From: Gemmatimonadales bacterium | Lineage (GTDB): Bacteria > Gemmatimonadota > Gemmatimonadetes > Gemmatimonadales > GWC2-71-9 | Direction: 5' to 3' | Length of the DNA stretch: 64,000 nt | Assembly: GCA_035702425.1 (NCBI GenBank) | Contig: DASSQQ010000042.1 | Span: 4,605 to 68,604 of the forward strand | Shown: piece after piece, positions 1-64,000 of the stretch | Layout: each line of letters starts with the position of its first letter | Position numbering within the stretch: position 1 is the stretch's first letter | The notes under the pieces: generated by a model | Seen by the model: the letters and a program-made list of their open reading frames with translations, nothing else | Database searches by the model: none | What the model was told of the DNA's origin: nothing | Position numbers and translations under genes: made by a program

Positions 1-167
1 TCGAGCTCTCCCGAGAGCGCCCGGCGGTTCAGGGACTCGATGTCGGCGAGCTCGTGCACGTAGCGGCGGTCCCCGGTGTCCACGAGCCCCTGCGCCAGGG
101 CCCAGAACATGAAGGCGTCGTCGGCGTCGGGGCTGTGGGCGAGGTGGATGGTGCGGGGCGCGGTCAT
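1..167 (-). CDS. MqnA/MqnD-family menaquinone (futalosine-pathway) biosynthesis protein. N-terminal fragment; the gene continues past the window start
   Basis: Reverse-complement translation from the ATG at 167-165 gives MTAPRTIHLAHSPDADDAFMFWALAQGLVDTGDRRYVHELADIESLN. The SP-x-x-D-x-F-x-F-x-AL and DIE-x-LN motifs are typical of the MqnA/MqnD fold. It is absent from the ORF track because no stop falls inside the window. Confidence 0.45.
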   Translation of the reverse strand, partial: MTAPRTIHLAHSPDADDAFMFWALAQGLVDTGDRRYVHELADIESLNRRALSGEL

Positions 168-247
168 GGGTCGGGGAATCTAACTGGCAGGATCGGCTCC
201 CCGCGCGTAGCGTTCACGGCGATGGAACACCTCCGGAGGGAAGGCGG

Positions 248-517
248 GTGAGCGCGAGCTTCCCGGGTCAGGAGCGCGCCAAGCAGATGGGCGAGCTCCA
301 GCGCGGCGACCAGCGCTGGCAGGTCTACCTCGAAGCCAAGCCCGACGCCGAGCTGGGCGCCGGGGCGGTGCGCGGCCGGGTGCACTTCCTGTCCGGCGAC
401 CAGCATCGGGTGACGGGCTGGATCTTCCTCGAATGGCAGGAGAAGGACATCCGGGACCGCTTCGCCGAATTCTCGGCGGTGGAGCTGTGGCACTTCGTGG
501 AGGCGCTGGAGGGGTAG
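248..517 (+). CDS. hypothetical small protein (89 aa)
   Basis: Complete ORF with strong GC3 bias typical of real genes in this genome. No recognisable family. Confidence 0.4.
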   Translation: MSASFPGQERAKQMGELQRGDQRWQVYLEAKPDAELGAGAVRGRVHFLSGDQHRVTGWIFLEWQEKDIRDRFAEFSAVELWHFVEALEG

Positions 518-796
518 CGGCACCGACGCGGTAGTGTCGCGCCGGATCTGCAGTCGGTGCAGGTTTTCCACATCACTTTTGCAAAATCTGTAGGTCGCAG
601 CGGGGTTCGACGGTCAAATTCGTGCAAATCGTGCACGAAATCATTGACACCAAACTTGCAGGCCATTACCTTCCGCTATGCCTGCCACGATTTCGATTCC
701 GCGAGAGTCCGGCGCCACCAGAGCCCAGCCCGGACTCTCGCTGTTTTTTGGACCGTTCGATCCCACTCCGGCCCCGACCCGAGGAGACGCACGCCA

Positions 797-2263
797 ATGA
801 CCGCCACGCTCGAACCCACCAAAACCACTGCGAGAGCCGCCGCCGGCCCCTCTCCCGCCGACGTGATCCGTCGCGCCAAGGAAGCGGGCGTCCAGGTAGT
901 GGACGTGAAGTTCACCGATCTGCCGGGGACCTGGCAGCACTTTTCGCTCCCGCTGTCGGAGCTGACCGAAGACACGTTCAGCGACGGGCTCGGATTCGAC
1001 GGCTCGTCGATCCGCGGCTTTCAGGCGATCAACGAGAGCGACATGCTGCTGATGCCGGATCCGGCGAGCGCGTTCGTGGATCCCTGTCTCCAGGTGCCCA
1101 CGCTCTCGCTCACCTGCGACATCGTGGATCCCACGACCCTCGAGCCCTACAGCCGCGATCCGCGCTACGTGGCGCGGAAGGCGGAGGAGTTCCTGGTGCG
1201 GAGCGGCGTGGCGACGACGGCGTACTACGGGCCGGAAGCGGAGTTCTACATCTTCAACTCGGTGCGCTTCGACCAGAACGCGCACGAGGGCTACTACCAC
1301 ATCGATTCCGAAGAGGGGATCTGGAACTCGGGGACCAACGGCACGCCGAACCTGGGCCACCGTCCGCGCCACAAGGAGGGCTATTTCCCGGTGCCGCCGG
1401 TAGACCGGCTCCAGGACCTGCGCTCCAAGATCATGCTGGCGCTGATCGCGGCCGGGATCAACGTGGAAGTGCATCACCACGAAGTCGGCACCGCGGGGCA
1501 GACCGAAATCGACATGCGCTTCGGCACCCTGACCCGCATGGCCGACCAGCTGATGATGTACAAGTACATCGTCAAGAACGTCTGCGCCCAGCACGGGTAC
1601 ACGGCGACCTTCATGCCCAAGCCGATGTACGGGGACAACGGTTCCGGCATGCACGTCCACATGAGCCTGTGGAACGGCGACAAGAACCTGTTCTTCGATC
1701 CCAACGGGTACGCGCTGATTTCGGACACGGCGCGCTGGTACATCGGCGGGCTGATCAAGCACGCGGCGGCGGTGCTGGCGTTCGCGGCGCCGACCACCAA
1801 CAGCTACCGCCGGCTGGTGCCGGGCTACGAGGCGCCGATCAACCTCATCTACTCCCAGCGGAACCGCTCGGCGATCTGCCGGATTCCGATGTACTCCAAG
1901 TCCGCGAAGGCGAAGCGGATCGAGTTCCGGGCTCCGGATCCCTCGAGCAACCCGTACCTCACGTTCGCGGCGCTGTTGATGGCGGGCCTGGACGGCGTGA
2001 AGAACCGGATCGAGCCGCCGAAGCCGATGGACGTGGATCTCTACGATCTGGAGCCGGCGGAGCGCAAGCACGTGAAGAACACGCCGGGAAGCCTCCCCGA
2101 GGCGCTGGCGGCGCTCGAGGCGGACCACGCGTTCCTGCTCGAGGGCGGGGTGTTCACGCAGGACCTGATCGACACCTGGCTCGCCTACAAGCGGGCCAAG
2201 GAAGTGGATCCGGTGGCCCTGCGTCCCCATCCGTACGAGTTCTTCCTGTACTATGATGTCTGA
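797..2263 (+). CDS. glnA: glutamine synthetase type I-beta (GlnA), adenylylatable form
   Basis: The internal ATG at 797 of ORF 557..2263 gives a ~488-aa GS. It has the catalytic motifs (GPEAEFYIF, MPKPMYGDNGSGMHVHMSLW, NSYRRLVPGYEAP) and the adenylylation-site motif KPMDVDLYDLEP. The region upstream of 797 has low coding quality. Confidence 0.9.
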   Translation: MTATLEPTKTTARAAAGPSPADVIRRAKEAGVQVVDVKFTDLPGTWQHFSLPLSELTEDTFSDGLGFDGSSIRGFQAINESDMLLMPDPASAFVDPCLQVPTLSLTCDIVDPTTLEPYSRDPRYVARKAEEFLVRSGVATTAYYGPEAEFYIFNSVRFDQNAHEGYYHIDSEEGIWNSGTNGTPNLGHRPRHKEGYFPVPPVDRLQDLRSKIMLALIAAGINVEVHHHEVGTAGQTEIDMRFGTLTRMADQLMMYKYIVKNVCAQHGYTATFMPKPMYGDNGSGMHVHMSLWNGDKNLFFDPNGYALISDTARWYIGGLIKHAAAVLAFAAPTTNSYRRLVPGYEAPINLIYSQRNRSAICRIPMYSKSAKAKRIEFRAPDPSSNPYLTFAALLMAGLDGVKNRIEPPKPMDVDLYDLEPAERKHVKNTPGSLPEALAALEADHAFLLEGGVFTQDLIDTWLAYKRAKEVDPVALRPHPYEFFLYYDV

Positions 2264-2277
2264 GTAAGGCACGGAAC

Positions 2278-2317
2278 GACGGAAGGACGGAAGGCCAACC
2301 CCTTCCGTCTTTCCGTC
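2278..2317. terminator. 17-bp-stem hairpin between the two GS genes (GACGGAAGGACGGAAGG / CCTTCCGTCTTTCCGTC). Candidate terminator or attenuator
   Basis: Near-perfect inverted repeat read directly from the sequence, with one mismatch and a 6-nt loop. No U-run follows. Confidence 0.4.
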
Positions 2318-2356
2318 TTCCGGTCCGTCCTCCAACCGTCACGCCAGACACCTCTT

Positions 2357-3697
2357 ATGCCGACAACCTCCGGCGCCTCCAAGCGCGACCTCCTCGACCT
2401 CGCCAAGAAGCAGGGCGTGGCCTTCCTGCGCCTCCAGTTCACCGACATCCTGGGCGTCAACAAGAACGTCGAGGTGCCCGAGAGCCAGTTCGAGAAGGCG
2501 CTCGAGGGGGACATCATGTTCGACGGGAGCTCGATCGAAGGGTTCGTGCGGATCGAGGAGTCGGACATGGTGCTGAAGCCCGACCTCGCCACCTTCCGGA
2601 TCCTGCCCCACGACGACGAAGGGGGCCGGGTGGCGCGCATCATCTGCGACATCTACAACCCCGACGGCTCAACCTTCGCGGGGTGCACCCGGCAGGCCCT
2701 GAAGCGGCAGATCGCGCAGGCCGAAGCGGCCGGGTTCGAGATGATGGCGGGCGCGGAGGCGGAGTTCTTCATCTTCCAGCTCGACGCCTCGGGCGATCCC
2801 ACCACGGAGACCCACGATCACGGCGGCTACTTCGATCAGACGCCGGTGGACAAGGCCGAGGAGATCCGGCGGCTGATCATCAAGGACCTGGTCTCGATGG
2901 GGTTCGAGGTCGAGGCGGGACATCACGAAGTGGCGCCGGGCCAGCACGAGATCGACTTCCGGTACGCCGCGGCGCTCGAGACCGCGGACAACCTCGCCAC
3001 CTTCCGGTTCATCGTGCGCAACGAGGCGTACCGCCACGGATTCCTCGCCACCTTCATGCCCAAGCCGATCTTCGGGCAGAACGGGTCGGGGATGCACACC
3101 CATCAGTCGCTGTTCAAGAAGGGGGTGAACGCGTTCCACGATCCCAAGGGGCAGTGGGAGCTGTCGGGCGTCGCCCTCTCCTACATCGCGGGACTGCTGG
3201 AGCACGCGCGCGGGTTCTGCGCCGTCACCAATCCCCTGGTGAACAGCTACAAACGGCTGGTGCCGGGGTACGAAGCGCCGGTGAACGTGGCGTGGTCCAT
3301 GCGCAACCGCTCGCCGCTGGTGCGGATTCCCGACCGCCGCGGCTCGGGGACCCGCTGCGAGCTCCGGATGCCGGACCCGTCGGCCAATCCGTACCTCGCG
3401 CTCGCGGTCCAGCTCGCGGCGGGAATGGACGGGGTGGCGAAGAAGCTCGCGCCCCCCGATCCGGTCAACAAGAACATCTTCGAGATGAGCTTCCGGGAGC
3501 GGCGGAAGTACCGCATCGACGAGCTGCCGCGGGACCTGCACGAGGCGCTGGACTGCCTCGAGAAGGACGAAGTCATCCGCGCGGCGCTGGGGGAGCACAT
3601 CTACGAGCGCTTCCTCGAGGCCAAGCGCGGGGAGTGGCAGGAGTACATCGGGAGGGTGAGTGAGTGGGAGCTGGAGCGATACCTGGGACAGTACTGA
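2357..3697 (+). CDS. glutamine synthetase type I-alpha (446 aa, Gram-positive/archaeal type)
   Basis: Full-length GS: DGSSIEGF, GAEAEFFIF, MPKPIFGQNGSGMHTHQSLF, NSYKRLVPGYEAP. It has no adenylylation motif and the length is typical of GSI-alpha. Confidence 0.9.
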   Translation: MPTTSGASKRDLLDLAKKQGVAFLRLQFTDILGVNKNVEVPESQFEKALEGDIMFDGSSIEGFVRIEESDMVLKPDLATFRILPHDDEGGRVARIICDIYNPDGSTFAGCTRQALKRQIAQAEAAGFEMMAGAEAEFFIFQLDASGDPTTETHDHGGYFDQTPVDKAEEIRRLIIKDLVSMGFEVEAGHHEVAPGQHEIDFRYAAALETADNLATFRFIVRNEAYRHGFLATFMPKPIFGQNGSGMHTHQSLFKKGVNAFHDPKGQWELSGVALSYIAGLLEHARGFCAVTNPLVNSYKRLVPGYEAPVNVAWSMRNRSPLVRIPDRRGSGTRCELRMPDPSANPYLALAVQLAAGMDGVAKKLAPPDPVNKNIFEMSFRERRKYRIDELPRDLHEALDCLEKDEVIRAALGEHIYERFLEAKRGEWQEYIGRVSEWELERYLGQY

Positions 3698-3729
3698 GAG
3701 CGTCGAGCGGCGATGCGTCGAGAGGCCAA

Positions 3730-4287
3730 GTGCCGCGACCTCCCCGGCGACCGCGTCTCGGGACGCTTCGCGTCTGGACCTTCGGTCTCCTGACGTTCTG
3801 CCTCGCGTCGACGGCGTGTGACCTGTTGCCCCGTCCCGGCGACACCCGCGGGGTTCAGCAGCAGGCGATCTGGGTGAAGCAGGGACGGCTCACGGTGGAC
3901 ACCGACCGGAAGGTCACCCTGGTGCGCCTGCGCGCCGACTCCACCACCGGCGACCACGACGTGCTCCTCACCCGGTTCGACTTCGCGCCCTCCGGCGCCG
4001 AAGGCGCGGAGTACGCGCTCCGCCTGGGCCTCGACCTGGGACACGCGCGGGAGCTGTCGATCGGCCACGCGTACCGGCTGGGCTCGGAAATTCCCGCCTT
4101 CGGCACCGTGACCTGCTTTTGCCGCCCGCTCCGGCCCGACTCGGTGCGGGGGACGTACGTCCTGCAGCAGCGCGGCGTGGCCCAGCTCACCGGCCGGGTC
4201 GACGCCACGCTCTACTTCACGGCGTGGGATTCCTCCGCCGATCACGTCACCTACCGGCTCCGGCAGTCCATCTTTGGCGTCCGGTAA
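3730..4287 (+). CDS. hypothetical secreted protein
   Basis: High-GC3 ORF. A likely GTG start at 3730 gives the signal peptide VPRPPRRPRLGTLRVWTFGLLTFCLASTA|C. Codon bias is poor upstream of 3730. The start is uncertain. Confidence 0.4.
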   Translation: MPRPPRRPRLGTLRVWTFGLLTFCLASTACDLLPRPGDTRGVQQQAIWVKQGRLTVDTDRKVTLVRLRADSTTGDHDVLLTRFDFAPSGAEGAEYALRLGLDLGHARELSIGHAYRLGSEIPAFGTVTCFCRPLRPDSVRGTYVLQQRGVAQLTGRVDATLYFTAWDSSADHVTYRLRQSIFGVR

Positions 4288-5833
4288 CGCTCGCGCCGGT
4301 CTCCTCGCGCTGGCGCTGGCCGCCGGCGCGGCTTCCCTGCCCGCGCAGACCATCGACACCATCGTGGTCGAGCCTCACAACGTGTTCGACGACACCGGAT
4401 CGGCGCCCGGCTTCCTCGCCCACCTCGGGAACGCGCTGCACGTCACCACCCGTCCCTGGGTGATCCGCCAGACCATCTTCTTCAACCAGGGCGATCCCTA
4501 CGACTCGGCGCGAGCGGTGGAGAGCGAGCGGGCCCTGCGCGAGCTTTTCGTCTTTCGCTCGGTGCGGCTCGACACCACCCGGGTGGACGGGCGGCTGGCC
4601 CTCCGCGCCGTGACCTCGGACGGCTGGAGCACCAAACCCCAGCTGGGGTTCGGGGCGGCGGGAGGGTCGACCCACTGGGAGCTGGGACTGAACGAGGACA
4701 ACTTCCTCGGCACCGCGACCACCATCGGCGCGGTCTACCTCGTCACCCCCGACCGCCGCGAGGTGGACCTGGGCTACCAGCGGCCTTCGTTCCTCTTCCG
4801 GCGCGCCACCATCTCCGCCACCTACCGCGACAAGTCGGACGGGACCGCGGGGCTCTGGTCCTACGGCGTCCCGTTCTACCAGACCTCGGCCCCCTTCTCG
4901 CTCATCACCGACGGCGAAGCGGCGAAGGAGCGGGTGCTGATCTTCCGCGACGGCGTGCAGGTGGCGACTCCCCAGCGCCGCGCGCTCCGCTTCACGGCGA
5001 CGGGGGGCGTCGCCCTGCACGCCTCCACGCGGGGGTACAGCCGGCTCTGGCTTTCGGGAACGTGGCGCCGCGAGGATTTCGACTCCGCCGCCGCGTCACC
5101 CTTCCCGCGATCCACGTTCGGCACCATCGGCGCGGGATTGAACCTCGGGCACTCGCGGTTCCGGATCGTGGAGCACCTGAACTCATTCGCGCGGCGGGAG
5201 GACGCGGATCTCTCGGAGACGGTGGGCATCGGGGTGTGGGCCGCGCCCCGCGCGTTCGGGTACGCCAACGGACGGGACGGCGTCGGTCTCGCGGGGCAGG
5301 CGCAGGGGAGCGCGGTGTGGAAGGGCGGGTTCGCGGTGCTGCGGGCGGCGGGGGACGGGGTGTTCGGCGGGAGCGGCCTCGACTCGGGGCGGGTCACCGG
5401 GTCGTTCACGGCGGCGCACTTCGGACTTCCGCGCCAGACCTGGATCGTCCACGTCGAAGCCGGCTCGCTCCGCGGCGAGAAGCCGGGGGACGAATTCGAC
5501 CTGTGGACCAGCCAGAACGGCCCGCGGCTTTTCGGCGCGCACCAGTTCATCGGCTCCCGGATGCTCTGGGCCGCGCTCGAGAACCGGGTGGTGGTGAGCG
5601 ACGACTTCTCGGGACTCCTGGGCGTGGGGCTCGCGCCGTTCCTCGATTACGGCGGCGCCTGGTACGGTGACGAGCGGCCGCGCGAAGGGGGGGACGTGGG
5701 GCTCACCCTCCGGCTCGGTCCCACTCAGGCGATCAAGGGCGACGTGGCCGAGATCGCGGTGGGGTACCGGTTCGGCCAGGGATTCACCGGGAGCCGCTGG
5801 GCGGTCGCGGTGCGGCGGGGAATTCGCTACTAG
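4274..5833 (+). CDS. Omp85/TpsB-superfamily outer-membrane beta-barrel protein (POTRA-like N-terminal region)
   Basis: It has a signal peptide (MASGNARAGLLALALAAGAASLPAQT), a long beta-rich sequence with alternating Gly/aromatic residues, and a C-terminal aromatic residue (…GIRY). Confidence 0.5.
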   Translation: MASGNARAGLLALALAAGAASLPAQTIDTIVVEPHNVFDDTGSAPGFLAHLGNALHVTTRPWVIRQTIFFNQGDPYDSARAVESERALRELFVFRSVRLDTTRVDGRLALRAVTSDGWSTKPQLGFGAAGGSTHWELGLNEDNFLGTATTIGAVYLVTPDRREVDLGYQRPSFLFRRATISATYRDKSDGTAGLWSYGVPFYQTSAPFSLITDGEAAKERVLIFRDGVQVATPQRRALRFTATGGVALHASTRGYSRLWLSGTWRREDFDSAAASPFPRSTFGTIGAGLNLGHSRFRIVEHLNSFARREDADLSETVGIGVWAAPRAFGYANGRDGVGLAGQAQGSAVWKGGFAVLRAAGDGVFGGSGLDSGRVTGSFTAAHFGLPRQTWIVHVEAGSLRGEKPGDEFDLWTSQNGPRLFGAHQFIGSRMLWAALENRVVVSDDFSGLLGVGLAPFLDYGGAWYGDERPREGGDVGLTLRLGPTQAIKGDVAEIAVGYRFGQGFTGSRWAVAVRRGIRY

Positions 5834-5865
5834 GGCGGCCGCGCGTCCTGCGGGCCCGGCGACGG

Positions 5866-7830
5866 CTAGTCGTTCCCGTGTTCGATCACGATGTACTTCA
5901 CGTCGTCCTTGGCGAGGGCGGCGAGCCAGTCGATCAGCGCGCCGATCTTGGACGGCGGCTCGGTACCCTTCCTGCCTTCGATGCGCCGTACCACCCGGAG
6001 CACGCGCCCATCCTGGGCGTAGGTCGCCGTGTAACTGCCGAAATCGCTCGCGCTCGACACGTCGGACGGCAGGCGCGCCCGCCACCCGGCCGGCAGCGTG
6101 AGTCGCAGATCATAAGACTCGAGGCCCGGGCCCGTCACCGCGGCGACGTCGATGGGGAACTTGCGCGGCCCCCGGGAGCGCAGGTCGGAGACGAGTCCCG
6201 GCGACGCGTAGTCGTGAATGGGAAGGGTCAGGATTTCCTGTCCGCCGGCGCTCGAGGTGGCGTGCCCGCCGGAGACGAAGGCCGAGACTTTCGGCTCGGC
6301 GCTCCAGTCGCGCCCGTCGAAGATCTGGAGACTGTCGGCGCTCCCCGACGCGCCCTCGAACACGGAGTTGGCGATGGCGCGGGCCAGGCGGTCGCGGCCG
6401 GTCGAATCGTAGGGCGTGGTGAAGGCGCCGCGGAGACTGTACTGCTTGGTGCCGGTGGTGGTCTCGGTGATGCGGCCGGTGAAGGAACCGTCGGGCGCGA
6501 GGTTTCCGGCGATCAGGGTCTCGTCGCGGTTGGCGCCCACCGAGTCCTCGGGGAAGGTAATGGTCTCGCCGGTTCCGTCGGAGTGCACCACCAGGCCGAA
6601 CTCGCCCTGCTCGTCGGGCGGCAGGTCGCCCGAGGGCGTGAGCTCGGAGGTGAGGTCGAAATAGCGGTAGCCCTTCGCTCCGGGCCATTTCACCGCGGCG
6701 ATCATGTGATCGAACTGGGAGGGCGTGGGGATGGTCGAGTCCACGCCCCCCGAGGCCGCGAGGAGGACGGGGTAGGCGGTGAGGCCGAAGCGGCGCATCG
6801 CGGTGATGAACAGGGTCGCCTTGTCCTTGCAGTCCCCGTACTTGGTGGTGAAGACGTCTCCCGGGAGCCGGGGGCGGTATCCGCCGATGCCCAGGGAGAG
6901 CGAGACGTACCGGAAATCCTGCGCCACCCAGCGGTGGACGGCGCGCACCGAGTCCTCGAGCGTCTTGGCGGAGGCGACGACGCCCGAGAGCTCGCGCTCC
7001 AGGTCCGGTGTGAGCTGATACCGGTCGGCGGAGAGCCGGGCGTACCACCGGGCGATGTCGCCCCAGGAAATGGGCGCCGAGACGTTGATGGTGACGCTCA
7101 CGGTGTTGGGGGAGGCGGCGTACAGCTCGGGCTCGACCCGCGCCACTTCCTGCGTCGCCCAGGTGTAGACGCGGCGGCCGCGGGATTCGGTGGTCAGGCG
7201 CGGGAAGTGGAGGTTCTCTTCCTTGATGCGCGGCGTGACCGAGGCGGGGAGGTCCACCACCAGGCGGGAGCGGCGGGTGTAGCGGCCGGTGATGACGCTC
7301 CACGAGGTGTGGTAGTCGCCGGGCATCACCGGCTTCCTGGTTTCGACGGTGTAGCTGTAGTCCACGAGGGTGTTGGGCGCGACGCCGCCCAGGGAGACCC
7401 GGTGCTCGATCAGGTCGGAGTACACCGGCGCGTCCTCGGCGACCTCGGAGATGGACTCCTGCTCGTGGGACGGCTGGCTCGAGATCACGGTGCCGTCGGG
7501 CCGGAGGACGCGGATCCAGTTGACGGTGAGCTTCTCCCGGCTCGAGTCGTAGGAGAAGGTCTGCTCTCCCCACTGCTCGGCGGCCTCGCGGGTGAAGACC
7601 TGCACGATCTGGCGATAGGTGCGGGTGCCGCGGCCGTCGGCCTCGAAGCGGACCACGCCGTCGTCGAGCAGGTACACGAAGGGCTGGTCGGGGTAGTCGG
7701 CGGGCTTCACCGCGAGCCGGTAGATGGTGTCGCTCTTCACCGAGGGGTCGCCGGCGGGGGTGATCACCGGGGCCTGGGCCGCGAGGGGGAGCGGCAGGGC
7801 GAGGAGGAGGAGCAGCGGCGCGCGGCGCAT
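5866..7830 (-). CDS. transglutaminase-like cysteine-protease superfamily protein (DUF3857/DUF3858 architecture), secreted
   Basis: Signal peptide MRRAPLLLLLALPLPLAAQA and a transglutaminase core around YGDCKDKATLF. 654 aa. Confidence 0.65.
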   Translation of the reverse strand: MRRAPLLLLLALPLPLAAQAPVITPAGDPSVKSDTIYRLAVKPADYPDQPFVYLLDDGVVRFEADGRGTRTYRQIVQVFTREAAEQWGEQTFSYDSSREKLTVNWIRVLRPDGTVISSQPSHEQESISEVAEDAPVYSDLIEHRVSLGGVAPNTLVDYSYTVETRKPVMPGDYHTSWSVITGRYTRRSRLVVDLPASVTPRIKEENLHFPRLTTESRGRRVYTWATQEVARVEPELYAASPNTVSVTINVSAPISWGDIARWYARLSADRYQLTPDLERELSGVVASAKTLEDSVRAVHRWVAQDFRYVSLSLGIGGYRPRLPGDVFTTKYGDCKDKATLFITAMRRFGLTAYPVLLAASGGVDSTIPTPSQFDHMIAAVKWPGAKGYRYFDLTSELTPSGDLPPDEQGEFGLVVHSDGTGETITFPEDSVGANRDETLIAGNLAPDGSFTGRITETTTGTKQYSLRGAFTTPYDSTGRDRLARAIANSVFEGASGSADSLQIFDGRDWSAEPKVSAFVSGGHATSSAGGQEILTLPIHDYASPGLVSDLRSRGPRKFPIDVAAVTGPGLESYDLRLTLPAGWRARLPSDVSSASDFGSYTATYAQDGRVLRVVRRIEGRKGTEPPSKIGALIDWLAALAKDDVKYIVIEHGND

Positions 7831-7877
7831 CGAGTATCCTTGAACCGTAGCGGGAAGCGAATTATACCCCGAATCGC

Positions 7878-7914
7878 GGGGGGGCGGGGGGGGCGGGGGG
7901 GGCGGGGGCGAGGG
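7878..7914. repeat. G-tract simple repeat (G7-C-G8-C-G8-C-G5-C-G…) in a divergent promoter region
   Basis: Read directly from the sequence. It lies between the minus-strand gene starting at 7830 and the plus-strand gene starting at 7979. Confidence 0.8.
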
Positions 7915-7978
7915 TCTTGCGGGGTCTCCGGCGGGTCCGCAATTTACTTAGCACAGCTAACTATCTCGGAGGACTGCG

Positions 7979-8653
7979 ATGGCGGCCCAGGCGGCGGACC
8001 CGAAGGTCGAGATCTTCGACGCGATCCGGGCGGGCGACAAGGACCGGGTGCAGGCGCTGCTCCGGGCGGACCCCGGCGTCGTCAACGCGCGCAGCGACCG
8101 GGGCTACTCGCCGGTGCTGATCGCGCAGTATCACCAGCAGAAGGCGCTGGTCGAGATCCTCCTCGCCGCGGGCCCGGTCCTGGACATCTGGGACGCCGCG
8201 TCGGTGGGAGACTCGAAGCGCGTCGGCGAGCTGCTCGACCGGGACCCGTCGCTCCTCAACGCGTACGCGCCGGACGGCTTCTTTCCGCTCGCGCTCGCGG
8301 CCTTCTTCGGATATCCGGAGACGGTGAAACTGCTGCTGGCGCGAGGCGCTGACCCCGCGCAGGCGGCGAAGAACCCGATGAAGATCACGGCGCTCCACTC
8401 CGCGGTGACCAACAGCCTGGAGTCGGTGAAGGCGCTGGTCGGCGCCGGGGCGCCGGTGAACGCGAAGCAGGACAAGGGGTGGGCGCCGCTGCACGAGGCC
8501 GTGAACCGCGGCGATCTGGAGATGACGCGTTATCTCCTGGAACACGGCGCCGATCCCCGGCAGCAGAACGACGCCGGGACCAGCGCCATCGGGCTCGCGG
8601 CGGAGAAGAATGCGCCCGAGATTCTCAAACTCCTGAAGGGGGCGAAGCGTTGA
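7979..8653 (+). CDS. ankyrin-repeat protein
   Basis: Repeated ankyrin motifs, including G-SPVLIAQYHQQKALVEILLAAG, G-FPLALAAFFGYPETVKLLLARGADP, TALHSAVTNSLESVKALVGAGAPVN and G-WAPLHEAVNRGDLEMTRYLLEHGADP. Confidence 0.85.
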   Translation: MAAQAADPKVEIFDAIRAGDKDRVQALLRADPGVVNARSDRGYSPVLIAQYHQQKALVEILLAAGPVLDIWDAASVGDSKRVGELLDRDPSLLNAYAPDGFFPLALAAFFGYPETVKLLLARGADPAQAAKNPMKITALHSAVTNSLESVKALVGAGAPVNAKQDKGWAPLHEAVNRGDLEMTRYLLEHGADPRQQNDAGTSAIGLAAEKNAPEILKLLKGAKR

Positions 8654-9837
8654 GCAAGAAAGGCACCATCGGGATTCTCACCGGCGGCGGCGACGTCCCC
8701 GGATTGAATCCCGCCATCCGCGCCATCACCATCCGCGCGCTCCGCGACGGCTACCAGGTGGTGGGGATCCGCCGGGGCTGGGGCGGCCTCGTGGACTACG
8801 TCCCGGACGACCAGGCCGACAACTCGGATCACGTCCAGCCGCTTTCGGAGGCGATCGTGAACCGCGCCGGGCGCACCGGCGGCACCTTCCTCCATACCTC
8901 GCGGGTGCGGCCCTCGCACCTGCCCCTGGCGCGGGTGCCGGCGCACTTGCAGCGCTACGACGCGCCCACCAACGACATCACGAAGGAAGTGCTCAAGAAC
9001 CTCGAGCACCTGGGCGTGGACGTGCTGATCCCCATCGGCGGGGACGACACGCTGAGCTACGCCAAGCGCCTCCACGACGAGGGCGTGCACGTGGTGGCGA
9101 TTCCCAAGACCATGGACAACGACGTCCACGGGACCGATTACTGCATCGGGTTCTCGACCTGCGTCACCCGCACCATCGAGCTGGCCCATCGGCTCCGCAC
9201 CTCGGCCGGCTCCCACGAGCGCTTTCTCGTGATCGAGGTCTTCGGCCGCTATGCCGGGTTCACGGCGCTGCTGCCCACCATGGCGGGCGCCGCGGACCGC
9301 TGCGTGATCCCCGAGCATCCGGTGGACGTGGAGCGGCTGGCGGAGCTGCTCACCATGGACCGCAACAAGAACCCCAGCCGCTACGCGGTGGTGCTGGTGT
9401 CGGAAGGCGCGCGGCTCACCAGCCACGACGGGATGAGCTTCGAGGGCGAAGAGACCGACATGTTCGGGCACCGCAAGCTGGGCGGGATCGGCGACTCGGT
9501 GGGCACGGCACTCAAGGAGTCGTCCGCGAAGTACAACCACGGCCGGACCATCGACGTGGTGAATCAGCGCCTCGGCTACCTGGTGCGCTCCGGCGATCCC
9601 GACGCGCTCGATTCCATCGTGCCGATGGCGTTCGGCAACCTGGCGCTCGATCTCGTGAAGCGGAAGGAATACGGGCGCCTGGTGAGCATCCACCGCGGTT
9701 TCTACGACAGCGTGCCCATCACCGCGGTGACGTCGGAGAAGAAGGTGGTGGAGGTGCCGAAGTACTACAACACCGACCGGCTGCGCCCCATCTACGATTT
9801 CGACGGGGCGCCGCTGTTCATCATGACCAGCGATTGA
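8650..9837 (+). CDS. pfp: 6-phosphofructokinase with the PPi-dependent signature
   Basis: A TTG start at 8650 overlaps the ankyrin stop and gives MSKKGTIGILTGGGDVPGLN. GGDDT (Asp at the ATP-PFK Gly104 position) and PKTMDND (Lys at the Gly124 position) are the classical determinants of PPi-dependent PFK. Confidence 0.75.
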   Translation: MSKKGTIGILTGGGDVPGLNPAIRAITIRALRDGYQVVGIRRGWGGLVDYVPDDQADNSDHVQPLSEAIVNRAGRTGGTFLHTSRVRPSHLPLARVPAHLQRYDAPTNDITKEVLKNLEHLGVDVLIPIGGDDTLSYAKRLHDEGVHVVAIPKTMDNDVHGTDYCIGFSTCVTRTIELAHRLRTSAGSHERFLVIEVFGRYAGFTALLPTMAGAADRCVIPEHPVDVERLAELLTMDRNKNPSRYAVVLVSEGARLTSHDGMSFEGEETDMFGHRKLGGIGDSVGTALKESSAKYNHGRTIDVVNQRLGYLVRSGDPDALDSIVPMAFGNLALDLVKRKEYGRLVSIHRGFYDSVPITAVTSEKKVVEVPKYYNTDRLRPIYDFDGAPLFIMTSD

Positions 9838-9921
9838 GGGGCTGAGGGCAGCGCCCCGCCCGCGCGCTCGTTCGTGGGGTGGGTTGAGAAAGGGGTGCGG
9901 TCCAGGCAGTTTGGTAGTCCC

Positions 9922-9993
<72 letters not shown>

Positions 9994-10001
9994 CTCTTCC
10001 G

Positions 10002-10265
10002 GTGGCGACTATTCCCGTGATCCAATTCGACGACGACCCTCCCGACGACGAGTTTCCCCTGGGCGACGGCACCGCCGAGACCGCCGCGCACGTGGCCTGC
10101 CCCTACTGCGGCGCCGAGAACGACATCGCGATCGACCCCGGGAACGGGGAGAGCCAGGAATACGTCGAGGACTGCGCCGTCTGCTGCCGCCCGTGGCTCC
10201 TGCGGGTCCACTACGGCCACGACGGTCTGGCGCAGGTCGAAGTGGAGCGAGCGGACGAGGACTGA
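10002..10265 (+). CDS. small cysteine-rich CPxCG zinc-ribbon protein
   Basis: CPYCG…CAVCC motifs. The track ORF 9936..10265 starts inside the tRNA, so an in-frame GTG at 10002, just after the tRNA, is the more likely start. Confidence 0.45.
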   Translation: MATIPVIQFDDDPPDDEFPLGDGTAETAAHVACPYCGAENDIAIDPGNGESQEYVEDCAVCCRPWLLRVHYGHDGLAQVEVERADED

Positions 10266-10335
10266 ATAAGGCCCGAGCGTCCGGCCGCGTCCCGGGCGTG
10301 AGGTGCGGGCCGGAAGGCGTTATCTTGGGCCCGCC

Positions 10336-12084
10336 ATGCTCGTTCCCAAGCTCTACACCACACTTCGCGGTTACACCCGCGAACAACTCCTCGCCGACCT
10401 CACCGCCGGCGTCATCGTCGGCATCGTCGCCCTCCCGCTCGCCATCGCCTTCGCGATCGCCTCCGGCGTCTCTCCGGAGGCGGGGCTCTACACCGCGATC
10501 ATCGCCGGCTTCCTGATCTCCGCCCTCGGCGGCTCCCGGGTGCAGATCGGCGGTCCGACCGGCGCCTTCGTGGTGATCGTGTACGGGATCGTCCAGCGCT
10601 ACGGCGTGGAAGGGCTCACCGTCGCCACCCTGATGGCCGGCGTCATTCTCATCGTGATGGGGCTCGCCCGCTTCGGCGGCGCCATCAAGTTCATCCCCTA
10701 TCCCGTCACCATCGGATTCACGAGCGGCATCGCCCTGATCATCTTCTCGGGCGAGGTGAAGGACTTCCTGGGCCTCCGGATGGGACCCGTCCCCGCCGAC
10801 TTCATCTCCAAGTGGCGCTCCTTCGCGGCCCACTTCCCGTCCGCCAACCCCTGGGCGATCGGCATCGCGGTGGCCACGGTGCTGGTGGTGTTCCTCTGGC
10901 CCCTGGTGTCGCGCCGGGTGCCGGGCGCGTTCGTCGCGCTGATCGCCACCACCCTCGCGGTGACGCTGTTCCATCTGCCGGTCGAGACCATCGGCACCCG
11001 CTTCGGGCACATCAACGCCGGGCTCCCGCGTCCGTCGCTGCCGGACATGAGTCTCCCGCTCCTGAAGACCCTGATCGGCCCCGCCTTCACCATCGCGATG
11101 CTGGGCGCGATCGAGTCTCTGCTCTCGGCGGTGGTGTCGGACGGGATGATCGGGGGCCGCCACCGCTCCAACATGGAGCTGGTGGCGCAGGGGGTCGCGA
11201 ACCTCGCCTCGCCGCTCTTCGGCGGAATTCCCGCGACCGGCGCCATCGCGCGCACCGCCACCAACGTCAAGAACGGCGGCCGCACGCCGGTGGCGGGGAT
11301 GACCCACTCCGTGGTGCTGCTTCTCATCACGCTCTTCTTCGGCCGCTGGGCGGGGCTGGTCCCGCTCGCGACCCTCGCCGGGATTCTGGTGGTGGTCGCC
11401 TACCACATGAGCGAATGGCACTCGTTCGTGGCCGAGCTCGCGGGGGCGCCGAAGAGCGACGCGCTGGTGCTGCTGGTGACGTTCCTGCTGACGGTGCTGG
11501 TGGACCTCACGGTCGCCATCGAGGTGGGGATCGTGCTCGCCGCGTTCCTGTTCATGAAGCGGATGGCGGAGGTGACGAACGTCAGCGTGCTGACCCACGA
11601 GTTCAAGGACCCCGCGGAAGACTTCGAATCGGATCCCAACGCGGTGATGCGGCGGAGCGTGCCGGCGGGCGTCGAGGTCTACGAGATCAGCGGGCCCTTC
11701 TTCTTCGGCGCGGCGGAGACCTTCAAGGAGCGGGTGGGCCAGGTGGCGAGCCGGCCCAAGGTGCTGATTCTCCGGATGCGGCACGTGCCCGCCATCGACT
11801 CCACCGGGCTCCACGCCCTGCGGGAGCTGGTGCGGCGGAGCGCGCACGGCGGCTCCCTGGTGCTGCTCTCCGACGTGCACGCCCAGCCGGTGGTCGCCTT
11901 GGAACGCTCGGGGTTGCTCTACGACCTCGGCGAGGAGAACATCCTGGGGAACATCGACGACGCCTTGAACCGCGCCCGCGCGCATCTGGGGCTTCCCCCG
12001 GTGCCGCGGCCCGCGTTCGCCACACCCACCGTCGCGCGCGAGACGCCCTCTCCCGGCACCCTCCGCGCCATCCCGGAGCCCTGA
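10336..12084 (+). CDS. SulP-family inorganic anion (sulfate/bicarbonate) transporter with C-terminal STAS domain
   Basis: Multi-TM N-terminal region with SulP signatures and a C-terminal STAS-like region ([16 protein letters not shown]…[16 protein letters not shown]). Start taken at the internal ATG ([10 protein letters not shown]…). Confidence 0.8.
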
Positions 12085-12085
12085 C

Positions 12086-13480
12086 GTGGCCGACCAACCG
12101 ACTCTGCAGTTCCTGGGCGCCGCCGGCACGGTCACGGGCTCGATGCACCTCGTCACCGCGGGCGGGAGCCGGGTGCTGCTCGACTGCGGGCTCTATCAGG
12201 GCCTGAAGGACCTGCGCCAGCGGAACTGGGGCACGCGGCTGGTGGATCCCGGTACGGTCCGCGCCATCGTGATGAGTCACGCCCACATCGACCACTCGGG
12301 ATACCTGCCGCTGGTGGTGCAGCAGGGCTTCCGGGGGCCCATCTACTGCACCGCCGCGACGGCGGACATCCTGGGCGTGGTGCTCCCGGACGCGGCGCAC
12401 CTGCAGGAAGAAGACGCGGAGCGCGCCAATCGCCACGGGTACACCAGGCACCGCCCGGCCCTCCCGCTCTACACCTCGGCGGACGCGGCCGCGGCGCTGA
12501 AGCTGCTCCAGACCCGGCGCTACGAGACCGCGTTTCCGGTGGCGCCGGGGATCACGGCGCTGTATCGCCGGGCCGGGCACATCATGGGCTCGGCCACGAT
12601 CGAGCTGTCGCTCGCCGGCCCTCCGCCGAGCACCCTGGTGTTCACGGGGGACCTGGGACGGTACGACCGTCCCATTCTTCTCGATCCGGAACCGGTCCCG
12701 GCCGCGGACGTGCTGCTCCTCGAGTCCACCTACGGCGACCGCGCCCATCCCGCGGGCGACGACCAGGAGCTGGCGCGGATCGTGAACGACACCGCGAAGC
12801 GCGGCGGGGCGCTCCTCATTCCGGCGTTCGCGGTGGACCGCACCCAGGAACTGCTGTGGATGCTGCGCCGGCTGGAAGACCAGAAAAAGATTCCGGTGCT
12901 CCCGGTCTACGTGGACAGCCCGATGGCGAACGCGGTCACCGGGATCTACGAAAAGCATCCCGAGGAGTTCGACGCCGACATGCGGGCCGAGGCGCGCACC
13001 GGGGATCCGCTCGAGACCCGGCGCTGCACCATGGTGAGCTCCACCGAGGAGTCGAAGAAGCTGAACGGCGTCCGCGGGCCGGTGATCATCATCTCCTCCT
13101 CGGGAATGGCGTCGGGCGGGCGCATCCTCCATCACCTGGCGCTCCGTCTCCCCGATCCCCGGACCACGGTGCTGCTCGTGGGCTACCAGGCGGCGGGGAC
13201 GAGGGGACGCACCCTGCAGGACGGCGGCAAGACGGTGCGCATTTTCGGGCAGGAAGTGACCATCGCGGCGCGGGTGGAATCCCTCCACGGCCTCTCCGGC
13301 CACGCCGACCGCGACGAGATCGTCCGCTGGCTCGGCGGCTTCACCAGACCGCCGAAGGTGACCTACCTGGTTCACGGCGAAGGCGAGAGCGCGAAGAGTC
13401 TCGCCGCCTACCTCACCCAGAAGCTCCGCTGGACCGTCAAGGTCGCCGCGGACGGGGAGACGGTGCCGCTCCGAGTCTGA
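12086..13480 (+). CDS. MBL-fold beta-CASP family metallo-hydrolase (RNA-processing-nuclease-like)
   Basis: HAHIDHSGY metal-binding motif and C-terminal beta-CASP motifs (GHADRDEI). GTG start 2 nt after the SulP stop. Confidence 0.7.
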   Translation: MADQPTLQFLGAAGTVTGSMHLVTAGGSRVLLDCGLYQGLKDLRQRNWGTRLVDPGTVRAIVMSHAHIDHSGYLPLVVQQGFRGPIYCTAATADILGVVLPDAAHLQEEDAERANRHGYTRHRPALPLYTSADAAAALKLLQTRRYETAFPVAPGITALYRRAGHIMGSATIELSLAGPPPSTLVFTGDLGRYDRPILLDPEPVPAADVLLLESTYGDRAHPAGDDQELARIVNDTAKRGGALLIPAFAVDRTQELLWMLRRLEDQKKIPVLPVYVDSPMANAVTGIYEKHPEEFDADMRAEARTGDPLETRRCTMVSSTEESKKLNGVRGPVIIISSSGMASGGRILHHLALRLPDPRTTVLLVGYQAAGTRGRTLQDGGKTVRIFGQEVTIAARVESLHGLSGHADRDEIVRWLGGFTRPPKVTYLVHGEGESAKSLAAYLTQKLRWTVKVAADGETVPLRV

Positions 13481-13614
13481 AGAAGTCTTCCGGTCGCCTT
13501 CACCTTCATTCCCGCTTCAGCTTCGTACACTCCGCCTCGAATTCCTGATGGTCACCCGCGAGGGCCGGCTCACGTCCGTCGGCCTCGCTCGTCACCAAGC
13601 CCCGGAGGTTCGCG

Positions 13615-14034
13615 GTGGTCCGTTCGCCCCTCGTCGCAGCCGTTCTGGTCCTCGCCGTCGCCGCCTGCGGACCGAGCCAGCCCCGGCCGCCCAAGATGCC
13701 GGCGCTTCCGGGGATGGCGGCGAGTCCGCCGCCCACCATCACCGGCAACGACCCGCGGGCCTACCTCTTCATCGAGAAGGGGTGCCCCACCTGCCACTCG
13801 ATCTCGGCCCTGGGCGTGAAGTCCGGCACCGAAGTCGGGCCCGACCTCGCCAAGGCTTACGAGGACGTGCAGAGCCGGTTCGGCGAGCCGCTGGAGCAGT
13901 TCCTGCCCAACCCCACCGGCACGATGCAGATGGTGCTCTCCCAGCTGATTCACCTGACGCCGGCGGAGCGCGACTCCGTCATCCACATCCTGAAGCGCCT
14001 GCACGACGAACCGCAGGCGGGACACGAGCCATGA
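13615..14034 (+). CDS. mono-haem c-type cytochrome lipoprotein (the cy-c gene of clade II nos clusters)
   Basis: GTG start with GGAGG 6 nt upstream. Signal peptide with lipobox LAVAAC. Single CPTCH haem-binding motif. Confidence 0.7.
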   Translation: MVRSPLVAAVLVLAVAACGPSQPRPPKMPALPGMAASPPPTITGNDPRAYLFIEKGCPTCHSISALGVKSGTEVGPDLAKAYEDVQSRFGEPLEQFLPNPTGTMQMVLSQLIHLTPAERDSVIHILKRLHDEPQAGHEP

Positions 14035-14057
14035 CCTCGAGCAGGGGAGAAACGCAT

Positions 14058-15953
14058 ATGACCGTTCGACACTGGATCGCCCTCGCGAGCGCCGCGCTGG
14101 TCGGCGCGTGCACGCCGTCGCGCGCGCCGTCCTCCGGGCAGAACAGCCAGCTCGCCGACGTCCGCGACGCCGCGATGCGGACCTACGTGGCGCCCGGCAA
14201 GCTCGACGACTACTACCTGTTCTACTCCGGCGGGCACTCCGGCAACGTCTACGTCGCCGGGATTCCGTCGATGCGGCACATCATCACCATCCCGGTCTTC
14301 ACGCCCTATCCCGCCACCGGCTACGGGTTCGACGAGGACTCGAAGGCGATGCTGGGCGGCTACACCTGGGGCGACGTGCATCACCCCGCGCTCTCCAAGA
14401 CCAAGGGTGATTACGACGGCCGCTGGCTCTTCGTGAACGACAACGCGAACAATCGCCTGGCGCGGATCGATCTCCGGGACTTCAAGACCAAGCAGATTCT
14501 GGGTCCGATTCCGAACTCGAGCGGCAACCACGGCTCGGCGTTCCTCACCGAGAACTCGGAGTACGCGCTGGTGGCGAGCCGGTTCTCGATTCCGCTGCCG
14601 CGCGGCACCTACGCCCCGCTCTCCGACTACGCCACCAAGTACCACGGCGTGGTGAGCGGGATCAGGATCGACAGCGCCACCGGCACCATGTCGGTCGGCT
14701 GGCAGATCGTCACTCCACCCTTCGACTGGGACCTCGCGTCCACCGGGCGGGACAGCTCGCGGGACTGGGTGGTCTGGACGTCGTACAACACCGAGCGCGC
14801 CACCGGCCGGCTCGAGGTCGCGGCCAGCCAGCGGGAGCGCGACTACATGATCTTCGTCAACTGGCGTAACGCGACCGCGGCCGCCGCGGCGGGCAAGGGC
14901 CGGATGCTGGACGGGGTGCGGGTGCTCGATCCCCGGGACCTGGCGGGCTCGATTTTCCTCGTGCCCTGCGCCAAGAGCCCGCACGGCGCCGACTTCTCGC
15001 CCGACGGGCGCTACGTGATGTGCAACGGCAAGCTCGCGCCCTACGTGACCGTCTTCGACTTCCAGAAATTCCTCTCCGCGGCCCAGACGCACGACACCGT
15101 GGGCAACGAGGACGGGATTCCGGTGCTGCGCTACGAGTCGGTGCGGGTGGCCGAGGTCCCGGTGGGCCTGGGGCCGCTGCACACCCAGTTCGACGATCAG
15201 GGCTACGCCTACACCTCGCTCTTCGTCGAGTCCGCGGTGGCGAAGTGGAAGGTCGGCCCCTTCGACGGGCACGACTCGTCGCTGGTGGTGGCCAAGATTC
15301 CGGTGCACTACTCGGTGGGCCACCTCGTGGTGGCGGGGGGCGACACCCGGCATCCCTACGGCAAGTACCTGGTCTCGATGAACAAGCTCTCCAAGGGCCA
15401 GCACCTGGACATCGGACCGTCGCAGCCCGAGTCCTCGGAGCTGATCGACATCACCGGCACCGGGATGACGGAGCTGTACGAGGCGTTCACCGAGCCGGAA
15501 CCACACTTCGCGCAGATCGCGGCCGCCTCGCTGCTGCATCCGATCGAGGTCTATCCCAAGGAAGAGAACAAGGACCCCAACGCGATCTGGGCGGCGAGCG
15601 ACGCCAAGGTCACGCGGCGCGGGAACGTGGTGGAAGTGAAGCTCTACGCCATCCGCTCCTACTTCGCGCCCAACGCCATCGAGGTGAATCAGGGCGACTC
15701 GGTGATCATCCACGTCACCAACGCCGAGCAGGAGCGGGACATGCTGCACGGCTTCGGAATCGCGAGCTACAACATCAACCTGGTGCTCGATCCCGGCGAG
15801 ACCAAGACGGTGGCGTTCCGCGCCGGCAAGACGGGCGTCTACCCGTTCTACTGCACCAACTTCTGCTCCGCGATGCACCAGGAAATGCAGGGTTATCTCC
15901 TGGTGAAGCCGCGCGGCGGCGCGGGGGCCGCGGCATCGGGTGGGGGCCGCTGA
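14058..15953 (+). CDS. nosZ: nitrous-oxide reductase NosZ, clade II (Sec/lipoprotein-type signal, no twin-arginine)
   Basis: Beta-propeller CuZ domain plus C-terminal CuA motif YPFYCTNFCSAMHQEMQGY. N-terminus MTVRHWIALASAALVGAC has no RR motif and a lipobox. SD GGGGAGA precedes the ATG at 14058. An in-frame ATG at 14031 is an alternative start. Confidence 0.9.
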   Translation: MTVRHWIALASAALVGACTPSRAPSSGQNSQLADVRDAAMRTYVAPGKLDDYYLFYSGGHSGNVYVAGIPSMRHIITIPVFTPYPATGYGFDEDSKAMLGGYTWGDVHHPALSKTKGDYDGRWLFVNDNANNRLARIDLRDFKTKQILGPIPNSSGNHGSAFLTENSEYALVASRFSIPLPRGTYAPLSDYATKYHGVVSGIRIDSATGTMSVGWQIVTPPFDWDLASTGRDSSRDWVVWTSYNTERATGRLEVAASQRERDYMIFVNWRNATAAAAAGKGRMLDGVRVLDPRDLAGSIFLVPCAKSPHGADFSPDGRYVMCNGKLAPYVTVFDFQKFLSAAQTHDTVGNEDGIPVLRYESVRVAEVPVGLGPLHTQFDDQGYAYTSLFVESAVAKWKVGPFDGHDSSLVVAKIPVHYSVGHLVVAGGDTRHPYGKYLVSMNKLSKGQHLDIGPSQPESSELIDITGTGMTELYEAFTEPEPHFAQIAAASLLHPIEVYPKEENKDPNAIWAASDAKVTRRGNVVEVKLYAIRSYFAPNAIEVNQGDSVIIHVTNAEQERDMLHGFGIASYNINLVLDPGETKTVAFRAGKTGVYPFYCTNFCSAMHQEMQGYLLVKPRGGAGAAASGGGR

Positions 15954-16567
15954 TGCCGGTCACCCGCTGGCTGGAACAGGTGCTCTCTCCCCGGGCGCGG
16001 CTCGCCGTGCTCGGGGCGGGGGCCTGCCTCCTGGTCGCCATCCTGTTCCCGCTCTGGCACATCACCATGTTCGCGAACCAGTTCCCCGAAGGGATCCGGC
16101 TCTCCATCTACAGCTACAAGCTGGTGGGCGGGAAGGACGGCGCGGACCTGCAGGCGATCAACATCCTCAACCACTACATCGGGATGCACGACATCGCCGC
16201 GGCGGATTTCGTGGAGATGCGGTTCATCCCCTTCGCCCTGGGCGCGTTCTTCCTGCTCGCGCTCCGGACCACGGTGTTCGCGCGGGTGCGGGACCTGGTG
16301 GACCTCGCGGTGCTGGTGAGCTACTTCGCCGCGTTTTCCTTCGGCGTCTTCTGGTTCCGGATGTACACCTACGGCCACCACCTGGACCCGGAAGCGCCGA
16401 TCAAGGTGGCGCCGTTCACGCCGCCGCTCCTCGGCCACCAGCACATCGCGAACTTCGACGTCTACTCGACGCCGGGCGCGGGGAGCCTGCTCCTCGGCGT
16501 CGTGGTGCTGATCTTCGCCGCGGTGCTGGCGCTCGAAGCCCGGAAGCACGGCGTGAAGACGCCCTGA
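15953..16567 (+). CDS. nosB: NosB-like polytopic membrane protein (accessory protein specific to clade II nos clusters)
   Basis: 204-aa multi-TM protein. The start overlaps the nosZ stop (TGATG). Confidence 0.6.
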   Translation: MPVTRWLEQVLSPRARLAVLGAGACLLVAILFPLWHITMFANQFPEGIRLSIYSYKLVGGKDGADLQAINILNHYIGMHDIAAADFVEMRFIPFALGAFFLLALRTTVFARVRDLVDLAVLVSYFAAFSFGVFWFRMYTYGHHLDPEAPIKVAPFTPPLLGHQHIANFDVYSTPGAGSLLLGVVVLIFAAVLALEARKHGVKTP

Positions 16568-17844
16568 TGCTGGGGCTCTTCCTCGCTCTCGTCGCCCAGG
16601 ACACGCTCCGGCTCCCGCCCGGCGTCACCCGCGGGCCCCTGGTGCTCGACCGGCCCACGGTGGTGCTGGGCGCGCCCGGTGCCGTGCTCCGGGGCGAGGG
16701 GCGGGGGAGCGTGATCGTGGTCAACGCCCCGCACTGCGTGGTGCGCGGCCTGCGGATCGAAGGGAGCGGCCGCGACCTCGACCAGGACGACGCGGGGGTG
16801 ATGATCCGCGCCGACTCGGTCACCCTCGAGGATCTCGTGATTCGCGACGTGCTCTTCGGGGTCTACCTGTACCAGGTGCGGGGCGCGCGCCTCGCCCGGC
16901 TGGACATCGCGGGCGCGGCGGCGGCGCGGGAGAGCTCGCAGGGGAACGGCATCGAGTTCTACTACTCGCGCGACGTGCGGGTGGACAGCGCGACCATCAC
17001 GGGGGTGCGGGACGGGATGTACTTCGCCTACTCGGACAGCGTCACCGTGTCCGGGAGCGCGGTCCGGGGCGTGCGGTTCGGCCTGCATTTCATGTTCAGC
17101 CACGACGACCGGTTCGCGCGGAACACCTTCACCGACAACGCGGCGGGCGCGGTGCTGATGAACTCGACCGGGGTCCGGGTCGAGGACAACGTGTTCGCGT
17201 GGAACGGGGGCAGCCGCTCCTACGGCCTGGTGCTCCAGACCGCCACGGCGCCCGTCGTCACCGGAAATCTCCTGGTCGGCAACGGCGTGGGCGTGCTGTT
17301 CGACAACGTGATCCGGGGCGCCTTCCGGGGGAACCTGGTCGCGGCGAACTGGCTGGGTCTCGAGCTCTTCAATTCGAGCGAAGGGACGGCGATCACCGGG
17401 AACGCGCTCGCCGGGAACACCTTCGACGCCACCGGGGGCGGTCTCGCGGGCGCCTACACCCTCTGCGAGGGCGGGCGCGGGAACTACTGGGCGCGCGCGG
17501 CGTCCGAGGGCTACGACCTGGACGGCGACGGGGTGCTGGACGCGCCGCACCCCGCGGGCTCGCCCTTCGCGGCGCTGGCCGTGGCGCGGCCGGGACTCCG
17601 GCTCTTTCTCGAGAGTCCCGCGGCGCGCACCCTCGACTGGGCGGAGCGGAGCTTCCCGGTTTTCGATGCCGGGGGAGTGACCGACGGCTGTCCGCTCGCG
17701 CGCCCGCCGGCGACGCCGGCGCTCGATCGCCTGCCGCCGGCGCCCCGGGGCTCGGAGGGTGGCGCCGGCGGTCAGCGCGCGGCGGGAGGGATCGCTCTCG
17801 CACTGGGCGCCGTGGCACTGGCCTTCGCGAGGCGGCGCGGGTGA
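16566..17844 (+). CDS. nosD: NosD, periplasmic right-handed beta-helix copper-processing protein
   Basis: Parallel beta-helix repeats (…GNGIEFYYSRDVRVDSATITGVRDGMYFAYSDSVTVSGSAVRG…). ATGA overlap with nosB. Confidence 0.8.
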
Positions 17845-18599
17845 TCATTTTCGAGCGCGCTGCGCGACGCTACGGCTCCCGCCTGGCGCTCGAGGCGCTC
17901 ACGCTCCGCGTGGCGCCGGGCGAAGTGGTGGCGCTGGTCGGTCCCAACGGGGCCGGGAAGTCCACCACGCTCCGCATCGCGGCCGGCCTGGTGCGCCCGA
18001 CGGAGGGCCGCGCCACCATCGCCGGCTTCGACGTGCAGCGCGATCCCGCCCAGGCCCGCCGGCGGATGGGCTATCTCCCCCAGAAGCTCGGCGTCCCGCT
18101 CTCGACCGGTCTCGCCGATCTGGCGCGCCTCGTGGCGTCGGCGCGCGGGCTTCGGCCCGCGGCGGGGAGCGCGGCGCTCGCCGCCGCCGGCCTGGCGGAC
18201 CGCGCCGATGCGTCGCTCGCCGAACTGTCCGGCGGCCAGCGCCAGCGCGCGATGCTCGCGCTCGCCACCCTGGGCGACGTCGCGGCCCTGCTCCTGGACG
18301 AGCCCACCATCAGTCTCGACTCGGACGGCGCGGAGGAAGTGCGCGCCGCGATCGCCCTCGCGAGCGGGCGCGGGGCGGCCGTGCTCTTCGCCTCGCACCA
18401 TCTGCACGACGTGGCGGTCCTCGCCGACCGCGTGGTGGTGATGGTGGAGGGGCGCGTCGCCGCGGCGGGCACCCTGCCCGAGCTCGCGGCCTCGGTGGGC
18501 GTGTCCTGGACCGCCGACGCGGAGGACCCGCCGATCGAGCGGGTGTATCGGCGTCTGGTGCGCGGCCGGGTCGCGCTGGTGCGGGGAGACGCCGCGTGA
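17841..18599 (+). CDS. nosF: NosF, ABC ATPase
   Basis: Walker A GPNGAGKST, signature LSGGQRQR and Walker B LLLDEPT. The GTG start overlaps the nosD stop. Confidence 0.8.
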   Translation: MIIFERAARRYGSRLALEALTLRVAPGEVVALVGPNGAGKSTTLRIAAGLVRPTEGRATIAGFDVQRDPAQARRRMGYLPQKLGVPLSTGLADLARLVASARGLRPAAGSAALAAAGLADRADASLAELSGGQRQRAMLALATLGDVAALLLDEPTISLDSDGAEEVRAAIALASGRGAAVLFASHHLHDVAVLADRVVVMVEGRVAAAGTLPELAASVGVSWTADAEDPPIERVYRRLVRGRVALVRGDAA

Positions 18600-19408
18600 G
18601 CGCCCCCGCGCTCTGGCGCTTCGAGACCGCCGGGCTCGCGCGGGCGCGGTCGGGACTGCTCTTCGCGCTGGTGTTCGCGACGGCGAGCGTGGCGGTGGCG
18701 CTGGTGGGCCTTTCCGCGGGCGGGGCCGTGGCGGTGCAGGGGTTCGCGCGGACCTCCGTCAGCCTGCTGCAGCTGGTGCTGTGGCTGGTGCCGCTCTTCG
18801 CGCTGATCGCGGGCGCGGTGGCCGGCGCCGACTGTCACGATCTCGAGTTCATCGCCGCGCTCCCCGTCTTCCGCCGCCACATCGTGCTGGCGCGCTGGGC
18901 CGCGTGGGCGGTGGCGCTGGGCGCGGCGCTCGCGGCCGGTCTCGGCGCGGCCGGCGTCGCGATCGGCCTCCTCGCGGGCGCGGCGGACGGCGTGCGCTAC
19001 CTCGCGCTGGTGGGCGTGTCGGAATTGCTCCTCTGCGCCCTGCTCGCCACCGGGATCGCCGCGGGAATCGCCGCGCGGACCCGGGCCCGCGCGCTGGGCG
19101 CCGCCGTCGCGCTCTGGCTCTTCTTCGTGGTGGGCGTGGATCTGATCGCGATGGGGCTCCTCGCCGTGCTGCCCGCCGCGGGCGGGCGGTGGGGCCTCTC
19201 GCTCCTGCTGCTCGCCGATCCCGTGGACTGCGCCCGCGCGCTCGGCCTCGGTCTCTTCCAGGCCGACGTGGTCGCGGGGCCTCTGGGCGCCGCCCTGCAC
19301 CAGGTGCTCGGCGGGTGGGGCGCGGCGCTGCTGGCCGGCGGCCTCGTCCTCTGGACGGTCCTCCCGCTCGCGCTCGCGGCGCGCTGGTTCGCGCGCCGGG
19401 ATCTTTAG
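18596..19408 (+). CDS. nosY: NosY, ABC-2-type permease
   Basis: Six-TM hydrophobic protein. The GTG start overlaps the nosF stop. Confidence 0.75.
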   Translation: MSAPALWRFETAGLARARSGLLFALVFATASVAVALVGLSAGGAVAVQGFARTSVSLLQLVLWLVPLFALIAGAVAGADCHDLEFIAALPVFRRHIVLARWAAWAVALGAALAAGLGAAGVAIGLLAGAADGVRYLALVGVSELLLCALLATGIAAGIAARTRARALGAAVALWLFFVVGVDLIAMGLLAVLPAAGGRWGLSLLLLADPVDCARALGLGLFQADVVAGPLGAALHQVLGGWGAALLAGGLVLWTVLPLALAARWFARRDL

Positions 19409-19430
19409 CCCGAGTTTCCGGGCTCTTTCA
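19407..19430 (+). terminator. candidate intrinsic terminator after nosY (AGCCCG-agtttc-CGGGCT + CTTTCA)
   Basis: Hairpin immediately after the nosY stop, followed by a short U-rich stretch. A second GC hairpin (GCGGCCC-gctg-GGGCCGC) sits at ~19466-19482. Confidence 0.35.
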
Positions 19431-19506
19431 AGCAACCTTCACCCTCGGGTGTGGATGTTTCCCTCGCGGCCCGCTGGGCCGCGACACTGCTTCTTGAGGG
19501 GGACAT

Positions 19507-20427
19507 ATGACTGCCAAACCCGTGATCGCCGGAGTGGACGGCTCGCCCGAATCGGTGCGCGCCGCCGCGCTCGCCTGCCGCCTCGCCGAAGCGCGGGGGG
19601 TGAAGTGCCTGCTGGTCCACGTGGTTCCGGACGTCTGGAGCGCCGCCAGTCTCACCGCGGTGCCCGCGTTCACGCCGGAGTTCGCCGAGGAGATGATCGA
19701 GGCCGCGCGCGCGCGGGTGGTGGGCGCGTTGCGCCGCGCGGTGCCCGCCGGCGCGGTGGAGGACCTGCGGATCCTCACCGGCCGTCCCGCGGCGCAGCTC
19801 GCCGAGTTCGCGCTGGAGCACGGGGCGCAGCTGATCGTGATCGGCGGGAAGCATCACGGGCTCGTCGCCCGGGGCCTGGGGCGAAGCACGGCGCACCACC
19901 TGGTGCGGCGGCTCGACGTCCCGGTGCTGGTGGTGGGCGACCACGCCGGCCCGATCCGCCGGGTGCTGGTGCCGGTGGACCTCTCGCCCGCCGCGGCGCC
20001 CACGCTCGCGGCGGCGGACCGTCTGGCCCGCGAGAACGAAGCGGTGCTTCGCGTCCTCCACGTGGTGGAGCCGATCCCCTTCTTCGACGGGATTCCCATC
20101 ACGGTGGATCAGCAGGACCTGTTCACCTTCTCGGCGCGGGATTTCGAGAAGCAGCTGGCCACGCTCGGGAAGGAGCGGCGTTGCGAGCGAGTGGTGCGGC
20201 GCGGGCCCGCGGCGGACGTGATCACCGAGGAGACGATCACCAGCAAGGCGGACGCGGTGGTGATGGGCTCGCACGGGAAGGGCTGGGTGGACCGGCTGCT
20301 GATCGGCAGTGTGACCGAAACCGTGCTCTCCGCGCTGCCGGCGTCGGTGCTGGTGGTGCCCACGTCCTCGGAAGCGCGGCGGCGTGCCGCGGCACCCAAA
20401 GCGAAGAAAGCGAAGGTGGAGGCATGA
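19507..20427 (+). CDS. tandem-domain universal stress protein (UspA x2)
   Basis: Two Usp domains, each ending in the G-x-2-G-x-9-G(S/T)-like ATP-binding motif (GSHGKGWVDRLLIGSVTE). Confidence 0.85.
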   Translation: MTAKPVIAGVDGSPESVRAAALACRLAEARGVKCLLVHVVPDVWSAASLTAVPAFTPEFAEEMIEAARARVVGALRRAVPAGAVEDLRILTGRPAAQLAEFALEHGAQLIVIGGKHHGLVARGLGRSTAHHLVRRLDVPVLVVGDHAGPIRRVLVPVDLSPAAAPTLAAADRLARENEAVLRVLHVVEPIPFFDGIPITVDQQDLFTFSARDFEKQLATLGKERRCERVVRRGPAADVITEETITSKADAVVMGSHGKGWVDRLLIGSVTETVLSALPASVLVVPTSSEARRRAAAPKAKKAKVEA

Positions 20428-20825
20428 AAGTCGCGGACCTGATGCGCACCGAGCTCAAGACCGTGGCGGCGGACGCCACGGTGGCCGACGCGGTGGACAT
20501 TCTCGCGGAGACCCAGCTCAGCGCCCTGCCGGTGCTGGACCGTTTCGGACGGGCGGTGGGGATCGTCTCCACCCGCGAGATTCTCGCGGCCGAGCACAAA
20601 TGCGGCTCGCCGGAAGCCCGGGAGCGGCTCTTCGAGGAGCGGCTGGTACTCGAGATCATGGCGCCCTGGCCGCCGACGATCGGGCCCGAGGCGGAAGCGC
20701 GGGAAGCGGCGCGGGAGATGCTCTACCTCGACACCCAGCGGCTCTTCGTGGAGGACGACGGGGCGCTGGTGGGCGTGATCTCGCAGACCGACATCGTCAC
20801 CGCGGTGGCGACGGCGAAGCTGTAG
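20424..20825 (+). CDS. CBS-domain pair protein
   Basis: Two CBS motifs. ATGA overlap with the upstream usp gene. Confidence 0.75.
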   Translation: MKVADLMRTELKTVAADATVADAVDILAETQLSALPVLDRFGRAVGIVSTREILAAEHKCGSPEARERLFEERLVLEIMAPWPPTIGPEAEAREAAREMLYLDTQRLFVEDDGALVGVISQTDIVTAVATAKL

Positions 20826-20828
20826 GAA

Positions 20829-21587
20829 TTACCGCAGCGGAATCGTCAGCAGCGCGCGGCCCGGCAGCGCGAGGAGCCGGGGCGCGATCCGCGCCGCCAG
20901 CCCGTGGGCGTGGCCGTGATCCTGGCCCAGCACGATGAGGTCGAGTGCATCCTCTTCCGCGGCCACCAGGATCTCGGTCGCCGGGTCGCCTTGGCGAACC
21001 ACGACGTCGCAGGGCGCAACCGCCGTGTTGCCGCCACGGTCGCCGCCCTCCCAGGCGCTCGCGACCGCGGCCGCCACCTGCTCCGCGTCGTGGCGGGTCC
21101 GGCGCCGCGACCAGCTCATCTCCGGCGCGCCGGGCTCGACGTGCAGGGCCACCGCTTCCGCTCCGTACACCCGGCCCACGGCGAACGCGCCCTGCAGCAC
21201 GTCGCTCGCGTCCGGTGACGCGTCCACCGCCGCGGCGACGAGCCGCGGCCGGTGGGTGCCGGGCGTGACCACGAGGCAGGGCACCCGCGCGCGGCGCAGG
21301 GTGCCGTCGATGGCGGGGCGCAGCGGCCCCGCGTCGTGCCCCAGCACGATGAGGTCGGCGTGCTCCATCTCCGCCCAGCGCGCGATTTCGACCGAGGGCA
21401 CGCCGAACCGGACCGCGTGGCGGTGGCCGGCGAGGGCCTTGGGTTCGGCCTTGTCCCACGGGTCGGAGAGGATGGTGAGCGCGGTGAACCCGCCGCCCGA
21501 GGCGGCCGCGAGCTCGGCACCGGCCTCGAGCGCCGCGAGTCCCCCCGGCGTGTCCCGCACCGCCGCGACGATTTTTTGCAGGCGCAT
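20829..21587 (-). CDS. tandem-domain universal stress protein (UspA x2)
   Basis: Start taken at MRLQKIVAAV. Two Usp domains (…LIVLGHDAGP…, …LIVLGQDHGHAHG…). Confidence 0.8.
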   Translation of the reverse strand: MRLQKIVAAVRDTPGGLAALEAGAELAAASGGGFTALTILSDPWDKAEPKALAGHRHAVRFGVPSVEIARWAEMEHADLIVLGHDAGPLRPAIDGTLRRARVPCLVVTPGTHRPRLVAAAVDASPDASDVLQGAFAVGRVYGAEAVALHVEPGAPEMSWSRRRTRHDAEQVAAAVASAWEGGDRGGNTAVAPCDVVVRQGDPATEILVAAEEDALDLIVLGQDHGHAHGLAARIAPRLLALPGRALLTIPLR

Positions 21588-21695
21588 ATCATCCCCCTTT
21601 TCTGCGCCGGAATGTGCGGGCGGTCTCCTAAAGCGACCTTGAAACCCGGGTGAGAGTAGCCCCTCCCGGGGGCCCGCCATAGCTTCCCACCACCC

Positions 21696-22982
21696 ATGGA
21701 CCCGTCGCGCCCGTCACCCGATCCCCGGCCCGGGAAGGGGTCCGAACCCGCCGAAACGTCACGGGTCCGAGGCCGGTTCGAGCGTCTGGTGCAGGCGGGG
21801 GTGGAGATCTTCTCCCGGGTCTCGCTCACCGAGGTCTTGCAGACGGTGGTGGACACGGCGCGCGAAGTGGTGGGCGCCCGCTACGCCGCGCTGGGCGTGC
21901 TCGACGAGCGGGGCGAGTCGCTCGACGCCTTCGTCACCTCGGGGATGTCGCCGGAGGAGCACGACCGGATCGGCGCGCTCCCCCGCGGCCACGGCCTCCT
22001 GGGACTCGTGATCCGGGAGCAGCGCGCGATCCGCACCCCGGACATCATGAGCCATCCCTCGCGCTCCGGGTTTCCGGCCCACCATCCGCCGATGCACTCC
22101 TTCCTGGGCGTGCCGATCGTCGCCCGCGGGAAAGTCTTCGGGAATCTCTATCTGACCGAGAAGATCGGCGCCGACGCCTTCGACGCCGAGGACGAGGCGA
22201 TCGCGGAGCTGCTCGCCGGACACGCGGCGGTGGCGGTCGAGAACGCGCGGCTCCACGACGCGAGCGGGCGGCTCCTGGAGCAGGTGCAGGGGATGCAGCG
22301 CCAGCGCGATCTCTTCTTCGCGATGATGAACCACGAGCTGCGCAACGCGCTCACCGGCGTGTACGGCTGGGCGGAGCGGCTGGTGCGCGGGAAGTCGCAG
22401 ACGCCGGAGGCGCTGACCCGCGCGGGACGGGAGGTGTTCGAAGCCGCGGAGCGCACCATCACCCTCCTCAACAACTTCCTGGACCTGAGCCGTCTGGACG
22501 CGGGGAAAGTACGGCCGGTGTGGCGCGACGTGGACGTGCGCGCGGTCGCCGAGCGCGCGCTCGCCGGGATGCGTCCCGCCGCGGAGGCGCGCCGGGTCGC
22601 GATCGACGAGCATTACCCGGACCCGCTCCCCGCCCTGAGGACCGATCCGGTCCGCCTGGAGCAGATCCTCGTCAACCTGCTCTCCAACGCGATCCGCCAC
22701 ACCGCGGAGGGGACCAGCGTGATCCTCCGGATCGACCGTGCGGCGTCCGGCATCGCGTTCCGGGTGCGCGATCACGGCCCGGGGGTTCCGCCCGAGCTGC
22801 GCACCCGGGTGTTCGAGCCCTTCGAACGTTTCGATCCGCATTCCGGGATCGGCACCGGGCTGGGGCTCCCGGTGTCGGGGCGTCTGGCCGACGTGCTGGG
22901 GGGCAGTCTGGCCGTGGAGGACGTCGCGGGACCCGGCGCCACCTTCCTCTTGATCCTGCCGGCCGCGCCCACCGAGAAATGA
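21696..22982 (+). CDS. GAF-domain sensor histidine kinase
   Basis: N-terminal GAF domain, then an H-box (MNHELRNALTG), an N-box (LLSNAIRHT) and G-boxes (DHGPGVP, GTGLGL). Confidence 0.8.
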   Translation: MDPSRPSPDPRPGKGSEPAETSRVRGRFERLVQAGVEIFSRVSLTEVLQTVVDTAREVVGARYAALGVLDERGESLDAFVTSGMSPEEHDRIGALPRGHGLLGLVIREQRAIRTPDIMSHPSRSGFPAHHPPMHSFLGVPIVARGKVFGNLYLTEKIGADAFDAEDEAIAELLAGHAAVAVENARLHDASGRLLEQVQGMQRQRDLFFAMMNHELRNALTGVYGWAERLVRGKSQTPEALTRAGREVFEAAERTITLLNNFLDLSRLDAGKVRPVWRDVDVRAVAERALAGMRPAAEARRVAIDEHYPDPLPALRTDPVRLEQILVNLLSNAIRHTAEGTSVILRIDRAASGIAFRVRDHGPGVPPELRTRVFEPFERFDPHSGIGTGLGLPVSGRLADVLGGSLAVEDVAGPGATFLLILPAAPTEK

Positions 22983-23039
22983 AGCATTCTTCATACGGCC
23001 TTTAGAATGCGTTCAGCGCGTGGTTTCTAGTCTATCCCC

Positions 23040-23732
<693 letters not shown>

Positions 23733-24755
23733 GCCGGGCGCTGCACCGCACGCTCGCGGTGCGCTTCGCGCTCACCATGGGTGTGGGACTGAGCGGCGCG
23801 GCCATCGCGCTCTCGATCGACAACGTGCTGCTGCGCCCCTTCCTGCTGGGCTTCATCGTCGTCATCGGGACGTTCGCGACCTTCGTGGGCGCGTGGCGCC
23901 TGGCCCGCTCCGCGGTGCGGCCGGTGGAGGAGATCACGGCCCAGGCGACGCGGATCGAAGCGGGGACCCTGGACCAGCGTCTGGTGGCCGAGTCCGAGAC
24001 CGACGAGTACCGCGGCCTGGTGGCGGTCCTGAACCGGATGCTGGAGCGGATCGACAGCGCTTTTCGCGCGCAGCGGCGCCTCACCGCCTCGGTGAGCCAC
24101 GAATTCCGCACGCCGCTCACCGCGATGCAGGGAGAGATGGAGGTCGCGCTGCGGGCGGAGCGGACCCCGCGCGAGTATCAGCGCGTCCTGCGCAGCGTGC
24201 TCGAGGAAACCGAGCGGCTCTCGCACATGTGCGAGGACCTGCTCTGGCTCACCCGCGCCGAGTCCCGGCTGATCACGGCGCGGCCCGCGCTCACCGACCT
24301 GAACGTGCTGGTGCGGGACCTGGTGGAGCGGTACCACCCGCGGTTCGCGGCCAAGGGCTTCGAGGTCCGCGCCCAGGTCGCCGCCCCGCGCCTCCAGGTG
24401 GACGCCGCCCTGGTCACCAAGCTCCTCGAGGAGCTGCTGGACAACGCTCTCGAACACACGCCGCCCGGCGGCTCCATCGAGGTGGGCGCCGCCGAGGAAC
24501 CGTTCGGCGTGCGGATGTGGGTGGAAGATTCGGGATCGGGGATCGCCCCGGTGGACCTGCCGCACATCTTCGAGCCCTTCTACCGCGCGGACCCCGCGCG
24601 GAGCCGGGGCTCGGGCGCGGGGCTCGGCCTCTCGGTGGCGCTGGCGATCGCCCGGATGCACGGCGGCGGCATCCTGGCGGGGAACGGCGCCGAGGGCGGC
24701 GCCCGGTTCGAAGTCGAGCTGCCCCGTCAGTCCCCGATGCCGGAGGTCGCTCGGC

Positions 24756-26654
<1,899 letters not shown>

Positions 26655-26684
26655 CCTTCCGGTTGGACCCCGGAGGAGGCCATC

Positions 26685-27197
26685 ATGACGCCGACGACGC
26701 TGGTGGTGGGGCTGGGCGATCCGGCCCGGGCCGACGACGCGCTGGGCCCGCTCGCGCTCGCCGCGCTCTCCCGCGCGGGACGGACCAACGCCGGAGTCGC
26801 CTGGCTCGACACGCCGGCGCTCACCGCGCGCGACCTCCCGGTGCTGGGCGCGGTGCGCCGGGTCCTGGTGCTCACCACCGTGCACGTCGGCGGCCGGCCG
26901 GGAGCGGTGCACCGGCTTACGTGGCAGGGCGAGGGGCCGGGGCTCGCGCCGCGGCTCCCGCTGCTCCGCGCTCACGGCGTCGAGCTGCTGCGGACCCTTC
27001 ATTATTGGGTGGACCCGCCGCCCGAGCTCGTCCTCCTGGGCGTCGAGACCGGCTCGCCGGCGGAGGATGGACCGCCGCATCCGGCAGTGGGGCGGGCGCT
27101 CCCCGCGCTCGTCGCCGCGGCGATGCATCAGCTGCGCGAGTGGGGACACGAGCTGGCGCTCCATCCCCGCCCTTCGATCCGCTCCACTCTCCCCTGA
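26685..27197 (+). CDS. hydrogenase-maturation-protease-like protein (HycI/HybD peptidase A31 family), orphan
   Basis: LVVGLGDPARADDALGP, a conserved Asp, VLVLTTVHVGGRPGAVHRL and HGVELLRTL match the layout of the HycI/HyaD family. Confidence 0.5.
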   Translation: MTPTTLVVGLGDPARADDALGPLALAALSRAGRTNAGVAWLDTPALTARDLPVLGAVRRVLVLTTVHVGGRPGAVHRLTWQGEGPGLAPRLPLLRAHGVELLRTLHYWVDPPPELVLLGVETGSPAEDGPPHPAVGRALPALVAAAMHQLREWGHELALHPRPSIRSTLP

Positions 27198-27253
27198 AGA
27201 CCGTCTCACCGCGTTTTCAACGCGGCCTCGCGGGGCTCGAATCGCGCTGCGCG

Positions 27254-27616
27254 TCAGAGCCGGCGGGCGAGATAGGCCTTGAGCAGAAGCGCGTGGTTGC
27301 GTTTCACGTCCCGCGAACCGAAGAGCAACGTCACCACGCCGCGGCGTGCGGCGGCGAGGAGCGGGCGCCAGCTCTCGGGCCGGGCGTCGAGCTCCGCGCG
27401 GTAGCGCTTCCGGAACTCGGCCCACTTCCCGGTATCCTTGTGGAACCAGACCCGGAGCGCGGTGGAGGGCGCCACGTCCTTCTGCCAGAGATCGAGCTTG
27501 AGCCTGGCGCGGGTGAGCCCGCGGGGCCAGAGCCGGTCCACCAGGATGCGGACGCCGTCAGACCTGGCGGGCGCCTGGTACGCGCGCTTGACGCGAATCC
27601 GGTCCCGGCCCGCCAT
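27254..27616 (-). CDS. DUF488 (YeaO-like) family protein
   Basis: IRVKRAYQAP…GVRILVDRLWPRG…W…D-APS…LR-WFH-D—KW-EFR-RY is the DUF488 signature layout. Confidence 0.75.
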   Translation of the reverse strand: MAGRDRIRVKRAYQAPARSDGVRILVDRLWPRGLTRARLKLDLWQKDVAPSTALRVWFHKDTGKWAEFRKRYRAELDARPESWRPLLAAARRGVVTLLFGSRDVKRNHALLLKAYLARRL

Positions 27617-27628
27617 TCCCGCTCGGCG

Positions 27629-30399
<2,771 letters not shown>

Positions 30400-30403
<4 letters not shown>

Positions 30404-30771
30404 TCCGCCGCTTTCACTTCGGTCACGAAATATTCGGTCTCGCCGAAGCAGGAGGTGGGGACGCCCTTGTGCTGGTGGTAGGTGAGCGCCACCCGTTTGC
30501 CCATCGAGGCGCTGACCAGGGCGGCGGCGGAATCGTCGCGCACCGTGAAGTAGAACGTCTCCGGCATGGCGCCGGGGAGGTTCACCATCGCGAGCTCGCC
30601 TTCCCAGGTCTTGCAGAGGAATCCCTTGCGCGAAAACTTCTGCACGTACCCCACCCGCTGGCCCACTGAATAACTCCAGGTGAGCGCGGACCAGGTGTAG
30701 AGACAGAACGCGAGGACCGGCGCGGCGATGACGCCTGCGATGATGAGCTTGGCTTTGCGGGAGAGGGTCAC
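30400..30771 (-). CDS. small N-terminally anchored membrane protein, translationally coupled to acnA
   Basis: 123 aa with one TM (LIIAGVIAAPVLAFCLY). Its stop overlaps the acnA ATG (ATGA). Confidence 0.5.
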
Positions 30772-30782
30772 GGGGGGAAGCT

Positions 30783-30863
30783 AATTGCGGATTGTTGATT
30801 GCGGAATGCGGATTGTCTACCTCCTGGCAGAATCCGCAATCCCCAAGCCGCCATCCGCAATTC
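30783..30863. repeat. ~80-bp imperfect palindromic element built from GCGGATT / AATCCGC heptamer units (copy A)
   Basis: AATTGCGGATTG…ATTGCGGAATGCGGATTG-(15 nt)-AATCCGCAATCC…CATCCGCAATT. It is intergenic between the GNAT stop and the small membrane protein. It shares 12-mers GAATGCGGATTG and AATCCGCAATCC with copy B at 58552-58627. Confidence 0.75.
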
Positions 30864-31362
30864 ACTCTACGTCATACTCCTCCTTCTTGTACTCGACGAA
30901 CCCCCGCGCCTTGTAGTTGGGGAGCGCGTGGGGATGGTCGAGCGTGCAGGTGTGGAGCCAGACCCGCGACGGCGCGAGGGCCCAGGCGTCCCGCACCGCG
31001 CAGGAGAGCAGGTGCTTGCCCAGCCCCTTGCCGATCGAGCCCGGCGCGAGCCCGAAGTACGCCACTTCCACCGAATCGTCCGAAGAGATCCGCTTCAGCT
31101 CGTACCAGCCCGCGAGCGCGCCGTTCACTTCCGCCACGTAGAGCGTGATCGCGGGGTCGGCCAGGTGGGTGCGGATCTGGTCGTCGGTCCAGTCCCAGCG
31201 GTCCCGCCAGTGGTAGGCTTCGCCCACGGTGCGGTAGAGCCGCCGGTAGAGGGCGGGCCCCGGCTCTTCTACGCGGGCCACGCGGAATCCCGGGACCTCC
31301 CGGAACGCCGGTACGAAACGGCCGGGATCGGCCAGCTCGAGGTAGGTGCGGGTCACGCGCAT
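30862..31362 (-). CDS. GNAT-family N-acetyltransferase
   Basis: 166 aa. Acetyl-CoA-binding region LAPGSIGKGLGKHLL. Confidence 0.7.
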   Translation of the reverse strand: MRVTRTYLELADPGRFVPAFREVPGFRVARVEEPGPALYRRLYRTVGEAYHWRDRWDWTDDQIRTHLADPAITLYVAEVNGALAGWYELKRISSDDSVEVAYFGLAPGSIGKGLGKHLLSCAVRDAWALAPSRVWLHTCTLDHPHALPNYKARGFVEYKKEEYDVE

Positions 31363-31382
31363 GGGCCACTATATTTTAAGCC

Positions 31383-31739
31383 ATGAACACCGACCGCATG
31401 AGCACCGTGCCCCTTCCCCTCGCCCTCCACCTCGCGTCCTACACGGTGGTGGGGCTCTTCTGCGCCTTCGCCGGCGCGCTGAACCTGATCGACCCCGGCC
31501 ACATCCTGCGCCTCGGCCTGCCCCTGCTCCTGGTGGCCGGGTTCAGCTGGGGCTACGTGTTCGGGATTCTGATGGGACGCAAGGAAGTGATCGGGCTCGG
31601 CATTCTGGCCGGCGTGGCCTACACCGCGGCCGGAGTATGGAAGTTCCAGGCCGACTGGCGGCTCGGCGCGCTGCTGCTGTTTCTCGGTCTGTGGGGCCTG
31701 GGCGCGGTGATGGCGTACCGGAAGTGGATCGTCGCGTAG
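31383..31739 (+). CDS. hypothetical 4-TM membrane protein
   Basis: 118-aa hydrophobic protein with good codon bias. Confidence 0.45.
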   Translation: MNTDRMSTVPLPLALHLASYTVVGLFCAFAGALNLIDPGHILRLGLPLLLVAGFSWGYVFGILMGRKEVIGLGILAGVAYTAAGVWKFQADWRLGALLLFLGLWGLGAVMAYRKWIVA

Positions 31740-31777
31740 CTTCGACCGGCCGCGCCCGGCGCTAAGGCGGCGGCGCT

Positions 31778-32206
31778 ATGTACCACCATACCCAGTCCGG
31801 CCCGCGGACCGTCCTCGCCCTCGTCGTGGGCGCCGTCATCATCGCCTTCCTTCCCGCGCCGGTCCCGCTTCCGATCCGCGTCCTCGTCCCGGTGGCGCTC
31901 GCCGGCGCCGCCTACGCGTTCGCCTCCCTCACCACCGAAGTGGACCAGTCGCGGTTCACCTTCTGGTTCGGGCCCGGCGTGTGGCGGCGTTCGTTTCTCC
32001 TGGCCGAGATCCGCTCGGTCCGCCCGGTGCCGAACCCCTGGTGGCAGGGGCGCGGCATCCACTGGACGGGGAGCGGCTGGAATTACAGCGTGGCGGGCCG
32101 GGAGGCGGTGGAGTTCATCTTGACCAACGGGTCGCGCTTCCGGGTGGGAACCGACGAGCCGGAGACTCTCTGCCGCATGATCACCCAGCTCAAGGGGAGC
32201 GGGTAG
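31778..32206 (+). CDS. hypothetical membrane-anchored protein
   Basis: 142 aa with two N-terminal TM segments. Confidence 0.45.
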   Translation: MYHHTQSGPRTVLALVVGAVIIAFLPAPVPLPIRVLVPVALAGAAYAFASLTTEVDQSRFTFWFGPGVWRRSFLLAEIRSVRPVPNPWWQGRGIHWTGSGWNYSVAGREAVEFILTNGSRFRVGTDEPETLCRMITQLKGSG

Positions 32207-32213
32207 CGCGCAC

Positions 32214-34163
32214 TCAGCCGATCGTCTGCTCGCCGCTGACCCGCTCCGGCGCGGCGGGGAGCTCCACCACGAACTTCGCGCCGCCCAGCTCCGAGTCCTC
32301 GAGCCAGATCCGCCCGCCCACCTCCGCCGCCACCCGCTGACAGATCGCGAGCCCCAGGCCCGACCCCTCGTCGGGTCCCTTGGTGGTGAAGAAGGGGTCG
32401 AAGATCCGGTCTCGCACCGCCGCGGGGACGCCCGGCCCCGAGTCCTCCACGGTGAGCCGCACCCAGCCTTCGCGCGCCAGGGTCGAGAGCCGGATGATCG
32501 CGGGGGTGCGGCCCCGGATGGCGTGCTCGGCGTTGGTGACGAGGTTGATCACCACCTGCTGCAGCTCCTGGCCCAGGCCGAGCACCGCCGCCGCGCCCTG
32601 GTCCATGTCGGTCTGGAATTGGACGTTGTCGGTGCGGAGCACGCGCTGCCGGATCTCGGCCACGTCCCGCACCAGCTCGTTCACCTGGACCCGCGTCGGT
32701 TGGGTGTCGGCCCGGCGGGCGAGGCGCAACAGCGAGCGGACGATCCGTGCCGCGCGATCCACCTCGCGCATGATCGCGCTCGCGGCGGCGCCGGTCTCGG
32801 GGTCGGTCGACCCGCGGCCCAGGAGCTCGGCCTCCATCCGGATCGCGGCGAGCGGATTGTTCACTTCGTGCGCCACGCCGCTCGCGATCTCCCCGACCGT
32901 GGCGAGCTTTTCCCGGGCCACAAGCTCCCGCTGGGCGCGCAGCTCGTCGGTGCGGTCGTACAGGGCCACCAGCAGGTCCTCCGAGCCCAGCCCCGCGAGA
33001 TCGGTCACGGTGCAGTCGCAGATCCGGCGGTCGCCGGAGGGCTGAGTGACCAGCACCCGCCCGTGCCAGGGCTCGGCGCCGCGGCGGCGCGACAGCACCG
33101 CCTTGAGCGAGATCTCGCGCGGCGAGAGTCCGAGGGCGTCGAGACTCTTGCCCAGCGCGTCCGAGTCCGCGTCCACGCCGAACACCCGCCGCGCCGCTTC
33201 GTTCACCTGGTGCACGTGGCCCCGGTCGTCCACCAGCGCCATCGGGAGCGGGCTCGCGCCCACCATCGCGCGGGCGCGATTGGCCGCCGCGCGGGTTCCG
33301 GCCACGAGCTGGGCCAGCTCCAATCCTCCCGCGATGTGCGCCGCCACCGCGAGGAAATAGTGCAGGTCGCTGACGGCGAAGGGAGGCGGGTCCGATTCGT
33401 CGCCGGGCTGGCGATAGCGCAGGAGTCCCACGGCGCCGTGGACTCCCGCGGACCCGTGGAGGGGCGCGATCATCGCCGCGCGGACGTCGACCCCCACACC
33501 GGTCGGCGTGACGGCGTCGGGCTCGGCGAGGAGATTGGCGGTGAGGAGCGCTTCCGCGTTGCGCACCACGCGGCCGGTGGTGCTCGCCTCGAGCGGCAGG
33601 ATCACGTCCTTCAGCTCGGCGGCCTGCTCGAGCGCCACCGCGACCCGGAGCGGGCCGCCTTCGGTCTCCCGGAGAGCGGCGTACGCGCCCTGGGCGTCGA
33701 AGAGCTGGAGCACGCTCTGCAGGGTGTAGCGGAGGGTGAGATCGCGCTCCGGCGCGGCGAGGAGCCAGCGCGAGAGCTCCACGATGAACGCGCCGAGGCG
33801 GCGGTCGCGCTCCAGGGCGAGCCGGCGGCCCACCTGCACCGCGAGATCGGCGGCGGCGTCGAGCACGCTCTGCACGTCGAGGAGCGACGCGCCCGGCGGA
33901 ACCGCGGCGAAGGTCGCGTCCACCCGCCGCCCTTCCTTGTCGCTCCACTCGAGGGCCAGCGGATTGGCCCCGGCGGGGGCGCCCTCTCCCGCTTTCGCGG
34001 TGCCCCGCGCGGCCCGCCCGCGATACTTGAGCTCCACCCGCGCCCCTCCCGCCCAGTCGGAGAGCGCGGCGGCCGCGGCGGCCCAGAAGTCGGCGGCGCG
34101 GGCGGCGCCCGCGGACGCGGCGACGAGACGGCGGATGGGTGCGAGAGCGGCGGACGGTTTCAT
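32214..34163 (-). CDS. multi-sensor (GAF/PAS-like) histidine kinase
   Basis: C-terminal HisKA/HATPase motifs VAHEVNNPLAAI, LVTNAEHAI, DSGPGVP and GSGLGLAI, with a long N-terminal sensory region. Confidence 0.8.
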   Translation of the reverse strand: MKPSAALAPIRRLVAASAGAARAADFWAAAAAALSDWAGGARVELKYRGRAARGTAKAGEGAPAGANPLALEWSDKEGRRVDATFAAVPPGASLLDVQSVLDAAADLAVQVGRRLALERDRRLGAFIVELSRWLLAAPERDLTLRYTLQSVLQLFDAQGAYAALRETEGGPLRVAVALEQAAELKDVILPLEASTTGRVVRNAEALLTANLLAEPDAVTPTGVGVDVRAAMIAPLHGSAGVHGAVGLLRYRQPGDESDPPPFAVSDLHYFLAVAAHIAGGLELAQLVAGTRAAANRARAMVGASPLPMALVDDRGHVHQVNEAARRVFGVDADSDALGKSLDALGLSPREISLKAVLSRRRGAEPWHGRVLVTQPSGDRRICDCTVTDLAGLGSEDLLVALYDRTDELRAQRELVAREKLATVGEIASGVAHEVNNPLAAIRMEAELLGRGSTDPETGAAASAIMREVDRAARIVRSLLRLARRADTQPTRVQVNELVRDVAEIRQRVLRTDNVQFQTDMDQGAAAVLGLGQELQQVVINLVTNAEHAIRGRTPAIIRLSTLAREGWVRLTVEDSGPGVPAAVRDRIFDPFFTTKGPDEGSGLGLAICQRVAAEVGGRIWLEDSELGGAKFVVELPAAPERVSGEQTIG

Positions 34164-34225
34164 GAGCCGGAGGCGGGAATATACGCCGTCCGGCGCGGCC
34201 CGCCTTCACGCTTCGCGGGGCGGGA

Positions 34226-35476
34226 CTAGGCGCGAATCGCGCCCGGGAACCGCGCCTGGTCCGGCGCGAACCCGGGGAACACGGCGGGGAGATTCGCGGC
34301 GCCCAGGTGGCGCGCCAGGACTTCGCCGAAGAGGTCGCGAAAATCGGTGGTGACGGCGACGTCCCGTCCCTCGAAACGCTGAGCGGGATCGAGTCCGGGC
34401 CAGCGGCCCAGCACCTTGCCGCCGTTCACCGCGCCACCCAGCACCAGCATCGCGGTGGCGTGCCCGTGATCGGTCCCGCTCGATCCGTTTTCCCTGATGG
34501 TGCGCCCGAACTCGGACATGGTGAGCAGGACCACGTCGCCGCGGCGGTCGCCGAGGTCGCGCATGAACGCGGCCAGGCTCCCCGCGAAGTCGGTGAGACG
34601 CGCGGCCAGCTGGCCCTCGCTCGCGCCCTGGTTCACGTGGGTGTCCCAGCCGGTCACGTCGGCGAAGGCGACGCGGAGCCCGAGGTCCGCCTTGATGAGC
34701 TGGGCGATTTCCTTGAGCGAGCGGCCCAGCTTGCCCGCGGGGTAGGACGCGCCGTTCGCCGGCGTGTAGCTCGCGGGATCGATGCCGGAAAGCATCCGGA
34801 CCGCCTCGAACCCTTCCTGCGACGACGACGCGACGAGCCCGGTGGATCCGCCCTGGTACAGGGCTTCGAAGGCGCGGGTAACCTTGTCGCGGGCGCCCGC
34901 GCCCGCGGCGCGCAGCCCGAAGGCCTGGAGATCGTCGATGGCGAGCGCGGGAGCGCTCCCGGCGAGAATGCGGGGCAGCTCGGGCCCGAAGGCGACGGCG
35001 TGAAACGGGGTGTCGGCGTGCTCGCGGTCGTGCTGGCAGTAGCGGTTGAGCCACCCGTCGGGCGTGGTCTTGCTGCCCGGGGTGCCGGTCTCCATGTAGT
35101 CCTGCGCGTCGAAGTGACTGCGGGAGGAGTCCGGGGAGCCGGCGGCGTGGATCACGGCGAGGGTCTTGTCGTCCCACAGCGGCTTGAGCGGCGCGAGCGA
35201 GGGATGGAGCCCGAAGTAGCCGTCGAGATCGATGACGTCCGTCGCCGGCACCGCGATCCGGGGCCGCTCCTCGTAATAGATCCGGTCGCCGTGGGGGACG
35301 ATCATGTTGAGGCCGTCCACGGCCCCGCGCTGGAAGAGGCAGACCAGAATGGGTCCCGAGGGCGCGTGCCCCGGCGCCGGGGACGCGAACGCCGCGCGGG
35401 CGAGGAACAGGGGGTCGAGCCCGAAGCTCACCAGGGCGAGGCCGCCCGACTTCACGAACACGCGACGCGAGACCAT
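34226..35476 (-). CDS. DUF1501 (sulfatase-fold) family protein with Tat-like signal
   Basis: MVSRRVFVKSGGLALV twin-arginine-like signal. The DUF1501 pattern includes TMSEFGRT and GTDHGHAT. Confidence 0.8.
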   Translation of the reverse strand: MVSRRVFVKSGGLALVSFGLDPLFLARAAFASPAPGHAPSGPILVCLFQRGAVDGLNMIVPHGDRIYYEERPRIAVPATDVIDLDGYFGLHPSLAPLKPLWDDKTLAVIHAAGSPDSSRSHFDAQDYMETGTPGSKTTPDGWLNRYCQHDREHADTPFHAVAFGPELPRILAGSAPALAIDDLQAFGLRAAGAGARDKVTRAFEALYQGGSTGLVASSSQEGFEAVRMLSGIDPASYTPANGASYPAGKLGRSLKEIAQLIKADLGLRVAFADVTGWDTHVNQGASEGQLAARLTDFAGSLAAFMRDLGDRRGDVVLLTMSEFGRTIRENGSSGTDHGHATAMLVLGGAVNGGKVLGRWPGLDPAQRFEGRDVAVTTDFRDLFGEVLARHLGAANLPAVFPGFAPDQARFPGAIRA

Positions 35477-35491
35477 CGGTTCCTCCGTTCG

Positions 35492-37084
35492 CTACTGCTT
35501 CTGGAAATCGGGGCCGCCCAGCGCGAGCCCCACGGCGAAGCTGCGGCGGGCCGCGGGGTCTCGCAGGTCGGCGAGCTCATCCCGGATCACCGAGCGGGTG
35601 TGGGCGGACATCGCGCCGCCGAGCACTCGAGCGTTGATCCGGTCGAGGAGCGTGTCCGGGTCGGGGGCCGGGGGCACCACCGAGTCGAGATCCACCGTGA
35701 CTCCCGGGAGCCGTCCCGCCGCGATCGCGACCGCGGCGTTCATCCGGGCGAGCAGCGCGCCGCTCGTCACCCAGTCGTCCTGGCGCTCCGGGTACCCGTC
35801 GGGCGCCACGTGCTGATAGAGCGGCTCGCCGAGGCGCGCCACCACCTGCGCCAGGCGCGGGGTGGAGTCGGGATCGGCCGAGACGGCCCGCACCGCGCTC
35901 ACCAGGAACTCGAGCGGGGTCTTGACCTTGTTGTTCAGGTTGGCGGGCGCCCAGAAGTCGGGCCCGTGAAAGATGGCGCGAAGAATCTCGCGGATGTCTC
36001 CGTCGGAGCGCTCCCAGGCGGCCACCGCGTCGTCCACGCAGCCGTCGGGCGGATCGTCCGCCACGAACCGCGCGCAGAGCTGCCGGGAGACGTGGTGCAT
36101 GGTGGCGTGCTGGCTCGCGAGCCAGGAGAGGAGCGAGCGGCCTTCGTCCTCGCCGCCTCCGGCGGGATAAGGCACGCCCATCACCACCTTTGCGCCGCGG
36201 TCGTGAGCCCAGTCCCGGTACGCGAAGTCGGCGCCCTGGCGCGGCGGGGTGATGCCCCACCCGGTGAGGACGCGCGCCACGTTGATCACGTCGTCTTGGG
36301 TGTACCCGCCGTCCACGCCCAGGGTGTGGAGCTCGAGGAGCTCGCGGGCGTAGTTCTCGTTGATCCCCTGCGGCCGGGCCTTGCCGCCGGCGCCGCGCCT
36401 CCCGCCACCCCGGGGCGGCTCGGAACCCGGCGCCACGCTCTCCCAGTTGTCGAGATAGAACATCATCGCCGGACTCCGCGCCGTGGCGATGAGCAGGTCC
36501 CGGAATTTGCCGAGGGCATGGGGACGGATCACGTGCTCCACGTAGTCGGGGAGGAGAAACCGGTCGGCGCCCTTGGTGAGCGACACGTTGAAGTGGTTGG
36601 TCCAGAAGTCGACCATCACTTCCTCGAGCTGGCGCTCGGAGAGCGCGGCCCGCACCACCGCGACCTCCTGGAGCTCGCCCGCGAGACGGCGGGCCTGCCG
36701 CACCTCGGGCGTCATCGCGGCGGGGTCCGGGTCCGCCGGGGAGGCGGCGGTCCGGGACATCGAGTCCGCGAGCCGCGCCCGCCGGGCGCGCTGGGCCGCG
36801 GTGTAGGCGTCCGCGAGATCCTGGCGCGACATCCGGAGCAGGGGGAAGGCTCGCTCCTTCGCCGCGAGCACCGGGTCCGGAATCCGGTCCGGCTGGAGCT
36901 GAGCGTCGATCCAGTTGAGGACGCCCATCCCGGCGACGCGCTCCACCTCGCCGGGCCGCGGTCCGTAGGCGAGCCGGTTCAAGGCGTGCAGGGCGGAATC
37001 CCGGGGGGTGAGGGTGGCGGGCCCCTGGGCGGGCGCGGTCCGGGCCACGAGGGCCAGGGCGCCGATCAGCGGGAAGAGCTTCAT
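35492..37084 (-). CDS. DUF1800 family protein, the conserved partner of DUF1501
   Basis: Signal peptide. Conserved DUF1800 regions (FWTNHFNVS, NENYARELLELHTLGV). Confidence 0.8.
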   Translation of the reverse strand: MKLFPLIGALALVARTAPAQGPATLTPRDSALHALNRLAYGPRPGEVERVAGMGVLNWIDAQLQPDRIPDPVLAAKERAFPLLRMSRQDLADAYTAAQRARRARLADSMSRTAASPADPDPAAMTPEVRQARRLAGELQEVAVVRAALSERQLEEVMVDFWTNHFNVSLTKGADRFLLPDYVEHVIRPHALGKFRDLLIATARSPAMMFYLDNWESVAPGSEPPRGGGRRGAGGKARPQGINENYARELLELHTLGVDGGYTQDDVINVARVLTGWGITPPRQGADFAYRDWAHDRGAKVVMGVPYPAGGGEDEGRSLLSWLASQHATMHHVSRQLCARFVADDPPDGCVDDAVAAWERSDGDIREILRAIFHGPDFWAPANLNNKVKTPLEFLVSAVRAVSADPDSTPRLAQVVARLGEPLYQHVAPDGYPERQDDWVTSGALLARMNAAVAIAAGRLPGVTVDLDSVVPPAPDPDTLLDRINARVLGGAMSAHTRSVIRDELADLRDPAARRSFAVGLALGGPDFQKQ

Positions 37085-37136
37085 GTGACTATTCTGACGA
37101 CACGCCCCCCGGTCCGTTAAGGGTGCGGGGCCACCA

Positions 37137-37661
37137 CTACGCCAGGTAACGTTCCTTTATGATGTCCAGATGGTGCCGTTCGTGACCCGCGATGATGTGA
37201 ACCAGCGCCCGCACCGTGACCGGATGACCGCTCGCGATCCCCTGGCGCTCGAAGGCGCCGGCCGGCAGCCCGCGCACCAGCGCGAGGGTCGCCGCGCGCA
37301 CCGCGGCGAGCTCGGCCGCGAGATCGGCGAGAGGCCGCGCGTCGAAGTTGCCCGCGGGCACGTACGCGTTCTCGTCGAACTTGGCGAGCGCCGAGGCGTC
37401 CCCGCGGCCGAAACGCAGCGCCCGGTAGGCGAAGACCCGCTCCGCGTCCGCGACGTGGCCCACCACTTCCTTGATGCTCCACTTGCCCGGCGCGTAGCGG
37501 TGCAAGGCCTTGGCCTCGGGGATGGACGCGAGGAACGCGGGCGTCTCCTTCGCCTGGCGCTCGAGCTGCGCCAGCACGTCGCCCTGGACCTTGGCGATGT
37601 AGCCGGCGTAGTGAGGATTGTATTCGACGGCCTCGGGGCGGGCGATGGTGAGCTTCGGCAT
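37137..37661 (-). CDS. DinB/YfiT-like (DinB_2) metal-dependent hydrolase-fold protein
   Basis: Conserved His triad arrangement (…GHVADAERV…, HIIAGHERHHLDII). Confidence 0.7.
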   Translation of the reverse strand: MPKLTIARPEAVEYNPHYAGYIAKVQGDVLAQLERQAKETPAFLASIPEAKALHRYAPGKWSIKEVVGHVADAERVFAYRALRFGRGDASALAKFDENAYVPAGNFDARPLADLAAELAAVRAATLALVRGLPAGAFERQGIASGHPVTVRALVHIIAGHERHHLDIIKERYLA

Positions 37662-37741
37662 CGGTTGGCTCTCGAGCAGGGTTACGCGGAATATACCCGG
37701 GGCCGCCCCAACGGCGCGGCGCGGGGCTTCGTAGAGGAGAC

Positions 37742-38428
37742 GTGATGTCGCTCTCGGATCACCCGCTCTCGGCCCTCGCCACGCTGTTCGCGGCCGGCGT
37801 GGTCACCAGTCTCACGCCCTGCATCTACCCGATGATCCCCATCACCGCGGGGGTGCTGGCGGGGACCGCCGGCGGCGGGGCGCCGCGCCGCCGGGTGGTG
37901 ACGCTCACCCTGACTTACGTGTCCGGGCTCGCGCTCTTCTACGCCCTGCTCGGCCTCCTCGCGGGACTTTCGGGGACCCTCTTCGGCACCGTCTCCGCGA
38001 ATCCGTGGGCGCGCTTCGCGACCGGCAACCTGCTCCTGCTCTTCGGGCTCGCGATGCTCGACGTCTTTCCGGTGGCGATGCCCCAGCGGCTCCTCGCCTG
38101 GGCCGGCGGATTGGGAGGCGGCTCCTACCCGGCGGTCTTTCTCCTCGGCGCCACCTCGGGGATCGTGGCGGCGCCCTGCGGCGCGCCCGCCTTCGGCGTG
38201 GTGCTCACCTGGGTCGCCACCACCCACAGCGCGGTGTGGGGGTTCATCTATCTGTTCGTCTTCTCGCTCGGCATGATGGTGCTGCTCGTCGGCGTGGGGC
38301 TCTTTTCCGGCGCCGCCGCCCGGCTGCCGCGGCCCGGACCCTGGCTCGCCTGGGTGAAACGGGGGGCGGGGTTGATCATGCTGGCGATGGCGGAGTATTA
38401 CTTCATTCAAATGGGACAGGTGCTGTGA
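37742..38428 (+). CDS. ccdA: cytochrome c-type biogenesis protein CcdA (DsbD transmembrane-domain family)
   Basis: Two conserved Cys in TM regions (SLTPCIYPMIP … AAPCGAPAF). Six TM segments. Confidence 0.8.
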   Translation: MMSLSDHPLSALATLFAAGVVTSLTPCIYPMIPITAGVLAGTAGGGAPRRRVVTLTLTYVSGLALFYALLGLLAGLSGTLFGTVSANPWARFATGNLLLLFGLAMLDVFPVAMPQRLLAWAGGLGGGSYPAVFLLGATSGIVAAPCGAPAFGVVLTWVATTHSAVWGFIYLFVFSLGMMVLLVGVGLFSGAAARLPRPGPWLAWVKRGAGLIMLAMAEYYFIQMGQVL

Positions 38429-38943
38429 AGAGAATGCGTGGTGCGTGGTGCGGGCTTGTGCTCGGCGCGCTGCTGGCCGCGGCGCAACCTCTGAGAGCGC
38501 AGGATGAGGGGGACCTGGGTATCGCGCTCGGGGCGAAGCCGGCGCCGGTCCAGATCCAGGACCTCAACGGAAAGCCGGTGGACCTCGGCGCCTACATCGG
38601 CAAGGGCCCGGTGCTGCTCGAGTTCTGGGCCACCTGGTGTCCGATCTGCCGCGCCCTCGAGCCCCGGCTTCGCGCGGCGTACGCCAGGTACTCCTCCCAG
38701 GTCACCTTCCTGATCGTGGGCGTGGCGGTGAACGAGACTCCGGAAACGATCCGCCGTCACGTCGCCGATCATCCGCTGCCCGGCACCGTCCTCTGGGACG
38801 TGGAGGGCCGGGCGGTGCGCGCCTTCGACGCGCCCCAGACCTCCTACGTCGTGATGCTCGACAAGAATGGCAAAGTGGCATACACCGGGGCGGGGTCCGA
38901 CCAGGATATCGAAGGGGCGGTGGCGAAGATGCTGAGTCGCTGA
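38425..38943 (+). CDS. TlpA/ResA-like periplasmic thiol-disulfide oxidoreductase (thioredoxin fold)
   Basis: Signal peptide and a WCPIC active site. The GTG start overlaps the ccdA stop. Confidence 0.75.
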   Translation: MKRMRGAWCGLVLGALLAAAQPLRAQDEGDLGIALGAKPAPVQIQDLNGKPVDLGAYIGKGPVLLEFWATWCPICRALEPRLRAAYARYSSQVTFLIVGVAVNETPETIRRHVADHPLPGTVLWDVEGRAVRAFDAPQTSYVVMLDKNGKVAYTGAGSDQDIEGAVAKMLSR

Positions 38944-39011
38944 GACGCCAAGTCGGTAAGTCGCGACGTGAAGAGATGGCGACTTACCGACCGGGCGACG
39001 TTTGCGCCTTC

Positions 39012-39584
39012 CTAATGCCTGGTGGTGTCCGGTAGCGTCCTCTCGATCGCGACCCGCAAACTGTCGTACGCCGTCGGATCGATTTCCCGGAACGGCGTCG
39101 CCCGCCAGGCGATCTTCCCGTCCGGTCCCACCACGAAGAGAGTGCGGTTGTCGAGCTTGTACTTGGCGAAGTAGGCGCCGTACGCCTTGCCCACCGCCGA
39201 GCCGGTATCGCTCGCCATCAGGAACGGGAAGTCCGAGTCCCGCATCCAGGACTGCTGGGCCGTATCCACGTCGGCCGAGATTCCGATCAACACCACGTTG
39301 CGTCCACCCTTGAAGACCGGCGCGTACTGATCACGGTACGCGTTCATTTGGATCGTTCACCCACGCGTTCGGGCTTTGAAGTAGAACGCGATCACCACGG
39401 TCTTGCCCCGGAAATCGGAGAGCCGGACCGGGTTCCTGAGGGTGCCGAACCGGGTGGAGCCGGGCAGCGAGAAATCGGGCGCCACCGTTCCGACCGCGAG
39501 CGGCGTCGAGTCGGAGGCCGCCTGCGCGGCGGCCGGACCCGCGGCGAGCGCGAGCGCGGTGGTGAACAACAGAGCTCGGTGCAT
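39012..39584 (-). CDS. Bcp/PrxQ-type peroxiredoxin, secreted, with an in-frame TGA at the peroxidatic-Cys position. Candidate selenoprotein, or alternatively a nonsense pseudogene
   Basis: Track ORFs 39357..39584 and 39012..39347 share one frame and are separated only by the TGA at 39357-39359. The read-through product [37 protein letters not shown] aligns residue-for-residue with E. coli Bcp [35 protein letters not shown], and the TGA sits exactly on Cys45. Confidence 0.6.
39321..39342 (-). ncRNA. SECIS-like mRNA hairpin 14 nt downstream of the in-frame UGA of the peroxiredoxin
   Basis: On the mRNA it reads CGCGUAC-CGUGAUCA-GUACGCG, a perfect 7-bp stem with a GU-containing apical loop. The apex is ~21-25 nt from the UGA, within the bacterial SECIS spacing window. 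Confidence 0.45.
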
Positions 39585-39612
39585 GGACGCTCCTTGAAGG
39601 TCCTTAATAGTA

Positions 39613-40254
39613 CTACTTCTTCACCATCTTGAAGGCGTGGTTCCAGCCCCCGGTGGTGGCGCCGTAGATCACCCACAGGATGCACAGCGGCTCCAGCAGA
39701 CGCGCCCCTTCGATTCCGCCCACGTCGATCGACCCCTGCCAGCCGAACGACTTGAGAATCCCGTTCACCGTTTCCTTGGCTGCCGCGTCGTTTCCGGCGA
39801 TGAACATGTCGGGCGGGCCGCCGGGGAACTGCGGGTGCACCATGTGGGCGTGGCCCACGATGTTGAACGCCTTCACCACCCGGGCGTCGGGGAGCCAGCG
39901 CTGGATCTGCTCGCCGCCGGAATCGGTGTGGCCCAACGCCAGGCGGGGCGGCATGCCGCGGGAGAAATCGAGCGGGTTGGTGGCGTCGATCACCACCTTG
40001 CCCGCGAAATTCGTCGGGTCGGCGAGTTTGATGGCGTTCTCGGTGCCGGTCCAGAGGGTGGCGAGCACCACCAGCTCGCCGAACTTCGCCGCGTCCGCGA
40101 AGGAACCCACCGAGGCCTTGGGCCCCGCCGTCTTCAGCCAGTCGGCGAGCTTCTTCGAGTCCCGCGTCCCCAGCTTCACTTCGTCGCCCCTGCCCGCGAA
40201 TCCCTTGGCGAGCGCCTTCGCCACGTCGCCCGATCCCAGAATCCCGATTTTCAT
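39613..40254 (-). CDS. NADPH-dependent F420 reductase-like / NAD(P)-binding oxidoreductase
   Basis: Start at [19 protein letters not shown] (Rossmann GxGxxA). ~213 aa. The longer track ORF carries a low-quality N-terminal extension. Confidence 0.65.
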
Positions 40255-40313
40255 CGTCTCACCCGCCGCTCTCCGTTGGTTGGCGAACACCGCGCTCCCC
40301 GCGCGGGTTCCCG

Positions 40314-41246
40314 TCAGTCCATCGCGACCTTTTCGATCGCCGAAAGCCGCGAAATGTCCACCGTGGGGACGCCCCGCCCATCGTGCCGGAACATGTCCAG
40401 GAATCGCGCGCCGCACACCACCTCGCCGGCGCGATAGGAGGTGCGGGCGTGCACCGTCTGGGTGAAGGTGTCGTCGGTGCCGGCGAGAAGCACCAGGAAC
40501 TCGCTGTCCGAGCTCCGGAGCCCCTCGGCGGTCGCGTCCTTGAGCGGGCTCTGGTCGTCTATGGGGTGGACGACGGTCCACGAAAGCGGGAAGAACGCCA
40601 CCCGCCGCCGCTCCAGGGTCAGGGCGTGAAATTCACGGGACCCGCCGCCCGCCCGCCGGCGGGTGAGCACCACCTGGGCGTCGAGCTCCACGATCTCGCT
40701 CTTGCGCCCGTTCACGATCCGGAACATGAACGCCTCGCCGCCGCGGTAGGGGGCGATCACCGCGACGTCGGAAAAGAGAATCGCCGCCGTGGGCCGGGAC
40801 ACCCGCGCGAAGGCGAGCCCCGCCGCGAGCGCGAACACCAGCAGGCCGACCAGGGCCTCGAGGGTCACCAGCAGATTCGCCACCAGGCTCCCCGGCGTGA
40901 CGTTGCCGTACCCGATGGTTGCCAGGGTGTGGACGCTGAAGAAGAACGCGCGGCCGAATCCCGAGACCGGGGCGCCGCTCGCGTTCACCAGGGCGCCGGG
41001 CCCCGAGGCGAGGTAGAGCAGGGCGAAGATGGCGTTCAGCGCGAGAAAGGCGCCGCAGACGAGGAGCAGGAAGTGCGGCCAGGAAATGGTGAGGAGATCG
41101 CGGTACAGCGAATGCGAGCGCCAGTAGGGGAGTCCCTCCCGGCGCACGTTGAAGCTGCCGTCCTTGTTGAGGAGCCGGCTCTTCGCTTCCCGGGCTACGA
41201 CGGACCCGAACCCCAGGTCCTCCGGCGGCTCTCGGGTTACGGCCAC
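40314..41246 (-). CDS. inward-rectifier-type prokaryotic K+ channel (KirBac family)
   Basis: Slide helix, two TM segments and the TIGYG selectivity filter (HTLATIGYGNVTP), followed by a Kir-type cytoplasmic beta-rich domain. Confidence 0.75.
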   Translation of the reverse strand: MAVTREPPEDLGFGSVVAREAKSRLLNKDGSFNVRREGLPYWRSHSLYRDLLTISWPHFLLLVCGAFLALNAIFALLYLASGPGALVNASGAPVSGFGRAFFFSVHTLATIGYGNVTPGSLVANLLVTLEALVGLLVFALAAGLAFARVSRPTAAILFSDVAVIAPYRGGEAFMFRIVNGRKSEIVELDAQVVLTRRRAGGGSREFHALTLERRRVAFFPLSWTVVHPIDDQSPLKDATAEGLRSSDSEFLVLLAGTDDTFTQTVHARTSYRAGEVVCGARFLDMFRHDGRGVPTVDISRLSAIEKVAMD

Positions 41247-41250
41247 CCGT

Positions 41251-41424
41251 CTAGAACTCGCGCTTCTTCATCTCGCTGAAGAAGTCGCGCACCTCGGTGT
41301 CCTCTTCCTGGCGAATGCGCAGGGTATCGTCGTAGGTGGGGCGCGCTTTCGCCTTGGGCTTCGCGGCCTGGGCCGAGAGCTTCTTCACGAGCTTCGCCAT
41401 CTTGCGGTCGTCGCTGGCGGACAT
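41251..41424 (-). CDS. hypothetical small basic protein (57 aa)
   Basis: ATG-started ORF (MSASDDRKMAKLVKKLSAQAAKPKAK…) with good codon bias. No known family. Confidence 0.35.
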   Translation of the reverse strand: MSASDDRKMAKLVKKLSAQAAKPKAKARPTYDDTLRIRQEEDTEVRDFFSEMKKREF

Positions 41425-41486
41425 CCGGACCCTCCTCCGGGTGGGAGTGCGTGGGTGAAACCTAATGCGGTCCCCCCCGGGGGGCG

Positions 41487-42176
41487 CTAGGGACGCCGCG
41501 CCTCCGCCGTATCCATCGTAATGTGCACGTTGATGATGGAGTCGTGGCGGTGGGTGAGGGTGATCTTCCAGATCAGCACCTCCGGCCCGTCCGGGGAGCG
41601 CTTGGAGCAATAGTCGCGCGCCTTGTCGTCGAAGGGCGCCTCGGCTTCGGACTTGAAGCTGCACTCGAACCCGTAGCTCCGCAGGGAATCCATCGCCGCC
41701 GCCGGCCGCCCCCCGAGCGGCAGGAGACCCGCGGTGCGCGCCTGAAGATCGAGCGCCGAGTGCGCGCCGTCGGTGAGCGCGTCCGAGAGCACCGGCGGAT
41801 ACCAGACCCGGTAGGTGAGGACGCCGCCCAGGTACAGCGCGGGAATGATGAACAGCAGCGCGTGACCGAGCGTGATCACCTGGGGCAGGGGCTCGGGGAG
41901 CGTCTCGGTGATGTCCTCCCGCTCGGCCCGCAGGGTCTCGACCGTGGTCACGACCTTGTAGATCGCGGCGTACAGGAAGAGCGGAATCACCCATCCCGAG
42001 AGCCGCGCGTTCAGGCGGATGTCCCAGTACGCGAGGAACAGCGCGGCGCACGCCGCCGAGCACGCGGCCTCGGCCGCGACCCGTACGATGTCGCGCCGGC
42101 GGAGCAGCGCGAGGAGGAGCGCTCCGCCCGAAAGCACGAGACCGACCACGAGCTGCGCGCTGGCCCAGCCGGGCAT
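41487..42176 (-). CDS. hypothetical polytopic membrane protein
   Basis: 229 aa with several TM segments. No recognised motif. Confidence 0.45.
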   Translation of the reverse strand: MPGWASAQLVVGLVLSGGALLLALLRRRDIVRVAAEAACSAACAALFLAYWDIRLNARLSGWVIPLFLYAAIYKVVTTVETLRAEREDITETLPEPLPQVITLGHALLFIIPALYLGGVLTYRVWYPPVLSDALTDGAHSALDLQARTAGLLPLGGRPAAAMDSLRSYGFECSFKSEAEAPFDDKARDYCSKRSPDGPEVLIWKITLTHRHDSIINVHITMDTAEARRP

Positions 42177-42256
42177 GCGTCCTCCTTGGCGAACCCGGTC
42201 AACGTACGCCGCTTGGCCGCGGGGCGCGACGGCCGGGCCGCGCTATCTTCTCTCCC

Positions 42257-43165
42257 GTGCCGACACCGGACGCCGGCGCGGGCGCCGCCCGCCTCCGCAT
42301 CGTGGTCGCCGCGGTGCTGTTCTCGACCGGCGGCGCCGCCATCAAGCTCTGCGGGCTCACCGGCTGGCAGGTGGCCGGGTTCCGCGGGCTCGTGGCCGGA
42401 GTCGCGATCCTGGTGATGATCCCCGAGGCGCGGCGCTCCTTCAGCTGGCGGGCGGCCCTGGTCGGCGTCGCCTACGGCGCCACCACCGTGCTCTTCGCGC
42501 TCGCCAACAAGCTCACCACCGCGGCGGCCGCGATCTTCCTCCAATCCACGAGCCCGGTGTTCATTCTGGCGCTGGCGCCGTGGCTCCTGAAGGAGCACGC
42601 CAGCCGCCGCGACCTCGCGCTGATGGGCATCGCCACCGGGGCGATGGCCCTGCTCTTCGTCGGCGCCGGAGGACCCACCGCCACCGCGCGCGATCCGCTG
42701 CTCGGCAACGTGCTCGCCACCGGCAGCGCGCTCACCTGGGCCGTCAATCTCATCGGATATCGCCTGCTGGTGCGGGGGCGGGGGCCGCGCGGCGGCGAGG
42801 GAGCGGTCGCCGCGGCGGCGGCCTCCGGAAATTTCTTCTCGTTCATCGTGGCGCTTCCCTTCGCGTTCCCCGTCGCGCATTCCCACCCGGCGGACTGGGC
42901 GGTCCTGGTCTATCTCGGCGTCTTCCAGCTCGGGCTCGCCTACGCGTTCATGTCCCGCGCGCTCTCCCACGTGAGCGCGCTCGAGGTGTCGCTGATCGTG
43001 ATGATCGAGCCGGTGCTGTCGCCGATCTGGGCCTGGTTGGTGCAGGGCGAGGTGCCGGGGGTCTGGTCGCTCGTGGGCGGCGCCATCATGCTCGCCGCCC
43101 TGGGCGCCAAGGCGCGGCTGGACGCGCGGGGGCCGGCGTCGCCGGTGCCGGTGCTCGCGGATTGA
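42257..43165 (+). CDS. EamA/DMT-superfamily transporter
   Basis: Ten TM segments. Duplicated EamA-type domains. Confidence 0.75.
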   Translation: MPTPDAGAGAARLRIVVAAVLFSTGGAAIKLCGLTGWQVAGFRGLVAGVAILVMIPEARRSFSWRAALVGVAYGATTVLFALANKLTTAAAAIFLQSTSPVFILALAPWLLKEHASRRDLALMGIATGAMALLFVGAGGPTATARDPLLGNVLATGSALTWAVNLIGYRLLVRGRGPRGGEGAVAAAAASGNFFSFIVALPFAFPVAHSHPADWAVLVYLGVFQLGLAYAFMSRALSHVSALEVSLIVMIEPVLSPIWAWLVQGEVPGVWSLVGGAIMLAALGAKARLDARGPASPVPVLAD

Positions 43166-43265
43166 GGGCCCCCCCGTTCCGCCCGCGCGCCGCGCGCTCC
43201 CGCGGCCCCTCGCCGTCTCCCTGCTCCCACCTCATATTTTCTTCCCCCCGCTCGAGGAGGTATGG

Positions 43266-45362
43266 ATGCGAGTTTACAAGACAGGGGAAATCCGCAACGT
43301 GGCCGTCCTCGGCCACGGCGCGAGCGGGAAGACCTCCCTGGTCGATGCCCTCGCGTTCGTGGCCGGATCGAGCAAGCGTCACGGCTCCGTGAAAGACGGC
43401 ACCGCCCTCACCGATTACACTCCCGACGAAATCGAGCGCAAGTACTCCATCAACCTGGCCCTCGCCGTGGCCGAGTGGATGGACACCAAGGTCAATCTGA
43501 TCGACACCCCGGGATACCTCGACTTCACCGGCGACGCGCTGGCGGGCGTCTACGCCGCGGACGGGGCGGTGGTGGTCCTCGCCGCGACGGCGGGCGTCGA
43601 AGTGGGCACCGAGAAGGTGTGGGATTACTGCGAGTCGCGGCAGCTGCCGCGCCTGTTTTTCGTCTCCCTGATGGACAAGGAGCACGCGGACTTCGAGCGG
43701 GTGTACGCGCAGGTGAAGGAGCGTCTCACGCCCAAGGTGATCCCGGTGGAGATCCCGGTCGGGGAAGGACCGGAGTTCCACGGGATCATCAACCTCTTCT
43801 CCAGGAAGTGCCATCTGTACAAGAAGGGCACCAAGGCGGGGGAATACGAGGAAGTCGACATTCCGGCGGAGTACCAGGAGCGCTTCAAGAAATACTCGCA
43901 GGAGCTGATCGAGAGCATCGCCGCGACCGACGATACCCTGCTCGAGCGCTACCTGGGCGGCGAGGAGATCGGCCGCGACGAGGCGATCCGGGCGATGAAG
44001 ACGGGAATGCAGCGGGGCGAGATCTTCCCGCTCTTCTGCGGCGCGGCCGAGCTGACCTACGGCACCCGCGCGCTCCTCTCCAAGATGGTGGAGCTCTTCC
44101 CCTCACCCGCCGAGCGGCCGCCGGTCGAAGCCCAGGTCTGGGGGTCGGCGGAGAAGCTCACCCTGAAGCCGGAAGACAACGGGGCGTTCGTGGCCCAGGT
44201 CTTCAAGACCATCTCCGAGCCCCACGTCGGCGACGTGACCTACTTCCGCCTGGTCTCGGGCGCGGTGAAGAACGGGCAGGAGGTCTGGAACGCGCCGCGC
44301 GAAGCGTCGGAGAAGCTCAACCATCTCTGCGTCGCCATCGGCAAGGACCGCACCGAGATCGCGGAGCTGCATTCGGGAGACCTGGGATGCGTCGCCAAGC
44401 TGCGCGACACCCACACCAACGACACGCTCTCCTCCCGGGAGCGGTCCGTGGTGCTCCCCCGGATTCCGTTCCCCGAGCCGGTGATCACGGTGGCGGTCGA
44501 GGTGAAGCAGCGGGGCGAGGAAGACAAGCTCTCCACCGGTCTCCACAAGCTCCACGAAGAGGACCCCACCTTCCATCACGAGTACCAGGCGGAGCTGGGC
44601 CAGACGCTGATCCGCGGCCTGGGCGAGCGGCATCTCGAGATCGTGGTGGGGCGCTTGGCGCGCAAGTTCGGCGTGCACGCGCTCACCACCAAGCCCAAGG
44701 TTGCCTACCGCGAAACGCTGAAGGGGAAGGCCGAGGGGCAGGGGAAGCACAAGAAGCAGACCGGCGGGCGCGGGCAGTACGGCGACTGCTGGATCCGGGT
44801 GGCGCCGCTGCCCCGCGGCTCGGGGTTCGTCTTCGAGGACCAGATCGTGGGCGGGGTGATTCCGCGCCAGTACATCCCGGCGGTGGAGCGGGGCGTGGTG
44901 GAAGCGGCCCAGCGGGGGCCGGTGGCGGGATATCCGATGGTGGACTTCAAGGTCGAGCTGTACGACGGCTCCTATCACGACGTGGACTCGAACGAAATGT
45001 CGTTCAAGATGGCGGGCATTCTCGCCTTCCGGACCGTGACGCCCAATGCGCGGCCCGCCCTGCTCGAGCCGATCATGGAGGTCGAAGTCTGGACCCCGGA
45101 CGAATACCAGGGCGCGGTGATGGGGGACCTCTCCTCCCGGCGCGGGCACATCGTCGGCACCGAGAAGGACGGCCGGCTCACCAAGGTGAAAGCGCTGGTG
45201 CCTGAAGCCGATCTCGACCGCTACGCCACCACGTTGCATTCTCTCACGCACGGCCGCGGCACCTACCGCCAGAAGTTCCACGTCTATCAGGAAGCGCCGC
45301 CGGACGTTGCGGCCAAGATCGCCGACGCGCGGAAGAAGGAGCTCACCGAGGTGAAGGACTAG
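43266..45362 (+). CDS. elongation factor G paralog (EF-G-like GTPase) with an atypical GTPase centre
   Basis: Five-domain EF-G architecture over 698 aa, with GAGGAGG as the RBS. The P-loop is GHGASGKTS instead of AHIDAGKTT. Switch II is DTPGYLDF instead of DxPGHxDF. Confidence 0.8.
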   Translation: MRVYKTGEIRNVAVLGHGASGKTSLVDALAFVAGSSKRHGSVKDGTALTDYTPDEIERKYSINLALAVAEWMDTKVNLIDTPGYLDFTGDALAGVYAADGAVVVLAATAGVEVGTEKVWDYCESRQLPRLFFVSLMDKEHADFERVYAQVKERLTPKVIPVEIPVGEGPEFHGIINLFSRKCHLYKKGTKAGEYEEVDIPAEYQERFKKYSQELIESIAATDDTLLERYLGGEEIGRDEAIRAMKTGMQRGEIFPLFCGAAELTYGTRALLSKMVELFPSPAERPPVEAQVWGSAEKLTLKPEDNGAFVAQVFKTISEPHVGDVTYFRLVSGAVKNGQEVWNAPREASEKLNHLCVAIGKDRTEIAELHSGDLGCVAKLRDTHTNDTLSSRERSVVLPRIPFPEPVITVAVEVKQRGEEDKLSTGLHKLHEEDPTFHHEYQAELGQTLIRGLGERHLEIVVGRLARKFGVHALTTKPKVAYRETLKGKAEGQGKHKKQTGGRGQYGDCWIRVAPLPRGSGFVFEDQIVGGVIPRQYIPAVERGVVEAAQRGPVAGYPMVDFKVELYDGSYHDVDSNEMSFKMAGILAFRTVTPNARPALLEPIMEVEVWTPDEYQGAVMGDLSSRRGHIVGTEKDGRLTKVKALVPEADLDRYATTLHSLTHGRGTYRQKFHVYQEAPPDVAAKIADARKKELTEVKD

Positions 45363-45425
45363 GCGAGAACACTCCACACCGGAACGGGTACTGGGGAGCG
45401 ACCTGGTTCTGGAGGATGTCGACTC

Positions 45426-46364
45426 ATGAGACTCACGACGCTCGCCGTGGCCGCCGCGCTCCTGGGTGCGGCCTGCAAGCTGCCGGATAAGACTCAGCGC
45501 AGCTCCGACATGCCGCCTGCCCCGCCCGCCCCCGCGGCGGCCACCAAGGTGTTGGCGGTGGACGGGTTCCTCGCGCCCGAGTCCGTGCTCTACGACTCGA
45601 CGCAGGACATCTACTTCGTTTCCAGCATCGCCGGCAGCGGTACCGCCAAGGACGACAACGGCTTCATCAGCCGGCTCCGCCCCGACGGCGCCATCGAGAA
45701 CCTGAAGTTCATCGAGGGCGGGAAGAACGGCGTCACCCTGAACGCGCCCAAGGGTCTGGCCATCGTGGGCGACACCCTGTGGGTGGCGGACATCGACGTG
45801 GCGCGCGCCTTCAACGCCAAGACCGGCGCGCCGGTGGACAGCGTCAGTCTCGCCCCGCTGGGAGCGGTGTTCCTGAACGACATCGCCGCGGCGCCGACCG
45901 GCGCGCTCTATCTCACCGACACCGGAATCCGCTTCGACGACGTCGGCAACCGGCTCCATCCCGGTCCCGACCGCATCTACCGCATCGGCCCCGACCGCCA
46001 GCTGACCGTCGCCGCGCGGGGCGACACCCTGGACCAGCCCAACGGCATCGCGCTCGACGGCCCGGGGAAGCGGTTCATCGTGGTGTCCCTGGGCGGAAAG
46101 TCGGTCTTCGCCTGGAAGCCGGGCGACAAGTCCCCCGCGGTGCTCGCCACCGGCCCCGGCTCCTACGACGGCGTGGTGGTGGCGAAGGGCAGGATTCTGG
46201 TGTCGTCGTGGAAGGACTCGACGGTCTCCGCCTACGAGACCGGCCAGGAAGTCCGGATCATTTCGGGCGTCGGCGCGGCCGACATCGGCTACGACGCCAG
46301 GCGCAACCGCCTGCTGCTGCCCTTCGTCGACGGCACGCGGGTGGAAATCTGGCAGCTCCCCTAG
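45426..46364 (+). CDS. beta-propeller lipoprotein (SMP-30/gluconolactonase/LRE-like), paralog 1
   Basis: Lipobox LLGAAC. Shares ~60% identity with the gene at 47078..47998, including the identical nucleotide run TTCATCGAGGGCGGGAAGAACGGCGTCACCCTGAACGCGCCCAAGGGTCT. Confidence 0.6.
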   Translation: MRLTTLAVAAALLGAACKLPDKTQRSSDMPPAPPAPAAATKVLAVDGFLAPESVLYDSTQDIYFVSSIAGSGTAKDDNGFISRLRPDGAIENLKFIEGGKNGVTLNAPKGLAIVGDTLWVADIDVARAFNAKTGAPVDSVSLAPLGAVFLNDIAAAPTGALYLTDTGIRFDDVGNRLHPGPDRIYRIGPDRQLTVAARGDTLDQPNGIALDGPGKRFIVVSLGGKSVFAWKPGDKSPAVLATGPGSYDGVVVAKGRILVSSWKDSTVSAYETGQEVRIISGVGAADIGYDARRNRLLLPFVDGTRVEIWQLP

Positions 46365-46382
46365 ACGAGCGAGGAGGCCCGC

Positions 46383-47081
46383 ATGGTCGTCCCGGTTCAG
46401 CTCCCGACTGCCCAGCGCGACGTCCAGGTGGGTGGCGTCACCTACCACGTCGAGGGTGAGCTCGTTCCCGTGCTGCACCTCGAGCTGCAGCGGATGCCGG
46501 TGTACTTCGAGCATCACATTCTGCTCTGGAAGAGTCCCGGCGTGGAGGTGGACATCAAGCCGCTCAAGGGCGCGTTCAAGCGGGTGATGGCCGGAATGCC
46601 GGTGTTTCTCACCCAGACCAAGGGCGTGGGGCACATCGCGTTTTCGCGGGACGGCGCGGGACACGTCTTCGGCATCCACCTGAAAGAGGGGCAGGCGATC
46701 GACGTGCGCGAGCATCAGTTTCTCGCGGCCACCGACAACGTCGAGTACTCCTTCGCCCGGGTGAAGGGCGTGGCCAACATGCTCTTCGGGGGGACCGGGT
46801 TCTTCATCGACACCTTCGCCTGCAAGAGCGGGAGCGAAGGCGTGGTCTGGCTCCACGGCTACGGCAACGTGTTCGAAGTAACCCTCAAGCCCGGGGACAT
46901 GATCGACGTCGAACCCGGCGGCTGGGTCTACAAGGACCCCACCGTCAGGATGGAGACCATGACCCAGAAGCTTTCCACCGGACTCTTCGGCAGCGCCGGC
47001 ATGCTGTTCTGGAACAGGTTCCACGGCCCCGGCCGGCTCGCCATTCAGTCCATGTACCTGCACCTGCCAACGGAGGCGTGA
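46383..47081 (+). CDS. AIM24/DUF124 family protein
   Basis: 232 aa with the typical AIM24 beta-rich pattern (…GGTGFFIDTF…GEGVVWLHGYGNVFEVTLKPGDMIDVEPG…). Confidence 0.65.
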   Translation: MVVPVQLPTAQRDVQVGGVTYHVEGELVPVLHLELQRMPVYFEHHILLWKSPGVEVDIKPLKGAFKRVMAGMPVFLTQTKGVGHIAFSRDGAGHVFGIHLKEGQAIDVREHQFLAATDNVEYSFARVKGVANMLFGGTGFFIDTFACKSGSEGVVWLHGYGNVFEVTLKPGDMIDVEPGGWVYKDPTVRMETMTQKLSTGLFGSAGMLFWNRFHGPGRLAIQSMYLHLPTEA

Positions 47082-47998
47082 TTTTCATGAGGCTCGACCG
47101 TCACACCCTCGCGGCGGCGTTCGCCGTCGTCACCGTGAGCGCGTTCGCGCGCCCGGCCCGCGCCCAGGGCGCGACCCGCGTCGCCATCGTGGACTCGCTC
47201 CAGACGCCGGAGTCGGTCAAGTACGACGCCGGGCGCGACATCTACTGGATCTCCAACATCAACGGCACCCCCTCCGCCAAGGACGGGAACGGATTCATCA
47301 GCAAGGTCCGTCCCGACGGCTCCATCGTGGCGCTCAGGTTCATCGAGGGCGGGAAGAACGGCGTCACCCTGAACGCGCCCAAGGGTCTCGCCCTGAAGGG
47401 CGATACGCTTTGGGTGACCGACATCGACGCCGTGCGCGCCTTCAACGCCAACACCGGCGCCCCGGTCGCTTCGGTGGACCTCTCGGCGCTGGGCGCCGTG
47501 TTCCTGAACGACCCCGCGTTCGGCCCCGACGGCGCGCTTTACGTCACCGACACCGGCATTCACATCGACGAGAAGGGGCAGTCCACCCATCCCGGACCCG
47601 ACCGCATCTTCCGGATCGCGCCCGACCGCAAGGTGACGGTCGCCGCCGAGGGTGCCGCGCTCGAGGCGCCGAACGGCATCACCTGGGACACGGCGCACGG
47701 CCGGTTCGTGGAAGCGGGCTTCGGCGGGCCGGACGTCTTCAGCTGGAAGCCGGGGGAAAAGGCGCCCACCGCCATCGCCAAGGGGCCGGGCGGCTTCGAC
47801 GGCGTGGAGATCGTGAAGGGGCGGCTCCTGATCTCGTCGTGGGCCGACTCCACGGTGTCGGCGTACGAGACGGGAACCGAAGTGAAGATCATCACCGGGG
47901 TGCCGAGCCCGGCCGACTTCGGCTACGACGCCAGGCGGAACCGGGTCCTGATTCCCAACATGACGGCGAACCGGATGGAGATCTGGCAGCTGCCGTAA
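47078..47998 (+). CDS. beta-propeller protein (SMP-30/gluconolactonase/LRE-like), paralog 2
   Basis: Signal peptide. Paralog of 45426..46364. Its start overlaps the AIM24 stop (ATGA). Confidence 0.6.
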   Translation: MIFMRLDRHTLAAAFAVVTVSAFARPARAQGATRVAIVDSLQTPESVKYDAGRDIYWISNINGTPSAKDGNGFISKVRPDGSIVALRFIEGGKNGVTLNAPKGLALKGDTLWVTDIDAVRAFNANTGAPVASVDLSALGAVFLNDPAFGPDGALYVTDTGIHIDEKGQSTHPGPDRIFRIAPDRKVTVAAEGAALEAPNGITWDTAHGRFVEAGFGGPDVFSWKPGEKAPTAIAKGPGGFDGVEIVKGRLLISSWADSTVSAYETGTEVKIITGVPSPADFGYDARRNRVLIPNMTANRMEIWQLP

Positions 47999-48053
47999 GC
48001 GAACGGCGTGGTGCGTGGGGCGCGGGCATCCGTCCGCCCCACCCACCACGCCT

Positions 48054-49130
48054 TCACCCGCCTGCTTCAGGTTCTTGCTGCGTCAGGCAGTGGATCGTCC
48101 CCAGCCCCCAAACCAGGTCCACGGCGTGAATCCCCACCACCGGCCGGTCCGGAAAGACTTCGGCCAGAATCCCTAACGCCTCCCGGTCCTTCGGGTCGTT
48201 GAAGGTGGGGACCAGCACCGCCGCGTTCGCGACGTAGAAATTGGCGTAGCTCGCGGGCAACCGCTGGCCGTCGAAGACGAGCGGCGCCGGCATCGGCAGG
48301 TCCACCACTTCGATTTTCGATCCGTCCTCGGTGACGAGCCCCTGCAGTCGCTCGCGGTTCTCCGCGAGTGGCGCGTAGTTCGCGTCCCGGGGGTCCGCCT
48401 CCACGCAGAGGACCACGGTGCTCGGCCCCACGAAGCGGCAGAGGTCGTCCACGTGGCCGTGGGTGTCGTCCCCCGCGATTCCCCGTCCCAGCCAGAGCAC
48501 GTTGGTGGCGCCCAGGTAGTCGCGCAACACGCTCTCCAGGTCGGTGCGCGAAAGCCCGGGGTTCCGGGTCTGCACCACCGGGTCGAGCAGGCACTCCTCG
48601 GTGGTGAGCACCGAGCCCTCGCCGTTGACGTCGATGCTCCCGCCCTCCAGCACCACCCGGCGCCCCCGCAACTCGGCGTCGAAGATCTTCCGGCGGAGCT
48701 TCTTCGCCGCGAACTCGGGGAGCTTCCGGTCCTTCTTCCAGTCCGGATACTTGGCCCAGGCGTTGAAGTGGAACCGGGAGACCGCGATTTCCGGCGCCGG
48801 CTCTCCGCGCCGCACGAAGATCGGCCCCGAATCCCGGGTCCAGCCGCGGTCGGTGGGGAAGCGGAGGAACCGGACCCGCGCGAGACTCGCCCCCGCCTTC
48901 TCGAGCACCCGCCGGGCGGCGCGCTCCTGTGCCGGCGAGCTCACCAGAATCCGCGCCGTCTCGCCTTCCGCGATCCGGCGGGTGATTTCGCCGTACACCC
49001 AGGGGATGACGGCGAGCTTCCCCGGCCAGTCGCTCGCGTTGTGGGGCCAGGCGAGCCAGGTCGCCGCGTGGGGCGCCCACTCGGCCGGCATCCGGAAACC
49101 GAGCGCGGCGGGGGTGGGGAGCACCTTCAT
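48054..49130 (-). CDS. aguA: agmatine deiminase
   Basis: Full-length member of the peptidyl-arginine-deiminase-like family, with the C-terminal catalytic Cys motif GTIHCLTQQ. Confidence 0.85.
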   Translation of the reverse strand: MKVLPTPAALGFRMPAEWAPHAATWLAWPHNASDWPGKLAVIPWVYGEITRRIAEGETARILVSSPAQERAARRVLEKAGASLARVRFLRFPTDRGWTRDSGPIFVRRGEPAPEIAVSRFHFNAWAKYPDWKKDRKLPEFAAKKLRRKIFDAELRGRRVVLEGGSIDVNGEGSVLTTEECLLDPVVQTRNPGLSRTDLESVLRDYLGATNVLWLGRGIAGDDTHGHVDDLCRFVGPSTVVLCVEADPRDANYAPLAENRERLQGLVTEDGSKIEVVDLPMPAPLVFDGQRLPASYANFYVANAAVLVPTFNDPKDREALGILAEVFPDRPVVGIHAVDLVWGLGTIHCLTQQEPEAGG

Positions 49131-49164
49131 CGAGATGAGGAAGAGGAGCGGGACCGACGCCGCA

Positions 49165-50073
49165 CTACCGGGCGTCGCCCGAGTAGCGCGCGTCGATCCC
49201 GCCGTAGGCGTCCACCCGGCGGTCGCGCCAGAAGGGCCAGTTGCGCCGGACCTCCTCCACCCGCGCCAGGTCCACCTCGGCGACCAGAATCGTCTCCTGG
49301 TCCGCCGGGGCTTCGGCCACCACCACCCCGAACGGGTCGGCGAGGAACGACGAGCCCCAGAACTCGATCCCGTCGCCCTTGCCGTCGAGCCGCTCCAGGC
49401 CCACGCGATTGACCGCCGCCACGTAGCACCCGTTGGCGATGGCGTGGCTCCGCTGGATCGTACGCCAGGCGTCCCGCTGCTCGGGACCGTACCGCTGCTT
49501 CTCGGCCGGATGCCAGCCGATCGCCGTGGGATAACAGAGCAGCGTCGCGCCCTGGAGCGCGGTGAGCCGCGCGCCTTCCGGATACCACTGGTCCCAGCAC
49601 ACCAGGGTGCCCACCCGGCCGGCCTTGGTGTCGAAGGCGCGGAACCCCAGGTCGCCGGGCGCGAAGTAGAACTTCTCGTAATACGCCGGGTCGTCCGGGA
49701 TGTGCATCTTCCGGTAAAGACCCAGGACCTTCCCGTCGGCGTCGATGATCGCGGCGGTGTTGTGGTAGATCCCCGCCGCCCGGCGCTCGAAGAGCGACGC
49801 GATCACCACCACCCCCAGTTCCCGGGCGACCTGGCCCAGCGCCTCGGTGGAGGGCCCGGGCACCGGCTCGGCGAGGTTGAAGAACGCGTGATCCTCGCGC
49901 TGCCCGATGTAGAGAGTGCGGAACAGCTCGGGAAGGACGACCAGCGCGGCCCCCCGCTTCGCGGCGTCCCGCACCCGCGCGATGGCCTTCTCGAGATTCT
50001 GGCCGGGGTCCGCCGTCATGCTCATCTGCACCAGCGCGACCTTGTACTTCGCGGGCGTCCGGAGATCGGTCAT
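49165..50073 (-). CDS. aguB: N-carbamoylputrescine amidase (carbon-nitrogen hydrolase family)
   Basis: Nitrilase-superfamily catalytic triad context (VVLPELF…, RKMHIP, LVCWDQWYPE). Start taken at MTDLRTPAKYKVALVQ. Confidence 0.85.
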   Translation of the reverse strand: MTDLRTPAKYKVALVQMSMTADPGQNLEKAIARVRDAAKRGAALVVLPELFRTLYIGQREDHAFFNLAEPVPGPSTEALGQVARELGVVVIASLFERRAAGIYHNTAAIIDADGKVLGLYRKMHIPDDPAYYEKFYFAPGDLGFRAFDTKAGRVGTLVCWDQWYPEGARLTALQGATLLCYPTAIGWHPAEKQRYGPEQRDAWRTIQRSHAIANGCYVAAVNRVGLERLDGKGDGIEFWGSSFLADPFGVVVAEAPADQETILVAEVDLARVEEVRRNWPFWRDRRVDAYGGIDARYSGDAR

Positions 50074-50149
50074 AAGGAGGGAACAGTACAACCGGGAGAC
50101 GGGAGGCGGGAGACGGGCGGCGTCCCCGGCTCGCGTCTCCCGATTCCGG

Positions 50150-51238
50150 TCAGCCGACCAGCACCGCCTCCAGCTCGGTCTGGAGCTGGGGTTGTTTATA
50201 GCGGTAGCGCTTGCCGGCGTAGTTCCTCAAGACCACTTCCTTGTCCGTGATCTTCACCACGTACTCGGGGAGGAGGGGAATCTTCCCGCCGCCGCCCGGC
50301 GCGTCGATCACGAAGTGCGGCACCGCGAGGCCCGAGGTCCAGCCCCGGAGCCCCTTCACGATCTCGAGGCCCTTCTCCACCGTGGTCCGGAAGTGCTCGG
50401 CGCCGGCCACCTGGTCGCACATATAGATGTAGTAAGGGCGGACCCGCGCCGCGAGCAGTTTCTGCATCAACAGCTTCATCACTTCGACGTCGTCGTTCAC
50501 GCCGGCCAGGAGCACGGTCTGGCAGCCGAGGGGAATCCCGGCGTCGGCCAGCATGCCCAGGCCGGCCACCGCGGCGGGCGTGAGCTCGTCGGGGTGGTTG
50601 AAGTGGGTATTGATGTAGAACGGATGATACCGTTTGAGGATCGCGCACAGCTCGGGCGTGATCCGCTCCGGCAGGTGGCAGGGGACCCGGCTGCCGATGC
50701 GGATGATCTCGAGGTGGGGGATCGCCCGCAGGCGCTTCAGGATTTCATCCAGGCGCCGGTCGGAGAGCAGCAGGGGATCGCCGCCCGACATGATGACGTC
50801 GCGGATTTCCTTGTGATCCTCGAGATACTGGAACCCGGACTCGAGCTGGGAGAGCGGGATTTTCTCCGGATCGCCCACCTTGCGGCGGCGGGTGCAGAAC
50901 CGGCAGTACGACGCGCAGACCGGGGACACGAGGAACAGCGCCCGGTCCGGATAGCGGTGGGTGATGTTGGGGACGGGGGAATCCGCGTCCTCGTTCAGCG
51001 AATCCACGATGCCGTCGTGGACCTCGAGCTCCTGCAGGTCCGGCACGTACTGCCGCCAGATCGGGTCGCCGGGGGACTTGATCAGGTCCACCATCGCCGG
51101 CGAGATGCGGAACTCGAAGTTCTCCGCCGCGAGGCGGAGGCGCTCCAGGTCGGGGAAGTGCTCGGGTCCGAACCGGGCCGCGAGCGTCTCCAGCGACGCG
51201 ATGCTTTTCTTACGAAGCAGCTCTTGCCAGGACTCCAT
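50150..51238 (-). CDS. KamA-family radical-SAM aminomutase (lysine 2,3-aminomutase-like, short form)
   Basis: CASYCRFCTRR (CxxxCxxC) followed by a PLP-binding region. 362 aa. Confidence 0.8.
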   Translation of the reverse strand: MESWQELLRKKSIASLETLAARFGPEHFPDLERLRLAAENFEFRISPAMVDLIKSPGDPIWRQYVPDLQELEVHDGIVDSLNEDADSPVPNITHRYPDRALFLVSPVCASYCRFCTRRRKVGDPEKIPLSQLESGFQYLEDHKEIRDVIMSGGDPLLLSDRRLDEILKRLRAIPHLEIIRIGSRVPCHLPERITPELCAILKRYHPFYINTHFNHPDELTPAAVAGLGMLADAGIPLGCQTVLLAGVNDDVEVMKLLMQKLLAARVRPYYIYMCDQVAGAEHFRTTVEKGLEIVKGLRGWTSGLAVPHFVIDAPGGGGKIPLLPEYVVKITDKEVVLRNYAGKRYRYKQPQLQTELEAVLVG

Positions 51239-51710
51239 GCGTCAGGTCCTTGAGATAGATGACCAGGTCGTCACCGGGAGCGTAATAGCCCGGAAGCACC
51301 GCGGCCCTGGTGAAGCCGCGTTTTTCGTAAAACGCCCGCGTCGGCGCGTAATCCGCGCGGGATGACGTCTCGACCACCACCAGCCGGCCCCCGCCGGCCC
51401 GCACCTGCCCCTCCACTTCCCGGAGCAGGTCGCTGCCCACCCCGGTCCCGTGCCGCGCCGGATCCACGGCGATCCAGTACAGGTCCCAGGTCCCGTCGGT
51501 GCCCGGCGTCGGCCCCCAGCAGGCCCACCCCACCAGCTCGTCGGCGGCGTAGGCGCCGACCAGCCGGTAGTCGTCGTCCCCCGCGAGGGCATCGTCCAGG
51601 AGCTCGACCGCGGTCCGGACTTCTTCCTCGCGGAAGACGCCCGTGGCGCGGGTCAGGGCTTCAAGACGTGCGCGTTGCGCGCGGCCGACGGGGCGGAGCG
51701 AGCAGCTCAC
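51210..51710 (-). CDS. GNAT-family acyltransferase
   Basis: 166 aa. Acetyl-CoA motif region HGTGVGSDLL. Overlaps both neighbouring genes, so the exact start is uncertain. Confidence 0.6.
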   Translation of the reverse strand: MSCSLRPVGRAQRARLEALTRATGVFREEEVRTAVELLDDALAGDDDYRLVGAYAADELVGWACWGPTPGTDGTWDLYWIAVDPARHGTGVGSDLLREVEGQVRAGGGRLVVVETSSRADYAPTRAFYEKRGFTRAAVLPGYYAPGDDLVIYLKDLTHGVLARAAS

Positions 51711-52680
51711 GCGCGGCCTTCGCTCCCTGCGCCTCCCGCAGCGCGACTTCGGCGACGCGGCGCACCAGCTCGGCGTAATCCCACCCGGCGGCCTTCGCCA
51801 TCCGGGAGAGGCCCGCCTCGTCCGTCAGGTCGGGGTTGGGATTCACCTCGAGCACCCAGGGCCGGCCGGTGTCGTCCACCCGGAGGTCCACCCGGCCGTA
51901 GCCCTTGCCCTGCATCACCTGCCACGCCCGCTCCGCAGTGCGCACCAGCCGGTCGGCGAGGCGCTGCGAGATGTGGGCCGGCACCACCGGCACGCTCCCC
52001 ACGTCCTCCGCCGACCCGGTGTGCCACTTCGCGGCGTAGGTGAGGATCGGCCAGCTCCCCTCCGGCATTCCGGTGAAATCGATCTCGGCGACGGGCAGCA
52101 CCCTCGAGCCCACGAAGCCGACGTTGAATTCGCGGCCGGGGATGTACTGCTGGACCAGCACCTCGTCGAACTGCTCGGTCATCGCGGCGACCTGCGCTTT
52201 CAGCGCCTTGCGGTCGGTGACCACCGAGGCCTTGTCGAGTCCCGCGCTCGCGTCTTCCGCGGCGGGCTTGATGATGGCGGGCAGCGGGAAGTCGTCGTCG
52301 ATGCGGCCCTGCGCCACCGCCCACGCCGGGATCGGCACGCCGGCGCGGGCCAGGATGGTGTTGGCGATCGGCTTGCGCCGGCACGCCGCCACGGTCCAGG
52401 AGCCGCAGCCGGTGAAGGGGATGCCGGCGAGCTCCAGCACCGCGGCGACGTGGTCCTCCCAGTCCTGCACCCCGTGCACGCCCTCGCAGAGGTTGAAGAC
52501 CAGGTCGGCGCGGCGCGCGGCGGTGAGCCAGCGCATGTCGTGCTTCACCGGAACCTTCTGCGCCTGATGGCCGATGCCGGTGAAGATCTCGGCGATCTCG
52601 TCCACCGCCTGCATCACCCCGGCGATGTCCTCCGGGGTCCAGTCCCCCGCTCCCGGGTCGTACAGAATGACCAGTTTCAC
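51661..52680 (-). CDS. D-alanine--D-alanine ligase-family ATP-grasp enzyme (paralog 2)
   Basis: ATP-grasp fold motifs (…PLPAIIKPAAEDASAG…, …GRVDLRVDDTGRPWVLEVNPNP). The GTG start overlaps the upstream paralog's stop (GTGA). Confidence 0.7.
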   Translation of the reverse strand: MKLVILYDPGAGDWTPEDIAGVMQAVDEIAEIFTGIGHQAQKVPVKHDMRWLTAARRADLVFNLCEGVHGVQDWEDHVAAVLELAGIPFTGCGSWTVAACRRKPIANTILARAGVPIPAWAVAQGRIDDDFPLPAIIKPAAEDASAGLDKASVVTDRKALKAQVAAMTEQFDEVLVQQYIPGREFNVGFVGSRVLPVAEIDFTGMPEGSWPILTYAAKWHTGSAEDVGSVPVVPAHISQRLADRLVRTAERAWQVMQGKGYGRVDLRVDDTGRPWVLEVNPNPDLTDEAGLSRMAKAAGWDYAELVRRVAEVALREAQGAKAARELLAPPRRPRATRTS

Positions 52681-53732
52681 GCGAACGCCTCCCGGGCCAC
52701 TTCCAGCTCCCGTCCGTGGACGCGCCGCCAGGCGAGCCGGACCACTTCCTGGATCAGCTCGTCGTAGGAGAGCCCCGCCACCCGCGCGGCTTTGGGGAAG
52801 CAGGAGTTCATCCGGGGGTCGGGGATGATGCCGGGGAGCGGATTCAGTTCCACCACGTTGGGCACGCCGAAGCGATCCATCCGGATGTCGATGCGGCACC
52901 AGTCGCGGCAGCCGAGGGCGCGGTAGGCGGCGAGCGCGACCCGCTCCACGGCGTCGGCGACGCTCGGGGGCACCCGCGCCGGGCACTGGAAGATGTCGAG
53001 CTGATGCTCGGCCGTGTCCCAGATCCACTTGGCCTCGTAGCCGTAGACCGGCGTCGCGCCCTCGGGGAGGGTGGCGAAGTCGAACGCGACGAGGGGGAGA
53101 CAGCGCGCGCCGGCGCCGTTGCCGAGAATGGCGGCGGTGAACTCCTGGCCGGGGAGGTAGGTCTCGACCAGGACCGGCTGGTCGTATTCTTCTAAGAGGA
53201 AGAGGCCCCGCTCCCGGAGGGCCCGGGGGCCTTCGCATAAGTTGTTGGCAAATATGCCTTTACCGGATCCTTCGCCGACCGGTTTCACGAACAGCGGGAA
53301 GGGGAGTCCGACCCGGTCCAGGTCCCGCGCGGTCTCCACCAGCACGAACGGCGCGGTGGGGATGGCGCGGTGCGCGAGGATTTCCTTGGTGCGCGCCTTG
53401 TGGAGGGTGAGCGCGAGAGTGAGCGGGTCGGAGCCGGTGTAGGGAACGTTCAGGTACTCGCAGATCGCCGGCACGTGGGCTTCGCGATTCAGGCCGTGCA
53501 GTCCCTCGGCCATGTTGAAGACCAGGTCGGGACGGGCGAGCGCGAGTTTTTGGGGGAAGAGCGGATCGGCTTCGAGGCGGATGACGGGACCGAAGAAACT
53601 GAGGGCCTGCTCCACCGCGCTGATGGTGGTGGGCTCGTCCCATTCGACGAACGCGTCGCCGCTACGACTGGGCGGCTCGTCGGCCAGGGTGCCGGGATCG
53701 GGTTTCTCGTTGTATGCGAGACCGATTCGCAT
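52677..53732 (-). CDS. D-alanine--D-alanine ligase-family ATP-grasp enzyme (paralog 1)
   Basis: Motifs …PFPLFVKPVGEGSGKGI…, …CRIDIRMDRFGVPNVVELNPLPG. RBS GGAGGT before the ATG. Confidence 0.75.
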   Translation of the reverse strand: MRIGLAYNEKPDPGTLADEPPSRSGDAFVEWDEPTTISAVEQALSFFGPVIRLEADPLFPQKLALARPDLVFNMAEGLHGLNREAHVPAICEYLNVPYTGSDPLTLALTLHKARTKEILAHRAIPTAPFVLVETARDLDRVGLPFPLFVKPVGEGSGKGIFANNLCEGPRALRERGLFLLEEYDQPVLVETYLPGQEFTAAILGNGAGARCLPLVAFDFATLPEGATPVYGYEAKWIWDTAEHQLDIFQCPARVPPSVADAVERVALAAYRALGCRDWCRIDIRMDRFGVPNVVELNPLPGIIPDPRMNSCFPKAARVAGLSYDELIQEVVRLAWRRVHGRELEVAREAFA

Positions 53733-53754
53733 GTGGTCTCGGGATACCTCCTAC

Positions 53755-53791
53755 AAAAAAGGCCGCACGGTGACGCGGTCTAAAAAACGCC
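53755..53791 (-). terminator. intrinsic terminator for thyX (hairpin GACCGCG-tcacc-GTGCGGCC followed by TTTTTTG on the minus strand)
   Basis: GC hairpin flanked by A6 and T6 runs in an otherwise AT-poor genome, ~100 nt downstream of the thyX stop. Two further GC palindromes (GTCGCGCGAC, GCGACGCGCGTCGC) lie at ~53860-53895. Confidence 0.45.
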
Positions 53792-53894
53792 AACCCATTG
53801 TCCGTTATCAGAATACGAAATGAGCGCGCGATGCGCAATAGGGAAAATGCATTTCGTCGAGTCGCGCGACTGAACGACGCGCGACGCGCGTCGC

Positions 53895-54647
53895 TCAAAC
53901 TTTGTGGTAGGTGACGCGCGCGGCTTCGCGTTTGTCGCCGGCGGTGTAGATCTCGAAGTCGGAGAAGAGCGCGGGCGCTTCGCGCGCGAGCGCGCGCAGA
54001 CACGCCACCGCCATCGCGCGGATCTCGAGCTCCGCGCCCTCGCCGCAGCGCAGCTCGAGCATCGTCCGCCACGCGCGCGCGTTGGCGGAGACCACGATCT
54101 TCACTTCGGTGGCGTTGGGAAGCACGCTGCGCGCGGCTTCGCGCGCCATTTTGCGGCGATGCACCTTGTCGTCGACCCAGCCGTAGCGCTCCATCAACCC
54201 CTCCACCGCGCGCACGTACGCCGCCTGCGCCGCCGCCACCTGGCGCTCCCACTCGGCCTCGAGCGCCGCGTCGCCCACCATCGCCGGCGGCATCACGAAG
54301 GCCGCGTGCGACTCGTCCACGTAGCGCTGGGAGAGCTGGGAGTACCCGAAGCCGGCGCGGTGGCGCACCAGCTCGTGGGAGCAGGAACGGGAAATGCCTT
54401 CGATCAGCAGCACGTACACCGCGTGCTCGATCACCGAGCCGTGTCCCTGCTTCTTGATGTTCTCCAGGTACTCCGCCGTGGTGCGATGCACCGGGTTGTG
54501 CTGGCTCATGTAACAGATCCGGCCCGCGAACTCGGCGAGGCGCTCGCCGTCGGACGCGTCGCCGCGCCATTGCACCGGCAGGTGCGCGGGCTCGAGGAAC
54601 TGCGGGCGGGCGATGAGGGTGACGCGCGGTTCGCGGAAGATTTCCAT
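53895..54647 (-). CDS. thyX: flavin-dependent thymidylate synthase ThyX
   Basis: ThyX signature RHRAGFGYSQLSQRY (RHR-x7-S). 250 aa. Confidence 0.85.
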   Translation of the reverse strand: MEIFREPRVTLIARPQFLEPAHLPVQWRGDASDGERLAEFAGRICYMSQHNPVHRTTAEYLENIKKQGHGSVIEHAVYVLLIEGISRSCSHELVRHRAGFGYSQLSQRYVDESHAAFVMPPAMVGDAALEAEWERQVAAAQAAYVRAVEGLMERYGWVDDKVHRRKMAREAARSVLPNATEVKIVVSANARAWRTMLELRCGEGAELEIRAMAVACLRALAREAPALFSDFEIYTAGDKREAARVTYHKV

Positions 54648-54668
54648 GAGAACGGTGGCTAAGGGGTG

Positions 54669-56231
54669 TTACGACGCCAGGTCGATCTTGGGTGTCGCCC
54701 AGCCGCCGGTCTGCTCCAGCTCCCGGAGGCGCGCTGCGATGTCGTCGGGAATTGGGGCGGCGTCGCGTCCGACCTTCAGGTCGGCGAGAGGCGCCCAATC
54801 GGCCGCGGGAAGTATAACACCCGGATTCAGCATCCCGCGCGGGTCGTAGGCGCGCTTCAGGTCGCGAAAGCACTCCATCCCCTCCGCTCCGAAAAACCGC
54901 TCCAGCAGACCCGCGCGCAGCCGTCCGTCGCCGTGCTCGCCGGAAGGCGTGCCCCCCAGGTCCAGGAGCAGGGTGGTGACGTCGTCCAGGAGGCCGCGGA
55001 GCGCGGACACGAATCCGGGCGCCTCCGTGTCCGGCAGGGCGTTGACGTGCACGTGGCCGTCGCCGGCGTGGCCGAAGACCGCCACCGGGATCCCTCGCGC
55101 CTCCGCCGCCCGCCGCACGCCCAGGACGTATTCGCCCAGGCGCGCCAGCGGGACGCACCCGTCCTCGATGACCTGGAGGGAACGGCGACTCCTGGGGAGC
55201 CGCGCCAGCGCGGGACTCGCGAGCTTGCGGACCGCCCAGAGCCGGGCGAGTCCGTCCCGGTCCACCGCGGTCTCCACGTGGGCGGTGAGGTTGCGCAATC
55301 CGCGCACCGCGTCCCCCACCGAGCCCCGCGCCGCCGCGCTCGTTTCCCGCTCGAACTCCACCAGCAGCAGGCAGGCGAGTCCGTCGGGGAGCTCCGCGCC
55401 CGCCTCCCGCACGAACGACAGGAGGGTGGCGTCCAAGAGCTCGACCGCGGATGGATTGAGTGCCACCAGGAACGGCACCGCCTCGGCCAGGGCGGAAAGA
55501 TCCGCGAAGCCCAGGGCCACGCCCGCCACGTCCGGCGGAATGGGATCCAGGCGCCAGGTGACTTCGGTGACGAACCCCAGGGTGCCCTCGGCGCCGATCA
55601 GGAGATCGAGCTCGTCCCCCGAGGCCAGGAAGGCGTCGAGGGCGTAACCGCTCGAGTTCTTGCGGGTGGCGGGAAACCGCCGCGCGGCGCGCTCCAGCGC
55701 GTCCCGCGCGGGACGCCAGGGGCCGGGCCCGCCGCCGCGCCGAACGCCGCGGGGTTCCCCATCCCCGCCCACCACGGTCACCGCCTCGACCCATCGCCGG
55801 ACACTGCCGTAGCGGACGGTGCGCGGGCCGGCGGCGTTGGTACTGACCATTCCTCCCGAGGTGGCGAAGGCGCCGGAGGAGGGATCGGGCGGGAGCCGGA
55901 GACCGAAGGCCCGCGCCGCCTCCTGCACCGCGGCCCAGGTCGCGGCGGCGCCGGCGGTGGCGAGGCGCGCTTCCCGGTCCACGGTGACGCCCTGGAAAGC
56001 GGAGAGGTCCACGATCGCGCCGCGGCCCACGCTCCCGCCCGGCATTCCGCTTCCCGAACCCCGGGGAATGAGGGGCGTCGCCGCGGAGTGGCTCCACCGC
56101 AGCAGCCCGGCCAGCTCCGCCACGGAGGCCGGGCGGGCCACCGCGCGGGGGAGGATACGATAGATGCCGGCGCCCTCCGCGTAGGCGGCGCGAATGCGCT
56201 CGTCGGTCAGCAGGGATGGAGGGTTCGCCAC
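54669..56231 (-). CDS. FAD-linked oxidase (GlcD / D-lactate dehydrogenase family, FAD_binding_4 + C-terminal domain)
   Basis: 520 aa with FAD-binding PCMH-type domain motifs (…PRGSGSGMPGGSV…). Confidence 0.75.
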   Translation of the reverse strand: MANPPSLLTDERIRAAYAEGAGIYRILPRAVARPASVAELAGLLRWSHSAATPLIPRGSGSGMPGGSVGRGAIVDLSAFQGVTVDREARLATAGAAATWAAVQEAARAFGLRLPPDPSSGAFATSGGMVSTNAAGPRTVRYGSVRRWVEAVTVVGGDGEPRGVRRGGGPGPWRPARDALERAARRFPATRKNSSGYALDAFLASGDELDLLIGAEGTLGFVTEVTWRLDPIPPDVAGVALGFADLSALAEAVPFLVALNPSAVELLDATLLSFVREAGAELPDGLACLLLVEFERETSAAARGSVGDAVRGLRNLTAHVETAVDRDGLARLWAVRKLASPALARLPRSRRSLQVIEDGCVPLARLGEYVLGVRRAAEARGIPVAVFGHAGDGHVHVNALPDTEAPGFVSALRGLLDDVTTLLLDLGGTPSGEHGDGRLRAGLLERFFGAEGMECFRDLKRAYDPRGMLNPGVILPAADWAPLADLKVGRDAAPIPDDIAARLRELEQTGGWATPKIDLAS

Positions 56232-56297
56232 GGAGGGAAGTTATCAAGGCGCGGTCCGCTTGACACCGCCCGGCGCCCGCGTGAAGCTTCCCGCGCC

Positions 56298-57104
56298 ATG
56301 GGCGTCGTCACTGAAACGCCGCGCGCGCAGCTCATCCACATCGAAACCGACCGCCGCCTCGGTCACGAGTGGGACGAGTGGAACGGCAAGCCGCTGCCCG
56401 GAAACGGCGACTTCTCGGCGCCCGCCGGTCTCTTCTTCCGCTACGCGGGCATCTCGCTCGCGGCCGCCGCCGGCCTTGCCGCCCTTCTTCTTTATCTGCT
56501 GGCGCCGCGTCTCGGGGCCCTCTACGCCCCCCTGCCCGCGATCCTTGCGTGGGCCCTGGCCGGGGCCTCCGCGGTGGCGGGCCTGTGGTTGATCCTGCTC
56601 GTCGCCTCCTACTACGGTGGTTACGCGCTGCTTCCGGAGCATCTGCTGGAGCGCGGGCCGTTCCTCCGGGTGATGAACCTGGCGTCGCGGGTGTCCCGGG
56701 GGCTGGGCCGGCGCGACTGGGTGGAGCACGCCGCCATCGACGTCTACAACACGCTCGCCGTGCGCCGGGGCCGGAAAGTGGGGAAGGGTGAGCTCCTGGT
56801 GCTGATCCCGCGCTGTCTCTCCAAGGCGGCGCTCGACGGCGTCCTCGAGATCGCGGGGCGCTACGAGGTGCCGGTGTTCGTCGCCACCCGCGGCCAGCTG
56901 GCGCGGCGGGTGATCCGGGAGCGGCGCCCCCGGGCGGTGGTGGCGGTGGCGTGCGAGCGGGACATGATGACGGGATTGCGCGACGTCGCCGGGAAACTGC
57001 CGGTGCTCGGCCTCACCATGCGTCTCCCCAACGGACCCTGCCGCGACGCGGCGCTCGATCTCGACGAGATGGAGCGCTGGGTGAAGGGCCTGGTCGGCGC
57101 CTAG
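56298..57104 (+). CDS. DUF116-family protein (N-terminal TM region plus C-terminal Rossmann-like domain)
   Basis: The ATG at 56298 is in frame within the long track ORF. Two TM segments, then a conserved C-terminal region (VLIPRCLSKAALDGV…VVAVACERDMMTGL). Confidence 0.6.
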   Translation: MGVVTETPRAQLIHIETDRRLGHEWDEWNGKPLPGNGDFSAPAGLFFRYAGISLAAAAGLAALLLYLLAPRLGALYAPLPAILAWALAGASAVAGLWLILLVASYYGGYALLPEHLLERGPFLRVMNLASRVSRGLGRRDWVEHAAIDVYNTLAVRRGRKVGKGELLVLIPRCLSKAALDGVLEIAGRYEVPVFVATRGQLARRVIRERRPRAVVAVACERDMMTGLRDVAGKLPVLGLTMRLPNGPCRDAALDLDEMERWVKGLVGA

Positions 57105-57622
57105 CGGGTCGTATCGGGCGCGGTCACCACGCCCGCTTCCACCTCAGCCAGCATCGCGCGCGCCATCGCGGCGGAAGGGTGATCCCGCGGCACCGCGCGC
57201 ACCCCGACCGCCGACAGCGGGTCGGCCTGGGCGTTGAGGCCGCTCCCCGTGCCCCCGGTGCGGAACGGCGAGTAGAGCGCGAAGACCGCCACCCGGGACC
57301 CCCGTCCCAGCGAATCCGACGTCACCTTGAACACGAACCATGTGAGCCGCTCCTCCGGCGGGTAGCGATCCGCCACCGAGGGATCGCGCGAGGCCGGGTC
57401 CCAGCCCCCGCTCTCCACCAGCGCCGAGTCCGCCATCAGCCGCGCGGCGAGTCCGTGCCGGGAGATGACGTCGGCGGCGGTGCCGAGCGCGACCTTGATC
57501 GAGGCGCTGACGAGCGCGGTGGCGAGCGCCGGCTGGCCGCGCAGGGTCTCCAGCGTGGTGTCCGGCGGACGGTGATAGCAGGCGAGGGCGGCCAGCAGGA
57601 CGGAAGTCGTGACCCGGCGCAT
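57101..57622 (-). CDS. lipoprotein of unknown function, tandem paralog 1
   Basis: Lipobox LLAALAC. Shares the VPRDHP…A..A…E motif with the next gene. Confidence 0.45.
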   Translation of the reverse strand: MRRVTTSVLLAALACYHRPPDTTLETLRGQPALATALVSASIKVALGTAADVISRHGLAARLMADSALVESGGWDPASRDPSVADRYPPEERLTWFVFKVTSDSLGRGSRVAVFALYSPFRTGGTGSGLNAQADPLSAVGVRAVPRDHPSAAMARAMLAEVEAGVVTAPDTTR

Positions 57623-57637
57623 CGGAGTCCTCGGCGG

Positions 57638-58108
57638 TTACTGGGAAAGGGCGACTTTGGCGATCCGTTCGATCAGCTTCCGCGCGTACGCCGCGCCGGG
57701 ATGGTCGCGGGGGACCAGCCGCTCCCGGCTCCGGCTCTCCATTCCCAGCTGGTAGGGCTGGTAGAAGACGAAGAGGTCCACCAGCGATCCGCGGCCCATG
57801 GTGTCCGCGGTGACGGCGATGCGGAGCCGCACGAAACGCTGCTCGGAGGGATAGCTCTCCGAGTGCGGGTCCACGGTGGCGAGATCGAAGTACTCGCTTT
57901 CCACGACCCCCGCGTCCTCGTCGGCGCGGCGGAGGGTGAGCCCATCGTCGCCCAGCGCGCGGACCGCGGCGCGGATGGTGGGCTGGACCGCCGCGTCCAC
58001 CAGCGCGTTGATGGTGGGGGCGTCGCGACGCGGCGCGGCGGTGTTCGGCCCCGAGGGCTGGCACCCGGCCGCGAGCGCGAGGACCAGCGCGGCGCCCGCG
58101 CCTCTCAC
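57638..58108 (-). CDS. lipoprotein of unknown function, tandem paralog 2
   Basis: GTG start giving VRGAGAALVLALAAGC (lipobox). The GTGA junction overlaps the upstream gene's stop. Confidence 0.45.
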   Translation of the reverse strand: MRGAGAALVLALAAGCQPSGPNTAAPRRDAPTINALVDAAVQPTIRAAVRALGDDGLTLRRADEDAGVVESEYFDLATVDPHSESYPSEQRFVRLRIAVTADTMGRGSLVDLFVFYQPYQLGMESRSRERLVPRDHPGAAYARKLIERIAKVALSQ

Positions 58109-58587
58109 TGGCCTCCGAACTTCTGCGCCAGCTCGGCCAGGAGCCGCTGGGCGATCCGGTACCCGTCGCTGCCGATCGGCACCATCACCTCGAGGTCCCG
58201 CTCCGGGCGGGAGGGGTCGAGCGCCGGGCGGTACACCGGTTCGACGGTGAACCGCGCCTTCCCGGGAACGTCGGGATCGGCCCAGCAGCGGATCTTGACG
58301 GTGCTGGAGAGGTCCGCGCTCTCCGCGTTCCCGGGCGCGGACCGGTGGGTCCGGGTGTCGTACCAGGTGGTTTCGAGGAACCCGTCGGCGGGGTTCACGA
58401 ACGACACCTGCACGCCCTCGCCCGCGAAGAAACCCGTGGCCTCGGCGATGGCGCGCGCCGGCGGGGCGTTCACGATCGCCGTCAGGGCCTCGGGGTACGG
58501 CAGGAACGCGGGCCGGGTGGTGCCGGGGGCGCAGGCGGACAACAGAATGACGATTGCGGGTTGCTGAATGCGGATTGCTCGCCGCAC
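58105..58587 (-). CDS. lipoprotein of unknown function, tandem paralog 3
   Basis: Likely GTG start at 58587 giving (M)RRAIRIQQPAIVILLSAC (lipobox LSAC). The track's ATG at 58632 would make the N-terminus a translation of repeat copy B. Confidence 0.4.
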   Translation of the reverse strand: MRRAIRIQQPAIVILLSACAPGTTRPAFLPYPEALTAIVNAPPARAIAEATGFFAGEGVQVSFVNPADGFLETTWYDTRTHRSAPGNAESADLSSTVKIRCWADPDVPGKARFTVEPVYRPALDPSRPERDLEVMVPIGSDGYRIAQRLLAELAQKFGGQ

Positions 58588-58627
58588 CCGCGTGGCAATC
58601 CGCAATCCGCAATCCGAGATCCGCGAT
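58552..58627. repeat. ~76-bp imperfect palindromic element built from GCGGATT / AATCCGC heptamer units (copy B)
   Basis: GATTGCGGGTTGCTGAATGCGGATTG-(18 nt)-CAATCCGCAATCCGCAATCCGAGATCCGCGAT. It lies immediately downstream of the His-rich membrane-protein gene. Confidence 0.75.
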
Positions 58628-58628
58628 G

Positions 58629-59186
58629 TCATTGGTGCCCGTGCGCCGTGTCCGGTGGCGTTGGCTCGTCGTGGTCGTGGTCCTCGTCGGCTTCGCCCGG
58701 ATGGTGATGGTGGCCGGCTTGGCGGTCCTTGATTTCCGCTTCCATCTTGACCATCGGCACGCCCGCCGCATGGTCGAAGACCATCTCCCCGCCCAGCATG
58801 CCCACCCGCACCAGAATCGCGAGCGCGAAGAGCGAAACCACGCGCAGGATCCACTGTTCCACCCGCGGCAGCTTGCCGCGGCGCACCAGGTGCCAGACCA
58901 GAATGGCGGTGAAGATCCCCATGGTGACGAGCGCCCAGGTCTCGTGCTGGTCCATCAGCTCGTGGATGGCCTCCCCGTGCTCGATCGCGTCTTCGGCCTG
59001 GAGGCCGGCGATGACGGCGGCCCACCCGCCGACGACGCCCGCCCACAGGGTCCAGAGTCCCGCGGAGCGGATGGTTTCCCGCTTGAGGAGCCAGCCCAGC
59101 CACTCGAAGAAGACCGCGACGGTGAGCAGGGCGGCGGGGAAGTCGTTGAGCAGCGCGTGCAGCTTGGCCCAATCGTAGCCGAACAT
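58629..59186 (-). CDS. DUF2231-like 4-TM membrane protein with His-rich C-terminal tail
   Basis: Four TM segments, then …HHHHPGEADEDHDHDEPTPPDTAHGHQ. Confidence 0.55.
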   Translation of the reverse strand: MFGYDWAKLHALLNDFPAALLTVAVFFEWLGWLLKRETIRSAGLWTLWAGVVGGWAAVIAGLQAEDAIEHGEAIHELMDQHETWALVTMGIFTAILVWHLVRRGKLPRVEQWILRVVSLFALAILVRVGMLGGEMVFDHAAGVPMVKMEAEIKDRQAGHHHHPGEADEDHDHDEPTPPDTAHGHQ

Positions 59187-59225
59187 CGGTCCTAGGCTCC
59201 TGTCGGAGGGGCGGGTGAGAGTGGC

Positions 59226-60113
59226 TTAGAGGCCGAGACTGGAGACGGCGGGTGGATTCACGGAGTAGTCGTAGAACCCCTTGCCGCTCTTCTTCCCGTA
59301 CATCCCCGCCAGCACCATCCGCTTGAGGAGGGGCGGGGACGCGTACTTCGCCTCCTTGTACTCCGCGAACATGATTTCGGCGATCTTGTGGGTGGTGTCG
59401 AGCCCGACGAAATCGAGGAGGGTGAGCGGCCCCATCGGGTACCCGCACCCCAGCTGCATCGCCTTGTCGATGTCCGGCACGCTCCCCACGCCACCCTCCA
59501 CCGCGCGGATGGCGTCGAGGAGGTACGGAACGAGCAGCAGGTTCACGATGAACCCGGAGTTGTCCTTCGCGGCGACCGGCTCCTTGCCGAGCGACTTGGC
59601 GAAAGCGTAGGCCCGGGTGAAGGTCTCGTTCGACGTGGTGACGGTGCGCACCACCTCGACCAGCGCCATCAGCGGCACCGGGTTGAAGAAGTGCAGGCCC
59701 ACGAAGCGGTCGGCGCGCCTGGTGGCGGCCGCCATCGCAGCGATGGTGAGACTCGAGGTGTTGGACGCGAAGATGGTGGCGGGACCGCAGAGCTGGTCCA
59801 GGTCCTTCCAGAGAGCGTTCTTGGTGTCGAGGTCCTCGGTCACCGCCTCCACCACCACGTCCACGCCCTTCAGGTCGGCGACCGAGGTGGTGAAGCGGAG
59901 CCGGGCGAGCGTGGCGTCGCGGTCGGGCGGGGCGAGCTTACCCTTCTCCACGAACTTGGCGAGCGACTTCTCGATCCCCGCTTTCGCCTTGTCGAGGAGC
60001 GGCTGGGCGACGTCCCGCGCGATGGTCTCGTAGCCGGCGGCGGCGGCGACCTGGGCGATGCCCGACCCCATCAGCCCGCATCCCAGCACGCCCACCCGTT
60101 TGATCTCGCTCAT
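59226..60113 (-). CDS. hbd: 3-hydroxyacyl-CoA / 3-hydroxybutyryl-CoA dehydrogenase
   Basis: Rossmann VGVLGCGLMGSGIA, catalytic region FFNPVPLMALVEV, C-terminal dimerisation domain. Confidence 0.85.
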   Translation of the reverse strand: MSEIKRVGVLGCGLMGSGIAQVAAAAGYETIARDVAQPLLDKAKAGIEKSLAKFVEKGKLAPPDRDATLARLRFTTSVADLKGVDVVVEAVTEDLDTKNALWKDLDQLCGPATIFASNTSSLTIAAMAAATRRADRFVGLHFFNPVPLMALVEVVRTVTTSNETFTRAYAFAKSLGKEPVAAKDNSGFIVNLLLVPYLLDAIRAVEGGVGSVPDIDKAMQLGCGYPMGPLTLLDFVGLDTTHKIAEIMFAEYKEAKYASPPLLKRMVLAGMYGKKSGKGFYDYSVNPPAVSSLGL

Positions 60114-60135
60114 GTCACTCCTTCAAAGCCCGGGG

Positions 60136-60942
60136 TTATTCAAAGGCCTTTCGCAGCTCGTCCGCGATGCGGACGAACGCCGAGGGCCGCGGTCCGCCGA
60201 TCAGGTGCTCGGGGCGGATCTCGCCCCGCTCCAGGCGGTCGAGCACCTGCTCGAGCGAGACCTGAATCCGCTCGCTATCGCCGCGATGGGTCCGCGCGAT
60301 CGCCACGACAAACGGGGCCAACACGACACCCGGCAGTAGTCCCAGCGCGCCGAACGGCACCATCACGGCAGCGATCGCGAGCGATCCCAGCCCTAAGACC
60401 ACGCCCGCGGCCAGCATACGGCGTGCGCGCCGCCGGCCCACGTCGGCGCTGAGACCGACGAGGCAGAAGCCGGGCTCGAGCGGCGTGACCTGGCCGGCGA
60501 TCTCTTCCGCGTTCGCGAGCGAGTAGCGGCGCCCGCGTTTGCCCAGCGCGCGCTGGATGCTGGCGAGCGCGCCCGCCTTGGGCTCCCACGTCGTGCGGTC
60601 GGGATAGCGCCGCTTCACCAGCAACGACTCTTCGTCGTCCATCCAGTGGCTGAGCGCTCGTTCGACCACCGCGCGATCGCCCGGCACCACGCGCTGCGCG
60701 CTCAGGCGACGCGGCCCGGTGAGCCAGGCGAAGAGTCCGCCCACCGCCGCGTCGGGCGCCCGGGTCTGCTCCTCCAGCATCGCCTGCCGGAGGTAGCGGG
60801 TGGGGATGCCGACGTCGCCTCCCAGCGCGATCACTTCCTGCTCGGTCAGCCCCTCGCCGATGTCGCGCTCGCCGGCCTGCAGCTCGGCGGCGCGCTGGAT
60901 GATGCGCTCGAGCGCCTGCCGGCCGATCAGCTCTCCGGCCAC
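60136..60942 (-). CDS. hypothetical membrane-associated protein (two C-terminal TM segments)
   Basis: 268-aa ORF with good codon bias immediately downstream of the SPFH gene. No recognisable family. Confidence 0.45.
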   Translation of the reverse strand: MAGELIGRQALERIIQRAAELQAGERDIGEGLTEQEVIALGGDVGIPTRYLRQAMLEEQTRAPDAAVGGLFAWLTGPRRLSAQRVVPGDRAVVERALSHWMDDEESLLVKRRYPDRTTWEPKAGALASIQRALGKRGRRYSLANAEEIAGQVTPLEPGFCLVGLSADVGRRRARRMLAAGVVLGLGSLAIAAVMVPFGALGLLPGVVLAPFVVAIARTHRGDSERIQVSLEQVLDRLERGEIRPEHLIGGPRPSAFVRIADELRKAFE

Positions 60943-60943
60943 G

Positions 60944-61780
60944 TCAGGCGCGGGCCTTGCCCGCGGTGGACGGGGCGGGCACCGGTTCGCCGGAGGCGCG
61001 GGCGGGGAGCGCGGGCGTCGGGTCGCCGGCGCGGCGCCCGACCGCGTCGAGGAGGCCCTTGAAGAGGTCGATGGGGATGGGGAAGATCGTGGTCGAACTC
61101 TTCTCGGACGCGATCTCGCTGACGGTCTGCAGGTACCGGAGCTGGATCGCGGCCGGCTCGGAGCCGATGATCCGCGCGGCCTGCGCCAGCTTCTCCGACG
61201 CCTGGAGCTCGCCCTCGGCGTTGATGATCTTGGCCCGCCGTTCCCGCTCCGCTTCCGCCTGGCGCGCCATGGCGCGCTTCATCTCCGGCGGGAGGTCCAC
61301 GTCCTTCACTTCGACCGCCGACACTTCCACGCCCCAGTCTTCGGTGCGCTTGTCGATGATGTTCTTCAGGATCTCGTTGATCTTTTCGCGGTTCATCAGC
61401 AGCTCGTCCATCTCGGTCTCACCCAGCACCGAGCGGAGCGTGGTCTGGGCCAGCTGGCTCGTGGCGTAGAGGTAGTTCTCGACGCCGATCACCGCGCGCA
61501 CCGGGTCGGCCACGCGCATGTAGAGCACCGCGTTCACCTTGATCGAGATGTTGTCCCGCGTGATCACGTCCTGGGGCGGGATGTCCAGCGCGATCACCCG
61601 GAGCGACACCTTCTGCACCTTGGTGAGGAGGGGCGGCAGGAATACCAGGCCCGGGCCCTTGGCGCCCCAGGAACGGCCCAGGAAGAAGACCACGCCGCGC
61701 TCGTACTCGCGGAAGACGTTGAGCGCCGCGAAGGCGTACAGCACGACGACGCCGACCGCGGGGAGCAGGAATTCGTTCAT
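60944..61780 (-). CDS. SPFH/band-7 (stomatin-like) protein
   Basis: N-terminal TM, then the SPFH domain and a coiled-coil region ([30 protein letters not shown]). Confidence 0.85.
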
Positions 61781-61790
61781 GGCGACTCCT

Positions 61791-62996
61791 CTAGGCGGGG
61801 AAGGCTTCGACGATCACCGCGGCGCCCTGACCGCCGCCGATGCACGCCGAGCCCAGCCCGTAGCGCTTCCCCTGCTTCGCGAGCGCGTGCAGGAGATGAA
61901 TGGTGATGCGGGTGCCGGTCGCGGCGAGGGGATGCCCGATGGCGATGGCGCCGCCGTGCACGTTGGTCCGGGCGCGGTCCAGGCCCAGCTCCTTCTCGAC
62001 CGCGAGGTACTGCGGCGCGAACGCCTCGTTCACTTCCACCAGATCCATCTGGTCGAGCTTCAGGCCCGCCTTGGCGAGCGCCTTGCGCGCCGCGGGCGCG
62101 GGCCCGATCCCCATGTACTTGGGCTCCACGCCGACCACCGCCCAGGCGACGAGGCGTCCCAGCGCCTTCGCACCCCGGGCTTTCGCGAACTCCTCGCTCG
62201 CGATCACCGTCGCCGCGCCGCCGTCGCAGATGCCGGACGCGTTGCCCGCGGTGACGAGGCCGTCCTTCTTGAAGTAGGGCTTGAGCGAGAGCAAGACGTC
62301 GAGCGTGGTCTCGGGACGCATGTGCTCGTCGGCACGGAACTCCGCCGTCTGGCCCTTCTTTTTCACCGGCACGCCGATCACTTCGTCCGTGAACACGCAG
62401 TCGTCCCACGCCTTCTTGGCCCGCTGCTGCGACCCGAGGGCCACTTCGTCCACCTCCCGGCGTGCCAGGTGGTATTTCTCCGCCAGGTTCTCGGCGGTCT
62501 CCGCCATCGAGAAGCCGCATTGCGGGTCCTTGAGGGACTCCCAGAGCAGGTCCTCGAACGCCGCCTGGGGCCCGAGCCGGATGCCCCAGCGCGCGCCGCG
62601 CACCACGTGCGGCGCCTGGCTCATGGACTCGGCGCCGCCCGCGAGGACGGCGTCGGCTTCGCCGAGGAGAATGAGCTGAGCGCCCTGGGTGATGGCTTCG
62701 AAGCCGGAGCCGCAGAGGCGGTTCACGGTGACGGCGGGCGTTTCGATGGGGAGGCCGGCCTTGAGCGCCACGTGGCGGGCCAGATAGATCGCGTCGGACG
62801 AGGTCTGAAGCGCGTTGCCGAAGACGGCGTGGCCGAGATCGGCGGGCTTTACGCCGGAGCGCGCGATGGCCTCCTTCGCCGCGGCCGCGCCGAGATCGAT
62901 CGCCGAAATGTCCTTGAGCGAGCCGCCGAAGGTTCCGAAACCGGTTCTGACGCCGGAAAGGAAAACGACGTCTTTATTGGCACCCTGGGTCTTCAC
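61791..62996 (-). CDS. acetyl-CoA C-acetyltransferase (thiolase II)
   Basis: Thiolase motifs VNRLCGSG (active Cys), [17 protein letters not shown] and [12 protein letters not shown]. Confidence 0.9.
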
Positions 62997-63053
62997 GGGG
63001 AGAACTCCGGGAGAAAGTCGTTCAGAAAGCGGAATATACCCGCCACCCCTCCC

Positions 63054-64000
63054 CTAGACGAGAGCCGCGATGGCCTCGGCGACATCTCGGGTTGTCGCCT
63101 TCCCGCCGATGTCGGGCGTGCGCGCGCCCCGGGCGATCGCCTCGCGCACCGCGCGCTCGAGGTCGCGCGCCGGCTCCGGGTGTCCCAGCTGCTCCAGCAT
63201 CAGCGCGCCGGTGAGGACGGTGGCGACGGGGTTCGCCACGCCCTTGCCCTTGAGCGGCGGCGCCGATCCGTGCACCGGCTCGAAGAGGCCGGCGCGCCCG
63301 GGGCGCAGGTTGGCGGACGCGGAGATCCCAAGCCCGCCGATGAGGCCGGCGCCCAGGTCCGACAGAATGTCGCCGTAGAGATTGTTGGTGACGATCACCT
63401 GAAAGCGCTCGGGCTCGCGCACCATCTCCATCGCCAGCGCGTCCACGAAGCGGTGCTCGGCCGCGATGCCGGAGAATTCGGCCGCGATCCGCTTGAATTG
63501 CTCCTGCCACACCCGGTGCGCGGGCACGGCGTTCGACTTGTCGCTCATGGTGACGCGGGTCTTGCCGTGCGCTTGCGCCCACTCGAAGGCGGCGCGGATG
63601 ATGCGCTCCACCCCGCGCTCGGTGTTCACTTCTTCCGCGATGTACTCGCCGTTGCCGATCCGGCCCCGGCCCAGGTAGACGCCCTCCGTATTCTCGCGGA
63701 AGATCACGAAGTCGATCGCGGGGCCGGACGTCGGGGCGCTCCGGCCGGCGACGGTCTTCCCCCGCAGCGGCGTGAGGTCGGGATGCAGCAACGTCACCGG
63801 ACGAAAATTGACGTAGAGATCGAGGCGGAAGCGGAGACCGAGCAGGATGTCCCGCGCGTGCTCGTTGCCGGGGACCCTGGGGTCGCCGATGGCGCCGAGG
63901 AGGATGGCGTCCACGTCGTCCCGCAGATGATTGAAGGCGTGGTCAGGGAGGGTTTCGCCGGTGGCGAGATAATGGTCGGCGGAGTAGGGCAGGCGCTCGA
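63054..64000 (-). CDS. isocitrate/isopropylmalate dehydrogenase-family enzyme (tartrate-dehydrogenase-like). 5' end lies beyond the window
   Basis: NLYGDILSDLGAGLIGGLGISASANL and GSAPPLKGKGVANP are signature regions of the family. The reading frame continues open to position 64000. Confidence 0.8.
   Translation of the reverse strand, partial: ERLPYSADHYLATGETLPDHAFNHLRDDVDAILLGAIGDPRVPGNEHARDILLGLRFRLDLYVNFRPVTLLHPDLTPLRGKTVAGRSAPTSGPAIDFVIFRENTEGVYLGRGRIGNGEYIAEEVNTERGVERIIRAAFEWAQAHGKTRVTMSDKSNAVPAHRVWQEQFKRIAAEFSGIAAEHRFVDALAMEMVREPERFQVIVTNNLYGDILSDLGAGLIGGLGISASANLRPGRAGLFEPVHGSAPPLKGKGVANPVATVLTGALMLEQLGHPEPARDLERAVREAIARGARTPDIGGKATTRDVAEAIAALV

Follow-up and report, generated by a model that had tools for sequence, protein, structure and literature searches.

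A very probable six-gene clade II nitrous oxide reductase operon without nosL in a soil Gemmatimonadales bacterium

Among the Gemmatimonadota, the N2O reducer available in culture is Gemmatimonas aurantiaca T-27. In Wolinella succinogenes the clade II nos genes follow an order that we take to be nosZ-B-D-G-C1-C2-H-F-Y-L. According to work cited in PMC9697520, NosB is essential in W. succinogenes. In clade II Bacillota (Bacillus azotoformans and Geobacillus thermodenitrificans), a lipoprotein cytochrome c gene (nosC) precedes nosZ and an open reading frame with four transmembrane helices (4-TM) follows it (PMC3475470), and the Bacillota include nosL-less clusters, this gene often being absent or replaced (bioRxiv 10.1101/2024.05.17.594689; PMC13068155). 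Clusters without nosL also occur in N2O-respiring Methylocystis (PMC11102522), and NosL has been found to be essential only when copper is limiting (PMC6530538).

In the 64-kb stretch of DNA that we analyzed (hereafter, the window), six forward-strand genes at 13615-19408 encode, in order, a putative monohaem cytochrome c of the predicted lipoprotein type, NosZ, NosB, NosD, NosF and NosY (Table 1). An earlier note, made from the sequence alone, had proposed this order and its correspondence to clade II clusters, and both the coordinates and the family matches agree. The sequence is already publicly available, in contigs of the soil MAG GCA_035646115.1 that match the window at 99.85% identity, and the nearest relatives are MAGs of Gemmatimonadales (NosZ identity 75-87%), in line with the guess of a Gemmatimonadetes-type organism. 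Gene order is identical in about 25 Gemmatimonadales MAG loci. Judged from its sequence, the cluster is very probably a functional, translationally coupled operon of six genes for clade II N2O respiration in a soil bacterium of the Gemmatimonadales.

Table 1. Features of the nos cluster and its flanks (positions within the window).
Feature	Position	Strand	Assignment	Evidence or remark
Intergenic leader, 134 nt	13481..13614	+	Upstream of operon	GGAGG Shine-Dalgarno 13604-13608
Cytochrome c gene	13615..14034	+	Monohaem c-type cytochrome (NosC-like), predicted lipoprotein	CPTCH, lipobox, position before nosZ
nosZ	14058..15953	+	Clade II (Sec-dependent) nitrous oxide reductase	Predicted lipoprotein-type signal peptide, Cys18; alternative start 14031
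nosB	15953..16567	+	4-TM membrane protein typical of clade II clusters	Directly downstream of nosZ
nosD	16567..17844	+	Periplasmic beta-helix maturation protein	C-terminal hydrophobic tail
nosF	17841..18599	+	ABC ATPase of NosDFY machine	Pfam ABC_tran, 94 bits
nosY	18596..19408	+	ABC-2 type permease of NosDFY machine	Pfam ABC2_membrane_2, 47 bits
Two hairpins 3' of nosY	19407-19424 (then CUUUC), 19466-19482; region 19407..19482	+	Probable operon end
Tandem-Usp	19507-20427	+		Pfam/NCBIfam
CBS pair	20424-20825	+		Pfam/NCBIfam
Usp	20829-21680	-		Pfam/NCBIfam
GAF histidine kinase	21696-22982	+		Pfam/NCBIfam
OmpR-type regulator	23040-23732	+		Pfam/NCBIfam
HAMP histidine kinase	23729-24784	+		Pfam/NCBIfam

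The clusters most like this one are those of other Gemmatimonadota (MAG loci L002-L030 and the Gemmatimonadaceae-type L085), which likewise have a Sec-type NosZ followed by nosB-nosD-nosF-nosY, usp genes alongside and no nosR; the Gemmatimonadaceae-type clusters differ in having a cupredoxin gene upstream of nosZ where the window has the cytochrome c. Clusters of Acidobacteriota, Bacteroidota and Ignavibacteriota (L031-L080) share the lipobox-type NosZ, the upstream cytochrome c gene and the order of nosB and nosDFY, but there the cytochrome often forms the C-terminal domain of a longer polypeptide, nosB and nosD of the Bacteroidota are separated by the gene for an extra membrane protein of 268 aa, and, unlike in the window, a CxxCxM-type nosL is kept between nosF and nosY (24/26). 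The Wolinella cluster is alike in its Sec-exported NosZ and in the presence of NosB; relative to it, the window is without nosG, nosH, nosC1, nosC2 and nosL, and its NosZ is without the fused cytochrome c domain. The Bacillota clusters resemble the window in the lipoprotein cytochrome c before nosZ and the 4-TM reading frame after it, but belong to monoderm hosts and are ordered nosD-Y-F; Geobacillus, moreover, has a YtkA-type substitute for NosL, and no substitute gene is seen in the 64-kb window. With clade I (nosRZDFYL(X) of Pseudomonas stutzeri and Paracoccus denitrificans) the window shares the copper ligands of NosZ, the NosDFY machine and a homologous NosD (7o0y), whereas clade I relies on Tat export, draws its electrons through NosR and NosX, has a NosL lipoprotein that docks to NosDFY, and has neither NosB nor an adjacent cytochrome c.

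Placement of NosZ in clade II rests on its scoring above the cut-off of the Sec-dependent model (TIGR04246; 823.8 bits, cut-off 625) and under that of the Tat-dependent model (TIGR04244; 452.8 bits, cut-off 625); the clade III L-NosZ model gave 170 against a cut-off of 700. The protein has nos_propeller and cupredoxin domains, and alignment to the solved NosZ 9f8x recovers the seven CuZ histidines (HH, NHG, PHG, LHT, GH, PH) as well as the H/C/C/H/M ligands of CuA (HGF; CxxFCxxxHxEM). The upstream cytochrome gene has a GTG start, with its Shine-Dalgarno sequence 6 nt upstream. A CPTCH haem motif and a conserved PTGTM are present in all orthologues of the protein, but its match to Pfam Cytochrom_C is weak and below the cut-off (19.3 bits, cut-off 21.3); the haem motif, the lipobox and the place upstream of nosZ are kept in all Gemmatimonadales loci. 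NosD exceeds its family cut-off (TIGR04247; 326.5 bits, cut-off 300), also matches Pfam NosD, and is homologous to P. stutzeri NosD in the NosDFY structure 7o0y (E 5e-42), with H174, M176 and M198 invariant among 63 orthologues. The position of nosF is conserved across all loci.

Four junctions overlap with certainty, nosZ/nosB and nosB/nosD by TGATG and nosD/nosF and nosF/nosY by GTGA, and these overlapping stop and start codons agree with the tight translational coupling that had been claimed. An ATGA overlap, which the earlier note also listed, exists between the cytochrome gene and nosZ only if nosZ starts at ATG 14031. ATG 14058 is the better-supported start: it is preceded by a GGGGAG Shine-Dalgarno sequence, it matches the start conserved among relatives (MT.RHW), and the JGI and NCBI gene calls both use it. 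Because of this start, we treat the cytochrome gene and nosZ as non-overlapping.

The absence of nosL from the cluster, and of nosR, was part of the original claim and holds across the 64 kb. A hidden Markov model of NosL, trained on 28 clade II sequences, had no match in a six-frame translation of the whole window, and Pfam scans of its roughly 60 called genes found no NosL (PF05573), NosR, NosX/ApbE, Sco, PCuAC or YtkA, so that nosL does not lie just outside the cluster either. The expectation that nosL should follow nosY does not hold for the clade II relatives, where it sits between nosF and nosY; in the window, nosF runs directly into nosY with no space for it, as in 25/27 Gemmatimonadota loci. 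Nor is the cluster unusual, as had been implied: 67 of 81 NosZ N-termini (80 related loci and the window) pass the lipobox rule, and nosL is missing (by HMM search, with +/-10 kb of flanking sequence) from 25 of 27 Gemmatimonadota clusters, compared with its presence in 24 of 26 clusters of other phyla. The two Gemmatimonadota loci that still have it are L024 and L063, and comparison of L024 with its sister locus L027, in which nosL is cleanly deleted, documents the loss.

A bolder reading, which falls short of being probable, is that Gemmatimonadota genomes encode no NosL-type chaperone at all and that CuZ and CuA are assembled in NosZ without one, such that NosL-independent delivery to NosDFY and NosZ is the norm of the phylum; the route could then involve NosB, the anchoring of NosZ in the membrane or some metal-handling system nearby. 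A serious possibility, if on balance a doubtful one, is that nosL, or a non-homologous copper chaperone of the YtkA, PCuAC or Sco type, is encoded elsewhere and serves the operon in trans, in which case the cluster would not be truly NosL-independent. Our view takes in 64 kb of the genome; Geobacillus substitutes a YtkA-domain protein for NosL (PMC13068155), nosL-less methanotrophs are thought to rely on other chaperones (PMC11102522), and L024 and L063 show that nosL is retained in some Gemmatimonadota. However, no such gene occurs in the window or in the 10 kb on either side of 25 related clusters, and GCA_035646115.1, the MAG that contains this sequence, has a further nos cluster that is likewise without nosL. 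A database search with a Gemmatimonadales NosL, which reaches close relatives only, returned just 10 proteins, none from this MAG, as against 712 homologues of NosB.

NosB has no match in Pfam, NCBIfam or the PDB, but bears the LNHYIGM and YGH motifs published for this protein (PMC9697520), and its AF2 model, of moderate confidence (pLDDT 70.8), has four helices and a periplasmic sheet. Many NosB proteins are annotated by JGI as 'copper chaperone NosL', and metagenomic counts of nosL could therefore be inflated. It is unlikely that, in this lineage, copper delivery has passed from NosL to another protein of the operon, of which NosB would be the most plausible. The idea draws on the periplasmic residues H74, M78 and H142 (98-100% conserved among 45 orthologues), on NosB-NosL fusions in some Bacteroidota (PMC9697520) and on additional histidines and methionines in the NosB of Gemmatimonadales (M89, H162, H164). 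The invariant residues, however, are conserved just as well in clusters with nosL; and because L024 has both M89 and H162 while retaining nosL, these two residues follow phylogeny rather than nosL loss, as do H179, C300 and C375 of NosD. Fold searches with NosB yield only generic four-helix or claudin-like matches.

That the cluster lacks an accessory gene usually held to be conserved in both clades (10.1101/2024.06.05.597523) could suggest that loss of nosL is the first step in its decay to a non-functional relic. Such decay is very improbable: all six reading frames are full length and intact, the metal ligands of NosZ are conserved, and the architecture is maintained in 25 independent MAG loci. 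Values of dN/dS against six relatives, well under 1 for every gene (0.06-0.47 over all six; 0.11-0.23 for nosZ, 0.06-0.38 for the cytochrome gene), indicate that purifying selection is acting on each.

The NosZ signal is predicted to be of the lipoprotein type. Its N-terminus, MTVRHWIALASAALVGAC followed by TPS, contains a single arginine and the lipobox LVGA/C, and passes a rule of the PROSITE PS51257 type ([LVI][ASTVI][GAS]C between residues 15 and 35, preceded by a charged n-region and then a hydrophobic h-region); from either candidate start, no RR occurs within 60 residues of the hydrophobic region. The lipobox suggested at the outset for NosZ, in place of a Tat signal, was thus recovered, as was that of the cytochrome (LAVAAC; VAAA/C under a PS51257-like rule), and correcting the start did not expose the Tat motif that would have counted against it. 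It is scarcely conceivable that the start is mis-assigned and the enzyme Tat-exported and clade I-like: the open frame does run upstream to 13548 and includes an RRRR run, but this extension spans all of the cytochrome gene in a different frame and is separated by some 130 residues from the hydrophobic region, the evidence of codon scoring, Shine-Dalgarno sequences, conservation and public gene calls favors 14058 or 14031, and the Tat-model score is under its cut-off; we have rejected it on the start evidence and that score.

In the mechanism that we propose, apo-NosZ would be exported unfolded via Sec, be lipidated on Cys18 and remain tethered to the membrane, facing the periplasm, where NosDFY (ABC ATPase, permease and periplasmic beta-helix) would assemble the CuZ site. 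We infer that the lipoprotein cytochrome passes electrons to CuA, and NosB, with its invariant periplasmic His and Met, may be a required membrane partner. With nosL presumably deleted cleanly from its place between nosF and nosY, Cu(I) would have to get to NosD and NosZ without an operon-encoded NosL, from ambient periplasmic copper or from a chaperone encoded elsewhere. Such a supply would agree with Paracoccus, in which NosL is important chiefly when copper is limiting.

Scans of the operon's leader found neither a sigma-70-like site nor an FNR or CRP box, nor any motif that it shares with 27 relatives. Beyond nosY, as first described, lie hairpins and usp genes: two hairpins (the region folds at -47.5 kcal/mol, z = -3.0), which a strict terminator scan did not pick up and which are the probable end of the operon, then a tandem-Usp gene, a CBS gene and another Usp gene. 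The genes of 19507..24784 recur beside the nos genes in many Gemmatimonadales loci, the regulator being 85-89% identical, and form a conserved neighborhood outside the operon; they are candidate stress or regulatory partners whose functional link we only infer. The Usp, CBS and GAF-kinase genes suggest that the operon may be expressed within a low-oxygen or stress response.

Because a predicted lipid anchor on NosZ and a missing NosL are normal for the lineage, the operon is a well-formed but ordinary case of a known type, and the window, whose sequence is already in a public MAG, adds little beyond the phylum-level pattern and an annotation pitfall. That pattern of absence in Gemmatimonadota and presence in other phyla means that a complete nos system cannot everywhere be recognized by its nosL, and it makes Gemmatimonadota natural test cases for NosL-independent assembly of CuZ; and if NosL is indeed absent from the whole genome, NosL-independent delivery would be the norm of an entire phylum rather than an exception. 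Gemmatimonadota are abundant consumers of N2O in soil and account for a large share of its clade II nosZ genes, and the way in which NosZ matures in these bacteria is thus relevant to when soils serve as sinks for N2O, for instance where copper is limiting or pH is low.

The window has a G+C content of about 70%. Family searches, together with reading frames and the contexts of their starts, delineated a compact row of genes on a single strand. As the earlier note had proposed, the order is cytochrome c, nosZ, nosB, nosD, nosF and nosY, and tblastn recovered the identical order in all of the 30 best of 80 loci found by scanning relatives at one genome per species; these 30 belong to Gemmatimonadales MAGs with NosZ identities of 75-87%, which bears out the taxon guessed in the earlier note, and usp often comes next. 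Hairpins and usp genes follow nosY, also as described before: there are two hairpins, and beyond them lie genes for a tandem-Usp protein, a CBS pair and a further Usp. At four junctions in a row, the stop codon of one gene overlaps the start codon of the next (TGATG at nosZ/nosB and nosB/nosD, GTGA at nosD/nosF and nosF/nosY). These overlaps stand, but the ATGA overlap that had been read between the cytochrome gene and nosZ falls, since it needs the start at 14031. We prefer ATG 14058 because it is preceded by GGGGAG, because it yields an N-terminus (MT.RHW) that is conserved among relatives, and because both JGI and NCBI chose this start when calling genes on identical contigs.

Coordinates of the nos operon and of other features in the window
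Feature	Position	Strand	Remarks
Tandem glutamine synthetase genes	797-3697	+	488 aa and 446 aa
tRNA-Cys	9922-9994	+	intact
cyt c	13615-14034	+	139 aa; GTG start; GGAGG 6 nt 5' of start
nosZ	end 15953	+	start ATG 14058 better supported; alternative ATG 14031
nosB	15953-16567	+	
nosD	16567-17844	+	
nosF	17841-18599	+	
nosY	18596-19408	+	
Two hairpins 3' of nosY	19407-19424, 19466-19482		fold z = -3.0
Genes beyond the hairpins	19507-26654		tandem-Usp, CBS pair, Usp (-), GAF histidine kinase, OmpR-type regulator, HAMP kinase, P1B-type ATPase
Hydrogenase maturation protease superfamily protein	26685-27197	+	170 aa; directly 3' of the P-type ATPase; TIGR00072, 54 bits
AhpC/TSA-family peroxiredoxin	39012-39569	-	in-frame TGA 39357-39359
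Three small predicted lipoproteins in a row	57101-58542	-	173, 156 and 145 aa; no Pfam match

NosZ scored 823.8 bits on the NCBIfam model TIGR04246, 'Sec-dependent nitrous-oxide reductase' (cut-off 625), 452.8 bits on the Tat-dependent model (under its cut-off of 625) and 170 bits on the clade III model, and alignment to a solved NosZ (9f8x) shows that the seven CuZ histidines and the His/Cys/Cys/His/Met set of CuA are all retained. By these scores the enzyme belongs to clade II. The type of signal was judged by a pattern rule: the NosZ signal, MTVRHWIALASAALVGAC|TPS, satisfies a lipobox rule of the PROSITE PS51257 type and contains no twin arginine, which bears out the Sec-type, lipobox-bearing, non-Tat signal previously read from the sequence. 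Nor does correction of the start uncover a Tat motif, the outcome that had been named as contradicting this reading: the frame is open upstream to 13548, but an extension that far would cover the entire cytochrome gene and is implausible as a Tat signal. The NosZ proteins of five relatives (L011, L016, L022, L023 and L030) have very short n-regions of the form M.RRF(L/A), which superficially resemble the Tat motif RRxFL but are followed by a lipobox; such a motif is absent from the window's NosZ. Across phyla, 67 of 81 NosZ N-termini satisfy the lipobox rule, three of the failures being truncated and several others nevertheless having a Cys past the hydrophobic region. Judged from these N-termini, the lipobox on the window's NosZ is not special, being common across phyla. 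The cytochrome likewise has an N-terminal signal ending in a lipobox (LAVAAC), and it contains a single haem motif, CPTCH, as well as PTGTM, which is conserved; a lipobox is present in every Gemmatimonadales cytochrome.

NosD reached 326.5 bits on TIGR04247 (cut-off 300) and is a homologue of the NosD in the NosDFY structure from Pseudomonas stutzeri (E = 5e-42). Family matches identify NosF as an ABC ATPase and NosY as an ABC-2 permease. NosB has no match in Pfam, NCBIfam or PDB; it contains both of the motifs published for NosB, LNHYIGM and YGH (PMC9697520), its residues H74, M78 and H142 are 98-100% conserved among 45 orthologues, and in its AlphaFold model (pLDDT 70.8) four helices lie in the membrane and a small sheet in the periplasm. 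That the cluster is a decaying relic is argued against by the full length of all six open reading frames and by pairwise dN/dS values against six relatives, which are 0.11-0.23 for nosZ and lie within 0.06-0.47 for the remaining five.

The earlier note had also held that nosL and nosR are missing. An HMM built from 28 clade II NosL sequences of related loci, each of which has the CxxCxM motif that PMC6530538 describes for NosL of this clade, found no match in the 64-kb window, whichever frame was read, and Pfam detected none of NosL, NosR, ApbE/NosX, Sco, PCuAC or YtkA among its roughly 60 called genes. The absence is thereby upheld, including just outside the cluster, where a nosL gene had been named as the finding that would overturn it. 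The claim that the usual place of nosL is 3' of nosY must be corrected: in clade II relatives from Acidobacteriota, Bacteroidota and other phyla, it is a gene for a lipoprotein of about 140 aa situated between nosF and nosY instead. In clade I, nosL comes after nosY.

When the tally is restricted to loci holding both nosF and nosY, nosL is absent from 25 and present in 2 loci of Gemmatimonadota, and absent from 2 and present in 24 loci of other phyla. One Gemmatimonadota locus, L024, has nosL, whereas in its close relative L027 nosF runs almost directly into nosY; therefore, nosL was cut out cleanly, an event that probably took place more than once. A database search with the NosL of L024, which is from Gemmatimonadales, yielded only 10 proteins, as against 712 for a first and 344 for a second NosB query; the window's MAG contributed none of the 10, and the index reaches close relatives only. 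From Gemmatimonadota, clade II nos clusters are already known, as are nosL-less clusters from other groups. The literature that was searchable tends to treat nosL as conserved in both clades (e.g., 10.1101/2024.06.05.597523, PMC8692524), and nowhere in it was a general lack of the gene in Gemmatimonadota stated outright. This phylum-level pattern is the sole point of mild novelty, and it has to be confirmed on whole genomes.

The second NosB query, taken from a Gemmatimonadaceae locus and used to seek the G. aurantiaca T-27 cluster, returned no named Gemmatimonas entry. Many NosB homologues of about 200 aa (P0014, P0024, P0025, P0035, P0038, P0132, P0137 and others) are named 'copper chaperone NosL' by JGI, and the NosL HMM detected a NosL domain in 0 of 120 homologues from the first search. 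The label was probably carried over from NosB-NosL fusion proteins, and surveys of metagenomes could count too many nosL genes because of NosB proteins mislabelled in this way.

Public contigs from JGI (3300006804), ENA (ERZ27253162) and NCBI (GCA_035646115.1) match the window at 99.85% identity from 9952 on. In three public contigs (L081-L083), this identity holds only rightward of 9952, the 3' part of tRNA-Cys, and their positions 1-4000 contain genes for an integrase of phage type and an HTH protein where the window has PFK and ankyrin genes. To judge from this breakpoint, it looks as if an integrative element has inserted at the tRNA-Cys of sister strains, a short way 5' of the SulP/beta-CASP/nos region. 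The MAG that includes the window's sequence contains a second nos cluster (GCA_035646115.1, DASRPZ010000214.1, 5179-15592), again cyt c-nosZ-B-D-F-Y and without nosL. Next to it on the 3' side are genes for a NirK-like copper protein of 333 aa with two domains, for two small membrane proteins and for a TonB-dependent receptor; either the clusters are paralogous, or the bin mixes two populations. Gemmatimonadaceae-type clusters (L085/L086) resemble the window in lacking nosL but have a 150-aa cupredoxin (PF00127) gene 5' of nosZ, where the window has the cytochrome c, and are flanked by NirK-like genes, GAF and PAS kinases and usp genes. Longimicrobiales-type clusters (L062, 12084-13136; P0165, P0192) encode between nosB and nosD a lipoprotein of about 150 aa with four conserved Cys, in some contigs as one ORF with NosB, which is not NosL-like and is absent from the window.

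A scan for a sigma-70 promoter upstream of the operon found none, 28 upstream regions contained no FNR or CRP box within 2 mismatches, no leader 12-mer recurred in relatives except in the sequence coding for the signal peptide, and an Rfam scan returned a tRNA alone. In many Gemmatimonadales loci, the block beyond the hairpins keeps its synteny with the nos cluster. Its OmpR-type regulator, 85-89% identical across loci, has its best NCBIfam match, below cut-off, to the heavy-metal CopR/CzcR type; the HAMP kinase is CopS/CzcS-like, also below cut-off; and the 596-aa P1B-type ATPase carries a TPCP motif and lacks an N-terminal metal-binding domain. This neighbourhood may reflect control by stress, low oxygen or metals. 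No hydrogenase genes lie near the adjoining hydrogenase maturation protease superfamily gene. Farther along, the in-frame TGA of the peroxiredoxin gene occupies the exact position of the peroxidatic Cys, and about 14 nt 3' of it begins a 7-bp hairpin with an 8-nt loop; the 63-nt stretch folds no better than shuffles (z = -0.35), and the TGA may be a selenocysteine codon accompanied by a SECIS-like element.

From established knowledge of nos systems, Sec would export apo-NosZ unfolded, Lsp and Lgt would process it into a membrane-tethered lipoprotein, NosDFY would assemble CuZ, the lipoprotein cytochrome would pass electrons to CuA, and NosB would act as an essential membrane partner, as a passage of PMC9697520 cites for Wolinella. 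Residues that might compensate for the loss of nosL (M89, H162 and H164 of NosB; H179, C300 and C375 of NosD) are Gemmatimonadales-specific, yet they also occur in the nosL-containing L024, and compensation by them was rejected on this ground; C80 of NosY, considered for the same role, lies on the cytoplasmic side. Without NosL, Cu(I) would have to come by another route, which is plausible because there are three precedents: Paracoccus needs NosL mainly under copper limitation (PMC6530538), Methylocystis without nosL still respire N2O (PMC11102522), and Geobacillus has a YtkA protein in place of NosL (PMC13068155).

Follow-up and report, generated by a model that had tools for sequence, protein, structure and literature searches.

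Two palindromic elements composed of 7-nt tandem units lie in the window, the 64,000-nt stretch of a Gemmatimonadales contig analyzed here, and all the genes that flank them are encoded on the minus strand (Table 1). Copy A occupies the gap between a GNAT acetyltransferase gene and a gene encoding a 123-aa protein. Copy B adjoins the site where the stop codon of a DUF2231 membrane-protein gene overlaps the likely true start of a lipoprotein gene. Two to three copies of this type of element are present within the 64-70 kb source contig. The host is a soil bacterium: the window derives from a soil metagenome contig (JGI 3300006804), and a 99%-identical protein is on record from a Gemmatimonadales MAG.

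Table 1. Coordinates of the heptamer palindromes, their arms and the neighboring start and stop codons in the window.
Feature	Position	Strand	Basis and remarks
Copy A, whole palindromic heptamer element	30783..30863	.	Sequence; hairpin -47.9 kcal/mol on the minus strand, z -4.9
Copy A, G-rich arm: ATTGCGG ATTGTTG ATTGCGG AATGCGG ATTG	30784..30815	+	7-nt register; period 14/7
Copy A, central non-repeat part TCTACCTCCTGGCAG, self-pairing, caps the stem	30816..30830	.	Fold
Copy A, C-rich arm: AATCCGC AATCCCC AAGCCGC CATCCGC AATTC	30831..30863	+	Register; period 7, 4.4 copies
TGA stop of the GNAT acetyltransferase gene (30862..31362)	30862..30864	-	ORF list, gene calls; overlaps the outer edge of copy A
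GTG start of the 123-aa gene upstream of aconitase	30769..30771	-	11 nt past copy A
Third, weaker hairpin of the heptamer-palindrome class: GGCGTGG TGCGTGG GGCGCGG ... CCGCCCC ACCCACC ACGCC	48001..48055	.	-42 kcal/mol
Lipobox cysteine codon (LLSAC) of the lipoprotein	58531..58533	-	34 codons past the ATG
TTG start of the lipoprotein in the NCBI call	58540-58542	-	
Copy B, whole palindromic heptamer element	58551..58628	.	Sequence; hairpin -47.9 (+ strand) and -40.8 (- strand) kcal/mol
Copy B, G-rich arm: ATTGCGG GTTGCTG AATGCGG ATTGCTC	58553..58580	+	Sequence, 7-nt register
Alternative GTG start of the lipoprotein, centre of copy B	58585-58587	-	
Copy B, C-rich arm: AATCCGC AATCCGC AATCCGA GATCCGC	58597..58624	+	Register; period 7, 4.3 copies
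ATGA overlap: TGA, stop of the DUF2231 membrane-protein gene (58629..59186); ATG, likely true lipoprotein start	58629..58632	-	

An earlier, sequence-only reading of this DNA had placed the two elements correctly, together with the identical 12-mers that they share: GAATGCGGATTG is found at 30804-30815 and 58566-58577, and AATCCGCAATCC at 30831, 58597 and 58604. The ends of copy B are refined here to 58551-58628. The 2-3 forward and 2-4 reverse units originally counted become about four per arm when degenerate units are included, and the spacer between the arms does exist (15-19 nt) but is mostly self-paired and extends the stem. Folding of both strands, which had been proposed as a check, produces a single long hairpin per element in both copies (-41 to -48 kcal/mol, z -2.4 to -4.9). 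In copy B the arms are separated by GCCGCACCCGCGTGGC and the C-rich units are followed by GATG. The two copies resemble each other in their heptamer units only; their loops and ends differ.

The repetition is well above expectation. The window contains 10 occurrences of GCGGATTG; shuffled sequences contain 3.97 +/- 1.93, and none of them reached 10 (0/100). Allowing up to two mismatches, AATCCGCAATCC occurs 14 times against 3.67 +/- 1.63 in shuffles, and 13 of these 14 near-matches fall within copies A and B in strict 7-nt register. Tandem Repeats Finder reports a period of 7 with 4.3-4.4 copies in the right arms of both elements. A motif scan of the window for further GGAWT-periodic arrays returned none besides copies A and B; the third hairpin, of other units, fills exactly the gap between two convergent ORFs. 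Copy A is retained with one SNP in near-identical metagenome contigs.

The lipoprotein start and the orthologous loci

The lipoprotein ORF that opens at the ATG of the ATGA overlap reads through the whole of copy B to the lipobox. NCBI annotates instead a 145-aa product starting at the TTG, which begins 'MSAC...' and is devoid of a signal peptide; this start call is probably wrong. Judging from the reading frame, copy B most likely lies inside the lipoprotein ORF, in the region coding for the signal peptide, and appears to be translated as part of it. The suspicion that copy B distorts the start call was well founded, since the NCBI start yields this truncated product and other callers traverse the arms.

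Homologous proteins carry the same signature. Of the 113 homologous lipoproteins in which a lipobox could be recognised, 66 are predicted to have N-termini of 28 aa or more, and about 60 contain N-terminal peptides derived from the arms followed by ...LLAAC. These peptides are RIADCGL (from GCGGATT), SAIRNPQ (from AATCCGC), SAFRIPH (from ATTCCGC), and ERGTRN and FRVPxSAF (from GCGGAAC/GTTCCGC). The start adjacent to the stop codon is the first open in-frame start and is in frame with the lipobox cysteine at seven of seven loci. The junctions read TGAGATG, TAAATG, TGATG, ATGA and TTGA, and the cysteine lies 34, 40, 39, 17 and 43 codons from the start where an element is present, as against 13 and 18 codons where there is none.

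All three frames of a heptamer repeat specify the same heptapeptide, and reading of the GCGGATT and AATCCGC units shows that they are free of stop codons in all six frames. With these two properties, the n-region of a cleaved signal peptide is a tolerant home for such an array. Stop-free units also mislead gene callers, which produce either false N-terminal extensions (RIADCGL, SAIRNPQ) or truncated starts. In practical terms, heptamer elements mislead gene callers systematically, and copy B provides at least one case in which the element is apparently translated.

At locus B, a near-perfect GCGGAAC element is found in the relative L208, with four exact units in its G-rich arm, a folding energy of -89 to -94 kcal/mol and an ATG at the base of the hairpin; read by hand, the start touching the stop codon is here the sole canonical in-frame start upstream of the hydrophobic core. 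L214 carries a GCGGATT element, L210 a decayed element and L212 an array reduced to the G-rich arm, while L211 and L213 are empty sites. Fresh near-perfect arrays are encountered in relatives down to about 51% protein identity.

Locus A was compared across 80 orthologous loci at 66-75% protein identity. Most of them present a GTGA overlap of the GNAT stop and the 123-aa start, with neither spacer nor element. A scattered minority carries a heptamer hairpin exactly at this junction, made of other units: GCGGAAT/ATTCCGC in L147, L148, L159, L160, L168 and L204, and GCGAAGT/ACTTCGC in L150. In L144 and L155 the 3' arm alone remains, and the element can thus be present, absent or halved at orthologous loci. 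The carriers of copy A are also patchy on the tree of the 123-aa protein, a weak tree built on a short protein. Being patchy among close relatives, copy A is not essential there. Copy B keeps its orthologous position in most relatives, and the locus B element is far more persistent than that of locus A.

The two arms change in concert. In an arm-register alignment of seven locus-A orthologs, 89.8% of the cells pair, and changes on both sides affect 10 of 28 pairs, compared with 2.5 +/- 1.2 in shuffles (0/500) and at most one in slid controls. Orthologous elements thus keep their arms complementary while the unit drifts between GCGGATT, GCGGAAT, GCGGAAC and GCGAAGT. Retention of the hairpin under sequence drift is new for this kind of repeat, and compensatory variants with which its role can be tested are already present in nature.

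This drift bears on the idea of a protein platform, whether an iteron-like DNA binder reading the heptamer or a protein, for example a cold-shock protein, that would cover about 7 nt of single strand and melt the hairpin. Strict 7-nt periodicity and a fixed number of units agree with such a partner, and cold-shock proteins are reported to bind one per heptamer, as pointed out for the TAACTGA repeats (PMC4679880). The unit differs, however, between orthologous elements and between loci of a single genome, changes that argue against a sequence-specific reader, and we hold a protein platform to be highly improbable. The same change of unit among orthologs goes against the array of sites for one sequence-specific DNA-binding protein proposed in the sequence-only reading. 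We had also considered that each genome might use a single unit type, implying a factor acting in trans. This was discarded since L208 mixes GCGGAAC at locus B with GCGGATT-type units elsewhere (464-497).

A class of heptamer palindromes in bacteria

The GCGGATT unit is one among many. A motif-blind detector of 7-nt periodicity and of inverted partners, with a floor of three units, was run on a sample of about 330 kb, whose loci were picked by protein homology and not by motif. It recovered 25 arrays of period 7, of which 17 had an inverted partner. In the same sample the control periods 5, 6, 9, 10 and 11 gave 0-1 arrays and period 8 gave 10, none of them inverted. The units include GGTGTCA, GGTCAGT, GAGGGAT, GGACTAC, CGTGAAT, GGAGTCT, GCAGTAA, GGGACTT and many more.

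Simple rules, independent of the sequence of the unit, govern a catalog of 162 elements. Their median length is 83 nt, 78% of their bases are paired and the terminal loop is of about 5 nt. Four units is the mode in both arms and six or more are rare; only the upper bound is informative, given the detector floor of three units. The G-rich arm comes 5' in 145 of 152 informative cases (7 opposite), a polarity that holds when GCGGAWT-type elements are set aside (57/63, or 57 vs 6) and that, in a palindrome, is identical on both strands. It is well supported that copies A and B are members of a class of small palindromes, distributed across phyla, with about four 7-nt units per arm. Neither the multiplicity of units, nor the fixed polarity and size of the arms, nor the patchiness of copy A had been noticed in the earlier reading.

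The extent of the core shared by copies A and B was measured with the pattern AATGCGGATTG-N10-30-AATCCGCAAT, which specifies 21 bases, in 596 Gb of sequence comprising one genome per species. At least 120 loci match, where chance predicts about 6 (596 Gb x 2 strands x 21 spacer lengths / 4^21), and the element is not limited, as would befit a fortuitous motif, to two places at chance frequency. Among the matches listed, the 7-nt periodicity extends past the pattern in 115 of 120, on one flank in 30 and on both in 85; the remaining five or so look like chance occurrences, in agreement with the expected 6. At least 115 of the loci listed, distributed over about 13 bacterial phyla, carry the shared core. 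By record titles, about 64 of the hosts listed are Acidobacteriota (Pyrinomonadaceae, Vicinamibacterales, Blastocatellia). The others include Desulfobacterota/delta-proteobacteria, Planctomycetota, Nitrospirota, Chloroflexota, Bacteroidota, Gemmatimonadota, Verrucomicrobiota, Latescibacterota, Binatia, Margulisiibacteriota and Spirochaetota.

Bacterial heptamer palindromes are widespread and have received very little study. An odd over-representation of heptamer repeats in bacteria has been noted from 2007 onwards, and detailed descriptions exist only for Xanthomonas, Nostoc and Beggiatoa. Among the papers searched for 14-mers of the repeat, none contains them. Rfam recognized only tRNAs at gathering thresholds in the window and 18 loci, and nothing credible in copy A at E values up to 10.

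The closest known kind is represented by the inverted pairs of heptamer SSRs of Xanthomonas. There, GGGAATC arrays prefer four units and form 70-75 convergent inverted pairs per genome with the G-rich arm first (Rehm et al. 2015, PMC4692102). These pairs are over-represented between aligned ORFs, hug or overlap the upstream stop codon and are kept in the same gene context between species in 83% of cases while their lengths change; they show no IS association and no function was found (PMC4692102). The repeats of Nostoc are of the form GGGGA(C/T)T (PMC4692102). The elements described here share with them the tandem 7-nt units, period 7 being specific against 5-11, the close convergent arrays with the G-rich arm first, the placement at or over the upstream stop codon between aligned ORFs and the four or so units per array, of which only the upper bound is informative here. 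Unlike Xanthomonas, the host is a Gemmatimonadales MAG and the GCGGATT unit is distributed, among the matches listed, over about 13 phyla. Two further traits depart from the Xanthomonas description: many unrelated units obey the same rules, and one copy is in frame within a signal-peptide coding region. What is added to earlier descriptions is a single architecture, even the same 21 specified bases, shared across about 13 phyla, and a set of sequence-independent rules that fix period, size and polarity.

The authors of the Xanthomonas and Nostoc study favored G-quadruplexes (PMC4692102), and four evenly spaced G-runs could indeed form a DNA or RNA quadruplex competing with the hairpin. The preference for four units per arm, as in Xanthomonas, the leading position of the G-rich arm and the presence of 3-5 GG runs in most GCGGATT arms speak for such a switch. 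The unit of copies A and B, however, has GG and not GGG, and lacks the tracts of at least three G of the canonical criterion. Repeats limited to GG allow just a two-tetrad quadruplex, a weak structure at most, which weakens the rationale put forward for Xanthomonas. In addition, among 69 elements of other unit types, 13 have arms devoid of GG runs and still obey the four-unit rule, and the adjacent complementary arm strongly favors the hairpin (-41 to -94 kcal/mol). We regard a quadruplex switch as very improbable.

Other heptamers are less similar. The STRR heptamers of Cyanobacteria and the TAACTGA direct repeats of Beggiatoaceae, Cyanobacteria and Bacteroidetes form intergenic tandem arrays of 2-6 copies (PMC4679880). 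They too are located near gene ends, with a puzzling spread across phyla and no known mechanism, but they are nearly always direct, lie upstream of starts and, apart from a single inverted case, are not paired into hairpins (PMC4679880).

The cross-phylum spread is compatible with horizontal transfer. A non-autonomous mobile element akin to REP/REPIN or MITE sequences would be moved by a trans-acting transposase, for example a hairpin-cutting RAYT or IS200/IS605-type enzyme leaving no target duplication. The heptamer hairpin forms the core of a longer dispersed palindrome in some genomes of Acidobacteriota and delta-proteobacteria: OY969475.1 (4 loci), MAG11 (3) and a delta-proteobacterial MAG (4) contain copies with identical central loops and outer inverted repeats, and mobility of these composite forms is possible. 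Its presence or absence at an operon junction also has the character of an insertion or a deletion of the element, and copy A is scattered on the protein tree. Against this, flanking direct repeats are no commoner than in shuffled pairings, giving no sign of target-site duplication, and terminal logos of 173 ends show no GTAG or CGTC tag and no conserved base beyond the last unit. Copies A and B, moreover, share units and neither loops nor ends, in contrast to MITEs, with which they have in common a small, non-coding and palindromic nature, and no link to a transposase was found. No match was obtained in 72,556 plasmids and 50,697 phage records, and only three in 2.9 million viral contigs, while the locus B element is ancient and has evolved in place. 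Mobility as a general explanation appears quite improbable to us. Of the REP/MITE-like family suggested in the sequence-only reading, the repeat family and a REP-like placement are retained, and the hallmarks of transposition, target-site duplication and terminal tag, are not.

Placement at cistron junctions

Gene contexts were obtained with a crude ORF caller after masking the elements. The gaps holding elements are co-directional in 111 cases, convergent in 12 and divergent in 24, of which 13 represent one orthologous site; the corresponding baseline is 445, 106 and 104. In 79 of 135 cases the end of the upstream stop codon falls within +/-10 nt of the element's 5' edge, and in 16 more it falls inside the element; the next start codon follows at a median of 18 nt, often with Shine-Dalgarno-like sequences just outside the stem. 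The position of both copies after stop codons, between genes of the same strand, is borne out and is of the REP type. Some elements nevertheless lie between divergent start codons and one, at L057, between two tRNA genes of a tRNA cluster.

Two further ideas were dropped. The stop codon is neither a built-in end of the element nor part of a TNA target, terminal logos giving only a purine at -1. The TGACACC unit could have acted as a -35 box in a divergent-promoter family, but orthologs at the same site carry TAGCACC or CGATAGC.

A strong G+C-rich hairpin directly after a stop codon, with a related hairpin (48001-48055) between convergent genes, evokes a Rho-independent terminator, another proposal of the sequence-only reading. 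Only 5 of 110 elements are followed by TTTT within 12 nt when read in the sense orientation, and 9 of 110 in antisense, copies A and B have no U-tract right after the stem either, and this proposal has to be abandoned for the class. Most elements are intra-operonic and precede the next start by about 18 nt, copy B is inside an ORF and convergent gaps are not enriched (12/147 elements against 106/655 in the baseline). Termination is very improbable, the least probable of the functions weighed here.

The REP/BIME sequences of E. coli offer a better functional parallel. They are imperfect palindromes found in intercistronic gaps and 3' UTRs, frequently no more than 15 nt from a stop codon, and their locations vary between strains, as here. 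Their RNA hairpins cause ribosome stalling, stabilization of upstream mRNA and partial termination, and REP325 acts as an mRNA stabilizer and partial terminator. According to Liang 2015 as reported in PMC12306157, ribosomes stall at REP hairpins located <16 nt from the stop and upstream translation falls. REPs differ in being 20-40 nt long without tandem heptamers, where the present elements are of about 80 nt (catalog median 83), and in bearing a tag, GTAG or CGTC, that RAYT transposases recognize. By analogy the element probably works like a REP, yet its size and its lack of a tag at the 173 ends place it outside that family.

Origin and function

The anatomy, distribution, placement, arm covariation and in-frame embedding of copy B are observations, to which we add by inference a slippage origin and a REP-like effect on expression. 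Our preference for a slippage-built palindrome acting like a REP at cistron junctions is tentative and stays somewhat below even confidence. Replication slippage would grow and homogenize the heptamer arrays, and the arms would stay complementary through hairpin-templated correction, selection for the hairpin, or both. The element would persist and evolve in place, being occasionally gained or lost. Transcribed within operons, its RNA would fold into a stem of about 30 bp, with the 5' foot on the stop codon of the upstream gene and the 3' foot just before or inside the next start. By analogy with the E. coli hairpins lying <16 nt from a stop, this structure would most likely tune the junction of neighboring cistrons, impeding the terminating ribosome and stopping 3' exonucleases. 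In the case of copy B the lipoprotein start codon would be buried in the hairpin, and the lipoprotein would be made solely by ribosomes of the upstream gene reading through the stop-free repeat.

Several observations weigh against this proposal. Greater stability belongs to the sense RNA in 55 elements and to the antisense RNA in 53, there are 184 G-U pairs in sense and 191 in antisense, and orientation relative to transcription is weakly biased (37 vs 20). RNA-strand-specific selection was rejected on these counts, and the lack of strand asymmetry in stability or G-U pairs disfavors a function at the RNA level. A stop-codon mechanism is inapplicable to the elements located between divergent starts or tRNA genes. 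Abutment to stop and start codons could be mere expansion of the array up to constrained sequence, and complementarity of the arms could be kept by non-selective template switching.

A strong rival attributes no function to the element, which would be a by-product of slippage arrays mirrored by fold-back or template switching and tolerated where harmless: in short gaps, in the cleaved n-region of signal peptides and in tRNA spacers, the hairpin and the stop-free units making it innocuous. The sense/antisense symmetry, the occupation of every kind of gap, divergent promoter regions and tRNA spacers included, the many unrelated units, the absence of stops in six frames and the patchiness of orthologous loci with their half elements and decayed copies are all in line with this explanation. 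Some constraint is nonetheless needed for the narrow arm size of about four units and for the near-universal G-first polarity outside the searched unit type (57 vs 6). The persistence of copy B with fresh arrays at about 51% protein identity and the recurrence of the same 21 specified bases in about 13 phyla, among the matches listed, are also hard to reconcile with it. A functionless element is a real possibility, though we consider it rather unlikely.

None of the explanations considered accounts for the exact period of 7, the four-unit size or the G-first polarity. Candidate ideas for the polarity are fold-back of a nascent G-rich strand, synthesis resembling a telomere fusion, or the hiding of C-rich RNA from Rho. 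It is conceivable, if distinctly unlikely, that heptamer palindromes form a distinct cross-phylum class made or read by a dedicated mechanism, of which period 7, about four units per arm, the G-first order with its head-to-head telomere-fusion geometry and the concerted change of units may be the rules. This mechanism may consist in templated synthesis of the repeats accompanied by fold-back, at DNA ends or at stalled forks, or in a conserved partner with a 7-nt footprint, the candidates being cold-shock proteins, avoidance of Rho and RNase III. With such a partner, the elements would be conditional switches of operon polarity and translational coupling, and those located inside ORFs, such as copy B, could also act as frameshift-prone switches (7 mod 3 = 1).

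Unit order and nesting of related hairpins

Among the matches listed, an order of four units in both arms recurs in Acidobacteriota (L008, L009, L046, L080, L103, L108 and similar loci), reading ATTGCGG-ATTTCGG-ATTGCGG-AATGCGG ... AATCCGC-AATCCGA-AATCCGC-ATTCCGC from 5' to 3'. This order is not mirrored between the arms, so that conserved periodic mismatches remain and alternative hairpins in a shifted register are possible. In some genomes, the GCGGATT hairpin is itself enclosed by a longer dispersed palindrome: at L088, L094, L113 and L118 (OY969475.1), at L042, L064 and L116, and at L014, L016, L051 and L069. The outer inverted repeats are exemplified by GTCAGAACCGCCTGCGGTAGCGGGC...GCCCGCTACCGCAGGCGGTTCTGAC, and these nested palindromes look like MITE or REPIN-like composites.

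Hairpins at tRNA genes and gene starts

Heptamer hairpins were also encountered, among the matches listed, in spacers adjoining or separating tRNA genes (L057, L012, L056, L068, L096, L105, L114). At L057 (7101-7140) the hairpin separates two tRNAs within a cluster of seven, and at L096 a whole tRNA gene is enclosed by the two heptamer arms.

Many loci orthologous to that of copy A carry a further heptamer hairpin, composed of GGTGTCA, GGTGCTA or GCTATCG units and situated about 600 nt upstream of the gene for the 123-aa protein, with the divergent start codons of the GNAT gene and its neighbour on either side (L133, L152, L186, L191, L201, L206, L166). Each ATG lies ~10 nt away, and on either side of the hairpin is what seems to be the -10 box of a leaderless gene, the two boxes being face to face. 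In the window, the site for this hairpin is empty.

At copy B, which the sequence-only reading suspected of distorting the start call of the lipoprotein gene (NCBI VFK78_03425, 145 aa), the annotated TTG start yields a product beginning 'MSAC...' without a signal peptide. A proper lipoprotein signal peptide is obtained from an ATG overlapping the upstream stop or from an internal GTG.

Other repeats of the window

A third 7-nt-periodic hairpin (about -42 kcal/mol by folding) occupies precisely the space that separates the stop codons of two convergent ORFs, and it shares the G-arm-first polarity of copies A and B. Separately, a (CGGGAGA)n array and the partly complementary segment following it fold at -37.5 kcal/mol. 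A tandem G-rich tract was also observed.

Features located in the window
Feature	Position	Strand	Details
G-rich tract	7878-7914		GGGGGGGCG x3.4; 31-37 nt; G about 80% or more
tRNA gene	9922-9993		the window's sole Rfam match when the gathering threshold is applied
Empty hairpin site	31363-31382		19-20 nt separate both starts
Convergent ORF	47078..47998	+	
Third hairpin	48001-48055		GGCGTGG TGCGTGG GGCGCGG ... CCGCCCC ACCCACC ACGCC
Convergent ORF	48054..49130	-	
(CGGGAGA)n array	50092-50140		period 7; 3.6 copies
Lipoprotein start region	58540-58632	-	
Alternative GTG start	58585-58587	-

Follow-up and report, generated by a model that had tools for sequence, protein, structure and literature searches.

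A candidate selenocysteine-containing, predicted exported peroxiredoxin of Gemmatimonadales, marked by a conserved in-frame UGA and a covarying hairpin downstream of it

A peroxiredoxin with selenocysteine (Sec) in a TxxU motif, entered as 'Prx' (COG1225/Bcp, PF00578), recurs in inventories of prokaryotic selenoproteins, with 43 sequences from the oxic Sargasso Sea (PMC1088965), seventh place among bacterial selenoprotein families on the strength of 78 organisms (PMC5029168), and renewed mention in the inventories of 2022 and 2026 (PMC9312934, PMC13188914). This TxxU family is long established, and the kind of protein described here is therefore known; it is neither a new recoding mechanism nor a new enzyme class. 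A preliminary description of the present locus had taken Sec-containing peroxiredoxins to be rare and known from a few anaerobes, a view that must be corrected, as they rank among the commonest bacterial selenoprotein families and occur in oxic sea water too (PMC1088965, PMC5029168). The SECIS-type element has been described as a stem-loop with a G in its apical loop, placed immediately downstream of the UGA (PMC1088965), and it is a generalisation in the field that aerobes rarely keep selenoproteins (PMC13188914). In Caulobacter, it has been established by experiment that the DsbD-family transporter ScsB reduces TlpA, which in turn reduces PprX, an exported peroxiredoxin of the PrxQ type; that account calls the Pro in the active-site motif PxxxTxxC 'absolutely conserved' (PMC3322552).

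The 64-kb stretch of Gemmatimonadales DNA analysed here (hereafter the window) contains a gene that we read, with a probability of about 0.9, as encoding a signal-peptide-bearing 1-Sec peroxiredoxin of the Bcp/PrxQ-like type, made by UGA recoding of the SECIS/SelB type. The features on which this reading draws, and the two neighbouring genes considered with it, are the following.

39584..39012, minus strand: the complete candidate selenoprotein gene, a single frame from ATG to TAG broken by TGA alone
39595-39590, minus strand: Shine-Dalgarno sequence AAGGAG, 5 nt 5' of the ATG at 39584
39584..39519, minus strand: predicted Sec-type signal peptide, AQA then A, by inspection of the sequence
39359-39357, minus strand: in-frame UGA encoding residue 76, the peroxidatic site within the TxxU motif
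39356-39343, minus strand: 14-nt spacer ACGAUCCAAAUGAA separating UGA and hairpin, with constraint on its synonymous positions
39342-39321, minus strand: SECIS-like hairpin with a perfect 7-bp stem, CGCGUAC-CGUGAUCA-GUACGCG
38434..38943, plus strand: TlpA-like, predicted exported thioredoxin with a WCPIC motif (Pfam AhpC-TSA, Redoxin, Thioredoxin_8)
37742..38428, plus strand: CcdA membrane electron transporter of the DsbD transmembrane family (Pfam DsbD_TM, DsbD_2)

Translation of the frame places the start ATG (39584-39582) and the stop TAG (39014-39012) in one minus-strand reading frame and yields a precursor of 190 residues when the in-frame TGA is counted as residue 76. JGI and ENA gene calls split the gene into ORFs of 75 and 111 amino acids, and a split into 75-77 and 108-111 amino acids is common on related contigs from JGI, ENA and Logan. 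In NCBI, JGI and other public records, the gene is accordingly entered as truncated 'redoxin' or 'peroxiredoxin Q/BCP' fragments of 108-111 amino acids, and one apparently 'full-length' JGI homolog owes the Trp at this position to translation of the TGA under genetic code 4. The identical sequence was found in independent JGI, ENA and Logan assemblies. The interval 39584..39012 is almost certainly one functional gene, its frame continuous and under selection.

With Cys placed at the stop, the product matches Pfam AhpC/TSA (PF00578) at 1e-28, scoring 100.2 bits where the cutoff is 26; a match to Redoxin reaches 4e-18. Both the gathering score for PF00578 and the fold are those of a peroxiredoxin. 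BLASTP against E. coli Bcp gives 32% identity over 146 residues and puts the stop, which follows FYFKARTRG in the product, in the column of the peroxidatic Cys; the same holds for alignments with solved Bcp proteins of archaea. The resolving Cys of E. coli Bcp (+5) aligns with Asn in the product, which is without any Cys at all, and for this reason the label '1-Cys type' holds. On these points the preliminary description, which had reported two adjacent minus-strand ORFs in one frame parted only by the TGA at 39357-39359, an active site aligned to that of E. coli Bcp with the stop on the peroxidatic Cys, and a missing resolving Cys, is reproduced by frame translation and by BLASTP. Among homologs, Thr73 is nearly invariant and Gly75 and Arg147 are invariant, giving the Thr/Ser at -3, the peroxidatic residue and the distal Arg of a peroxiredoxin (T73, U76 and R147). 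The canonical active-site Pro, however, is Phe in the window protein. Its clade shows F 69, Y 19 and S 1 at that position and, comprising 82 distinct sequences, is Pro-less throughout, whereas a sister clade with TGA, and the Cys forms, retain Pro. AlphaFold was applied to a proxy protein of 77% identity (P0001); the model, with a pLDDT of 89.6 and disorder before residue ~30, has as its best PDB matches Sulfolobus Bcp4 (3hjp, at the top), typical Prx1 proteins and the 1-Cys protein AhpE (4x0x). Structures of Bcp and AhpE lead by sequence as well as by fold. The N-terminus reads as a Sec-type signal peptide, and an equivalent hydrophobic N-terminus is present in all homologs.

Relatives of the gene were gathered as DNA from a protein search, from a scan of one genome per species and from a metagenome scan seeded with Cys forms. 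Those from the protein search were of two kinds: full-length proteins of 50-65% identity with Cys at the site (FFPKARTRGCTIQM), and many 'proteins' of 108-111 amino acids and 75-83% identity that all begin at MNAYRDQY, a common start that arises because gene callers stop at a shared TGA. The one-genome-per-species scan retrieved 80 loci, nearly all from Gemmatimonadales MAGs, and every one (80/80) has TGA at the codon; the metagenome scan added 53 further TGA forms and 21 Cys forms. Overall, the catalytic codon is TGA in 142 loci and TGC or TGT in 21 relatives. Leu occupies the Sec position in two relatives, and a single exception to the TGA codon is TTA (Leu), on a contig of 1.6x coverage. 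A cultured relative, represented in a plasmid collection by Gemmatirosa plasmid 1, carries a homolog that is a Cys form. No additional stop was seen in any of the 138 homologs compared, and dN/dS measured against the window is 0.21 over the 47 codons upstream of the TGA and 0.36 over the 52 codons downstream; both halves of the gene are under purifying selection. TGA is at the same time an ordinary, and indeed the commonest, true terminator in these genomes, closing 53% of the long ORFs nearby (618 in all) and, among the peroxiredoxin genes themselves, 30 of 134. In a rough NJ tree the TGA and Cys groups are interleaved, which argues for several Sec/Cys switches, and some Cys forms are apparent Sec-to-Cys reversions that have kept a fossil hairpin.

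The hairpin itself is formed by pairing of 39342-39336 with 39327-39321 around an 8-nt loop (39335-39328), in which G and U occupy loop positions 2-3, 26-27 nt from the U of the UGA. In E. coli fdhF, the loop residues contacted by SelB, G23 and U24, lie at a similar distance, ~23-24 nt from the U of the UGA. Taken alone, the sequence has a folding energy that is ordinary for G+C-rich DNA (z = 0.73) and therefore settles nothing, so that the weight rests on the comparison of species. For this, 78 distinct sequences of 78 nt around the TGA were aligned; their RNAalifold consensus is exactly the 7-bp helix and nothing else, with 546 of 546 stem cells paired. At the closing pair, 42 sequences have C-G, 35 have U-A and one has G-C, and no one-sided intermediate occurs. 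The two bases that covary there both fall on third codon positions and change synonymously (AAC..GCG, AAU..GCA, CAG..GCC), and the switch is seen with Asn, His and Asp codons, implying that it arose more than once. None of 500 shuffles attained the covariation score, and pairing was lost when the partner strand was slid. In the second TGA clade the closing pair is G-C throughout (GAG..GCC), and in one of its members, L159, joint Ala-to-Thr and Ala-to-Val changes preserve pair 2. Since six of the seven stem pairs are invariant, the covariation rests on one pair and one double change in a single sequence; and because the TGA forms are related, a count of them cannot be taken as that many independent events.

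An amino-acid palindrome (AY..QYA) by itself supplies part of the stem, and since the Cys forms share the conserved residues AYRDQYA, they can serve as a control. Within the same batch, all seven pairs form in 53 of 53 further TGA forms and in 1 of 21 Cys forms; the remaining Cys forms have about 3-6 of the 7 pairs, some retaining a 6/7 remnant. Codon usage in 125 TGA forms and 19 Cys forms follows the same division. CGT is used in 125/125 TGA forms, as against CGC 12, CGT 5 and CGG 2 in Cys forms; GAT in 122/125, as against GAC 10 and GAT 7; and TAC in 125/125, as against TAC 10 and TAT 9. Within the spacer, the Gln codon is CAA in 122/125 TGA forms and CAG in 18/19 Cys forms, and the Thr codon is ACG in 113/125 TGA forms. 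CGT, GAT and CAA, which belong to the loop and the spacer, are disfavoured in these genomes and yet are fixed in the TGA forms only. Selection acts on the hairpin at the level of RNA, and does so in the TGA forms only.

Taken with the alignments, these comparisons place together in one gene a UGA aligned with the Cys of homologs at a redox-active site (142 TGA against 21 TGC or TGT), coding conservation on both sides of that UGA (dN/dS 0.21 and 0.36, 138 homologs) and a SECIS-type stem-loop with a loop G (7 bp, 14 nt after the UGA, covarying and TGA-specific). The preliminary description had proposed a selenoprotein from the in-frame TGA and from a perfect 7-bp hairpin with GU in its loop 14 nt downstream; refolding returns the hairpin at 39342-39321, and comparison of species backs both the hairpin and the proposal, with the TGA conserved, a Sec/Cys pair at the site, selection on either side and a hairpin that covaries and is confined to TGA forms. 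Its suggestion that orthologs be compared for Cys or TGA at this codon has now been followed, and the 142 and 21 loci constitute that Sec/Cys pair. It had also held that plain-Cys orthologs with no conserved hairpin would speak against a selenoprotein. Cys orthologs without the hairpin do exist, but TGA orthologs keep it, and the finding therefore supports the claim rather than refuting it.

Several other accounts of the interrupted frame must be weighed against recoding with Sec. A single genome would fit equally well a nonsense pseudogene, in which a change from TGC to TGA had killed an ordinary Bcp gene, or an error of sequencing; gene callers do show two ORFs, and the canonical active-site Pro has been lost as well. 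The preliminary description had named the pseudogene as its alternative and a sequencing error as a possible refutation. TGA stands, however, at the same codon in 142 loci, the 80 species genomes included, with no extra stop or frameshift and with dN/dS of 0.2-0.36 on both sides, and the same sequence recurs in independent JGI, ENA and Logan assemblies. Such conservation and purifying selection leave these explanations with practically no credence, and, together with the standing of TGA as a normal terminator, they exclude pseudogene, sequencing error and a reassigned code alike. Somewhat different is the notion that the UGA is read without a Sec-tRNA, whether by hairpin-stimulated insertion of near-cognate Trp or Cys or by lineage-wide reassignment, to give a full-length product free of selenium. 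It would accord with the failure to find Sec machinery in the DNA covered (the window and 1.58 Mb from related loci), and with the one JGI homolog translated under code 4 with Trp. We regard it nonetheless as improbable: reassignment is contradicted by TGA being the commonest true terminator, which ends 30 of these very genes; the residue concerned is catalytic, in a position where a peroxidase requires Cys or Sec and where relatives have Cys; and the conserved hairpin, 14 nt after the UGA and bearing G/U in the loop, matches bacterial SECIS elements in geometry.

A true stop at the UGA could also be followed by restart at the ATG 9 nt further on (39347), leaving an exported peptide of 75 amino acids and, in the cytoplasm, a fragment of 111 amino acids; the two would either work apart or come together again. 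Both ORFs are indeed called by gene callers, and the ATG is close to the stop. The thioredoxin fold, on the other hand, would be cut at its catalytic residue, and the halves would lie in different compartments because only the first has the signal peptide. The Met concerned is a conserved internal residue (TIQM) in the uninterrupted Cys forms and is replaced by Leu (CTG) in the homolog L031; no Shine-Dalgarno sequence comparable to that of the full gene was seen before the internal ATG; and the hairpin would be left without a role. Restart therefore seems to us very unlikely, and recoding of the UGA with Sec is the reading retained below.

The machinery for Sec insertion was sought in the DNA at hand. 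Neither the 64-kb window nor 1.58 Mb of DNA from related loci gave a selA, selB or selD when searched by tblastn with E. coli SelA, SelB and SelD; the one match, to SelB, falls on the GTPase domain of an EF-G-like ORF (43266-45362) and is not SelB. ARAGORN and Rfam found no tRNA-Sec in the window or in 60 loci, a tRNA-Cys alone being detected in the window. Among the matches listed in a search of plasmids with E. coli SelA, there was none from Gemmatimonadota. A scan for in-frame TGA flanked on both sides by high-GC3 coding sequence showed no second selenoprotein nearby, the other in-frame TGA candidates proving to be adjacent genes or wrong frames. A recurrent hairpin with a similar loop, CGAGCGNGTGACNTCGCTCG, lies inside an acyl-CoA dehydrogenase gene that has no in-frame TGA, and was rejected.

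The thiol-redox neighbourhood noticed in the preliminary description is borne out by Pfam assignments of both genes and by synteny. The ccdA gene lies immediately upstream of tlpA, and tlpA is convergent with the peroxiredoxin gene. Within the Pro-less clade to which the window's protein belongs, 61 of 68 loci have this pair in convergent orientation within 3 kb of the gene; the pair is present in none of 20 loci of the Pro-containing sister TGA clade and in 1 of 9 Cys loci. The other flank of the peroxiredoxin gene varies between species. Compared with the PprX pathway, the locus offers a PrxQ-type peroxiredoxin of predicted export, its signal peptide recognised by sequence only, beside tlpA and ccdA in 61/68 loci of one clade and 0/20 of its sister. 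The replacement of Pro and the acquisition of tlpA-ccdA each occurred once, in the same clade; this co-occurrence hints that the active site has adapted mechanistically, either to Sec or to the external resolving partner.

A mechanism consistent with these observations can be outlined. During translation, the UGA at 39359-39357 would be recoded instead of acting as a stop, the hairpin 14 nt downstream serving as a bacterial SECIS that recruits SelB, with GTP and Sec-tRNA(Sec), to the ribosome; from the geometry of the element and the Cys of relatives, we infer that the inserted residue is Sec and that recoding depends on SelB. The precursor would then be exported via the Sec translocon and its signal peptide removed, which would place the peroxiredoxin in the periplasm, as its N-terminus predicts. 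There, the selenolate of U76, activated by Thr73 and Arg147, would attack H2O2 or an organic hydroperoxide and become a selenenic acid, the product having presumptive peroxidase activity. Because the protein has no Cys, it has no internal resolving residue, and the selenenic acid (or selenenylsulfide) of U76 would be reduced by an external dithiol, most likely that of the adjacent TlpA, which would thus be the external resolving partner of a 1-Sec enzyme. The adjacent CcdA would keep TlpA reduced with electrons from cytoplasmic thioredoxin. The peroxiredoxin is in this way probably recycled by its neighbours, the TlpA-like thioredoxin and CcdA, and the route from cytoplasmic thioredoxin through CcdA, TlpA and U76 to peroxide is suggested by analogy with Caulobacter, on the basis of synteny and homology.

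In the literature searched, no link was found between Gemmatimonadetes or Gemmatimonadota and selenocysteine or a selenoprotein. Four aspects appear to be new, or are at any rate missing from the literature and annotations reached: the host lineage, that is, Gemmatimonadota as a user of Sec; the breadth of occurrence (80/80 of the species retrieved); the association of an export signal with TlpA-CcdA; and the Pro-less active site. The BSepDB database (PMC13326102) may already list these genes. A broader proposition, which we advance tentatively and as possible rather than probable, is that soil Gemmatimonadales almost universally carry an exported, Pro-less ([F/Y]xxxTxxU) selenoperoxidase on a dedicated TlpA-CcdA reducing route. 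Were this true, these mostly aerobic and abundant soil bacteria would be a large, hitherto overlooked reservoir of organisms that use selenium in oxic soils, and the route would be the first Sec-based pathway of peroxide reduction in the envelope. A selenoenzyme of the envelope in mainly aerobic soil bacteria would also run counter to the generalisation that aerobes rarely keep such proteins (PMC13188914). In practical terms, the misannotation in JGI, ENA and NCBI affects Gemmatimonadales genomes and contigs from metagenomes that together number well above one hundred, and recognising the gene corrects these records and flags Gemmatimonadales as a Sec user. The Cys/Pro, Sec/Pro and Sec/Phe-Tyr forms, finally, provide a natural series on what Sec buys a peroxiredoxin.

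Set beside the systems already described, the protein is closest in kind to the Sec-Prx family of the inventories, with which it shares the Pfam domain, the TxxU motif with Sec at the peroxidatic position, a Sec/Cys pair whose Cys homologs are widespread and, just past the UGA, a hairpin that carries G in the loop. It differs in that the inventories give PxxxTxxU, whereas the clade of the window has Phe, Tyr or Ser for Pro, and in that the Gemmatimonadales protein has a predicted signal peptide and no other Cys. PrxU of Eubacterium acidaminophilum (NF040737), a Sec-Prx shown as such by experiment, is its best NCBIfam match and likewise has Sec at the peroxidatic position, but is longer, cytoplasmic and from a strict anaerobe. 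Scores of 63.3 bits against the PrxU equivalog NF040737 (cutoff 270) and of 59.1 bits against the E. coli Bcp equivalog PRK09437 (cutoff 140, and with no +5 resolving Cys in the product) fall under the respective cutoffs, and the protein is therefore an equivalog of neither. With Bcp/PrxQ of E. coli it shares an active site that aligns column by column, Bcp4 (3hjp) being also the best structural match of the proxy; it departs from Bcp in having an export signal by prediction, Sec for Cys, and neither the Pro nor the +5 Cys. AhpE of Mycobacterium tuberculosis resembles it in its one-redox-residue mechanism, in sequence (E about 5e-8) and in fold (4x0x, at 30% identity), but is cytoplasmic and Cys-based and keeps the Pro. 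The ScsB-TlpA-PprX pathway of Caulobacter (PMC3322552) offers a parallel for the locus as a whole, comprising a PrxQ-type peroxiredoxin with a signal peptide, a TlpA-type thioredoxin and a DsbD-family transporter; in the Gemmatimonadales locus the transporter is a minimal CcdA rather than ScsB, the peroxiredoxin would use Sec and has no resolving Cys, and the three are linked by synteny.

The stop codons that end the selenoprotein genes proper, as distinct from the in-frame TGA, were tallied together with those of adjacent genes. TGA is the true stop in 22% (30/134) of complete genes carrying TGA at the peroxidatic codon (TGA forms), whereas it terminates 53% (329/618) of neighbouring long ORFs, although both counts are phylogenetically non-independent. 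The terminator of the peroxiredoxin gene in the window and the other genes considered there are as follows.

39012-39014: TAG, terminator of the peroxiredoxin gene
39613-40290, minus strand: F420_oxidored/NADP-oxidoreductase-family gene, directly upstream of the peroxiredoxin gene
40314-41246, minus strand: inward-rectifier-type (IRK) potassium channel gene (equivalent L001:1579-2511)
35492-37084, minus strand, and the gene beyond: DUF1800 + DUF1501 gene pair (equivalents L001:5741-7333 and L001:7349-8599)
43266-45362, plus strand: EF-G-like translational GTPase of 698 aa, matched by E. coli SelB in tblastn

Because only 28 nt separate the end of the F420_oxidored gene from the peroxiredoxin start, on a shared strand, the two may be co-transcribed in the window. 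This upstream arrangement is not conserved, a divergent DUF72 gene occupying the position in the homologous loci L006 and L007. The DUF1800 + DUF1501 pair and the IRK channel gene also lie near the locus; these names are Pfam calls made by JGI on the identical contig, L001. The GTPase gene is the sole E. coli SelB match in the window, the match being confined to the GTPase domain, and is not SelB.

A second clade of TGA forms, represented by 53 soil and rhizosphere metagenome loci (L103, L106, L113-L173; for example L122:2824-3588), has the canonical Pro (AFFPKARTKGU) and a G-C closing pair in the hairpin. None of 20 loci examined from this Pro-keeping clade has tlpA-ccdA neighbours; judged by eye from ORF translations, the flanks of L122 resemble the C-terminal part of an aconitase, a carbon-nitrogen hydrolase and, possibly, a glycerate kinase (MOFRL-like).

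Several homologs have, or are annotated with, residues other than Sec at the Sec codon. Some Cys forms from metagenomes (L104, L107, L108, L112) keep GCGTAYCGTGACCAGTAYGC downstream of the Cys codon, at codons +6 to +12, with 6/7 hairpin pairs and a near-identical loop, and Cys and TGA groups are interleaved in the NJ tree. This remnant resembles a SECIS fossil that has outlasted a Sec-to-Cys reversion. Leu falls exactly at the Sec codon in two relatives, L010 (TTA, L010:332-334, on ENA contig NODE_137323 at 1.6x coverage) and protein P0001, with the downstream hairpin still intact; either a G was misread as T in sequencing, or the gene was inactivated very recently. In protein P0004 the Sec codon is rendered as Trp, its short contig (L011:548-1120, JGI Ga0633609_0330342) having been translated by JGI with genetic code 4; its real TGA terminator was also read through, adding 12 spurious residues. 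The sole cultured Gemmatimonadota sequence compared, on plasmid 1 of Gemmatirosa kalamazoonensis (L174, NZ_CP007129.1: 470121-470531; 45% identity), is a Cys form bearing a signal peptide (AFYPKDRTSGCTAEL), so its organism does not provide an immediately usable host for experiments on the Sec form.

A separate hairpin, CGAGCGNGTGACNTCGCTCG, recurs at L021:18982, L032:11771, L037:17094, L057:20241, L063:7719 and L066:10573, with no in-frame TGA at any of these six loci. The palindromic amino-acid stretch that produces it lies in a gene resembling, by eye, that of an acyl-CoA dehydrogenase (AERVTSLAVELFGG); this is a reminder that conserved hairpins can arise from coding palindromes alone.

Follow-up and report, generated by a model that had tools for sequence, protein, structure and literature searches.

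An EF-G paralogue of Gemmatimonadota with the sequence hallmarks of the EFG II (EF-G2/fusA2) subfamily

In the window, i.e., the whole 64-kb stretch of DNA that was analysed, the ORF listing places the coding sequence of an EFG II-type EF-G paralogue at 43266–45362 on the + strand (the strand of all features described here), with an ATG start, an intact reading frame and a product of 698 aa, the coordinates including the stop codon. Pfam detected the GTP_EFTU, EF-G_D2, EFG_III, EFG_IV and EFG_C domains in this protein and hence a complete five-domain EF-G architecture, as an earlier note on this DNA had described. A Shine-Dalgarno sequence read as GAGGAGG (43254–43260) is located 5 nt upstream of the ATG at 43266, and a comparison of upstream regions revealed that GGAG is conserved 5′ of the orthologues. 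A putative promoter-like pair at 43209–43238, consisting of ctcgcc (43209–43214) and catatt (43233–43238) separated by 18 nt, lies 33 nt before the ATG, and 29 of the 71 upstream regions compared among orthologues have a CTAGCC/TTGACA-N17-18-CATATT motif at an equal distance; a promoter role is what we infer for this pair. A generic scan for sigma-70 promoters and terminators around the gene gave nothing above shuffled expectation, and the only hit of an Rfam scan of the 64-kb window was a tRNA, with no regulatory RNA.

The neighbours in the window include an EamA transporter, SGL propellers and AIM24. Neither a second EF-G gene nor a canonical fusA was detected in the 64-kb window (tblastn) or in the flanks of 80 orthologous loci, and rpsL, rpsG and tuf were likewise missing from all of these 81 loci, the gene lying outside any str operon in the window and the 80 related loci. 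In related loci, a lysine-2,3-aminomutase-like gene recurs adjoining the EF-G paralogue. A link to EF-P lysylation was considered for it and rejected, as the aminomutase resembles AblA/KamA (442 bits) and not EpmB (224 bits, below the cutoff of 369) and its gene is convergently oriented and followed by GNAT and ATP-grasp genes.

The changes in the G domain were read from a gap-free alignment of the protein to Thermus thermophilus EF-G (1DAR), with 1WDT as a further reference for the P-loop. G1 (the P-loop, residues 16–24, 43311–43337) is GHGASGKTS, followed by Leu25, in place of the canonical AHIDAGKTT. The earlier note had given the same reading and called the protein one that lacks the canonical P-loop, which was overstated: the loop is not lost, its Walker-A consensus GxxxxGK[ST] is intact, and it is the EF-G-specific residues that are changed (A to G, I to G, D to A and A to S). 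Across 73 Gemmatimonadota sequences, G16, H17, G18, G21 and K22 do not vary. In G2 (switch I, residues 57–63, 43434–43454), which reads ERKYSIN, the canonical ERGITI has become ERKYSI, and Ser61, a residue conserved in almost all of 72 Gemmatimonadota orthologues, takes the place of the Thr that serves as Mg ligand in RGITI. G3 (switch II, residues 80–87, 43503–43526) reads DTPGYLDF rather than DTPGHVDF, so that the position of the catalytic His is occupied by Tyr84 (codon TAC, 43515–43517), just as had been noticed before. The 120 closest database proteins all carry DTPGYLDF, and the 72 full-length Gemmatimonadota orthologues (60–88% identity) have Y (64), F (7) or L (2) there and never H. 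G4 (residues 134–137, 43665–43676) is SLMD instead of NKMD/NKxD (gap-free alignment of PRLFFVSLMDKEHADF vs PRIAFANKMDKTGADL), Asn and Lys being lost and the guanine-specifying Asp kept; it is [ST][LMQ]MD in 72/72 of these orthologues, N-K is never present, and only 13 of 141 family representatives have a G4 without both N and K. G5 (residues 259–261, 44040–44048) is GAA instead of the canonical GSA (GSAL to GAAE), and its Ser is often lost across the Gemmatimonadota clade. The changes in G2, G4 and G5 are additional to those in the earlier note.

Other parts of the protein are well preserved. The conserved nucleotide-binding core comprises the Walker-A Lys and Ser/Thr, the switch-I Ser, the Asp and Gly of DxPG and the G4 Asp, and the acidic residues of the G′ region are conserved as well. 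In domain IV, tip loop I (QTGGRGQYG, 44757–44783), which contacts the decoding centre in translocation, has the same motif as T. thermophilus EF-G, and tip loop II (GSYHDVDS, 44967–44990) is retained and identical to canonical EF-G; both are conserved in the family and nearly invariant in Gemmatimonadota.

Taken as a whole, these features make it nearly certain that this gene of a soil bacterium represents the orthologue, in Gemmatimonadota, of the EFG II (EF-G2/fusA2) subfamily, which was defined by Margus, Remm and Tenson (2011) and corresponds to the 'EFGII' of Atkinson (2015). All five EFG II type-I residues are present (G16, L25, T291, G333 and K352, 1WDT numbering), the canonical residues at these sites being A, T, I/V, A and G. 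Position 16 is Gly in the protein and 10 Gemmatimonadota orthologues and Ala in 5/5 canonical sequences; position 25 is Leu in the protein (GKTSL) and in 129 of 153 non-canonical sequences, as against T/L/T/C/T in the five canonical ones. The published definition gives G2 as 'xxxSx', the RGITI consensus being lost with Ser, rarely Thr or Gly, at the fourth position, and the protein has RKYSI. For domain II, it gives Thr291, Gly333 and Lys/Arg352 in EFG II and Ile, Ala and Gly in EFG I; the protein has T, G and K, as against I/V, A (one G) and G in the canonical sequences. Compared with the published G-motif consensus of EFG II, G1 and G3 match, and G4 (SLMD) and G5 (GAA) deviate; solved family members deviate at G4 too (TKLD, NQLD). 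A family phylogeny, which had been proposed as a check, split the canonical EF-Gs (5) from the remaining 153 sequences, among them the window protein and 1WDT, with 100/100 bootstrap support in a neighbour-joining tree, the only method used, with few canonical sequences and with spdEFG and Tet outgroups left out.

Similarity searches are consistent with this assignment. When only the G domain was searched against the PDB, the three EF-G2 structures, i.e., 7uvp of Bacteroides thetaiotaomicron (114 bits), 9k0z of Mycobacterium smegmatis (105 bits) and 1wdt of T. thermophilus (103 bits), all scored above canonical EF-G (at most 100.6 bits). At full length, canonical EF-G reached 583 bits, above any solved EF-G2 (468–478 bits), and Thermus EF-G2 likewise scores higher to canonical EF-G at full length. 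Among 145 full-length sequences taken from the best 150 of the 50%-identity cluster representatives, 141 carry the signature G/S-H-x-x-x-GKT-x-L, xxxS and DTPG[Y/F...]; a canonical-type representative (P0147) belongs to Dictyoglomus and is not a Gemmatimonadota fusA. With regard to NCBIfam, the protein exceeds the cutoff of NF009381 (PRK12740.1-5 subfamily; 872 vs 583 bits) and stays below those of NF009377 ('EF-G-like protein EF-G2'; 642 vs 890 bits) and NF058620 ('EFG2_Bacteroid'; 591 vs 1000 bits), which are lineage-specific equivalog/exception models. It also passes the EF-G equivalog TIGR00484 (674 bits, cutoff 659), which is why its public annotation is plain 'elongation factor G'.

EFG II is an ancient, widespread and fast-evolving EF-G paralogue that coexists with canonical fusA. 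The view of the earlier note that the gene is a paralogue and not the housekeeping fusA agrees with the absence of a str operon from the window and the 80 related loci and with the family membership. On the other hand, the substitutions had been presented as unusual, and they are rather the defining and long-published EFG II signature: Tyr or Phe occupies the His site in 100 of the 141 family representatives (71%), and two of the three characterised EF-G2 proteins (those of Thermus and Mycobacterium, but not of Bacteroides) have the same Tyr. The finding is therefore real but ordinary, as Tyr in place of the catalytic His is a normal hallmark of an already described family. Judging from the alignments, the only lineage-specific twist of the Gemmatimonadota clade is its G4, [ST][LMQ]MD. 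Orthologues are present in at least 590 Gemmatimonadota species genomes and are under strong purifying selection, the G domain included (dN/dS 0.12–0.16 overall and 0.09–0.12 in the G domain, a part that only domain IV exceeds in constraint).

Compared with EFG II in general, the protein shares the five-domain EF-G fold, G1 (GHxxxGKT followed by Leu), Ser for the Thr of RGITI in G2, T291/G333/K352 in domain II, the conserved domain-IV loops and a location outside the str operon, whereas the family consensus keeps NKxD in G4 and gSAx in G5, in place of the [ST][LMQ]MD of the Gemmatimonadota clade and the GAA of the window protein. B. thetaiotaomicron EF-G2 (FusA2, BT2167; PDB 7UVP/8DMF), the best G-domain match in the PDB, has a very similar N-terminus (MKVYQTNEIKNIALLG in the window protein vs MRVYKTGEIRNVAVLG) and also lacks the catalytic His and the G4 Lys (NQLD); however, it has Ser at the His site (DCPGSDDF) and no P-loop His (GSSGSGKT), and the window protein stays under the cutoff of the Bacteroides model, as mentioned above. 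M. smegmatis EF-G2 (PDB 9K0Z/9K10; about 478 bits at full length), likewise a non-essential paralogue whose gene is outside the str operon, shares the switch-II Tyr (DTPGYADF), Ser in G2 and the loss of the G4 Asn (TKLD), but differs in having a P-loop without His (GPSGGGKT) and in keeping the G4 Lys, and it was reported to be non-recycling and displaced from the SRL. With GHAGSGKTTL and DAPGYGDF, T. thermophilus EF-G2 (PDB 1WDT/2DY1) matches Gly16, His17, Leu25 and Tyr of the window protein, but retains Thr in G2 (HRTTV), has TKLD in G4, is 33 residues shorter with deletions in G′, and is biochemically GTPase-active. Finally, canonical EF-G (EFG I, fusA; 1DAR) shows the highest full-length similarity, the same domain order and identical domain-IV tip loops, and differs in all five G motifs, in the replaced diagnostic residues A, T, I, A and G, and in its str operon context. 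Bacteroidota and Gemmatimonadota are usually placed together in the FCB group.

Considering that the Walker-A core, the Mg/phosphate ligands, the G4 Asp and the domain-IV tip loops are all conserved, binding of GTP and of the ribosome is probably kept; nucleotide binding taken separately is likely to be retained, even though a G4 without both Asn and Lys (SLMD) makes the affinity, or even binding, uncertain. The protein would thus bind guanine nucleotide and the ribosomal factor-binding site and may promote tRNA-mRNA translocation. By contrast, the canonical SRL-activated hydrolysis machinery appears to be absent in every element, with the catalytic His changed to Tyr, the P-loop Asp to Ala and the hydrophobic-gate Ile/Ile to Gly/Tyr. 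The absence of these elements most likely points to an alternative, slow translocase or a factor bound to the ribosome, hydrolysing little or no GTP in response to ribosomes. An EFG II paralogue of this kind is the explanation that we favour, with reasonable though limited confidence, and a GTPase much weaker than that of EF-G1 appears slightly more probable than not. Several published observations bear on this proposal. EFGII is able to replace EF-G, with slower translocation; M. smegmatis EF-G2, in which Tyr98 stands at the His position, shows no ribosome-dependent GTPase and was described as stress-specific; H88Y nearly abolishes the GTPase of M. smegmatis EF-G1. According to papers citing the original work, Bacteroides EF-G2 was shown experimentally to enable translation and translocation without GTP hydrolysis and to be induced by carbon limitation (carbon starvation). 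By analogy with the Bacteroides and Mycobacterium proteins, the window protein would be deployed under energy or nutrient limitation. The earlier note had suggested a rescue factor as well, for which the evidence gathered offers no support.

The impairment of GTPase activity that had been deduced from the Tyr does not follow from this residue alone: Thermus EF-G2 has Tyr and hydrolyses GTP, Mycobacterium EF-G2 has Tyr and does not, and hence loss of GTPase is not deducible from residues. It is conceivable, although on balance unlikely, that the protein is a fully enzymatic, GTP-hydrolysing alternative translocase like that of T. thermophilus, with Tyr or some other group permitting hydrolysis, be it intrinsic or dependent on the ribosome. 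Thermus EF-G2 shares Gly16/His17/Leu25 and Tyr in GHAGSGKTTL and DAPGYGDF, reportedly binds GTP and hydrolyses it, sustains poly(Phe) synthesis and has an intrinsic GTPase above that of EF-G1, and the G domain of the window protein is second only to domain IV in constraint; but the TKLD of Thermus keeps the G4 Lys, whereas the window protein has neither Asn nor Lys, and in M. smegmatis H88Y nearly abolishes the GTPase of EF-G1 and EF-G2 with its Tyr is inactive. Rather improbable is a regulator of the M. smegmatis EF-G2 kind, non-translocating and acting under stress or in stationary phase, that would occupy the 70S/50S factor site without hydrolysis, translocation or recycling. The mycobacterial protein, which shares Tyr and degenerate G1, G2 and G4, has the second-best matching G domain in the PDB, associates with 70S and 50S, is inactive as a GTPase and in recycling, and was described as stress-specific; nevertheless, its P-loop (GPSGG) lacks the His17 that the window protein keeps, and the translocation-driving loops QTGGRGQYG and GSYHDVDS of the latter match canonical EF-G exactly and hardly vary.

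Readings that take the gene out of EFG II fare considerably worse. That it encodes the sole, housekeeping EF-G, with substitutions reflecting a lineage-wide change of the main translocase, is very improbable: the TIGR00484 score, the simple public name and the lack of another EF-G, seen within 64 kb only, would agree with it, but the gene never adjoins rpsL, rpsG or tuf in 81 loci, the genome survey of Atkinson (2015, Additional file 2) records EFG as well as EFGII for Gemmatimonas aurantiaca T-27, and in 305 genomes a lone EF-G gene was always EFG I and EFG II always stood beside another EFG (Margus 2011). By analogy, coexistence with a canonical EF-G encoded outside the window is expected here too. 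There is an equally slight chance that the protein protects ribosomes in the manner of Tet(M)/Tet(O) or acts in recycling only, like factors of the spdEFG2/RRF2mt type, as hinted at by weak homology to NCBIfam tet_protect and by the depositor label 'TetQ' of PDB 7uvp; the tet_protect score (301 bits) is far under its cutoff of 775, mitochondrial RRF2 (spdEFG2-type) keeps AHIDAGKTT and DTPGH, its G domain comes after those of the three EF-G2 structures in the PDB ranking, with TetO and TetM lower still, and every EFG II diagnostic residue is present. The KDG insertion of spdEFG1 in switch I is also absent (gap-free alignment), and the His site has Tyr, unlike the canonical G3 of spdEFG. As for a sequencing error at the His codon, against which the earlier note had cautioned, or a decaying pseudogene copy, TAC is one base from CAC, yet the conservation data already refute both, with a probability next to nil: the reading frame is unbroken, 120 close homologues share the same motifs, which stay non-canonical in 72/72 more distant orthologues (Y/F/L and never His; G4 never N-K), and dN/dS is about 0.1–0.15.

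The G4 [ST][LMQ]MD and the frequent loss of the G5 Ser might define an EF-G2 sub-type with altered nucleotide handling, a doubtful proposal drawn from motif patterns. Such a sub-type could show very low-affinity, exchange-factor-free binding, like that of guanylate-binding proteins, in which NKxD is TLRD, or act largely independently of nucleotide; the G4 Asp and the rest of the pocket remain under strong constraint clade-wide despite the loss of Asn and Lys.

The significance of this gene is mostly one of annotation caution. An EF-G2 paralogue that passes the EF-G equivalog threshold and appears in public records under the plain name of elongation factor G may be confused with fusA, also when marker genes are analysed. 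Current interest in EF-G2 proteins stems from the Bacteroides member, which needs no GTP hydrolysis to translocate, and from the mycobacterial one, which is a stress factor. An EF-G2 present throughout the Gemmatimonadota, under strong constraint and with an unusual G4, would be a reasonable extra test case, although it opens no new question. If the altered-nucleotide sub-type were real, slow-growing oligotrophic soil bacteria would possess in it a factor for translocation or ribosome protection at no cost in GTP.

The EF-G paralogue is encoded by an ORF at 43266..45362 on the (+) strand, with an ATG start, a Shine-Dalgarno sequence (GAGGAGG) on the same strand ending 5 nt 5' of the ATG and a 698-aa product. 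All five EF-G domains (Pfam GTP_EFTU, EF-G_D2, EFG_III, EFG_IV and EFG_C) were found, in agreement with the complete architecture described in the earlier note. Two long alternative-frame ORFs over the gene, at 43262-45205 (+, 647 aa) and 44103-47063 (-, 986 aa), were rejected as artefacts of the ~70% GC DNA, since their translations are rich in Arg, Gly and Pro and they show no third-position GC bias. In an alignment with Thermus thermophilus EF-G, in which the G-domain core is free of gaps, both previously reported changes were seen: G1 reads GHGASGKTS versus AHIDAGKTT, and switch II reads DTPGYLDF versus DTPGHVDF (Tyr84, codon TAC, 43515-43517, + strand). Changes in G2 (RGITI to RKYSI), G4 (NKMD to SLMD) and G5 (GSA to GAA) had been missed, and the description of a protein lacking the canonical P-loop was too strong, as the EF-G-specific flanking residues differ but the Walker-A motif GxxxxGK[ST] is intact.

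Bacterial EF-G genes have been classified into EFG I, spdEFG1, spdEFG2 and EFG II (Margus et al., 2011). Features given for EFG II in that study include a P-loop with Gly16 and Leu25, the absence of RGITI, whose fourth position is Ser instead, and Thr291, Gly333 and Lys/Arg352 in domain II, in the numbering of the T. thermophilus EF-G2 structure 1WDT. Diagnostic sites were compared after aligning 145 cluster representatives and 10 orthologues with the window protein, T. thermophilus EF-G and 1WDT, whose sequence was verified before use as numbering reference. In the window protein the five sites are G, L, T, G and K; in the five canonical sequences they are A, T (in most), I/V, A (in most) and G. 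A neighbor-joining tree gave a corresponding picture, placing canonical proteins on one side and everything else, the window protein and 1WDT among them, on the other (100/100 bootstrap), and recovering a Gemmatimonadota clade (100/100). When only residues 1-154 were searched against PDB, the top three matches were the three characterised EF-G2 proteins, from Bacteroides thetaiotaomicron (7uvp, 114 bits), Mycobacterium smegmatis (9k0z, 105 bits) and T. thermophilus (1wdt, 103 bits), and every canonical EF-G scored at most 100.6 bits. The full-length protein scored higher against canonical EF-G (583 bits) than against any EF-G2 (468-478 bits), and the same is true of full-length Thermus EF-G2; EFG I evolves slowly, and EFG II lineages are further from one another than from it. 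By NCBIfam models, the protein belongs to NF009381 (PRK12740.1-5; 872 bits, cutoff 583); it also narrowly passed the EF-G equivalog TIGR00484 (674 vs 659 bits) and fell below the cutoffs of lineage-specific EF-G2 models. The window gene is a regular member of EFG II and a non-housekeeping EF-G paralogue.

Its location is in accordance with the earlier view that it is not the housekeeping fusA: it lies outside the str operon in the window and in 80 orthologous loci, and rpsL, rpsG, tuf or a second EF-G gene could not be found in the window or the flanks of those loci. According to Margus et al., a lone EF-G gene is always EFG I, and the entry for Gemmatimonas aurantiaca T-27 in Additional file 2 of Atkinson (2015) lists EF-Tu, EFG, EFGII, IF2, LepA, RF3 and TypA.

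The substitutions had been considered unusual, but they are the signature of EFG II. Like the window protein, the EF-G2 proteins of Thermus (G1 GHAGSGKTTL, G3 DAPGYGDF, G4 TKLD) and M. smegmatis (GPSGGGKTTL, DTPGYADF, TKLD) have Tyr at the His site, a replacement stated explicitly for the latter (His88 to Tyr98) in a 2026 preprint, whereas Bacteroides EF-G2 (GSSGSGKTTL, DCPGSDDF, NQLD) has Ser. In a set of 141 non-canonical proteins, each representing one 50%-identity cluster, this site is occupied by Tyr in 67, Phe in 33 (100/141 together), Asp in 13 and His in only 4; judged from these sequences, Tyr is the family norm. The one uncommon feature within the sampled family is the loss of both Asn and Lys from G4, which was observed in 13 of the 141, including three from the Gemmatimonadota clade; NKxD is listed among conserved EFG II motifs by Margus et al., in contrast to SLMD here.

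Sequencing error or gene decay as the source of Tyr is ruled out by homologue conservation and dN/dS. All 120 nearest database proteins (85-88% identity; those with a named source are from Gemmatimonadales MAGs) carry DTPGYLDF, S[LM]MD and GHGA[SC]GKT[ST]. When one genome per species was scanned, at least 590 genome stretches held relatives, and the 80 best all belong to Gemmatimonadota (Gemmatimonadales, Gemmatimonadaceae and Longimicrobiales). In 72 full-length orthologues (60-88% identity) the catalytic site is Tyr (64), Phe (7) or Leu (2) and never His, and G4 is [ST][LMQ]MD in 72/72; the P-loop Lys, the Asp, Pro and Gly of DxPG and the G4 Asp are invariant across orthologues. Pairwise dN/dS against the window gene was 0.12-0.16 overall in nine of 11 orthologues compared (0.115 and 0.265 in the other two), and in the eight closest the G domain (0.09-0.12) was below domains II-V. 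Such conservation and low dN/dS indicate that the divergent G domain is under purifying selection. The closest database protein, P0001, differs at 2/698 residues, and its gene sits at the extreme start of a 95.6-kb soil-metagenome contig; the window accordingly stems from another, though closely related, assembly.

Upstream of the gene, a promoter-like pair at 43209-43238 (+) belongs to a pattern, CTAGCC/TTGACA-N17-18-CATATT, located 31-42 nt 5' of the ATG in 29/71 upstream regions including the window, whose conservation suggests that the paralogue may be driven by its own putative promoter. The pair stands out against the ~70% GC DNA and was not called by a generic sigma-70 scan; TTGACA replaces CTAGCC in orthologous loci L024, L035 and L051.

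The adjacent genes are common to close relatives only: an EamA transporter gene on the same strand 5' (neighbour in 11/80 loci) and, 3', two paralogous SGL/NHL beta-propeller genes (18/80) around an AIM24/TIGR00266-family gene (46383-47081, +), together spanning 45426-47998 (+). The propellers, of 312 and 306 aa, are SMP-30/gluconolactonase/NHL-type, their N-termini resemble signal peptides, and the trio is likewise restricted to close relatives. Beyond it, region 48000-50226 (-) contains an agmatine deiminase-like gene (PAD_porph) beside a CN-hydrolase resembling N-carbamoylputrescine amidase (49165-50226, -; 309 bits against a cutoff of 410), likely an agmatine-to-putrescine pair; PAD_porph was called in two loci, L081 (ENA ERZ27253162; 7789-8097) and L082 (JGI metagenome 3300006804, contig Ga0079221_10000005). 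Region 50150-53750 (-) holds a KamA-family radical-SAM aminomutase gene followed by GNAT (51210-51824) and Ddl-like ATP-grasp (52677-53750) genes, which together resemble a cluster of beta-amino-acid or compatible-solute type. The aminomutase is closest to AblA, lysine 2,3-aminomutase (442 bits, below the 525 cutoff), and not to EpmB (224 bits). Its gene is downstream of and convergent to the paralogue in 23/80 Gemmatimonadota loci and directly adjoins it in several distant ones; a translation link was considered, but this looks like inherited gene order instead. KamA-family genes also occur around 10200-11380 in orthologous loci L022, L025, L028-L031 and L063. Elsewhere, the window contains a bacterial Kir-type (inward-rectifier) potassium channel homologue (40314-41246, -; IRK, Ion_trans_2, IRK_C) and a tRNA gene (9922-9993, +), its sole Rfam match at the gathering threshold.

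With regard to mechanism, the protein keeps the phosphate/Mg ligands Lys22 and Thr23 (P-loop), Ser61 (switch I), Asp80 and Gly83, the guanine-specifying Asp137 and the domain-IV tip loops QTGGRGQYG and GSYHDVDS, and acidic residues of the G' region, a putative L7/L12-contacting patch, are conserved among Gemmatimonadota orthologues. It would be expected to bind guanine nucleotide, dock at the ribosomal factor site and engage the decoding centre in the manner of a translocase. How tightly nucleotide would be held is made less certain by the loss of the G4 Asn and Lys. In guanylate-binding proteins, GTP is bound with TLRD instead of NKxD. Every residue through which the sarcin-ricin loop activates canonical translational GTPases is replaced: the catalytic His by Tyr, the P-loop Asp by Ala, and the Ile residues of the hydrophobic gate by Gly and Tyr. 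Experimental EF-G2 precedents point in differing directions on GTP hydrolysis. M. smegmatis EF-G2, which has Tyr, is described in the 2026 preprint as lacking ribosome-dependent GTPase, and H88Y nearly abolished GTPase activity in the EF-G1 of that species; Bacteroides EF-G2, induced by carbon limitation, is reported to support translation without GTP hydrolysis, and EFGII to substitute for EF-G with slower translocation. Thermus EF-G2, with the same Tyr, was reported to bind and hydrolyze GTP and to be active in poly(Phe) synthesis. On balance, a weak GTPase step is slightly favoured: ribosome-stimulated hydrolysis would be weak or absent, and the protein may serve either as an alternative translocase that works slowly or as a factor bound to the ribosome, perhaps used under energy limitation.

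EFG II has been described since 2007-2011, was catalogued in Gemmatimonas in 2015 and is modelled in NCBIfam. All that is new here is a phylum-level group of uncharacterised orthologues whose G4 is atypical. NCBI and JGI name the protein only 'elongation factor G'; given this plain name and the passed TIGR00484 cutoff, public annotation does not separate the paralogue from fusA, which may cause confusion in work that relies on EF-G as a single-copy marker.
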